From contig OZ316775.1 in assembly GCA_973851085.1 (NCBI GenBank), positions 11,594,001 to 11,658,000 of the forward strand: a DNA stretch of 64,000 nucleotides, read 5' to 3'. Shown piece by piece: positions 1-64,000 of this stretch (position 1 is its first letter; each line of letters starts with the position of its first letter). The translations under genes were made by a program, and so were the position numbers. The stretch comes from Ptychomitrium polyphyllum (lineage: Eukaryota). The notes beneath the pieces were generated by a model, which worked only from the letters and a program-made list of their open reading frames with translations, made no database searches and had not been told where the DNA came from.

Positions 1-3000
1 TCCCTTCTTATACTAGTCTATGAAGGAAAAACTTCTTTGTGAAGCTAATGGCCGCTGATGACACATCATCACTGACCTGGTTTCTGAGGATATCTTTGAT
101 GAAATTTGCGTATCTTCTCGGATGCATTTGTTACATTCGTTGAAGGTTCCCATGTTTGGTCATTGATGCCATATCCTTGCCAATGTATAAGGTACTCCAC
201 AAGTCCATTCTTGATGCGTGAATCTAAGATCTCTTCCATTTCATATTGAATTTCATTATTGATTTCCAGCGGAAGAAGTTGAAGAACAATTTTCTCTAGT
301 ATACATGATTTGTTATAGGTTTCCAACAACGATACGTGGAACACTGGATGAATTTGCATGCTTAGTGGTAGCTTTAGGCGATAACTAACCGGATTTATTT
401 GTTTGCTGATTTCAAACGGTTCCAGCTTTTGATAGTTCAACTTCTTTGATGGTCTTTTTGTCAGTATATTTTGTCATAGGATCCATACGCTATCTCCAAC
501 CTTGAACTTTGGATGGTCCTTTTGATGGCGATCTGCATAAGTTTTGTAACGATCTTGAGCTTGTTGTAACTGGAAGGTAATTTCTTGATAGATTTTAGCA
601 AGTTGAATTGTAAAATCCTCTGCTGTAGGACTTCCAACATGCTTCACTTGAAATAGATATGCTCGAAGATGATGACCATAGTTTGCAAAGAATGGACTTT
701 GAGTTATTAAAGAATGCACCGTATTGTTATAAGCAAATTCTGCCAAAGGCAAGAGGTCCATCCAATTGTCTTGCTGGTAGTTTATGCTACAACAAAGGTA
801 CAACTCCAAAATTTGATTCACACGTTCGGTTTGGCCATCAGTTTGCGGATGGTGGGTTGAAGAAAGATTGATCTTTACACGCAACAATTGGAATAGAGCC
901 CTCCCAAAATTTGGAAATGAACTATGGCCTCCAATCAGATACAATATCATCTGGTAGTCCATGTATGTGGTAGACGTGATTTAGGAACAATTTGGCAGTT
1001 TCTTCTCCCATTACCGTCTTGTTGCATGGAATGAAATATGCCATTTTGGTAAATTGATCCACCACTACCAAAATAGAATTCTTAGAATCAGAGTTTGGAA
1101 GGTCTGTGATAAAATCCATTGATAAAGACAACCATGGGCCTTTTGGCACTGGAAATGGGTGGAGGAGACCATGAGGTTGGTACTTTGGTACCTTGGCTCT
1201 TGCACAAGTGTCGCATGATCGAATAAAGTCCTTTACGTACTTCCACATTTGTGGCCACCAATAGTCTCTAGCAATCAATTCTATTGTTTTATTGAATCCA
1301 AAATGTCCTGCTGCTGCAAAATCATGACATGCTTGAAGGATCTTCAACCGCAAAGGGCCTGGAGGTAGGTACAAAAGTCCTTTATAATAATGTAGGCTCT
1401 CTTAGAATTCAAAGTTCTCATTGCTATTTGAAGGACCTCCATTGTCTTTGAGGCGCTTCTTTATATTTAAAACAAAGACGTCATTCTTCAAAGCCTTTCG
1501 AATTTCGTCAAAATGGGATGTTGTGGTAATAATGGCTGTTTTCAATTGAAGATTCTCTGGCTTCAATATAATAGTCCTTTGTTGATTCAAAACATCATCT
1601 CTTGGATGAAGAGCTAAATAAGATCTTTGAGATAAGGCATCTGGCTTACCTTGCAAGCTACCAGATCGATAGGTAATGACAAAGTTAAATCTGGAAAGCG
1701 ACATACTCCACTTTGCTTGACAGCGATTCAAAACGCGCGCACTCATGAAATATTTTAAATTCTTATAGTCTGTGTATATCGTGATGGTATGTTCAGCTCC
1801 GTCCGATAAATGTTGCCATTCTTCAAACGCATCTACAATTGCAAGTAGTTCTTTATCATGTATATCATAGTTGATCTCTGCCGCTGAGAACTTCCTTGAA
1901 CGAAAGGCAAGAGGGTGAAGTCTCCCGTCTTTATCATATTATGAGAATATTGAGCCAAGCGCAAAATCTGAGGCATCCGCTTCCAAATAAAAGGCTTTGA
2001 TGGATTTGGATGAATAAGAATTGGAACCGACGTGAATGACTTCTTAAGACTTTGAAATGCATTTTTTCCGCCTCTTCATCCAAAATGAACTTTTGCTTCC
2101 CTATAAGACGTGTTAATGGTGCCGCAATCTTGGAATAATTCTTCATGAACATTCTGTAGTTGTTTGCAAATCCCAAGAAGCATTGAACATCTCAAATTTA
2201 TCTTAACGTACTGCACTCCATGACAGTGCTTATTTTGTTCTTATCCATATGGATTCCTCTTTTGAAAATGATGTAGCCTAAAAATTCAACCGAGGGTTCA
2301 TAGAAAAGGCACTTCTCCAATTTGGCATATAATCCTCGCTGGCGTAGTTTTTCTAAGACTAGTTGCACATGACATTTGTGGTCTTGTTTATCTTTTGAAT
2401 ATATCAAATTATCATCTAAGTGGATGACTATAAAATCATCCAGATGTTCATGGAAGATATCATTTATCATGTGTTCAAAGATTGTAGGAGCATTAGTAAG
2501 GCCAAAAGGCATGACATTGTATTCAAAATGACCATACCTAGATCAAAAAGCTATCTTCCATTCGTCTCCTTCTTTGATGCGTACAAGATTGTAGGCTTCT
2601 CTAAGGTCAAATTTGGTGAATATCTTTGCTTGGCCAAGTTGTTGTAGGAGTCATGAGATTAATGGTAATGGATAGCGATTCTTTTTTGTTACTTTATTGA
2701 GGCCTCGATAGTCCACGCACATATGTAATGATCTATCTTTCTTCTTTACAAATAGAATGGATGCTCCAGCAGGTGATTTAGAGTGTAGAATGAAACCCTT
2801 TCCAAGATTTTTATCAATATATTCTTTCAAGGCAGCCAATTCAGTTTGTGATAAGTTATAAATATGTGTAAAAGGTGGTTGGGCTCCTTCTTGCAAATCA
2901 ATGGTAGAATCGTAGGGCCGGTGCTTTGGTAACATGTCAGCATTCTTCTTTTCAAAAACGTCTTTATAATCTTGATATTGACGAGGTACGTTTTGATTAG

Positions 3001-4192
3001 TCTCTATTGTAGAGCTAGACATTGGCGTGGCATAAATGGCATAGATTGGTTCATCCTTTGCCGCTCTCATAAATGCCTTAGCTACAATAAATGATGGTCC
3101 AAGATTTTTTGTATTTTGAGGTCTTATTTTTGAAACCACACTCTGTGAGCGGCAATCAATATCTGGATTATGTAATTCAAATCAAGGAAGGCCCAAAACA
3201 ATAGGATTTGTTCGGCATTGAATGATGTTGAAGGCAATCTTAGATGCCTGATTTCCTAAAACAACCTCTAAGGGATGAGTTTCTTCGATAACGTTGGCAG
3301 ACGCAAGAAATCGTCCATCAATAACTTCAAGTAGTGCGGGGTATTTTTTCTTCACAAGCACCATATGATGTTTGGTTGCAAAATCCTTGTCCATAAAACA
3401 TGCTGTTGCACCAGTATCTAAAAGAGCCTCACTAGTTATTTCATCATCTAACAATTTAATTTTGATAGGAAATGTAAAACAAGAGGTAGGATTTGAAGGT
3501 AGTAAGAGACCTTGATTTGATGGTGGTTTCCTTGTGGTGTCCAGTCGCATGGTCCCTACTGTGACTGGACAGCCTTGTTTTCCAACTCCACCATTGTGCT
3601 TTGAGCCTTAAAGGCAAATCCTTTGATTTGGCAATCGCACACTTTATGTCCAGACTTGCCACAATACAAACATAGGTTTTGTCTTTGACTCCTTTCTTTT
3701 TCTTCTAGAGTTAAATGTTTAAATTGGACAGCATCAATTTGCATAGGTTTTGGTCCTTGTGGTCGATTTCCCAATATTCTTGAAGAAGTAATAGCCATGC
3801 TTTGATGTACTGGTCGCCATCCCAAACGTTGTTCTTGGCGCTACTCAAATAGTTTGTTGTCACATGCTATTGCTTGAGTGATGAATTCGTCCAATGTTTC
3901 AACTCTTGGCATTGTGAGTAGCAAGTCCTTGACATTCTCTCTTAAGCCCCATCGAAATTGTGTGACCAAGGCTTTATCATTCCAATCAAGGTCGCAAGCT
4001 AATTGTCAAAACTCTGCAGCATATGTAGCAGCTGAGCGCTGTCCTTGTTGGAGACTCTGGATCCTTGTTTCAGCGACCTTCTCTCGGTTGGTGTCTCCAA
4101 AAGTAGATATCAATGCTTCTATAAAAGCATCTAAGTTGTTCAATAATGGTGATTGCTTCTCCATTAGGGGTGCAAACCACGATAGTGCATTG

Positions 4193-4745
4193 TGTTAGAG
4201 ACACAAGAAACAAAAAGCATTAACGAAGTGTTTCCTAAGAATTAGCTTCTAAAGATCTATTGGTTAACAAGAACTTGATACAAAGACTAGAACAAGGCAG
4301 GATTCAAGATGATCCACGACTGTTGTTGGCAAGATTAAGGAATACCTTGTCTTGCCTCCTATTTGTACTATTATTTTTGTATCTCCTAGGATACTTCTAA
4401 AGAAGCTTCCTATAAGTTTTAAGAATGTTCTGGAAGTCTAGAGAACCTTCTCAAGAAGTTTTTTAAGATGTTGGAACCTTCTTAAGAGTCGTCTAAGGAG
4501 TTGGAACCTTCTTTGGAAGTTTCCTAAGATGATGGATCCTTCGTAGGAAGTTTTCTAGGAAGTTACCTAAGATGATAGAACTTTCTTAGGAAGTTTCCTA
4601 AGGTGGAGGAACTTTCCTAGGAAGCTTCCTAAGAACTTGGAAAGGCTATGGAGACATCTAAAAGTATTCTAAGAAGCTTTTATAATATACTAGAATATTC
4701 TAGAATGTTCTAAGGACTATGTTTGCATGATCTATGTCAGTGACT
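4193..4745 (-). mobile_element. Solo LTR (family copy 1) inserted into the chromovirus gag
   Basis: Runs TGTTAG...GTCAGTGACT and is homologous to 5361-6018, 10032-10867 and 11672-12180. Flanked by CATTG (4188-4192) and CATTA (4746-4750), a 4/5 TSD. gag reads through on both sides. Confidence 0.88.
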
Positions 4746-5360
4746 CATTATTTGATAAAAGAGTGGCCACAATTCCCACTTGAGTTGTGCCATGAGGATA
4801 GCAAGATTGATGCAAACTAAGGAAGAGTCTTACTTGTTGAACAAAGCCTCTCAATTTTGATCTTGATCCATCGAACTTGTCTGGCATGCTAGTTTTTGGC
4901 TCTGCATGGATTCAACGTAAGCCTTCTCTTCTAATATTACCTCTTGCAATCGAACAATATAGACTTTAAATATCACCATTGGATCCTTCAGCTTGTCAAG
5001 TGTGTTGCTCTAAATTATTGGTGATGTTAAAAGGGGCGAGTTTCAACTAAACTATATTTAATAACTCTTGAAGGTCTACAATAGTTGCAAACCTATTCTT
5101 TGATGTTCTCGTTATGTTATCCATTTTTTAAGATTGTCAAAGATAAAAATACTATGAGTACTTTCAAAAGAGGGTAATCCACGTCCTTTGGAAGAAATAG
5201 TATTTGGTTCTAAAAGGAGAAACCAACTATATGGTGCCAGCTTAGAGGAGGGTAATCCGCAACCTCTAAGATGCTATGGAATCCTAAAGAAAATGGGTAA
5301 TCCACAATCTTCTTCAAAGAACCTTAGCTCTGACAAAGATGAAAAACAGTCTTGCCAAAC

Positions 5361-6018
5361 TGTTAGGGACACAAGAAACAAGGAGCAGAAACAAAGTGTT
5401 TTCCAAGAATTAGCTTCCAAAGAGCTAATGATTAACAAGAACTTGATACAAAGACTAGAACAAGGCAGGATTCAAGATGATCTACAACTTGTGTTGGCAA
5501 GACTAAGGAATACCTTGTCTTGCCTACTATGTGTACTGTGACGTTTGTATTCCCTAGGATACTTCTAAGGAAGCTTCCTACAAGACTTAAGAATGTTCAA
5601 GAAGTCTACAGAACCTTCTCAAGAAGTTTCTTAAGATATTGGAACCTTCCTAGGAAATTTCCTGAGATGGTGGAAGTTTCCTAGGAAGTTTCCTAAGATA
5701 ATGGAACCTTCCTAGGAAGTTTCCTAAGAAGTTACTTAAGATGATGGAAGCTTTCTAGGAAGTTTCTTAAGGTGGTAGAACTTTCCTAGGAAGTTTTCTA
5801 TAATGATGGAACCTTCCTAGGAAGTTTCCTAAGAAGTTACTTAAGATGGTGGAACCTTCCTATGAAGTTTTCTAAGGTAGAGGATCTTTCCCAGGAAGCT
5901 TCCTAGGAGCATGGAAATGCTATGGAGACATTTAAAAGGATTCTAAGAAGCTATTATAGTATACTAGAAGGTTCTAGAATGTTCTAAGGACTATATTGCA
6001 TGATATGTGTCCGTGACA
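5361..6018 (-). repeat. LTR (family copy 2), probable 5' LTR of the chromovirus
   Basis: TGTTAGGGAC...CCGTGACA with TG..CA ends. No TSD (CAAAC vs CCTTA). Same orientation as pol, about 0.4 kb upstream of gag, and abuts an 11-nt PBS-like complement. Confidence 0.8.
5966..5985. promoter_or_regulatory. Perfect 4-unit heat-shock element within the LTR
   Basis: AGAAG GTTCT AGAAT GTTCT = nGAAn nTTCn nGAAn nTTCn. Equivalent perfect HSEs at 4692-4711 and 10815-10834. Confidence 0.65.
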
Positions 6019-6081
6019 CCTTAGTCTTGCCAATACAAGTTATGGATTATATTGTATCCTGCATTGTTCTAGTTTTGTATT
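6019..6081 (+). repeat. Fragment of a related LTR in the opposite orientation
   Basis: CCTTAGTCTTGCCAATACAAGTTATGGAT...TTGTTCTAGTTTTGTAT aligns with about 12033-12096 of LTR copy 4. Confidence 0.65.
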
Positions 6082-6997
6082 TCTATTTGAAATATTAAGA
6101 ACATTTTCAAGAATTTAATAATTTCTTAAAGATCTCTAATAACTTGAAAATACTTATGAGAACTTTCCACAAGTTTCCAATAACTTCTAAAAGTTTTCCA
6201 GGAGCTCTTAGTAGCCTTTAAGAACCTTCAACCTCTCTCAGGAGTTTATTCATAAGGTTCCACGGACCTGTAGAACATTCTAGAACGTGAGAAAGAGGAA
6301 AGGAAGAGGCGAGAAAGCTGGAGAGGAGAGGACGGGAGGGAACTAGAGAATCCAACGAAACCTAGGGGAAAAGGGGAGAGAAGCACCGGAGCCAACGGGA
6401 GTCTTCCAGCCCAGACAGCGAGCGCAGAGAACGCTGCGAACGTGGTGACGGGCAGGGGCAACGGGCGCTCTCCGAGACGGCGCAATCTCATCGACTGCCG
6501 TGCCTCTGTAGGGCAGCGCCTTATGAAGCCGGTATAAAACGTCCCTCACACTGGCGGCTAATTTTAGTGTTTGCCCGTATTCGTCGCAGCCCCCTGGCGC
6601 CATTTTGCACTGGCATTGCGCACTGCTGTCCAAGGATCCCCCCGCCGTCTTGCCACGCACGCCATATTGCAACGACCCCGTGTGTACAACACCCCCCTCT
6701 CTCTTTCGCAGTTCCCTTGCTTACTGAAGCCCAGACGCTTTCCAGAGTTCTGTCCGTTGCATTGCCGTGGAGCTTTACTGCACTCACTTTTCTCCGCTCA
6801 CTGCAGTTGCTCCACTTCACTTCATTCACTCCATTTACTCTACTGCACTTACTCCACGTTGAGCGAGAGAGAAGTTTGGTTTCGTTTTCTACGAGTTGTG
6901 TAATGTGGGAGTACTTGTTTTGGTTACTTGAAGTCTTTTGAGCAAGCGAGCGAGCGAGGGAGGGAGGTTGGAGGCTGGCTAGTTTGGAGATCTGGTT

Positions 6998-8361
6998 ATG
7001 GCGGAGGGAGCGTCTTCCTCGGGGAGTTGTGAGTTTCAGTGGGGGGCCAAGGTGAGAGATTCAGAGAACAGCTACGAGCGCATGTGCTTCAATGACGTTT
7101 GGTATAGTTTGTACGATTGTGTGGGTGTGAGATCAGATGCGGAGAAGCCGCATGTTGGGAAGTTGATGAGGCTGTATGAGGAGGATGGGGTGAGGAAGGT
7201 CCGAGTGAGGTGGTTTTTGAAGCGGTTCGAGCTCCCTGTGGCGGTGGCCAAGAAGGTTTCTGGGACAAACGAGAAGGAGGTCTTCATCGCGCAAGGCGGC
7301 ATGAAGGGAGTGGAGAACGTGAATCTGCTGGTGAGCTCACTGGCTCTTGAGATTCATTATTCGGTTTTTTTCGTTGTTTTTTCGTTGTGTTTGGGAGGAG
7401 CTGTTGTTTCATTACATGCATTTGTAGAGGTCTTGTCCATGGAGGCAAGAAGATTAGGCGAAGCTTCATTGTTGGGAGAGTTAGGTTGACAGTGGCTCTG
7501 GTTTCTATCAATATTTTTTGCTAGCTTCCGTTCTCTCATGCGCTACTTTCTTTGTGCAGGAAACCATTGTTGGGAAGATTACTGTGCTTTGCACAGCTCG
7601 ATGTCCGAGAAATCCGCAGCCCACTAAGCTGCATGTGGATGAGGCGGATTACGTCTTCAACAAAGTTTACGACGCGAAGCAGCAGAAGCTCGTGAGCTTG
7701 GAGCAGTTCGAGAGGACAGAGAAGTCTCTTGGTAAGTGACACTCCTCCATGTTCAACAAAGTTTTGGTGCCTTGCCCTCTGTGATGTGTTTTCCTTGTAC
7801 CAAAACGGCGTCTAATGTCGTTTCGTGTGATGATTCTGTTCCCGATGTCACTGCATAGTGGGAGCGTTCAGTTTGTTTTTGTTCTAAAGGACTTGAACAT
7901 GTCTGAGCAGCATTCATACATTTGGTAGTTCTATGATTAGGCTGTGTGCTAATCCTTTAACTAATTTGCGTGCAGCTCTGAAGCTGTTTAACAAGTTGGA
8001 GAACTCTACTATCGATAGTTGATGTAAAGTTTTAGAGTGTTCGCTTTTTTGTTCAGTCACTGTTGTCGTGCCTTCTGCAATATGAGCTAGGGAACCTTTT
8101 CCATTTGGTTGCTCTATGATTGGGTTGTTTGCTAATTTGTAATGTGATTTGTGTACAGCTTCTAAGTTCTTCAATAAGATCGAGTGGCTCTTAGCACCGG
8201 TACCTGAAAAGGCAACCTATGAAGACCTCAGATCCCCAACTTCGGTGGCGGACTTCGAAATGGTGGAGGCCAGGAAGCGGCTTTCGTTAGACGCTGGGGA
8301 GTCTGAAGATCTTGAGGAAACTAAATTCAAGAAATTTAAGATGATCGAGGGAGGTTTGTAG
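6998..8361 (+). CDS. BAH-domain protein, ASI1/IBM2/SG1-like N-terminus (~235 aa)
   Basis: Exons 6998-7330, 7560-7731, 8159-8361 with GT-AG in phase. FQWG..YERMCFNDVWYSLYDCV..KPHVGKLMRLYEE..KVRVRWF..EVFIAQG..GVENVNLLETIVGKITVLCTA..RNPQP..ADYVF resembles plant BAH/ASI1 proteins. TATAAAA at 6533-6539. A fourth exon at 8417-8559 is possible. Confidence 0.8.
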
Positions 8362-10031
8362 AGTTTCTCCACAGAAATCGCTGGTTCCCATCTTCCACAT
8401 CTTCCTCATCTTGCAGCATCGTACCACTGTATTTTTTCTCGAGATGGCAACGTTGTGATGCTCCAATTGCAAAAATATGTAGAAAGAATGCTGTTCTACT
8501 GCGAGCGACACATGGCTGTAGTCCTGGAAGATAACCCAACGAAGAATACCCTCGAGTGAGCCCGTCCGCCGATCCAGTTCGACCGTGACGATCTGCCATT
8601 TTTCCCTCAAGGAGCATCGACAGGCTGAAGAATTCGTATGATGTGGCTCAAAGACGGTTCTAGAAGTTTGTTTCTAGGGTCCTGGTTTTTGACTCTGCCT
8701 CTTGATTCCAGTTCTCAGTTACCCCATGCACTAGAATTAGAATCATTCACAAATGTGGCATGAGCCAATGAATGACACAATTTTCTGGTGAAGTGGAGAA
8801 AGGTTTCTAATACACCACCAGTCGAGCACATTACTGCTGGTCGACCGTTTTTGTCAAAACTTGGGAAAGAGGCTTTCAGAACTGTTCCATCTTTGCGAAC
8901 AGTAAAACGTAACGAACGTTGAGTTAACTGGAGATTTGAATCTCATGCTTCCGTGCATTGTGCTTGACTTGGCAATCTGTGCTCGTTTGTAATTCATCGT
9001 GTATGCTTGCGGTGCTTCTTGGGTTCCATGATTTTCTTTTTACGAGCGTTTGGTTATTGCAATGTTTGAAACGTTACAGGAACGTGAATATTTCGATAAC
9101 TCCGGATAACTTGGTGGTGAGTGGCGACATTATCTGCAGGATTTTAGTGAAGCTTATCCAAGGGATGCCGAGTGATCGACGTCAGTGGTCACGAGAATGA
9201 ATAGGCTGGCCCTGCAACTTGAAGAAATTTTTGCAGCAAAGCTTCTGAGCTCGCACATTTTCACGTAACTCCTTTACATTAAATGCCGTCACATTGATAG
9301 CTGTCTTGTGTATTAGGTTTTTGTTCGTAACATGGAAAAGAAACCTTGTAGTCCCATCATGTCCATCTGTCTATTCGCACTTTTAAAACTTATTTTTTAA
9401 TTGTTTGTTGTTTAGTTTTTAATTTTAAAACTTTTATAGTTGTATAAAAAATTGCATCAAATACCATCACACTCTTGATGTAATGGTTGCTTCACTCTTG
9501 TTTATTTTAAAGTGGTTTATATTTTGAATGCCTTTTAACTCCATGAATACAGTTATTGTTATAGCATTAATTATGTTATAAAAAAGAAATCAAACACTTC
9601 CAATACTAACTTCAAAGCAATTGAATTTGAAAAATTTAAAGGCAATTTTTTGAAGTCTTGGGATTTTGTCATTTAAAGTTGATGAACTCATTTCTATTAT
9701 AATAATGGATGCCACCTTAATATTTATTATAAAAAACTTGGTTCAAGAATGTAACAAAAATATGGTTTTAAAAAATAAATCTAATTGGATGTTGGTTGTG
9801 AAAGGACGTTATTGCCAAAGCCTAAGAATCACCAATAGAACAATTCACTCACCATTCAAATAATTAATAACCACTACTCAATGAATGTAGTTATCCAAAT
9901 TTCATTTAATGACCGCCGTGCACTAAGCATATATCTTTTACATATTTCTTTTTCAAAATTAGTATCAGCTTGTTTTCCATCACACTTCTACCACTTTATA
10001 AGCTCATTTGCAACCAATTTCAATTTATTCA

Positions 10032-10867
10032 TGTTAGGGATATAAGAATCAATAAGCAAAAACAAAATGTTTTCCAAGAATTAGCTTCCAAAGAGCTAAT
10101 GATCAACAAAAAATGATACAAAGACTAGAGCAAAGTAGGATACAAGGTGATTCACAAGTAGTGTTGGCAAGACTAAGGTACACCTTGTTTTGCCTCTTAT
10201 TTATACTACGACGCTTGTATCTACTAGGATACTTATAAAAAAACTTCTTATAGGGCTTAAGAATGTTCTAGAAGTCTATGGAATCTTCTTGAGAAGCTTC
10301 CAAAAAGTTGGAAGCTTCTTTGGAAATTTTCTAAGATGGTGGAATTTTCTTAGGAAGTTTTTTAAAGAAATATAATCTTCCTAGGAAATTTCATAAGGTA
10401 GTGGAACCTTCTTAGGAAGTTTCTTAAAATAGTGGAATCTTCCTATGAAGTTTCTTAGGTAGTAGAACCTTCTTAGGAAGTTTCTTAAGGTAGTAGAATC
10501 TTCCTAGGAAGTTTCTTAAGGTAATAGAACCTTCTTAAGAAGTTTTGTAAGGTAGTGGAACCTTCCTAGGAAATTTCCTATTGTAATGGAAGCTTCCTAG
10601 GAAAATTCCTAAAATAATGGAGCCTTCCAAGGAAATTTTGTAAGGTGGTGGAACCTTCTTATGAAGTTTTCTATTGTAATGGAAGCTTTTGAAAGTAATG
10701 GAACCTTCCAAGGAAGTTTCATAAGGTAATGGAACCTTTTTAGGAAATTTCTCAAGGTGGTGGAATCGGCTATGGAGACATTGAAAGTAATCTAAGAAGT
10801 TACTATAATATACTAGAAGCTTCTGGAAGGTTCTAAAGACTATGTTGTATGATTTATGTCTATGATA
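10032..10867 (-). mobile_element. Solo LTR (family copy 3) with expanded internal tandem array
   Basis: TGTTAGGGA...CTATGATA, homologous to the other copies. Many ~31-bp GGAACCTTCCTAGGAAGTTTC-type units. Flanks ATTCA/ATTAC are only a degenerate TSD. Confidence 0.8.
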
Positions 10868-11671
10868 ATTACCACAACTTATAAAGCTTTGACCATTAAC
10901 AACAAGAATTTGGTGCTTAATGATGATGTACATGGTGATTTTTTTGTTTTTTAAGTAGCTGACATCTACAGATTTTATTTATGTATTCCAATAGTACTGG
11001 AGTATACAATTGACAATTTAACTTCAAATATAATGGTATTCTACAATTGCAAGCCAAATTAGCTTCATAAATCCTTCATTTTCAAAATTAACTTCAACTC
11101 CTTTGATTCTTTATTTAAAAATAAATTTTCTTTTATTGGATGATTTTTAGTCTTCTAAAAGGATTCAATGTCACTTTTATAGAACTTGATAAAATGTTTA
11201 TTACAATTTTGGAATTATATGTTTTCTATAAAATAATTATGTAGCTTTTTTGTATGCACTAATGGTTTTTATATGCTTAATTAAGTTCAAGTACAAAAAT
11301 AATTTCATTATGATTATTAAAATTACATTTAATTAGTGATTTATGAAAATTGCTTAAATACCATACATAATATTGAAATTTTGATTGTAGTAAGTACCAG
11401 TTTTTTGAAATAATACTTCAACAAGTCTTTAATGTTGCCTTGTTATATCCATAAAAATCACAACGCTATAAAAAAAAATGATTGCAAAAAATCAAATGAA
11501 TAATATATTAAAAATCCAAATTAATCATTTTATGGATGTTTAATTTTATAAGATTACATATAAACTAAAAAACTTGTTTTATGATTATAAATGTTATAAT
11601 ATTCTTTTATAACTTCCTTCATTTGCTCATTTTTTATTTAAAAATAAATTGCTTTATTACAACCTTTATTC

Positions 11672-12180
11672 TGTCACGGACATAGGTCATGCAACATAAT
11701 CCTTAGAACATTGTAGAAACCTTTTAGTATACTATAATAGCTTCTTAGAATACTTTTAGATGTCTCCATAATCTTTCCATGTTCTTAGGAAGTTTCCTAG
11801 GAAAGTTCCCCTATTTTAAAAAACTTCCTAGGAAGGTTCTGCTACCTTAGGAAACTTCCAAGGAAGGTTTCAACTCCTTGGAAGACTCTTAGGAAGGTTC
11901 CAACATCTTAGGAAACTTCTTGGAAGGTTCCCTAGACTTCTAGAATATTCTTAAGCCTTGTAGAAAGCTTCTTTAGAAGTATCCTAGGAAATATAAACGT
12001 TATAGTATAAATAGGAAGCAAGACAAGGTATTCCTTAGTCTTACCAATACAAGTTGTGGATCATCTTGAATCCTGTCTTGTTCTAGTCTTTGTATCAAGT
12101 TCTTGTTAATCATTAGCTCTTTGGAAGCTAATTCTTTGGAAACACTTCGTTTTTGCTTTTTGTTTCTTGTGTCCCTAATA
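11672..12180 (+). mobile_element. Solo LTR (family copy 4)
   Basis: TGTCACGGAC...GTCCCTAATA (CA>TA end). Perfect 5-bp TSD TATTC at 11667-11671 and 12181-12185. TATAAATAGG at 12006-12015 defines the orientation. Confidence 0.92.
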
Positions 12181-13082
12181 TATTCAACATAACTTAGCAT
12201 TTGGAAAAGAAGTGGAATATTGTTTTAGTATTATTCACCATAGTGTTAAATCATCTAGGTAGAAATGTCATGTTTTGTAGAAACTTTTAGGCAATACACT
12301 TAAGTAGAATGTTCATTTGTACAAGAGAAAGTTGAATCTTTGTTTCTTTAATCTAAAATGGAATTGTTGCAATTATAGTATGATCTTGTTTGTGGCTTAT
12401 TAGTTTACTTTTTAATAATTTAAAATTTCAATTTTCGGCAAAAAAGAGAAAAAATAAAATAGAAGAAGGATGTTATATTGCTCTTTTTTAAGAATGAAAA
12501 TAAATTATTCCATTTCTAATAATGTCTTCCTATTCAAAAGTTAACTCATTCTAATGAAGTTGCTTATTCAAGGTTGGAGCATCTAAAGTAAAAATCCCAA
12601 TCACTATTATTAACTTCATTCCAACGTTTACAAAATCCTGAATAATAAGTATAAACTAGGTTATTGCATGGGAAACATAAGATATCTCTGCATTCTCTAA
12701 TGTCCATCAACTCCTCTGAGTATTTCTTTCTGATGGTTTTCACTAAATAAAGTCAAAGAATGCAGAGAAACCAGAAACTTCCGCATTTTCATGCGTTTAT
12801 AGTAACACTAACTTCACCATGTGTAGATATACTTGAATGCTTCAAATGGTGATTATGGGTGTTTCGAAATGAAGGAGTCTAGCCATGATTCACGCTGAAG
12901 CTGAATTAAGCAGAATTGTATGGTGAGCATAATCCCCTAACTTAATTTACAAACTCAGCTTCACAGAGAAGGAGTCAAGCCAAGATTCAAGTAATATCCA
13001 TGCCGAGGTGGCGCTCTCCCAAGAGCCCTGATCCAGGCGCCTATTCCTGTCACCCCTTGCTGCTGCCACCTCCTCACACGCC

Positions 13083-13535
13083 CACGTGTGCCCCGGCCCC
13101 TCGGAGTGGCATGCTCAATGTCTTCCAAAACCACCGCTGCACTTGAAACAAGCAGTGTCTAGCACTCTCATAGACTTTGATTTTTGAAATCTAGGAAATG
13201 TAACTAGTGAACTGCCGCTTCTATGGGTATGCTTCCCATACTGTAGATTAGCCTACAAATGGATCATTCACTCCACTCCCCTTTCATTCGTCAATTGCAC
13301 ACTGCTACTTTTGTTTCCTCATACAGATCGATCGATTGAATGATGAACGGATCGTTTTGATTGTGTAACCTCATTTTACTGGCTCTATTGTGCTGCTTGA
13401 TCGAGGTGATCTACTACTTGAGCTCGGTTTCTTGAGATCATGTGTAAGATAATATACACATTGAGATCACGTTAATTCTTTGTACTCCCATTGTTTCGAT
13501 CGTTTCACGATTGATGTGTGAGAGCAGTGACGTGT
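13083..13535 (+). promoter_or_regulatory. Candidate ABRE/G-box motifs upstream of the Em/LEA gene
   Basis: CACGTG at 13083-13088 and ACGTGT at 13530-13535. Em genes are classic ABA/ABRE targets. The motifs are short, so support is contextual only. Confidence 0.4.
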
Positions 13536-13735
13536 AGCCCTTGTACTTTCAGTCATGACCTGTCGGAGGAATGGTGTCGTGATTGAAAGAGTGGCAAAGA
13601 TTCTTACTATGTGATGATCGTTTGTCAACTGGGTCCTTATTTGAATGACCGTGGCATGTTGCAGTGCGAGTGGCATACAAGGAGATTGTGCGAAGAAAAC
13701 CTTCATTTGTGTACACGGGATTTTCGAGAGTGAGC

Positions 13736-14597
13736 ATGGCAACGAGGGCGGAGTTGGATCGGAGGGCGCGTGAAGGCGAAGTTGTTGTGCCGGGTGGAAC
13801 GGGCGGACATACCTTGGAAGCACAGGAGCATCTTGCTGAAGGTATAATGATCGTTTTTAGTCGTATGATGCTTTGATCTCTAACTCTTTCCTGACACGAG
13901 AGATTGATATGCTGCCATCCTTGACATGCGGTTTTTAATGCTAGATAAACTTTTATATCAGATCAAACAAAAGGTCAACGCCAAAAAAATTCTTAAACAT
14001 TTAAGCACATGCTAACAGGTCGCCATAAGGGAGGTGAAACAAGGGCTCATCAGCTGGGCCATGAAGGGTTCGTGGAAATGGGAAAGAAAGGGGGTTTGGC
14101 TAGCCATGGCGCTGATCCATATCAAGCTGCTGCAAAGCACGGCGTTCACATTGATGAGCACAAGTTTATGAATGAGATCTCGATTGAGGAGTTGGACAGG
14201 AGAGCCCGCGAGGGAGAAGTTCTTGTGCCGGGTGGAACTGGTGGATACAGCTTGGAAGCTCAGAAGCACCTTGCTGAAGGTCATCACAAAACTTTCTGCT
14301 GCAAACTTCGTGCTTCCTTTTTGAAATTTAATTTTCCGATGCTCTTTTAACTTTTTGCTGATTAGTGTGAAACCAGAACTTACTTCTGTTCCAGTTTTTG
14401 TACCAGCCAGGTCATTCTAGCTTTCACTACGGTCATCCAAATACCGTAATGAAACGGAAGTTTAGATTTGTTGGCATTCTCATCGTGGTGTGTGTACACT
14501 TTCAAAAACAGGTCGCCACAAGGGAGGTGTGACCAGGGCACATCAGCTTGGCCATGAAGGTTATGTCGAAATAGGAAGGAAGGGAGGACAAGCATAA
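13736..14597 (+). CDS. Group 1 LEA (Em-like, LEA_5) protein with two tandem Em units
   Basis: Exons 13736-13841, 14019-14279, 14512-14597. The motif [50 protein letters not shown] occurs twice. Confidence 0.88.
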
Positions 14598-16335
14598 ATC
14601 CACTAGCCTCTGAAGGAGACATTCACAACATCGATGATTATGAGTTTATGAACTGAATCTGCTCTCAGTTACAAATTGCAAACCTTGTAAATGTGATCTG
14701 TGTTCCCATGACAAACTTTAGTCCCAATTAACAATACCTAGCGCTTTAGCAAGAGTATGTTGCCACAGATATGTTCCATCTTAGCTGGGTGTTCTTGAAG
14801 AACTGAGTATGTGCCTGACAATACTTGATTATATTGGTTACAGCTACCTTTGAATATATGATATTATCATAGCCTGCCGTATGCTTGTGTTTCAGATTTT
14901 CTTAAGGAATTATGTCAAAAGGACATGGATGTCATTAACTTTGATTTTCTTTTATGTACAATTTCTGGAGGTACTGTACCTCAAATATGTAAACAAGGAA
15001 AGAGTTCCGATTATTTACAAAATATTATTCAACCTTTGCGTATTACTTTATCTTATTCAGGATGCTTTATGGATTTGTTAAAAAGTAAAATTTGTTTATG
15101 AATGTGTTTGATAGGATTTAAACAACATTCTTAATGAGTTCCAAATTTTCTTCCAAATTGAATTCGTAATATTTTAAACAATATTCATCATACTTTATTT
15201 ATTGTAATATGATTGCTGTATTTAAATTCTATAATTTTATAATTAAACTAAGAAAAAGTAACACATGCATTCATTTCTTTAATGACGTTCGGTTAAAGTG
15301 CCATTGCTTATGACAACATAAATAAATAAAAATGCCAAAATGAAATTTTATACAAATGAATTGCTTGTTAAAGGAAGGTATCAAATTGGAGAAATATTTA
15401 CAAAGGCAACAAAAAATTTGAACCCAAACAAATGCATGAGTTGGAGAGCCAAAAGTGAAAATAATTGATTATAGAAAAAGCCAACATACAATTTTTTTGT
15501 AAATTATACATTTGAAAACCAAAAAAATGTTGAAATTCCTATAATTTCTAGATCATAATGTGATACGTTGTTAAAGTTGTTGCAACTTTAAAAAAAAAGG
15601 CATATTATTTATAGAAGGTTAATTATACCTTACAATTCACAAGGCCCACCATTGGTATATTATTATATTCTAAATTGTCTTATAACAAATAATACACTAT
15701 ATAAATTTAAGTAATTAAAAGACAATCTTACATTCTTACTTTGGATTAGTGTGATTTCATGTTTGAGAATACTGTTCACGTTGTTAAACTTATACATACG
15801 CTACAGGGAAAGAGTTTCACTCTAAATAGGATGCTAGAGCCATACATGAACAAACAATAGACCCCCACTAGTTAACATTGCAGTGTAGCACTCGCTTGAA
15901 TGTACATGCATGCCCCTAACGAAAGGGAACAGCACCACGCTCCAGAAGGTTTCATTGGAAGGGAACTCTCAAGAAGGTGCATAGCACCTCGCAGCCACAA
16001 AACAGCATCTAATTTTGCATGCCAACGAAAGGGCTTAACTTACACTATCCCTTTGAATAGTGTTGCCATGGCCACTGCGACGCCCCATTCCTACTCTGTC
16101 AACCACTACGCATGAAAAAGCGAAAGGTGGAAAAAAACTGCAGCATCGTGTGGACATAAGAGCACGCTTTCCACCCATCGCTCGAGACGCAGGTCTATCC
16201 TCAGATTTCTTTCATAAGCGCTCTGGGAATTTGCCAGACCCTCATAGCAGTGCATTAGCAGTCTTCGATTTCTCGGCTTGCTCCGCGACCACAGCTTTCG
16301 TCTGAGAGAGCGCCTAGAGTTGTTGGTTGTGAACA

Positions 16336-16884
16336 ATGGCGTCCGTTGTCGCCGCCTGCAGTGTGGTGGCCCCTGCTGCCTTCGCTGCAGCTTCATCTGC
16401 CGTGTCGACCTCGGACTCGAGCTCCGTGAGGGCCTTCTCCGGCCTCAAGGGCGCCACCCTGTTCGCCGCCAAGGGGCGGAGCTTGAGCTCGGTGCAGAAT
16501 GGCAGCCGCGTGCAGTGTATGCAGGTGTGGAACCCCATCGCCAAGACCAAGTTCGAGACCTTCTCGTACCTGCCCGCCCTGACGGACGACCAGATCGCCA
16601 AGCAGGTGGACTACATGATCCAGCAGAAGCTCATCCCGTGCCTGGAGTTCGACGTGAACGCGCAGGGGGTGTCGCGCGAGAACAACCAGAGCCCCGGGTA
16701 CTACGACGGGCGGTACTGGACGATGTGGAAGCTGCCGATGTTCGGGTGCAACGACCCCGCCCAGGTGCTGCGCGAGATCGAGGAGTGCAAGAAGGAGTAC
16801 CCAAGCTGCTTCGTGCGCGTGCTGGGCTTCGACAACGTGAAGCAGGTGCAGATCTGCGGGTTCTTGGTCGCCAGGCCCACTTAA
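16336..16884 (+). CDS. rbcS: Rubisco small subunit precursor (intronless), copy 1
   Basis: Transit peptide ending [52 protein letters not shown]. Confidence 0.98.
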
Positions 16885-18928
16885 GTAGAATTCGTTTCTT
16901 AAGATTCATTTAGGCAATCAGTTTTTAGAGCTCATTCATGCGATTTTACAGGTTTTGGTACTACTTAGAACATTCTGAGAACTTGTGCTAAGGAGGCTCT
17001 GTGACATATTCGCGTTAATTGACCAGAATGAGATTTCCTGGATTTGTGACTCTTTTGGTGTCGAGGAGTTGAGTATGCTCCCAATTTCTGTTTGTGATCT
17101 CCTATGGTTGTAAAACTGCCCTGTTGGCTACTCTTCCGTGCTTTCCTGCTCAGTGAGACGTTTGTTTTGTTGAGTTGGTCGATGGTCTAATGTCAAGATC
17201 TTGGTTTTGGCTGTCTTTTGTGACGTAGACGCTCACGCATTGAGATTTTGACTGACATTTTTTAAAAGATGTTCTTGCGTATTCCCCGCTTCCCCTGAAC
17301 ACATGATGTACGGCGATCCAGGGCACAGTTCATCATCATAGATACATCAACGATTGAATGTGAACTGAGCTTGAGTTCTGATTTCTCGTTTATAAGAACA
17401 ATTGAATTTTGTACAGTCTTCATGTATTGTCTGAGTGGGTAGGTCTTCTTTGCAGCTTACTGTTTGTTGCAATGCGTCCTGAAATTTTAAGTTTTTGGAA
17501 TTAATAGCATCATCGCCATCGTGCCTCAAACGTGCAAAACTTACACATGAGTGACCAACAAACGAACAATGACTTTTATTTCAATGTTGGAACATCTTGC
17601 TCTTGATTAATTTGGAAGACGAAACCTTAATTGAAATATCTAAGCAGAGCTTGAGGTGTACGGTTTCAATTTTCGGTAACTTACATCGATTTTCTGCTCT
17701 ATCACATTTGAGAGCACAATGTAACACAATGCAACCACCCTGTGTGAATTCCCTTTCCCTGTGAGTCTTCGTTTTCGCTGTGATCCTCAGTTCTTCACCT
17801 ACTTAGGCGAACACCTTCTTAAAGATGGAAAATTTCAACGATTCTCAAGTTCTGAGGCTTGGTGCGAAAAGTCAGACTCGTTACTGGGAATTATCGCAGG
17901 GAATCTATCGGAAGTTTCCTGAGAATGCAGCTGCAGAACGCATTATCATTCAGCACAGGATAGAATTTGGACGGGGTCCTTTATCAAGTACCAATCACAC
18001 CAGAAGCGCAAAGAGTAAAGCAGAAGCCTGTCTGACAACAGCAACAAGTCCTTAGCCAATCCAATGGGGCTTCACAACAGCACTTTGCACTTCGATTAAA
18101 CCCTCTTTTTGCTTTCCGGCTTTGTTGACATCTCAATTTAGACTCCCAGGATAAAACTCGATCACAAAGTTGAATGGATAATGCTCGAAGGCTCTCGGTG
18201 CTAGAAAGCCCACGGTCCTTGACCTTGCGCATTGAAAAGAATCAAACCCAGTCGCAAACGACACAGCTGAATCGATTGCAAGCAACATGAAGCTTGGTGC
18301 AAGTTTCCCGTGGGATAAGATAGGTCGTCGGGCAGCAGAAGCAGGGGCCTACTCTGGATTAACAACATGAAACCCTAAACTGCAAAACGGAGGGGGCAAG
18401 GACCATTGAAGCATTCGATCGTAGGACGGTATTTCGAAGAAATGTAGCCATTCATTCACTTGACTATTCGTAGCCATAATCGCGTGCACAAAGAATTCTC
18501 CTCCAACCACGACAACAATCGAATTCGACATAGCATTGGACAGCTCCCTTCATCCAATCCCACTAGCTTCCGCTTCTGCGGGTGGAGCACATCCGCTTGC
18601 TGACGACACTTGCTAGAAAACTGTGGTGCCTCGATACTCTTCCATTTCTTCTATTCACCACTATCGCAGCATAGATTCCGCGGCCTTTCCCGACTTTTGG
18701 CTCGGTGATAATTAATTGATTTGATTATGAACTAGAATCTTGATGACAATTAAAGATTAGGTGATGCTCGAAATTTGTGGACTCAATTCGACTGGACCTC
18801 TCCTTATCTCATTTCCAATCTCTCTGACGTTCCTCATAAAAGCTGACAATATCCTCACTAGGTTTCATTCCAGCGTCTCCACCTTCTCTCTGTGCAGGTG
18901 CCTACAGCATTTCGCAAAACTTTGAGTT

Positions 18929-19480
18929 ATGGCGTCCATTGTCGCTGCCTGCAGTGTGGTGGCCCCTGCTGCCTTCGCTGCAGCTTCATCTGCCGTGTCG
19001 ACCTCGGACTCGAGCTCCGTGAGGGCCTTCTCCGGCCTCAAGGGCGCCACCCTGTTCGCCGCCAAGGGGCGGAGCTTGAGCTCGGTGCAGAATGGCAGCC
19101 GCGTGCAGTGCATGCAGGTGTGGAACCCCATCGCCAAGACCAAGTTCGAGACCTTCTCGTACCTGCCCGCCCTGACGGACGACCAGATCGCCAAGCAGGT
19201 GGACTACATGATCCAGCAGAAGCTCATCCCGTGCCTGGAGTTCGACGTGAACGCGCAGGGGGTGTCGCGCGAGAACAACCAGAGCCCCGGGTACTACGAC
19301 GGGCGGTACTGGACGATGTGGAAGCTGCCGATGTTCGGGTGCAACGACCCCGCCCAGGTGCTGCGCGAGATCGAGGAGTGCAAGAAGGAGTACCCAAGCT
19401 GCTTCGTGCGCGTGCTGGGCTTCGACAACGTGAAGCAGGTGCAGATCTGCGGGTTCTTGGTCGCCGGCCCAACTAAGTGA
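18929..19480 (+). CDS. rbcS: Rubisco small subunit precursor (intronless), copy 2
   Basis: Near-identical to copy 1 with C-terminus AGPTK. Reverse I-box-like CCTTATC near 18803. Possible 5'UTR acceptor TGTGCAG ending at 18898. Confidence 0.97.
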
Positions 19481-20827
19481 TTTAGTTGAGTGTGACTTTG
19501 GACTGCCGTTAGTGAATTATTTATGTTTTTCGATGTAAGTTTGGCAAACGTTAGCCCCTGTATTATAGCCAACCTTGAACTGAAATTGAAATCTTTTTGT
19601 TCTACACGATTGTCTGGATGTCAATTTCTTGAACTTCGTGATGGTGGATGGTTTGTAGTGCATTGCGTCAGTGCCCTCAATCTGCTTGGATGGCAGAGGT
19701 CTGCGCTTCAACTCTGGATTTCCCCTTGACTCGATTGCATTTCCATCGTATCTTCGAATGAGTTGCGGTAATTGTGCTGTTGGAATTGTTCATTAAACCT
19801 AGGGATTATCTAACAGGCAGCTTTAGGAGTCGAGAGGTTCTAGGTGTCGTGTTTCTGATGTTTTCTTCAGGGCGAATGAGTTTCTTTTGCAAAAGAAAAA
19901 CCGTGTAATTACGCTCGCTTAAGGATTTCATTCTACTCAAAGATAATTATTTTAGTATAAAAATAAGTGAGACACAGTGCGAGTTCTTAATCACTGCACA
20001 GCCGCGTACCAGATGATCACTGGAAATAGGCACCGGTCGTTCTTTCAAAGTACCGCCAGACATTTCAGTCGGAGATTTTTTTGGAACATGTTTCAGACTT
20101 CGACAGAATTGACCGTATCATTTTGGGGATAATTGTGTTTAGAATCTGCTAGAAACCTGGTTATTGTAGCAGTAGAGTCCACTTTGACCGAAAATTAGGC
20201 TTGTTTGTAAAATGCAGAACTGCTCTGGTTGGATCTTGCCCAAGCCTGACCTGGCCCTACTACTACATTGGGATTTGCGTCCGTGTACAGACATTGTGAA
20301 ATTCTGCGATTGGGGAATTCAAGGTCTATGTACCCTCTTGCTCTCCTCCTCTTCTCCTTCAATCTGCTGGCTGAAGGCGAATTCCTATTTCAAGGTGAAG
20401 CATGGATTGTTGGGGGACAACACACGTTCCGTGGTCTTTCTCCATCTGGCAGGGGTGGTGTCGTGAGCTCATTGAGGACAGATAGGGAGTGAGTCTCTGT
20501 TGAAATAGGAATTCTTCTGGAAAACTCTTGGATTCTCTTTTCGTCCCCTTTGAGACATTCTCCTAGGAGTGCGCCCAAGATTGTTGCCGTACGCCATGCT
20601 TCTCCTTCCTGCAGCTGCAGACGCTTTGGTTTCATGTCAGAAATTTGGGTCACTCTCTGATAGGTATATCTTAAAACCTTTCTCTTGAGAGCACGTCAAA
20701 GATTCCTCGTCTCTGTGTCCAATTTGGTGTACAATACTGCCGCATGTATGTTAAGCCTACCTTGCCGACTTACTCTTTGATATGTGAGTGCAGCGACTTA
20801 AAGCGGAGTTCTCTATCTGCACATGGA

Positions 20828-21979
20828 ATGGATGACATAGTCAAGGTAGACGGAGCCATTGTTAGGGGAGGCGGGCAAGTACTTCGAAGCTCGGCAGCCT
20901 ATGCAGCAATTCTTGGCAAGTCTGTACAGTTCGTCAACATCAGAGCCAGCAGACGCAGGCCAGGTTTGCGACCGCAATATATTGAAGGGTTAGAGGTCGT
21001 TGCGAGATTGTCCAAGTGCACACTCGTGAACGCCTGTGAAGGTTCGCAAGAGGTATCCTTCATTACAGAAGAGTTAGCGACACGTGACTCCTCGATTTCA
21101 TTAGATCCATCACTTACCAACACAAATTCGTCAAGATACGAAATTCTTACAAAGAATGCAGCGACCTCGCTCTTGTTACAAGCGTCATTGCCCGTGCTCT
21201 TGTTCTCTCCCCATGTGACGGATCTGGTGCTCTTAGGTGGAGCTAGTATGCCGATATCGCCATCTATTGACTACATGAAATTCGTTCTTGTTCCACTTCC
21301 GGACAGGCATTTCAACGTGACAGTCGATGTTGACATAGTGCGGCGTGATTGCATGCCGACTGGAGAAGCGCTTATTAACATCACGACATACCCAACTGAA
21401 TCATTACCGCCAATTTCTATGCGTGACAGAGGTAGCGTTGTTCGAGTTTCCTCGATACTTTATGGCTATGGCAGGGCGGATCAACAGTTCGTAGAGGCAG
21501 CGAAGATGGCCTTGCATGAAACCTTAAGAGAGAACGGAATTGACATGGATGTGAGGTTCTCAACTGACCTGCAAGGATCTGAAACTGATCACCCGTTGGT
21601 CTGTCGAGCTTTGGTTTACGCAGAAACTTCCACGGGATGCATACTCGGTGGTGGCTCGACAATACCGAGGGATCGCAGTCAGAACATTCTGTCTACCCCG
21701 AAGGAATTGATGTCTTCTGCAGTGCTTGATTTGGTGAAGCAGTTGGCACATGGGGGTTGCTCTGATGAGTATCTTCAAGATCAGCTTGTCATCTTCATGG
21801 CTCTCGCTGATGGAGTTTCCGAAATCGTTACCGGACCGATCACTGAGCACACAGAATGTGCACTTAAGATTGCGAAAAGCATGACAGATGCGAAATTCTT
21901 TGTTACTCCAGTTGCAGATAGTGACAAATTTGAAATAAGGTGTGAAGGAATCGGTCACTTGTCATGGTCACGCCAATAG
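20828..21979 (+). CDS. RTCA: RNA 3'-terminal phosphate cyclase, class I RtcA-like, intronless (383 aa)
   Basis: VDG...GGGQVLRS, NIRASRRRPGLRPQ, LLLQASLPVLLF, PSIDY, DEYLQDQLVIFMALADGVS, and TGPITEHT (His nucleophile position retained). The ORF is open from 20744; Met 20828 matches the typical N-terminus. Confidence 0.88.
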   Translation: MDDIVKVDGAIVRGGGQVLRSSAAYAAILGKSVQFVNIRASRRRPGLRPQYIEGLEVVARLSKCTLVNACEGSQEVSFITEELATRDSSISLDPSLTNTNSSRYEILTKNAATSLLLQASLPVLLFSPHVTDLVLLGGASMPISPSIDYMKFVLVPLPDRHFNVTVDVDIVRRDCMPTGEALINITTYPTESLPPISMRDRGSVVRVSSILYGYGRADQQFVEAAKMALHETLRENGIDMDVRFSTDLQGSETDHPLVCRALVYAETSTGCILGGGSTIPRDRSQNILSTPKELMSSAVLDLVKQLAHGGCSDEYLQDQLVIFMALADGVSEIVTGPITEHTECALKIAKSMTDAKFFVTPVADSDKFEIRCEGIGHLSWSRQ

Positions 21980-22703
21980 CCGTTACATAGCTCGGCGTTT
22001 CTGACATGTGCTCGACACCAAACGCAAGACGTCGCCGATATGTTCAAGCACGAGAACGCAACTTAGTCCATCGACTCAATAAGCTCATGAGTTTCATCAT
22101 GAATTTTGATTAGGTAGAGAATCATTACTGTTGCAAGTTTAGGACACTCTCGCCTCATATGTAGGACATACGATTAGATTGCGAACTTCCTGTCTAACTT
22201 CTCCTTGTTGATGTAAATTGGTGACTAAACCAAAGTAATGAACAAACACAAGGAATCAAGCAAGAAACGAAAACACCAATTTCAGAGCTGTGCTGACTTT
22301 GGACAAGCACCTTGAGCAATGGTTCGGAACTTAGCAGTGTTAAACATGACATCGTTGGAACTCAGTGAGCAGAACATGATGCCCCACGCCCAAAACATGC
22401 TTCTATAAAGAAATATTATACACTTTAGCAGTAGATAACAAGGCTTAGTGCGGACCAATCGATTAATGCTGTCTGTAATACTGTATATATACATGTATCA
22501 CTACATATGCATATAAACATACATCTTTATAATCAGTCTACCAGGCTGTGAGTAGTGAGACCTACTACTCAAGTTGTGCAACCTTACACTCAAATTTCCT
22601 TCTTGCACGCCATCATCCCACAGTGGTAGACGGCACATAAAGCTACGTTTACCTCACATTACCAAGCTACCGTTTCAACTTCAGGGAATGAGTCTATATT
22701 TGC

Positions 22704-24820
22704 TCAGGTCTGCACTATATCACGAGAAACCACTTCAATGTGTTCATTTTTGTTTTCGATATTTTGCGTTACATGTGACTTCACCGACCTCTCCTTGAAC
22801 ATCAATCCAGATGTTTGGTCAAGCTCTGTCATCAGGTTCCAAGATCCTGTACTGACTGGAGATTCTAATGTTTCTCTAAACACTTCACGCTTCGCTTTTG
22901 TGTAAGCACAATAGCATACAACATTTACTGATACTTCTGGTTTTAGATCCATAAATGACACTTTTATTCCTTCTCCTGCAAGTTCCCAGAATTGTGATTT
23001 TGAGACCAGTAACAGCAGAGACCCTTCGCTTAGCATGCTCCTAGAGAGTTTAAAATGAAAGTGGAACCCCTCACGAGTAGCTTAACTCAAAGCACAATGT
23101 ACAAACTAGCACCTGAATTACCAACTGCAAACAAATCCGGAATGATTTGAACCTTATCATTGGCAATTTCATGTCTATCTTGGTAATTTACATTTAATGA
23201 ATAGCACAACAGAAAAGCAAACCATGCTAACACGAAGTATGTCATAGCTTACCATGAGAGATGCACAATATGTCGTCATGAGGAAACTCGTCAGCAACTT
23301 TGTAGAAAGTATTGAGATAACGGCTACGTCCATCCTCACGGGTTTCACCCCAATCTGGTAACTGTAGTAGAAATTAAAGCGTTTTAAACGTGACAAATAT
23401 ACTCTTCATACGTCTTTAACATAAAAGCTTTTACACATTGTAGAGTCCATTTTGAAAGCAGAATAACGTTTCAGAAGACGCTAAAGTCTTCATACCAGTT
23501 ATTTGGATGCATGTGTGTATTTACTTGACTAGCACACCATTATAGAGAATCAGCAAGTTGTTTTAACCATACTAAAATGATGTCCGAGGCAATTGAAACA
23601 TTACACAAGAATTTGAATACAAAAAGCTTTGCACCAAATCTAGTTTATGAAAAAAAAGCCGACTCCCTTCCAGCGATAGCTACACAAAATAAAAGTCATT
23701 TTGCAAATCTCTAGTCCTCTCAAATCAAGACTCATTCGAGACTCGTCAAACAACAAACCTTCGAAATGATTTCTCACCTTACGAAAAACTGGCTGCACTG
23801 AGACATCCACCACTTCGGTTGGAAGTTCAGAGAAGAGCTTATCTAAAGGCAGATTCCAAAGCTCAACATTCTGAGGATCAGCAGGGGGATACCAAATTGT
23901 TCGGTTGTTCATGAGCTCGGACAACCCATACTCTATGGAAACCTGTTCTCCAAAGACAAAACAGATAGAACTCAAGTCACAAAACATACAATAACCAGCC
24001 ATAATCGTGATCTCCTCAGGCACAAATTACATGACAAAGTATCTTTGTAACCAACACTATCACTTTTTCCATGCCGAAGCTTCCTTGAGTCTAAGCAAAC
24101 CTAAGCTTAATTGAGCCAGTGTTGTATGTTGATAAATTCATTGCTTCAATTCTCCAACTTCAAATCACTGAAAAATAGCTTTGAAAACAACGACATGAGA
24201 CTATTGCAGAATTGACGCAAAAATAAGACAAAGGAGAAGAAGGCTGGTAAAGAAAGACACAACCTATTGGAGTTTCAAGACTTTCGGGTTACATTTTTTA
24301 ATCTTGTGAAGCTCTCCCTGACTTCCAAAATCACAAGATCATTGCATGGGAACGCTGGACATATTGAACTAACTTGATCACAAATTTTTGGAGTAAGAAG
24401 AAACTAAGCATTTAAATGCAAAATGGATTCGCTATAAACTGTTCAATGTTGGACCATAGTGGTTTGCTTCCAAGACGAAATGCTTTAAGCAGAAATTGGA
24501 TCACTGACCTTGAGTTTCGAGATGTCGGATCCTTCGGGATACATCCCCTTGATAAACCCTGCTGCGGTCTGCACGCACCGCAAAAACGGCGAAACGAAGA
24601 TGCGAGAGATCAGAATACCCTCACTCCGCATCTTCTCCCCGGCGCTCCTGGCTTGCTCCACTCCAACCTCAGTCAGAGGCGGATCCCACGTCCGGGCCTC
24701 CACTTCGTAAATCCATTCTCGGTTCACATCGTCCCATCGCTGCCCATGTCGCATCACGAACAGCTTCTGGTTGCGACTCTTGAGTAGTACTCCGTCGCCA
24801 TTCACGTCTGAAATCGCCAT
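22704..24820 (-). CDS. Histidine phosphatase / phosphoglycerate mutase-like protein
   Basis: Exons 24820-24509, 23942-23778, 23361-23253, 22975-22704 (3' end uncertain). VMRHGQRWD, WDPPLT..G, SPFLRCVQTA, SIEYGLSE, ILCISHGEG. Confidence 0.85.
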
Positions 24821-26335
24821 GGTCGGGAGTTAATCATAACCCACTCGAATTCAACTTTCTTCCACAGCAATTAGATACTAGTACCAGATCACTCCAGCTC
24901 GTATAACAGTTCGAAAATGTCACAAGCTCAACGTTGGATGTGATGTTATATAACAATGCGATTCTTCACGATTACATCTCCATTCAACTGCACATGTACG
25001 CTTACCTCGATGTTGGCTAACAACTACGCGTGTTACCCATGTCGGGTGCCCGACAAGAACTACGGCTAACAAATACACACGGTGATATGCACGGTACTGA
25101 TCAGATCGGTCAACAGACAAATACATGGATTGATTGTACGCCATAGAGTGGTTGTTCCGAGAGATTGTCCGCAAACCGCGTCGATGAAAACAGTCGGGAC
25201 TTTGTCCGTCAGCGTCCACTGGGAATTTGGAAACCAGCCTCAGTCGGTTAATTTGAAGTTCAACTACAAGCCATCTACGCTCCCCTTAATTACGCAGACG
25301 CAGGTACGGAGAAATCGATAACGCTGATCCGTTCAGATTTCACTCCGAAGCTCAAACCATAGAGATAGCCAGGAAAAAAACGCCGTTTGCAGTTCTAGCG
25401 TACTGTAGATCAAAGCTGTAGACTTCAATTCACCAATTCCAGAAAGATCTCATGGTACGGTTATTCATGGGGCAATATTGTACATTAAATTGAAAACAGA
25501 TGAGGAGCTCTCGAGAGGAAGGCTTTAAGAGGAGTCCTTCATGTGCTCTCAAGGCTTTGAGAACGACCACGACTCGTATGTTGTTCCTAGCAAGCCAATT
25601 TTGGCCTTGAAACAGGAAGCCGCCTTTAGTCGGCAGATTGAGAACAGGAGAACTGTAGGACATCTGTAGTAGCAGGGCCAGGCCAAGCATGGACGAGATC
25701 CGACAAGAGCAATTTTGCAGTTGACGACATGCCTTTTTTAAGATATTGCTGCAGAACTCCTTGTTCACCAGATGCGCAAATATCAGTGAGAACAATCTGA
25801 GATACATTACATCTTCCTTCTACAGTAATCAAACTGCAAGGACTATAAATCTCTCTGATTACGCCGGATTCACGATGTCCTTCCAAGGAGCAAGCTTTGC
25901 AATCTACTACTGACATGTGTAGAGCAAATTCTGAGACACGCTAGACTTGACGAACACAAACCACCAGCTTCTCCGCCAATCATTAACTCGTCAAGTTGAA
26001 ACAGACAATAGGGGTATTCTTTCACTAAACTAGGACAACACTTCTTCACTCTTGGCCTGTGTTATACAAAAATTCCTGAATTGTGAAAGCGCTCGTTGGC
26101 TTCAACCACATGCCTAGTATGTAAAATCACGCACTCTGAAAGCACATAAGCTTTAGGGACAAACATTAAGATCTCCATGGGAGACAGAAACAAGGACTTC
26201 GTTGATGTTACAAACTCACTAGCCTCTGAAAATGCAGATCTACATTCGATGTGAAGCCCTAGGAAATTCTATGCCTCGTTCAATGACGACTTTCCTTCAA
26301 CGTCTTCTTCCCTGAAAAGTCTTGCCTCCGGTTCT

Positions 26336-26787
26336 TCATGAACAGTTTTTCTCTTCAACCACAGGAGAAGCGGAAACTGCAGTTCGTGGAAGTTTGCTGA
26401 TCACGGGGAACTTGATAGGATCTGCGTCTAAGGGTGCATGAATGACAGGAAACTTGAACCCAGTCTTCTGCGCTAGCTGTGAACGAATGGTGTCTTCCAT
26501 GCTACCTGTGAACTCTTCGAAGATCCTACTCTTGCTTTCAAAAAACAACAAACACAAGCATCATTAGTATTCTAGGGTTTGAAGGAGGTAAAATCGTAAG
26601 AACCCAAGCGGTCACAATTGGTAGAACTATTCTGATCACAATTGATAGAATTAAGGCCTGGATGAGAGTAGATTTCTACTGCAATCAAATCAGTTACTAA
26701 CAAAATTCAGAGATTGACTGATCCAGAGATGTTACGAGTGCTTATTTTCTGTCGAAGAAAGGTTGAATTGCTCGTCCTCTTGCTCAT
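26336..26787 (-). CDS. Putative small spliced protein (73 aa) of unknown function
   Basis: ATG 26787 to donor after 26736 joins in frame to acceptor CACAG/26505, giving MSKRTSNSTFLRQKISTRSMEDTIRSQLAQKTGFKFPVIHAPLDADPIKFPVISKLP... The donor is weak and no homology was recognised. Confidence 0.3.
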
Positions 26788-28843
26788 GACATGCGGCTAA
26801 TACCCCAACGCTGTGGCTAACAGTTTCGCTTGCTGTTGAAGAGCTTTCACGCCACGATATGTTTCGTTCTCAGCTCACACTAACGGAGCTTGAGCTCGTT
26901 TCGCAGATTTAGTTTGTCGCAACATATACTCTAGCAGATTGAAATCTGTAAGCAAAGAAAAAATAGCATGAAACCCTGATACGTTCCGCAGCCTAAACCC
27001 AGAACTGAAGAACCAGAAAACACATTCTGAGAAACAGGATTTAAGAACGAGAAGAATTGAAGCCTGAGGCAGTGAATGAACCTCTTCGTACTCACCAGAA
27101 ACGTAAATATTGTCGCAAAACTCCGCCAAGGGCACGACCGCCGAGATGCCACCCTTGCAACTGCATCTCAATAAGCTCACCTACTCTTCAAAAAATGCCA
27201 CTGAAACCCTTTGTAAGCTCTACAGTATCCGACAGAGTTCGAAGGAACTCGAAATACCCTCGGTAGCGAGCTCCAAGGTAACAAAACCACAGAAACCTCT
27301 GACTCCATCGCTTACATCAAAACAAACGACTGCAACCGTCACGGCAGACTCTTCGCCTTGAGAAGCTAAATTGAAGATCATTCAGGACTTCATGAGAGGG
27401 CCCACTGCCATGGGACTGTTCGAGAATCGACCGCCGTCCAGACGATGGTGGTCGCGTGCAATGCATGCAAATCTGTCGATGAGGATCGAGATAGGTTCAG
27501 CTTTCGAAGACTCGAGTTGCACCATGGCAGACTGGCCCATGGCGGCCGTGGGACCGTCGACGAGAGGCGACCGTGGCCATCGATTCAGATCGTTATCCCC
27601 ACATGGTAGATGCTGTCGTAACGTGGGCAGACTATTCTCAGCTTTATCTAGAAGTGTCACATTCGCAACCAAGTGAACTTTCTTCGCGCAGTGTGGCCTT
27701 GCTTACCATGTGGAGCAAGGGGCGACGAGATGATAACTTACTCGAAGGAGAACTCTCGGACATGCTGGAAAGCCAGCCACTGTCACGATGACGGTGCTTA
27801 TAGAAAATAATGCGAGCTCGCCATCTTTGCGTTTGTTTAAGCTCCAAGGTTTCCAACCTGATGCGCGGTTGCCACTCCGGCAAGCAAACTTGTAGCAACA
27901 GGAGGCGCCTTTCTCTGGGGAAGCGAGCATTGATTGTGCACGTGCATTTTGCATAGTCTGCGCAGGAGGCATTATCACCCCGGACGTTTCTTTTGGGACG
28001 AGTTTCCGTGCAATCTTCGCATCGTGAGTAACTTATCTTCCTCTCCTGCTTGCACTTTGCGGAGCGCTCTGTGAGTCTTTCGTCAGCAAATGTACTCAAA
28101 TTGTCAGTGACTCGACTGTTGGAGCTGCGAACTCACAGTGGGCACTCTAGTTTCGTTTTCCCTGAGCGTCGTAGGGTTCTAGTTCTATAGATTGACCTCG
28201 CAATTGCATTTTATGGGAGACGTTGTTTGTGCAGCTTAACCGCACATCTGCAATGACTCCTCGTTGATTGCATTTATGAATTCTCGGGTAACATCTATTC
28301 GTCCAGGTGTGCTTTTCTGCCTTCCATCAATGGAATGCTTTAGGGTTTTTGGTTCTTGGTTAGTTTTCCATTGTGTGCTGCGTACTCGATTGGGTCGAAG
28401 TTTTCTCATGGAGTATATTGCCGGCTTTGGTTGATTCAAATTCTCGAATCTTTACGACACCGCTTTCAGTTCAACCTTCGAGTTTTGCTCCTATTGACAA
28501 CTGAATTGCAGCGATTCGGGATAGTAGCAATATGCAACTGAAAATTTTCTCTTCCTCTGCTTGAAATCGAGCAAGAAGATCACAGCTCTGCTACTTTGGT
28601 TATTTGCATTCCAATAGAAACTTTGCGTTTTCTATTTTGTTTCCAGCATGGAGGGTTATTTACCTCAATCCAATTTCAAATCTTTGGTTAATTCGAGGGA
28701 TTGCATGGAGGGCATGATGCAATTCTACTACCGTTTCGGCTGCTGCTGTACTGAGGCGGAGTGTTCAAATTGTTTCTTCCGATGATGTCAGGGTCTCTTT
28801 TTGAAGACGAAGCGTTTCACAATTCTACTGCAAGCTCGGAGCG

Positions 28844-31800
28844 ATGGAGCGCATTCAAGCATTGGCAAGAGTTTATCATGGAGGAAGTCAAGTTCACGCC
28901 AGTTTGCTGCAGCTAGGACAGTGTAGCCCTAATTTTTCTAGGTACAGAGTTTCTCCTATCAGGCTTCCTTCCTTGATCATACACACGCAAACAATCCTCA
29001 GAAACCACCGGCACGACCCGAAGTTCAACCAATGCCGGAAGGATAGGGTGGGGTGTTCAGAATCGAGCATTACGGAGACCTCCACTCAAGCGGGAATCGA
29101 AGTAGTGCAATCCCTAGAAGAGGCCGAGAATCAGTCTCTCAAAGCGGTATCTGGAGACAACCGTCCCGAAGGAGATACTGGGTCTGTTACTGAGAAAGAT
29201 GATCATGTCAGCACGATACAAGCAGCATTGGAAGAGATTTTATCCGGGGAGGAGAGCGCAGAGAATAATCAATTTCATTCCTTGGAGCACGAGGCTGTGA
29301 TGGTAGCGGCAACCAAAGTGGCCGAAGCATTGGGCGACTCTGACGAAGAGGTAAACGTTGTCTCCTTCCCTCTCTTAGAACCTCTCTCGCCCATGGGAGC
29401 TGCTGTGGTCACAGTGTGGCCTGAAGCCCTAGCAGAGGCTGTTGAGGAAGTAGCACCGCACGCTGAAGAGGTTGGATTCATGGTGCACACGGAAGAACCT
29501 GAGCATTTTGCCCCACTACCTGAAGCGAGTTCTGTGGTGGAAGAGAAGGAAGAGGACGGTGTGGAAGAGGCATTGGTAGAGGAGGAGCCCTTGCTAGAGC
29601 CTGGTGCAGTTGCGTCTGCTCTTATGGTGAAGGAGGTAGCAGATGCATTGAAATTCCCGGAGGAGGATACAGTGTCACACATGCTTGAGAAGGAGACTGA
29701 GGTTGAAAGGCTTCAGAGCGCTGAGGACAAATCGTTGATAGAACAATTGAAAGACATCGTTGTGTTTGCAGGTCCTGCCTTGGGAATCTGGCTTTCAGGC
29801 CCAATCATGGGCATCATTGACACAGCTGTGATTGGTCAGAGTAGCTCTCTGGAACTTGCTGCTCTTGGTGAGTGTGGTGTTGTGCGGTTTTTTCAAGTTC
29901 TTCGAATTCTAATCTGAATGTTCTCCAGGTCAAGTGAGGCTAGTATAAATATGGAGAAAGATTGAAAAGTTCTATGATCGGAGTAGTCTACATCAGAGGG
30001 TGTCTTCACACAATTAATATGCAGACAATGTTCTTACACAAAAGTGTTTTGCAAACACCCAGCCTGTAAACGGAGAAGTTCTGGGTCACATGTTCTCCTG
30101 TTGGTTTGCAGGTCCAGGAACCGTCTTATGTGATCAAGTGTGCTACGTGTTTATGTTTCTGTCGGTCGCAACCTCCAATTTGGTCGCCACTTCTCTTGCT
30201 CATAAGGTTGATACCTCTACAGCACAAAAGAATCCTGAGTTTTACTGCTTGAACATTCAATTTCATTGGTGTCACTGGAAATAGGGTGTTTGTTTCGTAC
30301 GTTAACAATGTTTCCGTTTTGCAGAACAAGGACGAGGCAGCACAGCATCTTTCTCGGATGCTATTCTTGGCCTTGGCCTGTGGTCTCGGCTTGCTGGTTG
30401 TGACAGAAGTTTGGGTGACCGAGCTGCTTCAAGGTACATAACCCTCGAACGGTTTGCACTCTACTCCATAGTCATTCCCCTATCTTGAACATGTTTTTCT
30501 TCTGTTATTGGCATGGGAGTCAAACATGAGCAGTTGTTTCTACGGCCGTTGCCATTTCCCATAACCAAGTTATTGTGTGTTTTTCCAGCTTTTGTTGGAG
30601 CCCAGAACTATGATCTTATACCGGCAGCAAGAGTGTACGTACAGGTATGTAATGATGGACTGAAACATCTGGATTTGATTGCTTTTATTGCGGATTTTTC
30701 ATCACAATGACCAATTAGAACACCAGCGATGTTCCTCTTTGTGACTAAAACCTTGGAAGGCTTCTATAACTAAAGGCGTTGGTTCCTTCATATTAGATCC
30801 GAGCTTTGGCGTGGCCAGCAGTGCTTGTCAGTTTGGTGTCACAAAGTGCCAGGTGAATACTCGTGTCATATATGCATTGAGTATGCTGTATTGCTAATCC
30901 TGGCCCTATCCAAATTTCAGTGATATTTTACGTGCCATGGTTTTCTTGTGCCCAATTTCAGCATGAGCTGGATAATCTCTAATGATTTTATGCTGTTCGC
31001 ACAGCCTTGCAATGATGGATTCCAAAAATCCGTTGAAGGTGTTGATAATTGGAAGCCTTTTCAACTTGGTGGGGGATGTCGTTCTTTGTTCATTCCTCGG
31101 TTATGGTATCGCAGGGGCGGCATGGGCTACTATAGCTGCTCAGGTAGGTCACAAGTTAAGAAATGACACTGATCCAGCTGCCTGGTATTCATCTACTGAG
31201 AGTATTGTAGAGTTTCATACAGTAATTTACATTTTACTCCCGAGTACTTATGTCAGTTTGATGTAGCGACCTGATCTAGAACTTGACAAAGGAAGAGAAC
31301 ACCTCAGCTTCACGATGAAACCTTCAAATGTTTCTCTTATTACAGTAGTTTGGAGCATCCTCTGCACTTGGATCTTCTTCTTTTGTTGGTAATTTGTAGA
31401 TTCTTCTCATTCTTTTAGTACACTCTTTTTTGCAGTATGTAGCAGGAATATTGATGGCGTTATCACTTAGCGATAAAGGATACAGTGCTCTCAACATACA
31501 AGTACCATCTTTCAAGGATCTTATAGATATCGCAAAACTAAGCGGTCCACTGATATTGACTATGATATCTAAGGTACACGTTCTTGACAAATCAACCCGG
31601 GCTGTATCTATATATATATGTGTATCATCCACCTCTTTTTCGCGCTCAAGTTGGCAGCAGTTACTGTCCTTTTCTAATGGCTATGTAATTTTCACGTAAA
31701 CTGCTCCAGAGCTTGCCTGTGAGGCTGCAAAGGATGTTAACTCCATGGTGTGTTTCAAGATCAGGCTGTTCTTCTTTTAACCAATCTCAATAATTTGTTT

Positions 31801-33797
31801 CATTACAATGTGTTGTAAATGTTTTTGCAGGTTTCATTTTACACGTTGATTACATATCTAGCAACATCTCTGGGAGCGATCACTGTGGCAGCTCATCAGG
31901 TCCGTTTTGTGAAAAACACTCATGGATTTAATATCTCAAGCTGTAGCATGTCCGCAATACAATCTCTCCATTAATAATATTTCTATATCCTTTCGTCTTC
32001 AATTGACGCTTATATGAGTTTCAACACCTCTGCGAGTTTTTTAAACTGAATGATACTTTACTGATTCTCCTATTCCCTACGTCACTGAGATTCGTAATCA
32101 TAATATTTTGTATCGCCATCGTAAGCATTGTATCATTTGGTCTTATTTGAGCATTCAGTTGTCAATACTCAACATGGTTATGTGAATCAGGTGATGGTTG
32201 GAATTTATGGTCTTTGCTGTGTTTGGGGAGAACCTCTAGCTCAAACGGCGCAATCTTTCATGCCTCCTCTTCTGTATGGTTCACAAAAGAATTTGAAGCA
32301 GGTGAGGTGAAATCTACTTTTACAAGTTCAAAATATAAAGTAATCCGACGTAGGTAACTCCTTTTCAGTGTCTTCCATGGATGACAGCTAAAGCGATTAT
32401 TCTTTTGGAGTATACTCTGTTGTCCTAGACGATCCAATTTCAAAAGGCTGAAAATTAAGAACAGGAGAATTATGTCATGTACAATTTTCCAAATTCTTTG
32501 TGGATTCTTCAAGGAAAGCAATTTGCTATTATATGATGTTAAGGGTCTAACTATCGTCCTCTCTTTCTTAGGCACGGAAACTGCTCAAACAACTGCTGTA
32601 CATAGGAGTGGCGGTCGGAACATTTGTGGGTGGCCTCGCAATTGCCATACCTTGGCTTTGCCCTCGCGTCTTTACTGCTGACGCTGCTATCATTTCCCAG
32701 GTCTGCATCTTCCCTTTAGCCATCTTAGTAAGTTTTTGGAATGCACCATATTTTCATGTTTCGAACCTCTAAATCTTGGACCCAAGAATTTTGGCTTTTG
32801 TTCACTTGTTCAGATTACTTGGGTTCATAGTTAGGCATTTAAGTATTGCCACTTAGAATTGGGCAGTAGAACGAGCCATCAGATTGTACCACCTTAAAAA
32901 ATACGAGGGAATTATGCACACAGCTAAATTTACGCAGTTGTATACCTACATGTGTGTAGATGCAAGCTGTAACACTTCCATTTCTGGTCAGCATGATCTC
33001 GTGTCCCCCCTCGCTAGCTTTGGAGGGCACTCTCTTGGTAAGACTTCCATTTTTTTCGCTCCTCATTTTAGTTGTGATTCTGCTCCCTTAGTGGTGTTAA
33101 TTTCACTTGTATCTTTCATGTACTGATCAGGAGTTAGTTCCTGTGGGTACAAATCTTCAATTGGTCCATCTAGCATGTGATTGAAGGCTCACAAGCTAGG
33201 TGAGTCATAAAAGGGTAGTGGTCTTTGAGGTAAAGCCTCTGTAACTGACAATAGTAAAGCGATATTGCAGGCTGGAAGAGACTTCAGCTTTCTGAGCTTT
33301 AGTATGACGGCATGCTTCATTGGTGGAACAGCTCTGCTCTTGGTATGAGTGCTTGTCACTACTCTTGTGTAATACTCCAAGCACCCTAACAGTATTTCGT
33401 GGATACAATCAATACTAGCTCTGGCATGTAATATGAGTTTCGACACACGTGTGCAGACTTGCAAGGTGCTCAACTGGGGACTGACAGGAAGTTGGTGGAC
33501 GCTGGCTGCTTTTCAATGGGTAAAGGATCATCCTTACCATTTTCAACTTTCGTTCAAGCCCTTGTGTAGATCCTTTTGTATGGCCCAAAAGTTAGTTCTA
33601 GTCCACATTACCATATGTCATGATCACCTAAGTATGAACAAGGATAATCTAGTAGCGACTATTTCTATGGCTAACAATAAACATATCCATCTGTTCTGTA
33701 GGCTCGGTTTTTCTTGGCTTTTGCACGCCTATATTCCCCAAGCAGTTGTTTGGCCGACACAAGTTCTGATACAACCTTACGACCGAAGACAGCTTGA
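28844..33797 (+). CDS. MATE transporter, DTX46/DTX47(EDS5)-like, probably plastidial
   Basis: About 14 exons (first 28844-29867, last 33702-33797). [119 protein letters not shown]. Confidence 0.92.
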
Positions 33798-35281
33798 TAT
33801 GACCACCAAAACGACAATCACCGATTTTTCAAGTTCCCCATTTGGACCTTGAGTTATTAAACCCTACATAGTTTTGTGTTACGTCTATGTATATTATGAC
33901 GTTTTACCCTGTGCACCATTGCACAAGTTTTTCCGGTAGTTAATTTCATAATTCCGTGTTGGTAGAGTTATCAGCCACAAGGCAATTACTGCAACAGCCC
34001 TATTCCACTCAAAGGTATTTGTGTTATCGTTATTTGTTTACCACGTCAGGATTTGTATTTCACCCTCACAAGTTCTGTTAAATCTTTTCGACATCCTAGA
34101 TCAAGCATAAACGTGCTTATAAACAGGAAGTGTTCAAGCAGAATTAGTACCATGTCCTGGAAAAACTGAGTTTGTGTATCATACACAATAAAGTCTGCAG
34201 CAAAGGCTTTGCTGTACTTGTATTTTACCGACTCTGTACCATCCTGTGTTCTACTCAGGGACCAAAATCCAGCTCAACAAGCGTTTCTAAATGATCCAGC
34301 CACAATGAAGAAAAGTGCCGCCCATCATTGTTGCCAATCAGCACGCAAACAAGTGCTTCCCTTTTCACTAATATTTGCCATGTCCTCTCACTTCTGAGAG
34401 GCAGTTAGTCCTTCCACAGGTAAGCAGCGATTATGTAGGAATTTAAAGCATATGGGAACGTTCCAAAAATGGAATTACTCGATAATAGACGGTTAACTGC
34501 ACAACGGTTGGTAATATAACATGGACATAACGTACACAAGTGTTCAATTGCAAACAGCTGCCAACGTGAAGTGATTGATCACATCCATAAGAAATTCACT
34601 GTAAAATGAAGAGCACAATTTTCAATGAATTAGACATAGGCACTATGATAAGCTCTACCATCAAGGAAGACTCGTTGAATGGAAAAAAAAATTACATCCT
34701 CACTCCAAAGTATCAAAATTTGCATTCGCTACATAAGTGCATTACCTGTAAGTAGATTGTAACAGAGCAAGGACAAATTATCACTCTGGGTACAATATCT
34801 TTAATGTATTGCTGGATAACTGGATAGGTGTATGGATTTTAAAGGTGGAGGTCATAGGTTAATTCCCTAGCATAGAATCTCAAAAAACTAATATGTGTAT
34901 CTTCAAATGGCATGCATGGTTGGATAAAATGAAAATGAAGTTGTCATTTCTGTCTAGCATGGAGATTCTATAACCTAAGACTTGTCTGAAGCCAATGAAG
35001 CTAAGATTAAGTATATGCAACCAAAAAGGGATGGTAGAATATTCTTAGGATGAAAGATGGAAAATGATTGTTCATTCCACCATTAATTCACGTTTTCATT
35101 TATCAATCCAAGGATATAGAATCATTTTTGTATATTTCAAAGGTGAAAAATAGATAATAAAAATTGTAAATGAAGATATAGGATAAAAATATATTAATTA
35201 ATAAATTTAAAACTGTCATAAAGTAATATTTGCATTCACTTACACAATATACCATTTAATGTATGTAGGCAGAAATTTAAT

Positions 35282-35419
35282 TTCACAAAACTCCAATCTT
35301 GGCTCTTAACACATCCCGTCCTGATTTACTTTTACTTTTTACGTTTTTTATTCACAAAACTCCAATCTTGGCTCTTAACACATCCCGTCCTGATTTACTT
35401 TTACTTTTTACGTTTTTTA
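35282..35419. repeat. Perfect 69-bp tandem duplication
   Basis: TTCACAAAACTCC...ACGTTTTTTA at 35282-35350 is repeated at 35351-35419. Confidence 0.95.
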
Positions 35420-35853
35420 TTTGTGATGGCTTCCTTGTTATAAATTCATCAACATACATCACTGTTATTGTTGTTGTTTTTCTTTTCGATCAATAAAGTT
35501 TCATCTATTCCATTACATTCTATCATCCATACCACCTCCCTGTTTTAATCCACACTACTAGTTTCTCCATACTGTGATTTAAATTTTCAATCTACGTAAG
35601 AAAAGTCAAATACTCAGTCTTTTCAAGCACCGTTTACACTCAACTCATTCAACACAACTTCTATTTAGGAGACAAATTCATTCAAAAACAGAAAATAACA
35701 AGCATTCATACCCCATATTTGAGTACACTGATTCATAAACATGAGAGGATGTCTCCTTGGTATTCATTTAATTGCAACCCTGTAAGCAGTACAGGAAAAT
35801 GAGCTACCAAGGAACATATGACCAGCGTCAAAACTACTAACGTTGCTGAAAAA

Positions 35854-37445
35854 TTATTTCTTCTCTTCCTTCTCCGCAGCCTCAGCCTTTTTCTTTCGGA
35901 CACCAACCAACCTCTCGTTAGTTCTCTCCTGACGCAGCTTGTAGTATCCCTTCTGTGCCTTCATCTCGTCAGTGATGGAGACGATCTCTGCAGAAGGCCT
36001 TGGCTTTATAATAGGCAGAACAGCACCAGAGAATTGGGTTACGCTAGACAATTCCTCAGCAGATGCGTCTCCAGCCTGCGAAAGTGCACGAGAACAATCA
36101 GAAGCAAGCAGATTAAGAGCAGACTACAGAAAAAGAGCAAGAAATTATTTAAAACCTCGCCAAAGGATGAGTAAAATTATTAACGGGACTGTACTAATCA
36201 ACGCGTTATTGAACTAATGATTCAGATCTCCGTGTTCATATTCACAATTATGTATCAATTCGCCCAACTACAACTGTATGAAACGACTTCACTACAAAGG
36301 TTCCAGTTTATGATTACTGATATGGCAGAAGAATTCAATACTAAATCATCCACCGCATGACGATGAAATCTTTGCAGATTTACTATATTATTATGATGTA
36401 TATGTACCTTGGTCTTTCGGGAGCGTCTTGGGAAGACCACCAACTTAGCCCTGTAGGTGTTAAGCCGGTTCACATTCTCTTGAAGGCTCTCCAAGCACCG
36501 GTTCTTGCGCCTATGATCGACAGCGATACCGATTGTAGGTGCGAGCTTCTTGGAGATTCCTGCAGCCTGAAGCCGGAACTTTAATTGTTAGAGCTTGAGC
36601 AAAAACCCAACAATCAGAACTTTTCCGTATGATGATATCTGTACAGATACGGTTCATATACTGCGAGACCAAGCAATCGTGATTGATACAGTTCACTAAA
36701 TAATACAGGTCATTAATGTCACGAAGCAATCAAAACAATCAAAAACAATAATTCCGAGAGATGTCAATACCTTCAACTCTTCCAAAGTGAAACCACGTCC
36801 AGCACGAATCTTAGCGTTATACCTCAAGGTTTGAGAGTGAACAACAGGGCGAAGAGGGCCGGCAGTAGGTCGGGGGAAGACAGCTACAGCCTTCTTCTGA
36901 CGCACTGCATTCACCAGATCCAATTCAGTATATCGTAAGCTCATCTATTTCAGACAATGAACCACCCGACCATCTTTTCACGATGATAGATTTCCGTAGA
37001 AAACCACGACAAAACATACACTCCAACCGTGAAGTCTATTAAAAGTTAACAAATGCACCTCAGACCAGCAGTACAACCTAGGTGATTATCACGCATAACC
37101 CAATGCGCGTAACACCAGTTCAATGACACGACAGCTAAAGCTCACATCCAGGTCTAACTCCGAACACGTAGTTTAACACATAATCACTCCTCTACACCCT
37201 AGGAATGCCCTAGGGTTTGTGCAACCTTCGCCATTTCAGTTCCCTGCCGACAATGCGAAAGATCCGAAGTGCACCCCAACCTCCCAAACACCCTAATAGA
37301 CTCTCTCCGAAGCGCAAAGAGCAAAGCCATCCATACCCGTTCTTCTTCTCTTCTTGCGGGCGGGCTGGTTGAACCACGTCCTCACATAGGACTGCCAGTC
37401 CTTCTTGAAATGCCCGTTGGGGATGACATTGTTATGCTTCACCAT
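35854..37445 (-). CDS. RPL13: 60S ribosomal protein L13 (eL13)
   Basis: Exons 37445-37337, 36904-36771, 36566-36408, 36075-35854. [82 protein letters not shown]. 5'UTR intron with donor near 37722. Confidence 0.97.
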
Positions 37446-37784
37446 GACTCCAGCCCTGTATCATTAAAAACCCTGAATTTAGTGGTACCTCACCCAAGAG
37501 AGATATCTAAAGAGCAGAGAGAAGACAAGAGAACTAAGAAGCCATGACCTCATTGGAGTCTCACCCTTTTACATGAGGACCCTGGATCCAACACACAACA
37601 ACAAAACTCGGTCACCTTCAACGTGCTGTGGAGGTGCAGAAACGATAACGAGCTGCGATAACGAGCTCCTTAAAGACAGTCTTGGTGGGCAAGATGGTGG
37701 AATGATAGAGAAGGGATACTTACCTCGCAGATGCGCGAGTACGAGACGGAAGGGGTAGCGATGGCGATGGCGATTGCGAGCGAG

Positions 37785-37841
37785 GCCGGAAAAAGAGAGA
37801 ACTTCGCCACAGAGCTCGCGTCTTAGGGCGCCAAACCCTAA
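37785..37841 (-). promoter_or_regulatory. RPL13 promoter: telo-box and TOP-like pyrimidine tract
   Basis: AAACCCTAA at 37833-37841 and minus-strand TCTCTCTTTTTCC near 37800-37788. Both are typical of plant ribosomal protein genes. Confidence 0.55.
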
Positions 37842-40800
37842 CACGGACGGCTCAGATGCATCACCCATCTCACGCGCGGATGCATCGCTCTCGTCTGTTC
37901 TTTGCTTCCCGTTTCTCATCCCCTCTGACGAAGGCCAGAGTCGCTCTGCGAACTACCGTCTTACCATCAGTGTGAACAGAACCGACGTCATTTTTGCGTC
38001 TACGCCAAAAAATCCGCGTTATTTCCGCGCTTCGTAGATTTCAGAGAAGCAAGCTTTGGTTGGTGGTAGATGATAGCGGATTTGTGGGTGGTGACGGCTT
38101 TGTGTATGTATTTGTATCTGTATCAATGATCAGAGTTTGTTCAACACTATCTATATGTACCTACGTATTGTGGATGAGAGTTGTTTTCTTTTGTTTGGGG
38201 CACTATCAACAATTTTGACGCCACTATGGCTGAATTTTGTAATGCCGGAAAGCTCTCAATAGGGTCAAGTGCACATTGGTAGTTTCAGAACCTTCCAGAC
38301 GTCATTGTGGCAAATATTGAATTTCAAATTATTTTCATTTCAAATTATCAAAAATTTGGATAAGTGTAATATATTAATGTTTTTCCATGGATTTGTACCA
38401 CAAAGCAACTAGTATGGTTAAATCAATGGCATATATCATAGTGGTAGGAAATCAAGAAAGTTGGAAGAACAAAGATCAATTTATCCTTCATAGAATTGGT
38501 GCAAATGAAGAATTTGTTTCTACTAGGCCTTGTATTTATGCCTACATGATATAGGTAGATGACCTAAAAGTACCAACATCTTGATGAAAATTAAAAAAAA
38601 GGATAGAATGAGGTACTATAATTACCATCAATAAGTTTTGAATACCTTCTTGTAAAGCCTTGATGGTGGCATCTTTAAACTCAAGTTCCTCCATATACTA
38701 TTCAATATTCTTGAATTGGATATTTGGCATCACTTCATTGTTTGGATTAGAAGATGTAGGTTGAATAGGATCATCTTCACTTAAAACATTAAAATATTGA
38801 GTTAATTCTTCTTGGTTGTTTACATCCATTGAAGTAACGTCCTATATAACAAATACAATAATGGACACTACTCTTGCTCATTTTTGAGTTCTATAACCTA
38901 TTAATTGCCTACTAAATCTTTGTGCTAGAAACCTATAATCCATGGAAAGGGCTTGCATTTGAAGTGCTTCATCTTTGCTTGATTTAAATGATTAAGAGAG
39001 ATTTGAAGGAACATTTATCTCTTTAATTAATTTTACTTTTATATCATTTAAACCACCATTAGGAAATAACATTAGACTGCAAGAAATGGTGGAGTAATTT
39101 GGTCGTTCAATATTTTTGGACTTTGGCATGGAGGTCCAATGTACTTCTTTGCTTAAAATAATCTTGGCATACACCATCTAAGATGACGTGCTATTATATA
39201 ACCGGTGAGCAGTGAGTAATGGCTAGTGATTCTAAAATTTAGAAAAAAGTAATGCCCATGACCGTGAAATTATGAATCCAAAATTTTATAAAAGTAAAAC
39301 AATTCAAATGCCATGTGCAAAAGGGATATGTAAATGAAATAGTCAAACATCCTACAACTATGGAAGATATTTGTAGTCATCAAAGCAAGATTTTATTACC
39401 ACAATTAATTATTATCATCTAACAATGTCAATGCTAGATTTCATTCAATAATGAATGTTTGTAGGAGCGGAATACTATCAAAAATAGCAAGTAATTTTTA
39501 TTAATAGACAGCATGCCACATTACAATTTCTTATTTTTGTTCAACATTGTACTAATGGACCTTATTTTAAGTTATTGTAGAATTCCAAAGAATATTATTT
39601 ATTTATTTTTGAGTTTATTTTACTAAATACGAGTTAACAACTTTCAAATTCTTCAACACTTAGATTCTTTGTTTACTTGGCATCATTAGCTAAATTCTTC
39701 TAAACCTTACTGTTTATACAAAATGTTAAGGAATAAAGATTTTGCTTCTAAATAGGCCTTGTCTCCAATGGAGTTGCCACGTAGAACAATAAACTTTGTT
39801 GTATAGCCAAACATTTCTATTGCAAGCAATTTTTGTAGAATTTAGATTTTAATAGGTTTTAATTGTAGAATCAATGTCTACTAATATATGAATATCATGT
39901 GATGCTTTGATTGTTTTTACATTGCTTGTAATAATTCCAATCAAAAACATATTTTTATACTAAAACTTATCAAAGTTGATTCTTTAATTGAAATGTATAG
40001 TAAAGATAACAAGTATATTATTAGGAATTGTCAAGAAATAAAGCTTATATACATTCAAGTATAAGAAATCAAGAACATACTTAGAAATTAGAAACATTTG
40101 AGTAAAAAGAAAAAAAAAGAATTTTGCTGGCTATTTGCACGTATTTTAGCTTTTGTATTTCTAATAGAACTTCTTAGCTCTATTCGATAGAAAGTCTACA
40201 CAATGGTTATAAAAACTAATGGAATGATGAAACCTTATAGAAATTCTATTATTTCACATACATGGATTGCAACAAATTGCAACATCCATATTCATTTTAT
40301 ATGGATGAATGTATTAGTAGAGAACATAACCCGGCTCATTTTAAATTTGAAGAACTTGAAATTTGTCCTTCTTTTATGTGTAATACAATCAATTATTGAG
40401 CTAAAACAAATTGTTTCAACAACTGGTAAATTTCACATTGAATTCTAAGGTTTTACATATTGAAGTAGTGATTTGAAACTTATTACTTAAAAATTTAGTT
40501 GCACAATATTGATCAAAGTTCAATATTTGATAAAAACCAATTTAATGAGGTCAAAACTTATTTAAAGCTTTTCTATTTCTTCATGCCTCCTTATCTCAAA
40601 AATAGTAGTGTTGTCTATTATACTATGGCCCAAATTTATTCTGCAGCAAAACAAACTATCATAACAATAATAAAAGCGCAAATTCTAATTATGACTCATT
40701 TATACATTTTTGCAATATAATGTGCAATGAATATGGTCTTGCTTATTATATGTTGCAAGAATCTAATAAAAATAGAAGGCATTGTTATAATTATTTGAAG

Positions 40801-41672
40801 AATTGAATTCATTGGCCTTTTACAATAAAATGCTGAAAATTAATATAATAAACTAATATTCAAAAGTAGTGGAAGTTACATACTTCCATGTAATTTAAAA
40901 CCTAGATTGTTAGTAAAAAGGGAACAACCATTGGACCTCCTTTTTGACACCAACACAAAACATATTCATTTCAATCGCTCTTTAAAATTTGTATACTAAG
41001 CATCTTCAACTTTTTTGAAGCTTTAATTCCATATAGACTAGGATCAATCCTTTGTTCGTTCTAAAATCCATTTTTTTTAAAAAAAACTCAATTTTAGGCA
41101 ACAGAAAGGTTGCCAAAACAAACAAAGATCTTTGCAAGTAATAATAAGGCTTAATATAAAACTAAAGGAACAAAATAAAAAAATAAAAAAATACTAATAA
41201 AATAATATTGTATTATTGTATTGTATTATTGTAGATAGAAAAAAATATGGTAAGTAAGCTAGAAATTCAAATAAATTCCAAATTCAAAAATATAAGTTTA
41301 ATTTCATTCAAAATATTGACTAGGCTTAAATAAAACTGTTACTTTCTTTACGGTTACTACATTCCGTAGCTTCTACATCCAAAAATTATCTGGCACAAGT
41401 ACTATACAAATGAAGGACACAAGAAGGAGTTAAAGAAAGAACCACTTCAAAGGCTGCTACTATTTCTTTAGCATAAGAAGGTAGCATAAATGTAAATGGA
41501 GGGTTTAAATCCACATGCTAAAAAAGCAAAGGAACATGCAAGAAAAGCAGAACTTTCCGCAAGATAAAGGAAATAATTTAAGATTAATAAGAAGGTAGCC
41601 ATAAAATGCACAAACATGAAATAGATGGAGAAACAAAAACAAACTTATGCAAGCAATTTGATTGTATTTTGG

Positions 41673-42652
41673 CTATTTTGTGGGGCGTTGATTTAAAAAA
41701 GGATTATTCAAGATCTTCTTCTTTCTTGTAGTTGTAGGTGGAGGTTTTAGAGCATCCAAAGGCTTGAAGAGGGCCTCAAAGATAATAAAATCAAATTCAA
41801 AAGCAAGAATGTGTCGGTTGGTGGCTTGGCAAATATGGATACAAGCTCCTACAGTTATATAAGAAAGCAAGTTAAAAGTTAAAGACATGAAAACAATAAA
41901 GAAATATAGTGAAGGTATTAAAGAAAAATTGCCTAGAAATGCATCTATAGAAGCCTTCCAATTAAAGACTATGCCACTTGGTTTGAAGAAGCACTCAATG
42001 AACATTTATATGAATATTGGATCTTTTTCACAAATACCTAGTCATGGCATAATATCATGCATGAGTTGACTAAACAAAGTGGTCAGGTTAAACAAGGTGT
42101 CATTCTTGTTTAAGCTTTGAACTTCATCAACAAAGTTAAGATGCTCTTGCAAAAAGAACTGTGCTTGATTTGGTTCATTACAAATATAGATTTGAAATTT
42201 GAAGCATAGAGATTGCCAATACAAAATAAGAATTAAAAGTTGAAAATTCATATCAATGAAATTAAGCTAGAAAATGAAAAATGAAAATAATTCAAATACA
42301 TAATTATTCAAAGGGTTCTTTGCAAATGCTAAGAACAATTCTTTGATTCTCCACTAATTTCAAAATTGATAGAAAAAATATAAGTTGCCTGCTTCTTCCA
42401 CCTTACAGAGAACCAAGTGGTCATATCATTGATATGGAGAAGTAGCACTACGGTATTATTATGGAAATAAACATTAGAAAATTCAAAAACAAATTCTATA
42501 TACTTCACAAATTGTGAATTCCAATTAGGAATTACAAATGGAAGCTGCTAGATTCTAAAAATGGATAGATTTTTGGAAATGTTGGTAATAAAGAGGTCAA
42601 TGCCAAAATTTCTACACTACTCTCATGATACAATGGCGTTAGCTCTTTCCAA
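41673..42652 (-). pseudogene. Remnant of an intron-containing beta-class N4/N6 (amino) DNA methyltransferase-like gene inside the retroelement
   Basis: IDLFITNIS..PNWN..YIEFVFEFSNVYFHNNTVVLLLH (42601-42432; motif IV-VI-like), then CEKDPIFI*MFIECFFKPSGIVFNWKASIG|ACIHICQATNRHILAFEFD after removing a 96-nt T-rich intron at 41944-41849 (motif X-I-II-like). Confidence 0.6.
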
Positions 42653-45600
42653 CTTAAAAAATTGAAATGGTATGAAAATCAAAGAAATTTAAGCTAGTAA
42701 AAAATTAAATTTTAAATAAGAATGAAAAGCAAATGAAGAACAATATCTTGGTAATAACTCTTGAATTTGAGTCCAAAGACGGTCTAGACTAAAAGGTTGT
42801 TCCAAAGTCTTTATAATTACAAAAAATGAAGATTTTGAATAAAAAAATGTGATGGAAGGATCAAATCTGATAAAATAAATGATGCAGGAACTTGATGTTG
42901 TTTCTTCCTTAGCAGAACCTCCAAAGTAGTCTACAAAACATTGAAAGAGAAAGGGTCCATATCTGGAAGATCATTGTTATTAAAGTGAATGATGGCTCTG
43001 TCTACAGTACAATCTTTCTACAAACTTCTATAATTGCCTTCTTGCATACTATCTTAGAAATTTTGTTTTCCTTTTGAAAAAAAGGAGTACTTTCAAAGAT
43101 AATAAAAAGAAGTGCTTTAAGAAGGAGGTCATTAATTGCATAAATAGAATCCATGACAATAAAAACATTATCATCAAACAAACAATGGAGGCTAATTTCT
43201 TCATTAAGGATAAAGTTCAAAGGGCACTTTAGATACCACCTTGCAACTTCTAGATGTAGGCATGAAAACTTCTTTAGTTAATTGGCATTGAAAATGTACA
43301 TATTGGAAGAAGCTCGCATCTACGCAACAAAAAATGGTAGCAAGTTGTAGTGGATAACTGCATCTTTTTTTATAAGCTTGCACATGAAGTATCTATAAAA
43401 GAAAGGAAATACATTTTAAACAAAAAAACACTATGAAAGTCCAAACTAAAGATGTAGAAAAAATAGAAATGAGTTAGAAAAATTTATTTTGTAAATTACT
43501 CTTTTGCTAATTAATTCATCACTGGAGAAGTTGTCAAAGATGGAGCTCTTCAACAATGCCGACTCAATGCTATTTTGGAGGAAGGATTAAAATGCCTTTT
43601 AAAAAAATATAATATGCTACCTCTCCACATAGTCAGCTTGCTTCAAAATTCTTTAAGAAGCCACCTAGTTGATGGCAAGGGTTCCATTGTTGACTACTTC
43701 AAAGTGACTAAGAACACAATCTTTAAGCTGAAAAAGAGAAATATCAAAATTTAAATTGAAAATTAGTAAAGAAGAATGAAGTATTTGAAGATGTTAAAAA
43801 TTAGAAATATTTAGGCCCAAAAAAATACTTTGTTCAATCAAGCATCTAAAACATTCTATTGTAAAAGTGGCTGTTTTTGCACTTTTTTAATTATCATTTT
43901 TGGCTTTTTAAAATGGCTAAAGTAATGATTAATTTGCAATACAAAAGGATATAAGTTGCCACTTTAAGAAGCCAAAAATGATAATTGATCCAACTATGCT
44001 TGTTAGAAATAATTTTGTATTAAAGATCTCTAACTGCACTAAGTTGTTTGATAATACCTCCTTTACCAAATAGGAACCTAACAAGAGGGCATTAAATTTC
44101 TCTAGAAAAGCTAGCTTCTTTGCATTTTGCAGTAACACTAATATTTCAATGCAAAGTTTTTTAGTTTTATTCTTCCTATTAAAAGCTATTTTTTCTATGC
44201 CATAGAATAGCTTCCATATGTTGCGTACTTCTTTGCCTAATTTCATCCAATCCTTCCAAATGTTCCAAGCAGTCTATCAAAGATTAGCTAGTTGATAAAC
44301 AATTAGTATTGCAATGTAAAGATAAGGAACTTTAAATTCTTTAGGGAAGATAGCTTCAATGTCATAAACCAAAAAGAAGAGAGTAATTTAAGTGATGACC
44401 CTGAATATAGTCCTATAGGCCCACAATGCAGCTAGAAGCTTTACATTCCAATCCTTCTTGGAATCCTTTATTATCTTCTTCAAAATGTTGACTAGCGTCT
44501 AATTCACCATTTCTATATGGCCATTGGTTTGAGGGTGATAAGGAGTAGTTGTGTTATAGCTAATTTTAAATCTAGAGGTCATTTTTTCTATTATATTGTT
44601 CAAAAAGTGCCCACATCTATTACTAATTAGTATGCAAGGGCAACTCACGCTAGTAATGATTTAATCAAATAGAAATATGTTGCACTCTTGGCGTCATTGT
44701 TTTCAATTGCCTTGGCTTTTGCTTACTTAGTCAAATACTTTGTTGCCATTAAGACATGCATTACACCACTAGCAAAATTAGGGTGGACTTCCACTCTGCA
44801 ATCAATGCTTCACTTTTCAAAAGGAACTAGCGGTAACAATTGATAGAGAGACAAATTCATTCTAAAGTTGTTCCTTGCATACGGCTGGCAAGCATTGCAT
44901 TTTTTTGCATGAGCATGCACTCTCTGAAACAAGATGGACTAGTAATAGCTTGCCTTTAGGATCTTTTGGCTAGTAAGTTGACCAAAAAAGTGCCACCACA
45001 TATAGTATCATGGCATGCTATTAGGTTGCTTAAAATCTCAAGCATATTCCCACATTGTTTCAAAATACCATCTACTATTTAAAAATAGAATCTACCCTCT
45101 ACCAATATAAAATGCCTACTATTAATGCAAATTTTTTTCTTCTTATTTTTTATCAAGGCTAAAGGCATCTACTAGATAGCTAAGAATTTTGCAATGTGAG
45201 TATATTAAAGAAAATTTGTAAAAATGAAAAACAAGCTCTTTGCTAGAATCTCATCATTGATGGAATGTAAAGCTAATTTTATAGACAATCAAAACAAATG
45301 GTACGCCTACTTGTGCATCTTGCCACGTTTTTAATCTACAGTATAGTCAAATTTCTCAAGTAAAAGAATCTAGCGGAAAATCATGCCATTTGACTTTGAC
45401 TTGTTGTTTATGTACTTGATGACTATATGATCCACCAAAATTACCACTTGGCTCATTAAGAAGTAATGGCAATACTTCTTGGCAAAGGAAACCATGGCTA
45501 TACATTCCTACTTTGTAATGGTCTAGTTCCTCTTATTGCATTTAATAGCTTGTTAGCAAAAGCTACAAGTGGATGTTTATGATTTAGGCCCGTGGACTAA

Positions 45601-47831
45601 CATAAAGTACTATCAACTGTTACCACTAATGCATCACAATAGACATGAAATGGTAGGTTCTAATTAAAAGGTTTTACTGTAAAATAGGTTTGATGGTGTT
45701 AAAAGCTACATAGCATTTAAAAGTCCACTCAAACTTGACAACCTTCTTAATAAGATTGATAAGCAGAATGGAGGTAGAAGCATAATCTATCATAATGTCT
45801 TTATACTAATCCATGTGGCTTATGGCTCTTTCCATGCCCTTTGCATTAGTTAATGGAGCCAATTTGGTAATTACCTCTACCCTCTCTGAGTCTGACTCCT
45901 TATCTTTTATAAATACTATATATTCCAATAGGACACCTCAAATTATTGTTAGGTATAACTTTTTGGGATTTAAGGATTTAAGGATTTACCATGGTTTTGT
46001 GTAACAAGTTTAAAACGGCATGAATTATAATCTTCTAAAAAATAGTTGGAGCATTAGAGAGCCCAAAAGGCATTACCAGATAAATGAAAGTTTTCCAAGG
46101 CGTTGTAAATGTAGCCTTATAATAGTCCTTTAGAGCTACAGAAATTAAATTTACCTTTATTTTTCTTCACTAATACCATTGAGGAAACCTAATTAAAAAT
46201 CTCCACTACTTTGATGAAGCCAACTTCTAACAACTTTTTCAACTAAGCTTTAATTATTAGGAACAGGTTTGGATTCATTTTTTTTTTTTTTTTGCTTAAG
46301 TGATTTAGATCCTAGAATTAAGAGAATAGTATGTTGGATCACCTCAATAGAAATTTTCTACAAGCCTTTGTATAATCAAGCAAAGAAGTCATGAAATTCT
46401 TTTACTAGAATAGTTTGAGGAAGTTTAATAATAATCTCAACATTACAATAGTCACATCATCTTCATCTTACATCCCTTGCCTAATAGTGTTCTTTCTTCT
46501 TACATTAGCTATATGGATAGAATGTACAGACTTTATAATGACCACCAATAGATCAAGACTTACACTAATAAGATCCAAAATGACTACAATTTTATTTTTT
46601 GTCACTATTTAAGCATTTGCCATCTCTAATGTTCAAATGACAATTTTAACTACTTTGTTTGGAACCTTGGAGTTCAAAAGTGCATTAAATAAGTAGGCAT
46701 GACTTTTGTGGCATTTGCTATTCATGCTACACCTTCCAAACTTTTTTCTCTAAAATATAAACTTTGTTATATTTCTCTAATTTGCCTACCACTTTGTCCT
46801 GCTATTACTTATTATGTGATTATTTCAAAGGCCCTTGATTCACCTTGAGCCTTTGTGACTTCCTCTTCAAAATCTCAATTCTAAAAGAGAAGCAAAATAT
46901 AGAAATTGTTATTGACAAGTTTACTATGTTTGCTTCTCCCGTCTACAGAACCATTGTAAGAAGCTTTAAATGATTTATAAAGCCTATTAAAAGATAAAGT
47001 GTTTATCTTGAAATGTTTGTCAACTTTCTAAATAGTGGTGTAGATCTTGTAAGGCGAATGCAAATCACAAGGAATATGAAAGATTTTTGGATAATATTTC
47101 ACCATGTTAAATGTATTAAGAATTGAACATCCGTGGCATGCCATATCTATGTTAACAAATATTGCAAGGTTCTCATTATTGCTTGTTGCAATATACAATT
47201 TGAAGATCCTTATGCTTAAAGACAATTTTGGGAGAATTTTAGTTCCGTCATGGAAAACAATAGAATTTCTTGTGTCAATCTTTGGAATTTCATGGCAGAT
47301 AATGCCTAGGCAAAATGGACTGTCATTTGTCAAATCTATGATTTCAAAGACTCCATTGTTTTTATAGAAGGCAAAAAGAAAACTTGTCTCTATCATTAGA
47401 TACTAAACTTAGAGAAGTATTTCTAAAACTATATCAAATTTTCATTACAATTCCATTTTAAAAAACTTTGCAAAAGTTATAAAGATGCATGCACTTAAGA
47501 AGCGGGTGATATCAAATACCATGCCATTTGAAGTTGGCGGGCAAATTTAGAGACAGCTACATAAAAAGGAATGGCTGCCTTTCTGAGTGGCTTAATTTTT
47601 GGCATTTTTTCTATAGGCAGTGGAGCAGCCATATGATTCTTATAAGTTCCACTTTACAAAAACTATATCAAATTAACCTTCTTTATCATTTATTTTTTAT
47701 TAATTTCAATCCTAAATTTCTAAAGGGCCTTATTGTTGATCAAAGGGTAAAAATGGCTTTTTGCAATCTTGCAAAGATTATTCACCATAAGTAGCTTTTG
47801 CAATCTAATATTAAGATGATTTATTTCTACT

Positions 47832-47876
47832 AAAACTCTAACTCTAAACCCTAAATCCTAAACCCTAAACCTAAAC
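47832..47876. repeat. Degenerate plant telomere-like (CCCTAAA)n tract
   Basis: AAAACTCTAACTCTAAACCCTAAATCCTAAACCCTAAACCTAAAC. Confidence 0.7.
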
Positions 47877-50800
47877 TATTGAAGTTGGATAAAAGAAGGT
47901 TCCTTTAAAAAATGCTTAAATTATACCTTCCTCAAATTAAAGGGTGCTGTAGAAATTTGGGATTTTAAGGCTTTCTAGCAGGCTACAAAATACATTCTAA
48001 GTAGTGGTGATATCATAACTCATCTAGTTTCTTTACTAAGCATTAAGATTTATAGAACAACAAAGCAAAGTTGAATATGTCCTTTGGTTTGGAATTTGAC
48101 TTCCATAAGCATGATACGGTAATTATTCTATCCCCTGTCCAACGACAAGGTCAATAAAAGCACAAATTGAATAATGCTTTTAAAATTTGCTACTTTGAAT
48201 CACTCATACAACTGCTGTTTATAAAACAGATTGCAATGCAATAAGGTGGCAGACTGCTAGGCTTCCTAAGACTTATCGCAAGGTATGTTAAACACTACAA
48301 GTTACTATTAAAAAGCCTTGCAAGGCCACCATAAGTAAGGACCCCATAGCACTCTTTGTCCCACATTCTTTAGTAATTAGTTTGATTATCATTTAGAAAA
48401 GAAATTAAGGACAAAATTTTGTTTCCATCCTAACAATTGTCCATTGCTATGTTCAAGAGACCAAATTTAGCAATTATATTACTGACTTCTTTGCGTCTCC
48501 ATTACCTAATCAATGAAACTTTGGACAACCTTAATTGGAAAGAAGTACTTGCTTTATAAGATATTGGCTTCCAATTGCAGCACTGCAATACCCATCCTTA
48601 AATTCGAATTTTGTATTTCTAAAGCTTCCATGGCACCTCTAATATAATGACACAATAAGAAGGTTCATTGTACAAATAGTAATTCTATTACAAACCATAG
48701 GAAAATATGGAAGAGTACTACCCTCATAGACAATTGCTACATTATAAGGGTCATGGCCATCCTTCATCCAAGATATGATGCAATCATCACTCTTGTTTCC
48801 AACTCTGGCAAACTTACATTGTTAAAGTCACCACCCCTACCCTCTCTAATTACCTTGTTGTCTATACTTGGTCTAGCTAAATTCCCTTCAAATTCCAATT
48901 GCAAAATAAATGAAGCTTGAAGAAGGTTACAAATGCACGTGTATACTAACCATGTGAAAATGTGATAACCTTAGATGACAAGGAGATCATTTTTGAGTGC
49001 ACCTCCTCCTTCACCAAGGGGACCTCTTCACTCACTTTCTAGTATCAAGCACTGTAAGTGCAGGCCACTGATTCACAAGTGGGAGAGGCGAGTAACACAT
49101 GGGGGGCAGTGCTTATATACTGGGGTTGGTCCGCAATGGCGGATGGGTCTCCGTGCTGCAGATCGGTCTTGGGGGGCACCGCGGATGATCCTCGACCACA
49201 GATGATGAATCGCGCGTCGACGTGTCGGGCTCTGGCAACTGTAGATGAGTGTCGCCGACTCGCCCCGACCGCGGATAAGAAGCTGTCGACCGCGATCGTG
49301 GCAAATTTTTGTTAACATTATTGTTTCTGGATATGTGCACTGAGTGAGGGACTCTGTTTGGTGCTATGAAAGTTTGTCATAGGCCCAAAGATGTTGAGGC
49401 AAGGCTGCGGACTGAGCACCTTCTGAAGTTGAAAATATCAAAACCTCCTGGTGTAATGGAAATGATTCTACTACGGTAAGAGCATGGGAAAGTCCTACAT
49501 GGCTCATTCGTGAACTTCACGGGATATGTTTTGGTAGCTTGCGCTACGCTTGGAACAGCTTGCTTACAGAAATGTAATGTTATAGCCCAAGTGCACTGAA
49601 CTGCGAATTCCAGCGATCGAATTACATTACTTACAAGTATTAGGTAGCATCCATATTTGAGTAAATTGTGCTCACTTATCAAGATCAGATTGGACGTACC
49701 AGTGCCTAAACGCCTTCTTATGCAGAGTCAGGACTGTGCTCAGAATCTGGCAAACTCTCCCTTGGGCACCCTGACTTGCTTCCACTGGAGGTAGTTGTTA
49801 TTTACAGTCCTTCGACGATGCTTGACCTCCCTAAAGCGGCGCTCTGCCCAGCTGCTTCAAAATATACCTTGATGTCCAACATGGTCACACTCCCTCAACA
49901 CAAGATTCCCAGGTTTGCCATTTTCCTTGCGCATTAGATGTGCACTTCTTAGGGTTCCAGCTTGTAGAACTTGAAAACGCCCTCTGCAAAGTTTCTTCCA
50001 ACCTGGTTGAACTCCTGTGTCGTGGGTTGCACCCGCCGGATTAAGACTGGCCGGCGTAATCAAGGAATTCATTGATCTGGAAGGTCATGGCCGTTCAGAG
50101 AGCACTACCACCTGTAGAAGATCAGAATGGATTTAAACTATCCTTATGTTCATATTTTTTCAAAATCCTCCTACGATTCTTAACCTTATGAGATGGCAGG
50201 GGCATCAACATATGATCCATGGATGGTGGAATTTAGCCCTAACCAGCTTCAGTTTAATGCGACTACCGCAGAAAAATTTACAGTCTTCAAGGTGCCTGAA
50301 AACCTTTAAGAGAGTTGTAATGACTATAACTTTAAGATTAAGATCCTGCAACTTGGGCTTCACAACCGGACAGACAAACCAGGCACACCAGAGAAGATCT
50401 TTTAGAACCTCAAACTTGAGATTGCCTTGGTTCTCCATCATGGGTTCAGCAACCTATCTGCAACTCCACTCTGGAACAAAATATTAGGATCGTAGGAGAA
50501 TTTTGCCAAAGTAATCGTGAACACCCGCCGTGTGAGTGGGGCATGAAGCAACTGAATAATCTGTTCTTGGAGAGTATACCAAGTGCCACACAATTGGAGG
50601 AGATTGGTATAAAAAGCAAAGCACTCAGCTCAATGCACAGGAAACAGTGTGGAGCTCAGTCATGGATATCACACTTGGATTCCCAGTGCAAGGTTAAAAC
50701 CGCCGAAAACGAAAATCCTCGACCAGACAGCTCGACACTTTCGCAACCTAACCAGCATGTGCAGCTCTTTGGACAAGCTATAAAACAGTACAACAATAAT

Positions 50801-51581
50801 ATGAGTTGTTACCTTTTAAGCGTGTATGAGTTGCGCAAGGATGTGACAGATTTGCAATTCTTAAATAAGAGGGGAGTGATCAACGAGCACATCAGACGTG
50901 AAGTGGCTTTTGAGCATGTGGCGCAGGATATTGGAGGGAGTGGAGAGACCTATTCCTTCAAATGCTCGGTTAAAATGCTACAACAATGTCCACAAGCATC
51001 GTCATTCAAGGTAGAAACGCAGGAAACGAAAGCAATTTGGGATGTTCTGAAGCCAGCCATGGCAGACTCTGTATTTTGGCTGCCATTGTCCTACTGTTTT
51101 TGACTGCTTTGCAAATATAATTCACATTCTGCGAGCAGTAAGGAGAGGAGAGATGGCCACTGCGTAATTGTCATTGCCCCACTTCCTTGCAAACGAAAAT
51201 TAACGTAATGCATTTTTAGTACCGTCGATATAATTTCAAAGCAATTTAGAACTCAAGAGTTTCAGTTTCCTCGAGTCCAGATCCTCAATGAATCCTTCAG
51301 AAACATTTCTAGCAGTGAGCATGAACATAACGGTAGCCAACCAGTACTGGAACGAAACAGAAAGACCATTGTCGCAGCAACTACCATTAAGTATGGGAAG
51401 TTATGCCACACCAGACCGTGGTGATAAAGTGCAGAGTATACTGCGTACGCTTCCAAAGAGGTCATATGACCGTTTCTCATGTAAATGCAAGGTAAAATGT
51501 CGTTTCTGCTTATAGCAAGGTATAATGTGTAGACGAAGAGAAACAATGGAGTCTAGTAACAGAATTACTAAAACTATACTT

Positions 51582-53994
51582 TTACTGGGTTTCACCTAAT
51601 CCTACCTCAACCTGATACCGCTTCAAGGCTACTACGCTAATATTACAGCGTGAGCACTTAAAATTCCTGTCTGAAAGGCTTCTAGTGCGAAGACAATAAT
51701 AGCAGTAAAAATGGCAACATGGAAGAGCCATATACGGGGTAATAATGGGGCATGCCTCACATATTGGGCATGCATCCTCAGGTAGACTGGACGCAGGGGT
51801 TTGGGTGGAAAAGGGAAACATAAGAACTTTCCGTATGGACATCATGTTCAGAAGAGGAAGAACCAACAATAATAATTCCTGCATGCACAAAATGGCAAGT
51901 GGAGAACAATCAAAAACAAAGAAAACCAAATCAACATATTCCACATGCTTAAATGGGCCAATCAGTTGAAGATAACAATCAGTAGAAAACATGGAAGCTC
52001 AAAGATGGACTAAATGATACTCAATGCCAGCCAGTTGTTTGATATCTTTCACCAATACTCTAGTTCATGTAATAATAACATACATATCGAAGGGAAGTAA
52101 TACTTACAGAGAACTCGTGCCAGACAAGTTGTCGATTCATGTATTCGAAACTAACAGCTCGGTTCATGTCAGGTTTTTCATAAACCAAGCGGGCACCCAA
52201 AAGTCTCTCTACTATGCTTGGATATCTGCAAAGAAACACCACTTGTTCGAACCCCAGGTGCAGCAACTGCTATAAAACAGAAATTGAAGAACATAGCAGC
52301 TAAATCAAAGAAAAGTTCAAAACATCTTCAGAAATACTACACAACCTAGCAACACAACCTAGCACGAGTAATAGAAACAATAGCTCACCTTCCAGAGTGA
52401 AGAAACAGGATAAGGTTGGCAAACCCAGCTATTTTATACAAGCTCTCTATTTTCTGCAAGAGTAACCATGCACGACGAGCCCATGATGTCTGCCATTGCA
52501 AGTCAACAACTAAGTCAGGCAGGAATTTCATAACTGAACTGTCTATCCTACACACAACTAAACAGGCGAACACACTTCAATTCATGCGACTAGGGATGAT
52601 GAAAGTGTCAATTACCCTTTGTCGGTCCCCCCAGCGTTGAAAAGCAGATATGAGTTGAAGGCGAGCCCACGCATATCGGCCTCCAACCACAAACAAACAA
52701 TAAAGAATTTTCTGCGTTTTGGTCAACCCAGCTCCCTCTAAACCTGTCCTCACTGCTCAACAGGCACATAGCATCAGAGGATTAAAATTATTGCCCCGTA
52801 ATCTTCCAATGTTCAGCACTAAACTGCTACAGCATTGAACCATATCGGTGCCAGTACTAGTGAGGAAATGAATAAATATCATGTAGTATGCTTCCTTGAC
52901 ACTCTAGATTCAACTGACCTCTGCCAAAATTCAGATATGTCTTATATGAGCGCTCATTGCGATAGCGCAAGTTCATCAAAGCATTTCCAGGCGTTGGCTT
53001 GTCCACCCAAATAGAAAAACGCCACACCAGAAATTCTAAAAATGCATTAAGCTCGGGTTCATATCGTAACAGAAGACCTGGCTGCAAAGAAGGAATAAGT
53101 CAGAAATAAAATGATTTTGGTTCACGATGATAACAAACAAACAAAGATTGTTGCGGAAATAGAAAACCGGGACTTCCACAATTGCCGACTATTCTGATGT
53201 AGGATAAGCCATCATGAAAGCAAACCAGCACCAGAACATACCTGTGACAGGGAAAAAACTTTACTAAGTTGCTCCCTGAGCATAGCCGTCATCTCTACAT
53301 CAAGCCTTGCAGCATCTATCTGGTTGACTCTCAAGATAGGAATATCTGGAACTCTCTGATGTAAAACCACAACCACCAACACGATATTCATACACTCAAA
53401 CCCGCTTCTTAACATTTTTCTGCAGATATGGATTGCAAAACCTAAAATTTCTTGTTGATCCACCTCACTCCCTTCTAACCAACGACATCTTTATTACTTA
53501 ATTTCCAGTAAACCCTAAATCCTAAACCTAGCAGTGCAGAGCGATACTTGAAAATTGATTCAAAATGGACGTGAACCGGTAACTTCTGGCGTCGTGCGAG
53601 ACAGTGTCGATCCAAGAAATAAACCCGAGCTATCACACAAACCAACCTTTACAGTACGATTGCTCTTTGAATCATCAGCACCCTCAGATAATAAAAAACA
53701 TGCGAGCAAACACCCGGATTTTCATTAATTTTCCTGCAATCGCCCTACGCTCGCAGCTTCTAATCATATGCACCACAATCTCTAATCAAAACTGGCCCCC
53801 AAGTAAGACCAACCACAGGCCGATTAATAACCTGCAAAACTACTCACCTTTGCCTTGGTACGCATCTGCTGCCACTGCGGCGCAATCGCACGCCATGCTT
53901 GTTGCCAAGCGTCAGCTGGGGGAGCTCCAACTCCACCACCTCTCCCAACCGCTTCACGAGACCCTCCCGAGCTCTGCGGATCCGCGGGAGCCAT
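51582..53994 (-). CDS. PEX2: Peroxisome biogenesis factor 2 (RING peroxin)
   Basis: Exons 53994-53848, 53355-53242, 53081-52919, 52752-52616, 52489-52389, 52225-52108, 51878-51582. RVNQIDAARLD, YEPELNAFL..FSIWVDKPTPGNALMNLRYR, NLILFL.GRYPS, RAVSFEYMNRQLVWHEFSE, and RING CPIC..PCCHFYCYYC..CSRC. Confidence 0.96.
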
Positions 53995-54879
53995 CCTTGC
54001 AAACACCCTCTCGCGCTACTCACACAGAGCACTTAAAAATGGGCAGATATCCACAACATGGAGAACTGCCCCTAAATCCGAAACCTCCAATCACCCATCG
54101 CACAATTTCCTTCCTTCCAAGCCTCCAAATCTCCGACCTACACACGCAGAATCAACTTGGCCATAAGAACCGACCTCAAAAAACAGAAACACAAAACCCT
54201 TCCACATACCTCCAACTCATCAAACATCTGTCTCACACGAGACTCACCTCTATCACCAAACCAAAACCCACACCATGCCTCAAAATTCAAAAGCTGGTTA
54301 ACAAAGTGCAACCTGCATGTGTACCCTAATTAATCTAAAACCTCCGTCATAATCCCCTGCAGCTTCCGCCACCGATCGTCTTTCCTGCAGGCCGAAGTGG
54401 CGTCCATGACCTCACTCTCTCAATTCGCTTTTCAAAGCATCATCTCTGCGAGACTAGTAAATTGCTCTAATACGGTTGCGGTTATTCAGCGACGCAAGCT
54501 CATGTCGTGACCTCTGCTTTCTGTTTTGTCGTCCACGACATTCGATGATCTTGAAAACTTGAAGATTTTGAGAGTCACATCTACCAGGGTGGCGAGCATT
54601 TAAGGAACCCTCTTGGCCTGCGGCAATTGCTGCGGACGGTACCTACGGTGCGACAACCGCAGCGATCGACTGCCATCTTATCTCATCCCAGGAACTCATG
54701 CAACCCGTTGTATCCCAACCCTGCTCTCGCAACACCGAAATCATAGCGATAGCGTGCAAATGATTCTTCTCAAGTCGTATCCACAATCCTCCCAGTCGAG
54801 CTTCTCAATTTAGTGCGCCACTTCGTCCATGGCTGGAGCGCACTGACTGTCCCTAAACTCCCTGGGAACTGCAGTTGCA

Positions 54880-57800
54880 ATGCAATCTATGGCGTGTGCT
54901 GGTCTGCTGAGTCATTATGTGCCTCTGGGAGTGAGTTCATCGTCGAGCTCATCTTCGTTCTGGGGTCCATCTGCTGCTGGAAATGAGTTCCAGTGGGAGC
55001 CAGCGAGGAGAATTTGGAATGAGGTGGAAGTTGTGGCGCAGAGAGCAGGTGGGAGAGGATACCGCGGTGCAGGTGGGCGAGGGGATAGGAACTGGGGTCA
55101 GAATCGGAGCGGCTCCGGGACGTTGTCCAGAGATTATGGTCGAAACGATTATAGTTCGAAAGAGGGTTCTGAAGGAGGAAGAGAAGCGTTTAGTAGGGGA
55201 CGAGGGCGAGGGCGAGAGCGAGGGCGAGGAGGGGAGTCAGGGGAAAGTTACGGGGGCGGGTATGGGAGCTCTTCGTTTTACGGCAACGACAGGAGGGGCG
55301 CTTCGGGGTACAGAGGCAATGGGAGGGGTTACAAGGGCTCAGGATATAGGAGTACGAGAGGGAGAGGGAGAGGGCCCCAGAGGTATGGCGCGCTGCGGAA
55401 GGCAGCTGAGAAGAAGATGCACGAGGGGGCGTTTGAGGTTCTGGATGAGGAGACGGGGGAGACGGTGGTAGTGTGGGGGGTTGAGGATTCTGATTCTCTC
55501 CCGCAGCCGAGTGCGGAAGATTTGAAGTGGAAACCGACTACCATGGCGATTGCTGGAGATGTGTCGGAGGAGGGTTGGTACAAGGCTATGGAAGCTTCGA
55601 TGGATGGACCATCGGGTGCTTTTAGTGTGAAGGGCGTGCGGCAGGGTGGTAGGATGTTTTGCAGCATAATTTTTTCGATTTTGGCAGTCAGGGTTCAGGG
55701 TTTAGGGTTTAAGGTGGAGTGGCTAATGTATCATATGGTGTGGCAAGGAAGGGCAATGCATGTGCTTAGAGGTTCTGTGAATCTCGGAGTTCAAAAGGCC
55801 AACTATTTTTGATTTTAAGTGTTTTTACGGTCAGGAATATGGTGTGAGGGTTTGACAGATTTTGGGGAGGGCCTCATGAATTTGGATACATGCTGGTGAA
55901 TTTCAGGTGTTTACGGTGATGAGGACGAAGACGACGACATGGAGGATGACATGTATGAATCTGATTATGATGAAGACGAAGATGAGCTTGATGATAAACC
56001 ATCAAATCACTTGCCAGAAGAGCCTCGAGTTGTCAAAACCGTAAGACCTGCGAGGCTCAGGGTGTTTGGTCGGGATTTTAAGCAGAAGGACGTTTTGAAA
56101 TTTGAGGCTTCTGAGGAAGTGCAGTTTGGACGGCAGGCTGAGTCTCCCCGTGATGGAGCTGTTGCACAGGAATTCAACCAAGAGTTTGGCTTGAATGGGG
56201 TGTTAGAATCTGTTGTTTGTGTTGATAATAGTAGTGATGTTGACGACGACGTTGAGCAATCTTGGCCGCCTGCTGGACATCTCTTGACTGGATCTCCCAA
56301 AACTGGATCAGCTGTAGCTCCTCTAAGTGACAGTAATGTCGCCGGAAGAATGTCTGGCAAGAGGTCTTCGTCTAGTTATAATTCTATCGACAACCTTTCC
56401 ACTGAGGAGGTAGTTGATCAACAATGGCCACCTGTTGGAACTGTTTTCTCTGGGGACTCTAGTGTTTCATTTTCTCGTGATATTCCTGATGAAGCTTCTG
56501 ACGTAGGCTCCTCCGAGAGTGACTCCTCTGACAGAGGTGATTCATCTGATAATGTTTCCTCTACTCTCAAACTTTGCTTACTGAATAATTGTGGGAATCA
56601 GCTTTTGAAATACTTTATTTCTAGTTTGCTCTTTGGTGAATTACAGGATAAGAAGGGATTTACTCTAGCGGCATATATATTGCATGGAGAGGTTTTACAG
56701 TGAAGTAGTATGTCACTGTACTTTGTAATTGCCCTCTTCTTTGGATTGAAACAGCTGTACAAAGAAGCTTTGATCTGCGTTCTGTAGGTTAATGACAATG
56801 AGTCACGCAAGATGTTTGTCACTATTTTACACTAGGACGGATTCTAAACATGTTCTTTTGCAGGAAATGTTGAGTCGCGGTCCTGGCCACCACAGGGGTT
56901 CATGACCGAGGATGGATATACATCAGAAGAAAACGCGTCGACAAGTTTTCAGCCAGTCGAATCAAGAAGAGGAACATCGAGCCTATCTATGTCTGGTAGA
57001 AGTAAACAAACTGCTTGGAAGGATGTAGAGCTTGTTGTTAGGGAGGATGATTGGAAACAAGGAGGCATGAACCCGGGGATTGTAGACATCGACGATGAGG
57101 ATGGTTATGATGATGACTACAAAGGTAGAAGAATAGTAGACCGAAAGCCACGTGAATCTGTCCCTGTGCGGTCAAATCTTTTAGATGAATTGAGGTTACA
57201 AACACACAGGAAGCCAGAGTCTAAAGCTGAGGTCGAAGATGTGAAAAACACTGGCGCGAAGGGAGAAACTGCTATGTCACAAGTGGCTGGTTCAAAGGAG
57301 CAGGATCCTAGCAGTGTGACTGTGGTTCGACCTCGGGGTTTTAGGGACTTAAAGGCACGGAGTAATTACGATCCAAGCTTAGCCGCGGAGTTTTTTAGTA
57401 CAAAGTCCTTCAAGGATGTGGGTGCTTCTGAGGAGGTCATTGCTGCTCTTATGACCCTTCAATTAAGGAAACCTTCTGCAATTCAGGTAAGTTAAAGGTC
57501 AAATTTCTAAAACCTGTGTGTTGGCAAATCTCGCAGTATCAGGTTTAGGTGTTCAGCGTTGGGCTTTGGCCTTTCTTACTACTTTTGTCTCTGTTGATGA
57601 ACTTGCAGTACCCATCAGTCACCTTTACTCGTTTAAATGACAATGTGGGCGCGCATTTAGAGACAATTTTCTAGTCGTTAATCCGATTTGTGAGCGTAGT
57701 TTGAAAGTGTTATAAAAGAAGCTTCTTTTTATTTAAGTGAATGAGAGAGTGATGGTCGTGCTGCTTAGTTACTCGAGTGATATGTTGCAGGCCATGGCAT

Positions 57801-60294
57801 TCAAGCCAATCTTGGAAGGACAGAGCTGCATTGTTGCGGATCAAACAGGATCAGGCAAGACCCTCGCCTACCTCTCTCCTCTGGTTCAAATGTTGCGGGC
57901 AGAGGAAGGAAAGGGCGACACGAAGAAATTAAACAAAAAGCCTCGGGTACTTGTTTTGGTGCCCACGAGCGAGCTGGCAGTCCAGGTTGGTACATTTTAT
58001 TCTTCTGTATCTTTTATGCTCGTTCAATTTGAGCATGTCAGTATAAATATAATGCTCACGAAGCAATATGAGTTCTTACGTAAAATTTTCGGGCAGCTGT
58101 TTTGGATGACAGTGGCATCTGTTATAAGCACGCAGTAAACGACGTTCATTTTTTGACACAGCCTGTGGAGACTAAGTCGTTAGAAGGAATTCTTGTGGTA
58201 CCTTTTGTCGTGCTTAATTATTTTACGCTTGAGCATGATGTAACGAAAGCAGCGAAAGGTGGCCTCACAAAGGTACTATTATACTGGGTATCGTCAAATT
58301 GTGTATGACTGTCACAGGTACTCAATGTATGCCGGGCGTTTTCGAGGGGCGGAGCCCCCTTTAGATCCATCGTGTTGACTGGTGGATTTAAATGGAAGAC
58401 TCAAGTGGAAAGCTTGGCGCAAGGTGCTGATGTTGTGGTTGCTACTCCAGGCCGTTTCCTTCAACACCTTGAGAAAGGTTCCCTCAAGCTTGACAATCTT
58501 AAGGCGTATGCTCCTGCCCATTTGAGTTTCTATTTTGCCGAAAACTTGTAGGTTATTGAGCTTATTCAACTCAATTACTGATCATTGATGACCAGTGCAG
58601 GTTCATCTGGTCTCCAGATCTTAGTTGAAGAGAAGTTGACTTGGAAATATTTCTTACATGAGGACAATTCTTGCATTGGAGAAGCTGAGATTTTCTCTCC
58701 ACTTTTCCCTTGTAGAGCTGTTATTTCTTTCCCCCCTATTAACTAATCAGATGTCGTGATGCAGCACGGTGTTGGACGAAGTAGATATTCTGTATGATGA
58801 TCAAGAATTTACTGAAGTTCTGCAAACATTAGAGCAGGCAACATCAAAGCGTGTGCAGTATGTGCATGTGACAGCAACCCTTCCTCTTGACATACACGAC
58901 AGCCTTCTCACAAGATATCCTGACGCCATACCTTTGATGGGACCTACTTTGCATCGCACAGCTGTTGGCCTTCAAGAGGTTAGCACTCTTTATAAGTGTT
59001 CGTTACTCCTTTATTTGTTACTCTATTCGCTAGCCTGTCGATAGCGGAATGTATGTTGTGTGTTTCTACCTTCTTCTCGTTTAGATTTTGTGATTTTGAA
59101 AAAAGTTGTGGTTTTTCAAATTTTGTTTTTCTCGTGTTTTTAATAAGATTTTCTATGAGGGAACAGGTGCTGGTGGACTGCAGTGGAACAGAAGGAGAGG
59201 AGAAGACGCCTGAAAAAGCCTTTTTGAGCAAGAAATCAGCGCTCCTACAATTAGTAGAGCAAAGGCCTGTCTCAAAAACAATAGTCTTCTGTAACAAGGT
59301 AAACCTGCGTTTAGAGACGCTAGACAATTATTCAAAGAATTATTTTATCAAGTGTTCGTGTTACTGTGGGTAATTAGAGCATACATTTTCACACAGCTGT
59401 CCGTGCACATACACTTGCAGAGAACGAAATTGATACATGGCATGATTAAGCTGGTAATTTACAGTTGCACTCTTCTTTTTGCGTGCAGATTGAGACATGC
59501 AGGGATGTCGAAAATGCACTAACCCGCCATGACCGCGGTGGCACTAAGCTCACGGTGCTTCCATACCATGCAGCCCTTTCACAAGAGGCGAGACTTGAAA
59601 GTATGCAGCAGTTTCTGGAATCGCAACCGAGCAAGAGTCTGTTTCTCGTCTGCACAGACAGGTACGACGTTTATGTCCCCCTCACAGGCTGCTTGATTAT
59701 TGAGGTCCGTGTATTTAAGTAATCAGACAGTGGGTTGTTCTTGACCTCAAGGTTTATATGTATCTTTGAAGTAGGAATCATTTAAAAATGAAAACACAAA
59801 ACAGTTGCGTGATAGTGTTTTAGTCTTTCTTTTGTCCTGTTCAATCAGAGTCTTGTACATTCCGAATGTGAAACTGGTAGATGTCCTCCTCCAGATGGGC
59901 ACTGGTGGAGTGCTGACTGAGGTTTACCTTTGCTTTGTTAAAAGATGAACATGCGTTTTGTTGGTTTGTGAAGTCCGAGAAAGATCTGTATATTATCCTT
60001 TAGTGGCCTTTGGGCAGTTGATTGATAAAAGCTAAGAGTGATTATGTATGTGCATTCAGAGCGTCGCGGGGATTAGATTCCTTCGATGTGGAGCATGTGG
60101 TACTTTTTGACTTTCCTCGTGATCCAAGCGAGTATGTAAGACGAGTTGGCAGAACTGCCAGAGGTGCAGGAGGCACAGGAAAGGTGTTTGTTTTTGCTCT
60201 TGGGAAACAAGTAGCCATGGCAAGGCGAATCATGGCTAGAAACGAAAAAGGACGTCCAATTCACGACATTCCTGAGAGTGCTTACGAGACTTGA
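54880..60294 (+). CDS. RH50: DEAD-box RNA helicase, RH50-like (plastid), with long RGG/acidic N-terminal extension
   Basis: Exons 54880-55648, 55907-56536, 56864-57486, 57791-57984, 58318-58505, 58765-58978, 59167-59298, 59489-59661, 60060-60294. Q motif [58 protein letters not shown]. Confidence 0.9.
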
Positions 60295-61434
60295 AGTTAC
60301 ATTTTCCAACCACTTCCGTCCCTTCCACATGTTTTCATGGCATTTTTAGATAGCAATATTTATAGTATTAGCGCCGGCACAATAGTACATCCGATTTCTG
60401 CAGTGCAATAGCATCGCAGGATTTGGATAGCCCTGCAGCACATGAGTTCTTAGAAGTTCACATGCTAACATACACGACAATAATCTTTATTTGGAGAACT
60501 TGAACCTTAGAGCAGTGATATTAAAAGTGAAGTATTCCGTTGGAGAATTGACGAATCTCTTTTGCAGAATGTATTAAATAGAACTGTGAATCCTTTTACA
60601 TCGGGACTTCTTGACAATATCAGTAATTGATTGCGCAAATACATCACCTATTTGCCTTCTAAGACACTTGAAAAGCCCACACCACCAACACTGCAGAAAT
60701 TTTACCTTTCTCTTGTTCTTACCCAGTGAGTGATTCCTGAGCATAGATATAAACAAATGTAACATGCATGCAACTAGGTCTATTGGAGGTGAAAATTGCA
60801 CTAATTTACTACCAACGAATCAGCGAGCCCTTTGACTTGCAATTTACTACTTATTCCATAATTCTCCATAGCACTTTCAGGAGTGGACACCAGGAAGCGG
60901 AATATCCGAATCAATTTGGGAATACTGTCTGCTTCAAATTCGTGAACTTACACTTAGTCACCGACGAAGAGTCGTAACTGTAAGTATAGGTAATTCAAAT
61001 TAAATATAGCACCCTGTCATCCAGCATGCTGGAAAATGATTTGTCCACGAGCCTGCTGGTAGTTTGACATGGTGCGTTGCAACAGGCAAAGCACACTGAA
61101 CGAGTTTTATCATTCAGAGTGGTAACTCCTTCGACACTGTAAGAGCCACTTCGAAGCACACTTACCAACGAGCTTCTCCGGATCTGCAATCCCAATTGGA
61201 ACAGAATCCCCGTCTCATGCCCTGCTTCCTAGCACATGCACCAAGGAAGTTATCACTCGCTTGCAGCCTTGCTCTTGCCAGTGTTGCAAGCTCAACTGCC
61301 GTGACCGCAAAACAGTAGAAATATTTGATACAAGAAGATTCTAGTGAAGTTTGTGCTCGCAGTTTAGATTGCTCGTGGTGTGGTGATGTTGCGGAATTGG
61401 AGCAGACTGTGGAGTGTTGAGAATCTTTGAAGCC

Positions 61435-62895
61435 ATGGCAGCTTTGAAGGCTGCTCGACCTCTGCTAGCGAACGAATTCACCGCGGTCAAGCTGGGAGCC
61501 ATAGAGCTGACGAAGAGCGTCACGAGCAGCGTGAGGTTTGGCAATGTCGCAGAGAAGAGGAGCTTTCAGGGAGCCAGGGCGCAGGCGGTAGCGGCCCCTG
61601 TTGTTGCAGCGCACCACCCAGGGAAGGAGAGGGTGGACATTCTGGCGGAGGCCTTGCCGTTCATTCAGCGGTTTCAAGGAAAGACGGTGGTGGTGAAGTA
61701 TGGCGGGGCGGCCATGAAGGATGAGTCCTTGAAGGACGGCGTCATCAAGGACCTGGTGCTGCTCTCCTGCGTGGGCATGAAGTGCGTGCTGGTCCATGGC
61801 GGAGGGCCTGAGATCAACCAGTGGCTCTCCAAGGTCGGCATCGAGCCTCACTTCAAGAACGGCTTGCGCGTCACCGACGCCGCCACCATGGAGGTCGTCG
61901 AGATGGTTCTTGTTGGCAAGGTAAGCACACAGTCTGACCCCACTGTGTTGAAAATGGCAATTTCTACCTCGTTTGACGCCATATTTTAAAACCCCATTCC
62001 TGGGTTATGATCAATTTTGTGCGCCATTTAGCTGGAACGATTAGGTAAGAGATATAGCAATTTGCGACGTCCTCGGTCTTCAACTTCGTATTTTGCGGGG
62101 TGGTCAATTGGCGAAGTGAATTTCTGTTGGTTTCTCGATCAAGTTGGTGTAGAGTCCGACACAATTGCAGATGGATGAGAAAAGCTTACACAAACTTTTG
62201 AATGTGTACTAATGAAGGGACGTTTCTAATGCTTGTATTGAATTACCAGCTCCTATTAAAGTTGTTGGACATGAATGCATACTCTTTCGCAGCGACTAAT
62301 ATAGAGTTGTTAAACCTTGGGAGATGGCTTTCTTGTGCATGACCGATTGCAGGTAAACAAGTCTCTTGTTTCCCTCATCAACAAGGCAGGTGGCTGCGCT
62401 GTGGGAATGTGTGGCAAAGACGGCAAGATCATCACCGCCAGAGCAGCTGGCAATGACCTTGGGTTTGTGGGCGAGATCACGGCCATCGACACAACCGTGG
62501 TGCGTGGGATCCTAAACAACGGCCACCTCCCTGTGATCGCTTCTGTCGCAGCCGACAACGACGGCCAAGCGTACAACATCAACGCCGACATTGCGGCGGG
62601 TGAGATCGCGGCTTCTCTTGGGGCTGAGAAGCTAATTCTCATGACGGACGTGCAGGGCGTGATGCTGGACTACAAAGATAGCAGTACTCTGGTGCGCGAG
62701 GTGGACATCAAGGGCGTCCGGAAGCTCATTGCTGATGGAATTGTCTCCGGAGGTATGATTCCGAAGGTAGAATGCTGCGTGAGATCCCTTGCACAGGGCG
62801 TGCATGCGGCGCATATCATCGATGGGCGCGCTCCACATTCGTTGCTTCTCGAGGTTCTCACAGATGAGGGCGCTGGGACCATGATCACCGGCTGA
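61435..62895 (+). CDS. NAGK: N-acetylglutamate kinase, plastid precursor
   Basis: Exons 61435-61920 and 62353-62895. [77 protein letters not shown]. Confidence 0.97.
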
Positions 62896-64000
62896 TGAGC
62901 ACTCTTCTTCACATGGTGAGTAAATCTACCTTAGACAATAATCTTACATTAATCATGGCTACTTGCATGATATGAATTCCTCCTCATGAAGTGCCGTATG
63001 CCTTCTCTCATGGTTTTTGTTTTCAGCGTTCAGGCTTCGGTGTGAATTTATTTTTATTCTGGAAAGGCATATGAAGTATATACATTGCAGACTGACTCTT
63101 CCTCCTGCAATGGGCTTAATTTTGGTCATGAGTGAGTTTTATGTTTGGAACATGATCTCGCTGGGGAATTTGAGGTTCAAGGGATTCTTTGAGAGAAAAT
63201 CGATGGTTCAAATGGGTTCCGAAACCACAACTGGTCCAGATTCCTTGAGTTGCCTTCCAATAATTGAATCATCTTCCTATAATAGTCTTACTTCGGAAAG
63301 AGATTAAAGAGGCTGGAGTGTGTGTTTTTCCCTCCCTTCTTGTACTCAGCATTATCGTTCTGCTTCAGAAATCTTGAGACTCAACCGCTTAATGCAATCT
63401 GCGAGGAATTTTAATTATAGTTTTAGTTTAGTTTTTTAATTTATCTGCATACGGTAGGGGTCGTATAAGTAAGATAGTGTTAGGGAAAGATTCAATGCTT
63501 CGAGAATGTTTTTCGTAACCACGAAATATCTGTAGTTGACTGGAAAACCTTCGGTATAGACCTTGATCTTAGAGAACTTGCATTACAAGCACGGATTTTG
63601 TGAGCTTGATTTTATTTTTATTGTGATTCAAACTCTGCCCATCCTTTTGTACCTGGAGTGGAACAAAGACAAGGCGGTGATATGAACACACAGCACAATA
63701 GCGATTTGTTGATTTTCAAGGACAACTTTTCAAAATGGGACGAAGGAGGGTCACGGTGCTCACTGTTGTGGGCTCTGGAGAGGCCATTTGTCATTTTCCT
63801 TCCTGTGTTGTGTCAACTTTACTGTACCCGTACCTGTAATAATTTTTGCTTTCATGGATTACTTAAATGGCAGGTGTCGACGTTGTTACCAGTACATGAC
63901 AAAATGATTACTGGAAGACATCTACGTTGGCACCGCCCAAAGGGACAGTATATCAAATTCTGTGATAACCTGATATCTTCGAAATCAAATTCTTTGACAA

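What the first reader, a model, noticed from the sequence alone, without database searches (positions are those of the whole stretch)
41673..43930. Gypsy retrotransposon carrying a spliced N4-cytosine/N6-adenine DNA methyltransferase-like cargo gene
Seen: immediately 3' of the integrase, on the same strand, multi-exon coding remnants. Manual translation gives (i) IDLFITNISKNL..PFVIPNWN..YIEFVFEFSNVYFHNNTVVLLLH and, further on, (ii) SQLMHDIMP*LGICEKDPIFI*MFIECFFKPSGIVFNWKASIG|ACIHICQATNRHILAFEFD..IFEAL.KPL, joined across a 96-nt T-rich intron ending CTGTAG whose donor has decayed GT>AT. Established: beta-class amino-MTases (Pfam N6_N4_Mtase) run VDLIxTDPPY...LKxxG.I.. first, then KP..L...I...S.PGD.VLDPF.GSG.T..AA...R..IG.E.D. 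Both blocks match that order and spacing once G>A/C>T decay is reversed (NIS<DIP, HNN<HDD, PSG..VFN<PGD..VLD). Eukaryotic members of this fold are rare (bdelloid N4CMT, Marchantia DN4MT1). Inference: a moss LTR-element family encodes its own amino-MTase-like protein that could mark or protect its DNA, or counter host silencing. Caveats: this copy is dead, and motif IV (DIP-like) and motif I (WxASxG) are non-canonical, so the protein may be a non-catalytic or RNA-acting derivative.
Basis: partly seen in the sequence, partly recalled or inferred. Interest (0 to 1): 0.88.

Follow-up and report, generated by a model that had tools for sequence, protein, structure and literature searches.

The report
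Plant repeat gene with altered methylase
This is a broken, front-truncated copy of a spliced, repeated gene whose intact relatives are predicted to fold like bacterial DNA amino-methyltransferases but lack the usual catalytic motif; it lies directly behind a decayed Gypsy retrotransposon, likely through a one-off DNA break repair rather than as that element's cargo, and it likely belongs to a DNA-transposon accessory gene family so far reported only in algae.

Summary
The remnant has 34 relatives; a spliced relative's model matches beta-class amino-methyltransferases (CcrM Z 19.5). The intron position is shared by 41 of 43 loci, and median dN/dS is 0.16-0.29. The family is non-canonical: motif IV reads D-h-P-E-N/G, with PP[YFW] in 0 of 29 readable loci. 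The Gypsy-cargo claim is not supported. The window copy lacks at least three 5' exons present in relatives. 0 of 51 related loci carry pol. No other contig of the same sample crosses the integrase-gene junction. No LTR pair was found. The junction carries a 29-nt inverted duplication, as in foldback repair. Best reading: a decayed copy of a mobile accessory gene akin to the ParB-like/methylase genes of algal DNA transposons, likely a SAM- and DNA-binding pseudo-enzyme, joined by chance to a Gypsy remnant. Its transposase was not seen and the ParB call is unconfirmed. The scan noted a similar ParB/dead-methylase gene earlier in an animal genome.

The parts
43987..46700 (-). Decayed Ty3/Gypsy pol remnant (RT, RNase H, integrase in Gypsy order; protease region read by eye only); many stops and frameshifts; 5' limit approximate
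   Evidence: RVT_1 E 3.4e-4, RT_RNaseH E 1.5e-4, rve_3 E 0.05; E 4e-16 to a Gypsy polyprotein
43958..43986 (.). 29-nt inverted copy (93%) of 43889-43917, lying at the join between integrase and the gene fragment; likely foldback repair scar
   Evidence: pair I1; by far the most identical inverted pair listed in 38000-49100; repair origin inferred
43811..43933 (-). First surviving exon (fourth exon in the order of locus L004), shortened to 123 nt against 216; acceptor and donor decayed
   Evidence: (60% over 20 aa, E 3e-4)
43489..43727 (-). Next exon, part of the N-terminal region of unknown fold
   Evidence: (36% over 75 aa, E 2e-10)
42747..43392 (-). Long exon: conserved HL..WYL.C block, then a poorly conserved linker
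   Evidence: 3' boundary read by eye against L004
42300..42653 (-). Exon with motif IV region (42598-42566, here DLFITNISKNL; family D-h-P-E-N/G-L) and the HDD block
   Evidence: (42% over 69 aa, E 2e-13)
41945..42212 (-). Exon with the PWRGxxEKD block, motif X and the first part of motif I (41963-41945)
41849..41944 (-). 96-nt phase-1 intron inside motif I, donor decayed to AT
   Evidence: (same position in 41 of 43 loci)
41649..41848 (-). Exon with the end of motif I, the acidic residue after the next strand (AFE) and the C-terminal helix
   Evidence: (43% over 61 aa, E 2e-9)
41362..41505 (-).
   Evidence: match to L005; block shared among many loci

Best explanation
The stretch is the decayed rear part of a spliced, repeated gene whose intact relatives are predicted to end in a beta-class amino-methyltransferase fold with an altered catalytic motif, and which likely travels as an accessory gene of DNA transposons; it likely came to abut the Gypsy integrase through one deletion repaired by foldback synthesis, not through capture. 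Shown: exon order, truncation, conserved intron, purifying selection in relatives, motif IV D-h-P-E-N/G, the inverted duplication at the join. Predicted: the fold. Inferred mechanism: the protein keeps the SAM pocket (acidic residue and a glycine in motif I, glutamate after the next strand) but has lost the first proline and the aromatic residue that canonically stacks on the flipped base, so it most likely works as a SAM- and DNA-binding pseudo-enzyme (about 60 in 100; active enzyme about 30). Its N-terminal DGNHR-motif (ParB/Srx-like) domain would load it on the tandem arrays of its own element, shielding or marking them against host 5mC silencing.
For: Fold: Foldseek E 4.6e-12, VIA Z 19.5, rmsd 3.5 A over 235 residues to CcrM; the top 20 entries are all bacterial or bdelloid amino-MTases of this permuted type; collinear profile match to 22 bacterial beta MTases over 214 columns, E 5e-6, DLPE on DPPF/Y. 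Function kept in relatives: median dN/dS 0.16-0.29 on five exons, stops in 0-2 loci per exon. Repeated and silenced: many 80-95% contigs in the same sample; CG observed/expected 0.13-0.37 over 39000-49000 against 0.9 at 36000-38000. Mobile context: 8 of 24 loci with both flanks have matching tandem arrays on both sides of the gene, inverted in 3 (about four independent groups). Not cargo. Precedent: Ectocarpus Sola1-1 ParB-like plus N4/N6 MTase (PMC12477816, passages); Bostrychia PAG2/PAG3 with tandem arrays (bioRxiv 2025.02.11.637652, passages).
Against: No transposase was seen on any of 51 loci (contigs 1.1-5.7 kb), so the carrier is inferred. The ParB call rests on a DGNHR motif in 2 loci: Pfam, PHROGs and NCBIfam gave no ParB family, the model was unusable (pLDDT 40), and the profile match to chromosomal ParB was no better than shuffles. 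Homology to the algal proteins was not tested. Related loci come from other organisms at about 25-45% protein identity, so they say little about this genome's own family. The junction test sees only contigs at 80% identity or more from one sample, probably the source. Strict conservation of D-h-P-E also fits an active site of another chemistry.
Confidence: 0.6

Rival explanations
1. A Gypsy family captured the 3' part of the gene and carries it behind integrase.
For: Same strand, about 55 nt apart, equally CG-depleted. Methyltransferase capture by Gypsy elements is documented (PMC5890265 abstract; DAM-LTR preprint, results parts 1-2), and algal PAG genes move between TE families.
Against: Fragment starts inside an intron, with no start or first exons. 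9 of 9 loci that include the same exon have 300 nt or more upstream without pol, and 5 of the 9 have the gene's own upstream exons. In the same sample 10 of 11 (X1) and 9 of 9 (X2) contigs match only one side of the join, and no joint is listed. No LTR pair. An LTR element would be expected to lose introns over RNA cycles (general knowledge), yet six introns remain.
Confidence: 0.12
2. Same origin as the best explanation, but the family is an active amino-methyltransferase with a new motif IV that writes 4mC or 6mA on its own element.
For: Aspartate, one proline, the downstream tryptophan and the SAM-site acids are conserved; dN/dS 0.16 on the motif IV exon; P0059 is spliced and open.
Against: 0 of 29 readable loci and 0 of 5 long proteins have PP[YFW]. 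In bdelloid N4CMT, replacing SPPY by APPA abolishes activity (PMC8885841, passage). The first glycine of motif I is replaced in about 4 of 10 readable loci.
Confidence: 0.18
3. An expanded host gene family, of which this is a pseudogene caught in a repeat-rich block.
For: Purifying selection and conserved introns; no transposase found.
Against: Many divergent copies in one sample, strong CG/CHG loss, paired flanking arrays, and no named homologue among 15 clusters looked up other than 'hypothetical protein' (the one named cluster was the lipase).
Confidence: 0.1

Closest known systems
ParB-like plus N4C/N6A methyltransferase accessory gene of Ectocarpus Sola1-1_Ec32 (PMC12477816; passages read)
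   Same: Long protein with an N-terminal ParB-like region (here only a DGNHR motif) and an N4/N6-type MTase domain, in repeated DNA.
   Different: Host appears to be a land plant; motif IV is non-canonical here (the paper's passages give no motif); carrier transposase not seen; homology not tested.
Plavaka accessory genes PAG2 (PF01555 + SET) and PAG3 (ParB + 2OG oxygenase) of red algae (bioRxiv 10.1101/2025.02.11.637652; passages)
   Same: PF01555-like gene in repeats, next to tandem arrays, mobile between TE families.
   Different: No SET or 2OG domain found here; ParB-like motif and MTase are in one gene.
Beta-class amino-MTases CcrM, M.BceJIV, M.MboIIA, M.PvuII (PDB 6pbd, 9c3u, 1g60, 1boo)
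   Same: Predicted fold and permuted motif order (Z 17.9-19.5).
   Different: 11-19% identity; DPPY/SPPY replaced by D-h-P-E; below the Pfam cut-off (20.8 against 26.7 bits).
Bdelloid N4CMT (PMC8885841, passages) and Marchantia DN4MT1 (bioRxiv 2021.02.12.428880, passages)
   Same: Eukaryotic beta-class fold (8s9m Z 17.6).
   Different: Those have SPPY/TSPPY, are host genes and are shown active; this family lacks the motif and is repeated.
DAM-LTR (bioRxiv 10.64898/2026.05.21.726589; abstract and results parts 1-2) and Gypsy-DNMT3 retrotransposons (PMC5890265; abstract)
   Same: A methyltransferase beside Gypsy pol.
   Different: Other enzyme classes (NPP-motif DAM; C5 DNMT); the preprint states DAM-LTRs are absent from streptophytes; here the gene is spliced, truncated and not linked to pol in relatives.

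Membership tests
Beta-class amino-MTase (PF01555-like) fold | Permuted Rossmann core, motif IV before motifs X and I | tested here: met
   Model of relative P0059; profile alignment
Beta-class amino-MTase (PF01555) | Score above the Pfam gathering cut-off | tested here: not met
   P0059 20.8 bits against 26.7; 5 of 35 hits weak, E 8e-4 to 0.02; window pieces none
Active amino-MTases incl. N4CMT and DN4MT1 | Catalytic motif IV [DNS]PP[YFW] | tested here: not met
   0 of 29 readable loci; all D-h-P-[EI]-[NG]
Active amino-MTases | SAM-binding motif I (D/E-x-F-x-G-x-G) and acidic residue after the next strand | tested here: inconclusive
   D and last G kept; first G kept in DWQCG[VI]G types, S/A/T in others; F absent; E kept
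Active amino-MTases | Methyl transfer to N4-C or N6-A | not testable with these tools
   needs an assay
Ty3/Gypsy pol (neighbour) | RT, RNase H, integrase in that order | tested here: met
LTR-retrotransposon cargo gene | Lies inside an LTR pair | tested here: inconclusive
   No direct repeat pair found; old LTRs may have decayed
LTR-retrotransposon cargo gene | Linkage to pol shared by other copies | tested here: not met
   0 of 51 loci; no second contig across the junction
DAM-LTR retrotransposons | DAM domain with Asn-Pro-Pro | tested here: not met
ParB-MTase transposon accessory genes (algal type) | N-terminal ParB/Srx-like domain | tested here: inconclusive
   DGNHR motif in L004 and L016; no library or fold support
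ParB-MTase transposon accessory genes (algal type) | Inside a DNA transposon with transposase and terminal repeats | tested here: inconclusive
   Paired tandem arrays in 8 of 24 loci; no transposase on short contigs or in window flanks
ParB-MTase transposon accessory genes (algal type) | Sequence homology to the Ectocarpus or Bostrychia proteins | not tested

The most novel reading that the evidence does not exclude
Land-plant transposons carry a widespread, conserved family of bacterial-type amino-methyltransferases with a new catalytic motif (D-h-P-E) that bind their own repeat arrays and write 4mC or 6mA there, a transposon-encoded counter to 5mC silencing and a second source of these marks in bryophytes.
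Probability: 0.2. Interest if true: 0.85.

Novelty: new variant of a known kind. Interest (0 to 1): 0.55.

Why it matters
Land plants are reported to have few amino-methyltransferases (PMC4738411, passage). A conserved, repeated family with this fold extends the algal 'transposon carries its own chromatin tool' theme to plants and gives testable candidates, either for a new catalytic motif or for a dead enzyme reused as a DNA-binding shield. This particular copy is dead and its Gypsy link is probably accidental, so the value lies in the family.

Tried and rejected
No whole genome is held, so linkage could not be counted genome-wide. Pfam on 8 window pieces, PDB sequence search and phage tblastn with the decayed pieces found no MTase; a word-based search for longer relatives found none. 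The AbiEi-like PDB hit of block (i) (E 0.005) was set aside because P0030 explains the block better. P0019 (lipase) was dropped from all alignments. L050, L052 and L053 are bacterial chance matches of the short pattern (L053 judged from its 9-residue match only); viral contigs gave 0 of 52. No RNA holder listed. The ESM Atlas gave no result. The ParB-exon model and its fold search were uninformative. A CACTA-like start at 38222 has no partner in the window at up to 3 mismatches. No missing 5' exon was found elsewhere in the window at E<0.5, so a simple Gypsy insertion into an intact gene is not supported. Six-frame Pfam scans of 46701-49003 and 38201-41403 found nothing credible. Paper searches that found no report of this family in bryophytes. 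bioRxiv supplements are closed, so the Bostrychia and DAM-LTR tables may list plant homologues that I could not see; Iyer 2011, cited by the Ectocarpus paper, was not read.

Full report
Observation. Both peptide blocks are on the minus strand as described, and a decayed Gypsy pol lies upstream on the same strand. The block 39000-49000 has CG observed/expected of 0.13-0.37, against about 0.9 at 36000-38000, as expected for long-methylated repeats. The decayed pieces alone hit no methyltransferase in Pfam, PDB or phage records.

The family. A full HMMER scan with block (ii) returned 35 proteins at E<=0.001; 34 share its motifs and one is an unrelated lipase. P0030 also matches block (i) at E 1e-9. 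A profile search added a spliced 596-residue member, P0059, and three more long ones. A pattern scan gave 51 loci, 50 of them real. In them the intron donor sits at the same codon in 41 of 43 loci with a readable motif I; five exons show median dN/dS 0.16-0.29 over 25-324 pairs, which are not independent.

Fold and motifs. The model of P0059 is confident mainly in residues 290-555. It matches CcrM (Foldseek E 4.6e-12; Z 19.5, rmsd 3.5 A, 235 residues), M.BceJIV, MboIIA, PvuII and bdelloid N4CMT above the METTL3/MTA1 group at Z 11.7-13.8. A profile of 6 long members aligns collinearly with 22 bacterial beta MTases, kept from 30 loci by motif pattern, over 214 columns at E 5e-6. Motif IV aligns as D-L-P-E on D-P-P-F/Y. 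Among the 29 of 51 loci where it could be read, all have D-h-P-[EI]-[NG] and none PP[YFW]. Motif I keeps the aspartate and last glycine; a little over half of 43 keep the first glycine. The score stays under the Pfam cut-off. It works like a beta-class SAM-binding fold; it fails the membership test for an active enzyme.

Anatomy of the window copy. Against L004, the window has six matching internal exons from 43933 to 41649 and a further exon near 41505-41362 (the exon at 42212-41945 is matched through). At least three upstream exons, present together in L004 and in part in L016, L018, L028 and L029, are absent from the whole window at E<0.5. The first of them has a DGNHR motif recalled as typical of ParB/Srx domains, but no library, model or profile test confirmed this. 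Most splice sites have decayed by transition.

The link to Gypsy. 0 of 51 loci match Gypsy polyproteins or the window's own pol. Most contigs are short, but 9 include the first surviving exon with 300 nt or more upstream, where the window has integrase at about 55 nt; none has pol and 5 have the gene's own exons. In two runs of one sample, likely the source, only the identical contig spans 43720-44260; 10 of 11 and 9 of 9 contigs fit one side and run on with other letters, and no joint is listed. This sees only copies at 80% identity or more. No LTR pair was found. At the join, 43958-43986 is a 93% inverted copy of 43889-43917. Short templated inverted duplications made by foldback at double-strand breaks are described in yeast (PMC11724301, start of abstract in the listing). 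I infer one deletion that removed the element's end and the gene's front.

What carries the gene. The gene region has many 80-95% relatives in the same sample (summed depth is no copy number). In 8 of 24 loci with both flanks the same tandem array lies on both sides, inverted in 3. No transposase was seen. Published parallels: a 1104-residue ParB-like plus N4/N6 MTase gene in an Ectocarpus Sola element, and PF01555 and ParB accessory genes beside tandem arrays in red algal Plavaka elements. Plavaka transposases are reported in moss (PMC13519894, passage).

Mechanism. Shown: truncation, conserved splicing, selection, altered motif IV. Predicted: fold. Inferred: a SAM- and DNA-binding accessory protein, more likely catalytically impaired (about 60 in 100) than active (about 30), that binds its element's arrays and limits silencing. 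METTL14 is a known case of a disrupted motif in this group (PMC4738411, section 8).

Verdict. A new variant of a known kind: an algal-type transposon accessory methylase-fold gene, apparently in a land plant and with a distinct motif, not found in print in searches. The headline claim of Gypsy cargo has about 12 in 100. Interest 0.55.

Noticed in passing
window 4193-12178: Three direct copies and one inverted copy of a repeat with internal 31-bp tandem arrays, 63-90% alike; looks like a non-autonomous element.
   Followed up: no
window 16336-16635 and 18929-19228: 300-nt direct repeat, 99% identical, 2.6 kb apart; a recent duplication or a small LTR pair.
   Followed up: no
window 39700-40700: A much more repeated stretch behind the gene (summed contig depth about 900 against about 45 for the source contigs), with no Pfam match.
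   Followed up: partly
window 38201-38239: Two CACTA-starting stretches 21 nt apart at the edge of the CG-depleted block; no partner end found.
   Followed up: partly
window 47833-47876: Short degenerate AAACCCT array, plant-telomere-like (label recalled).
   Followed up: no
L019, L020, L026-L029, L031-L033, L036, L037: Tandem arrays of 73-128 bp units adjoin the gene; in L031, L033, L036, L037 and L019 the array lies where upstream exons are expected, so it is either intronic or marks a truncation.
   Followed up: partly
window 13743-14587: Repeated coding units 81-83% alike, resembling Em/LEA genes (name recalled).
   Followed up: no
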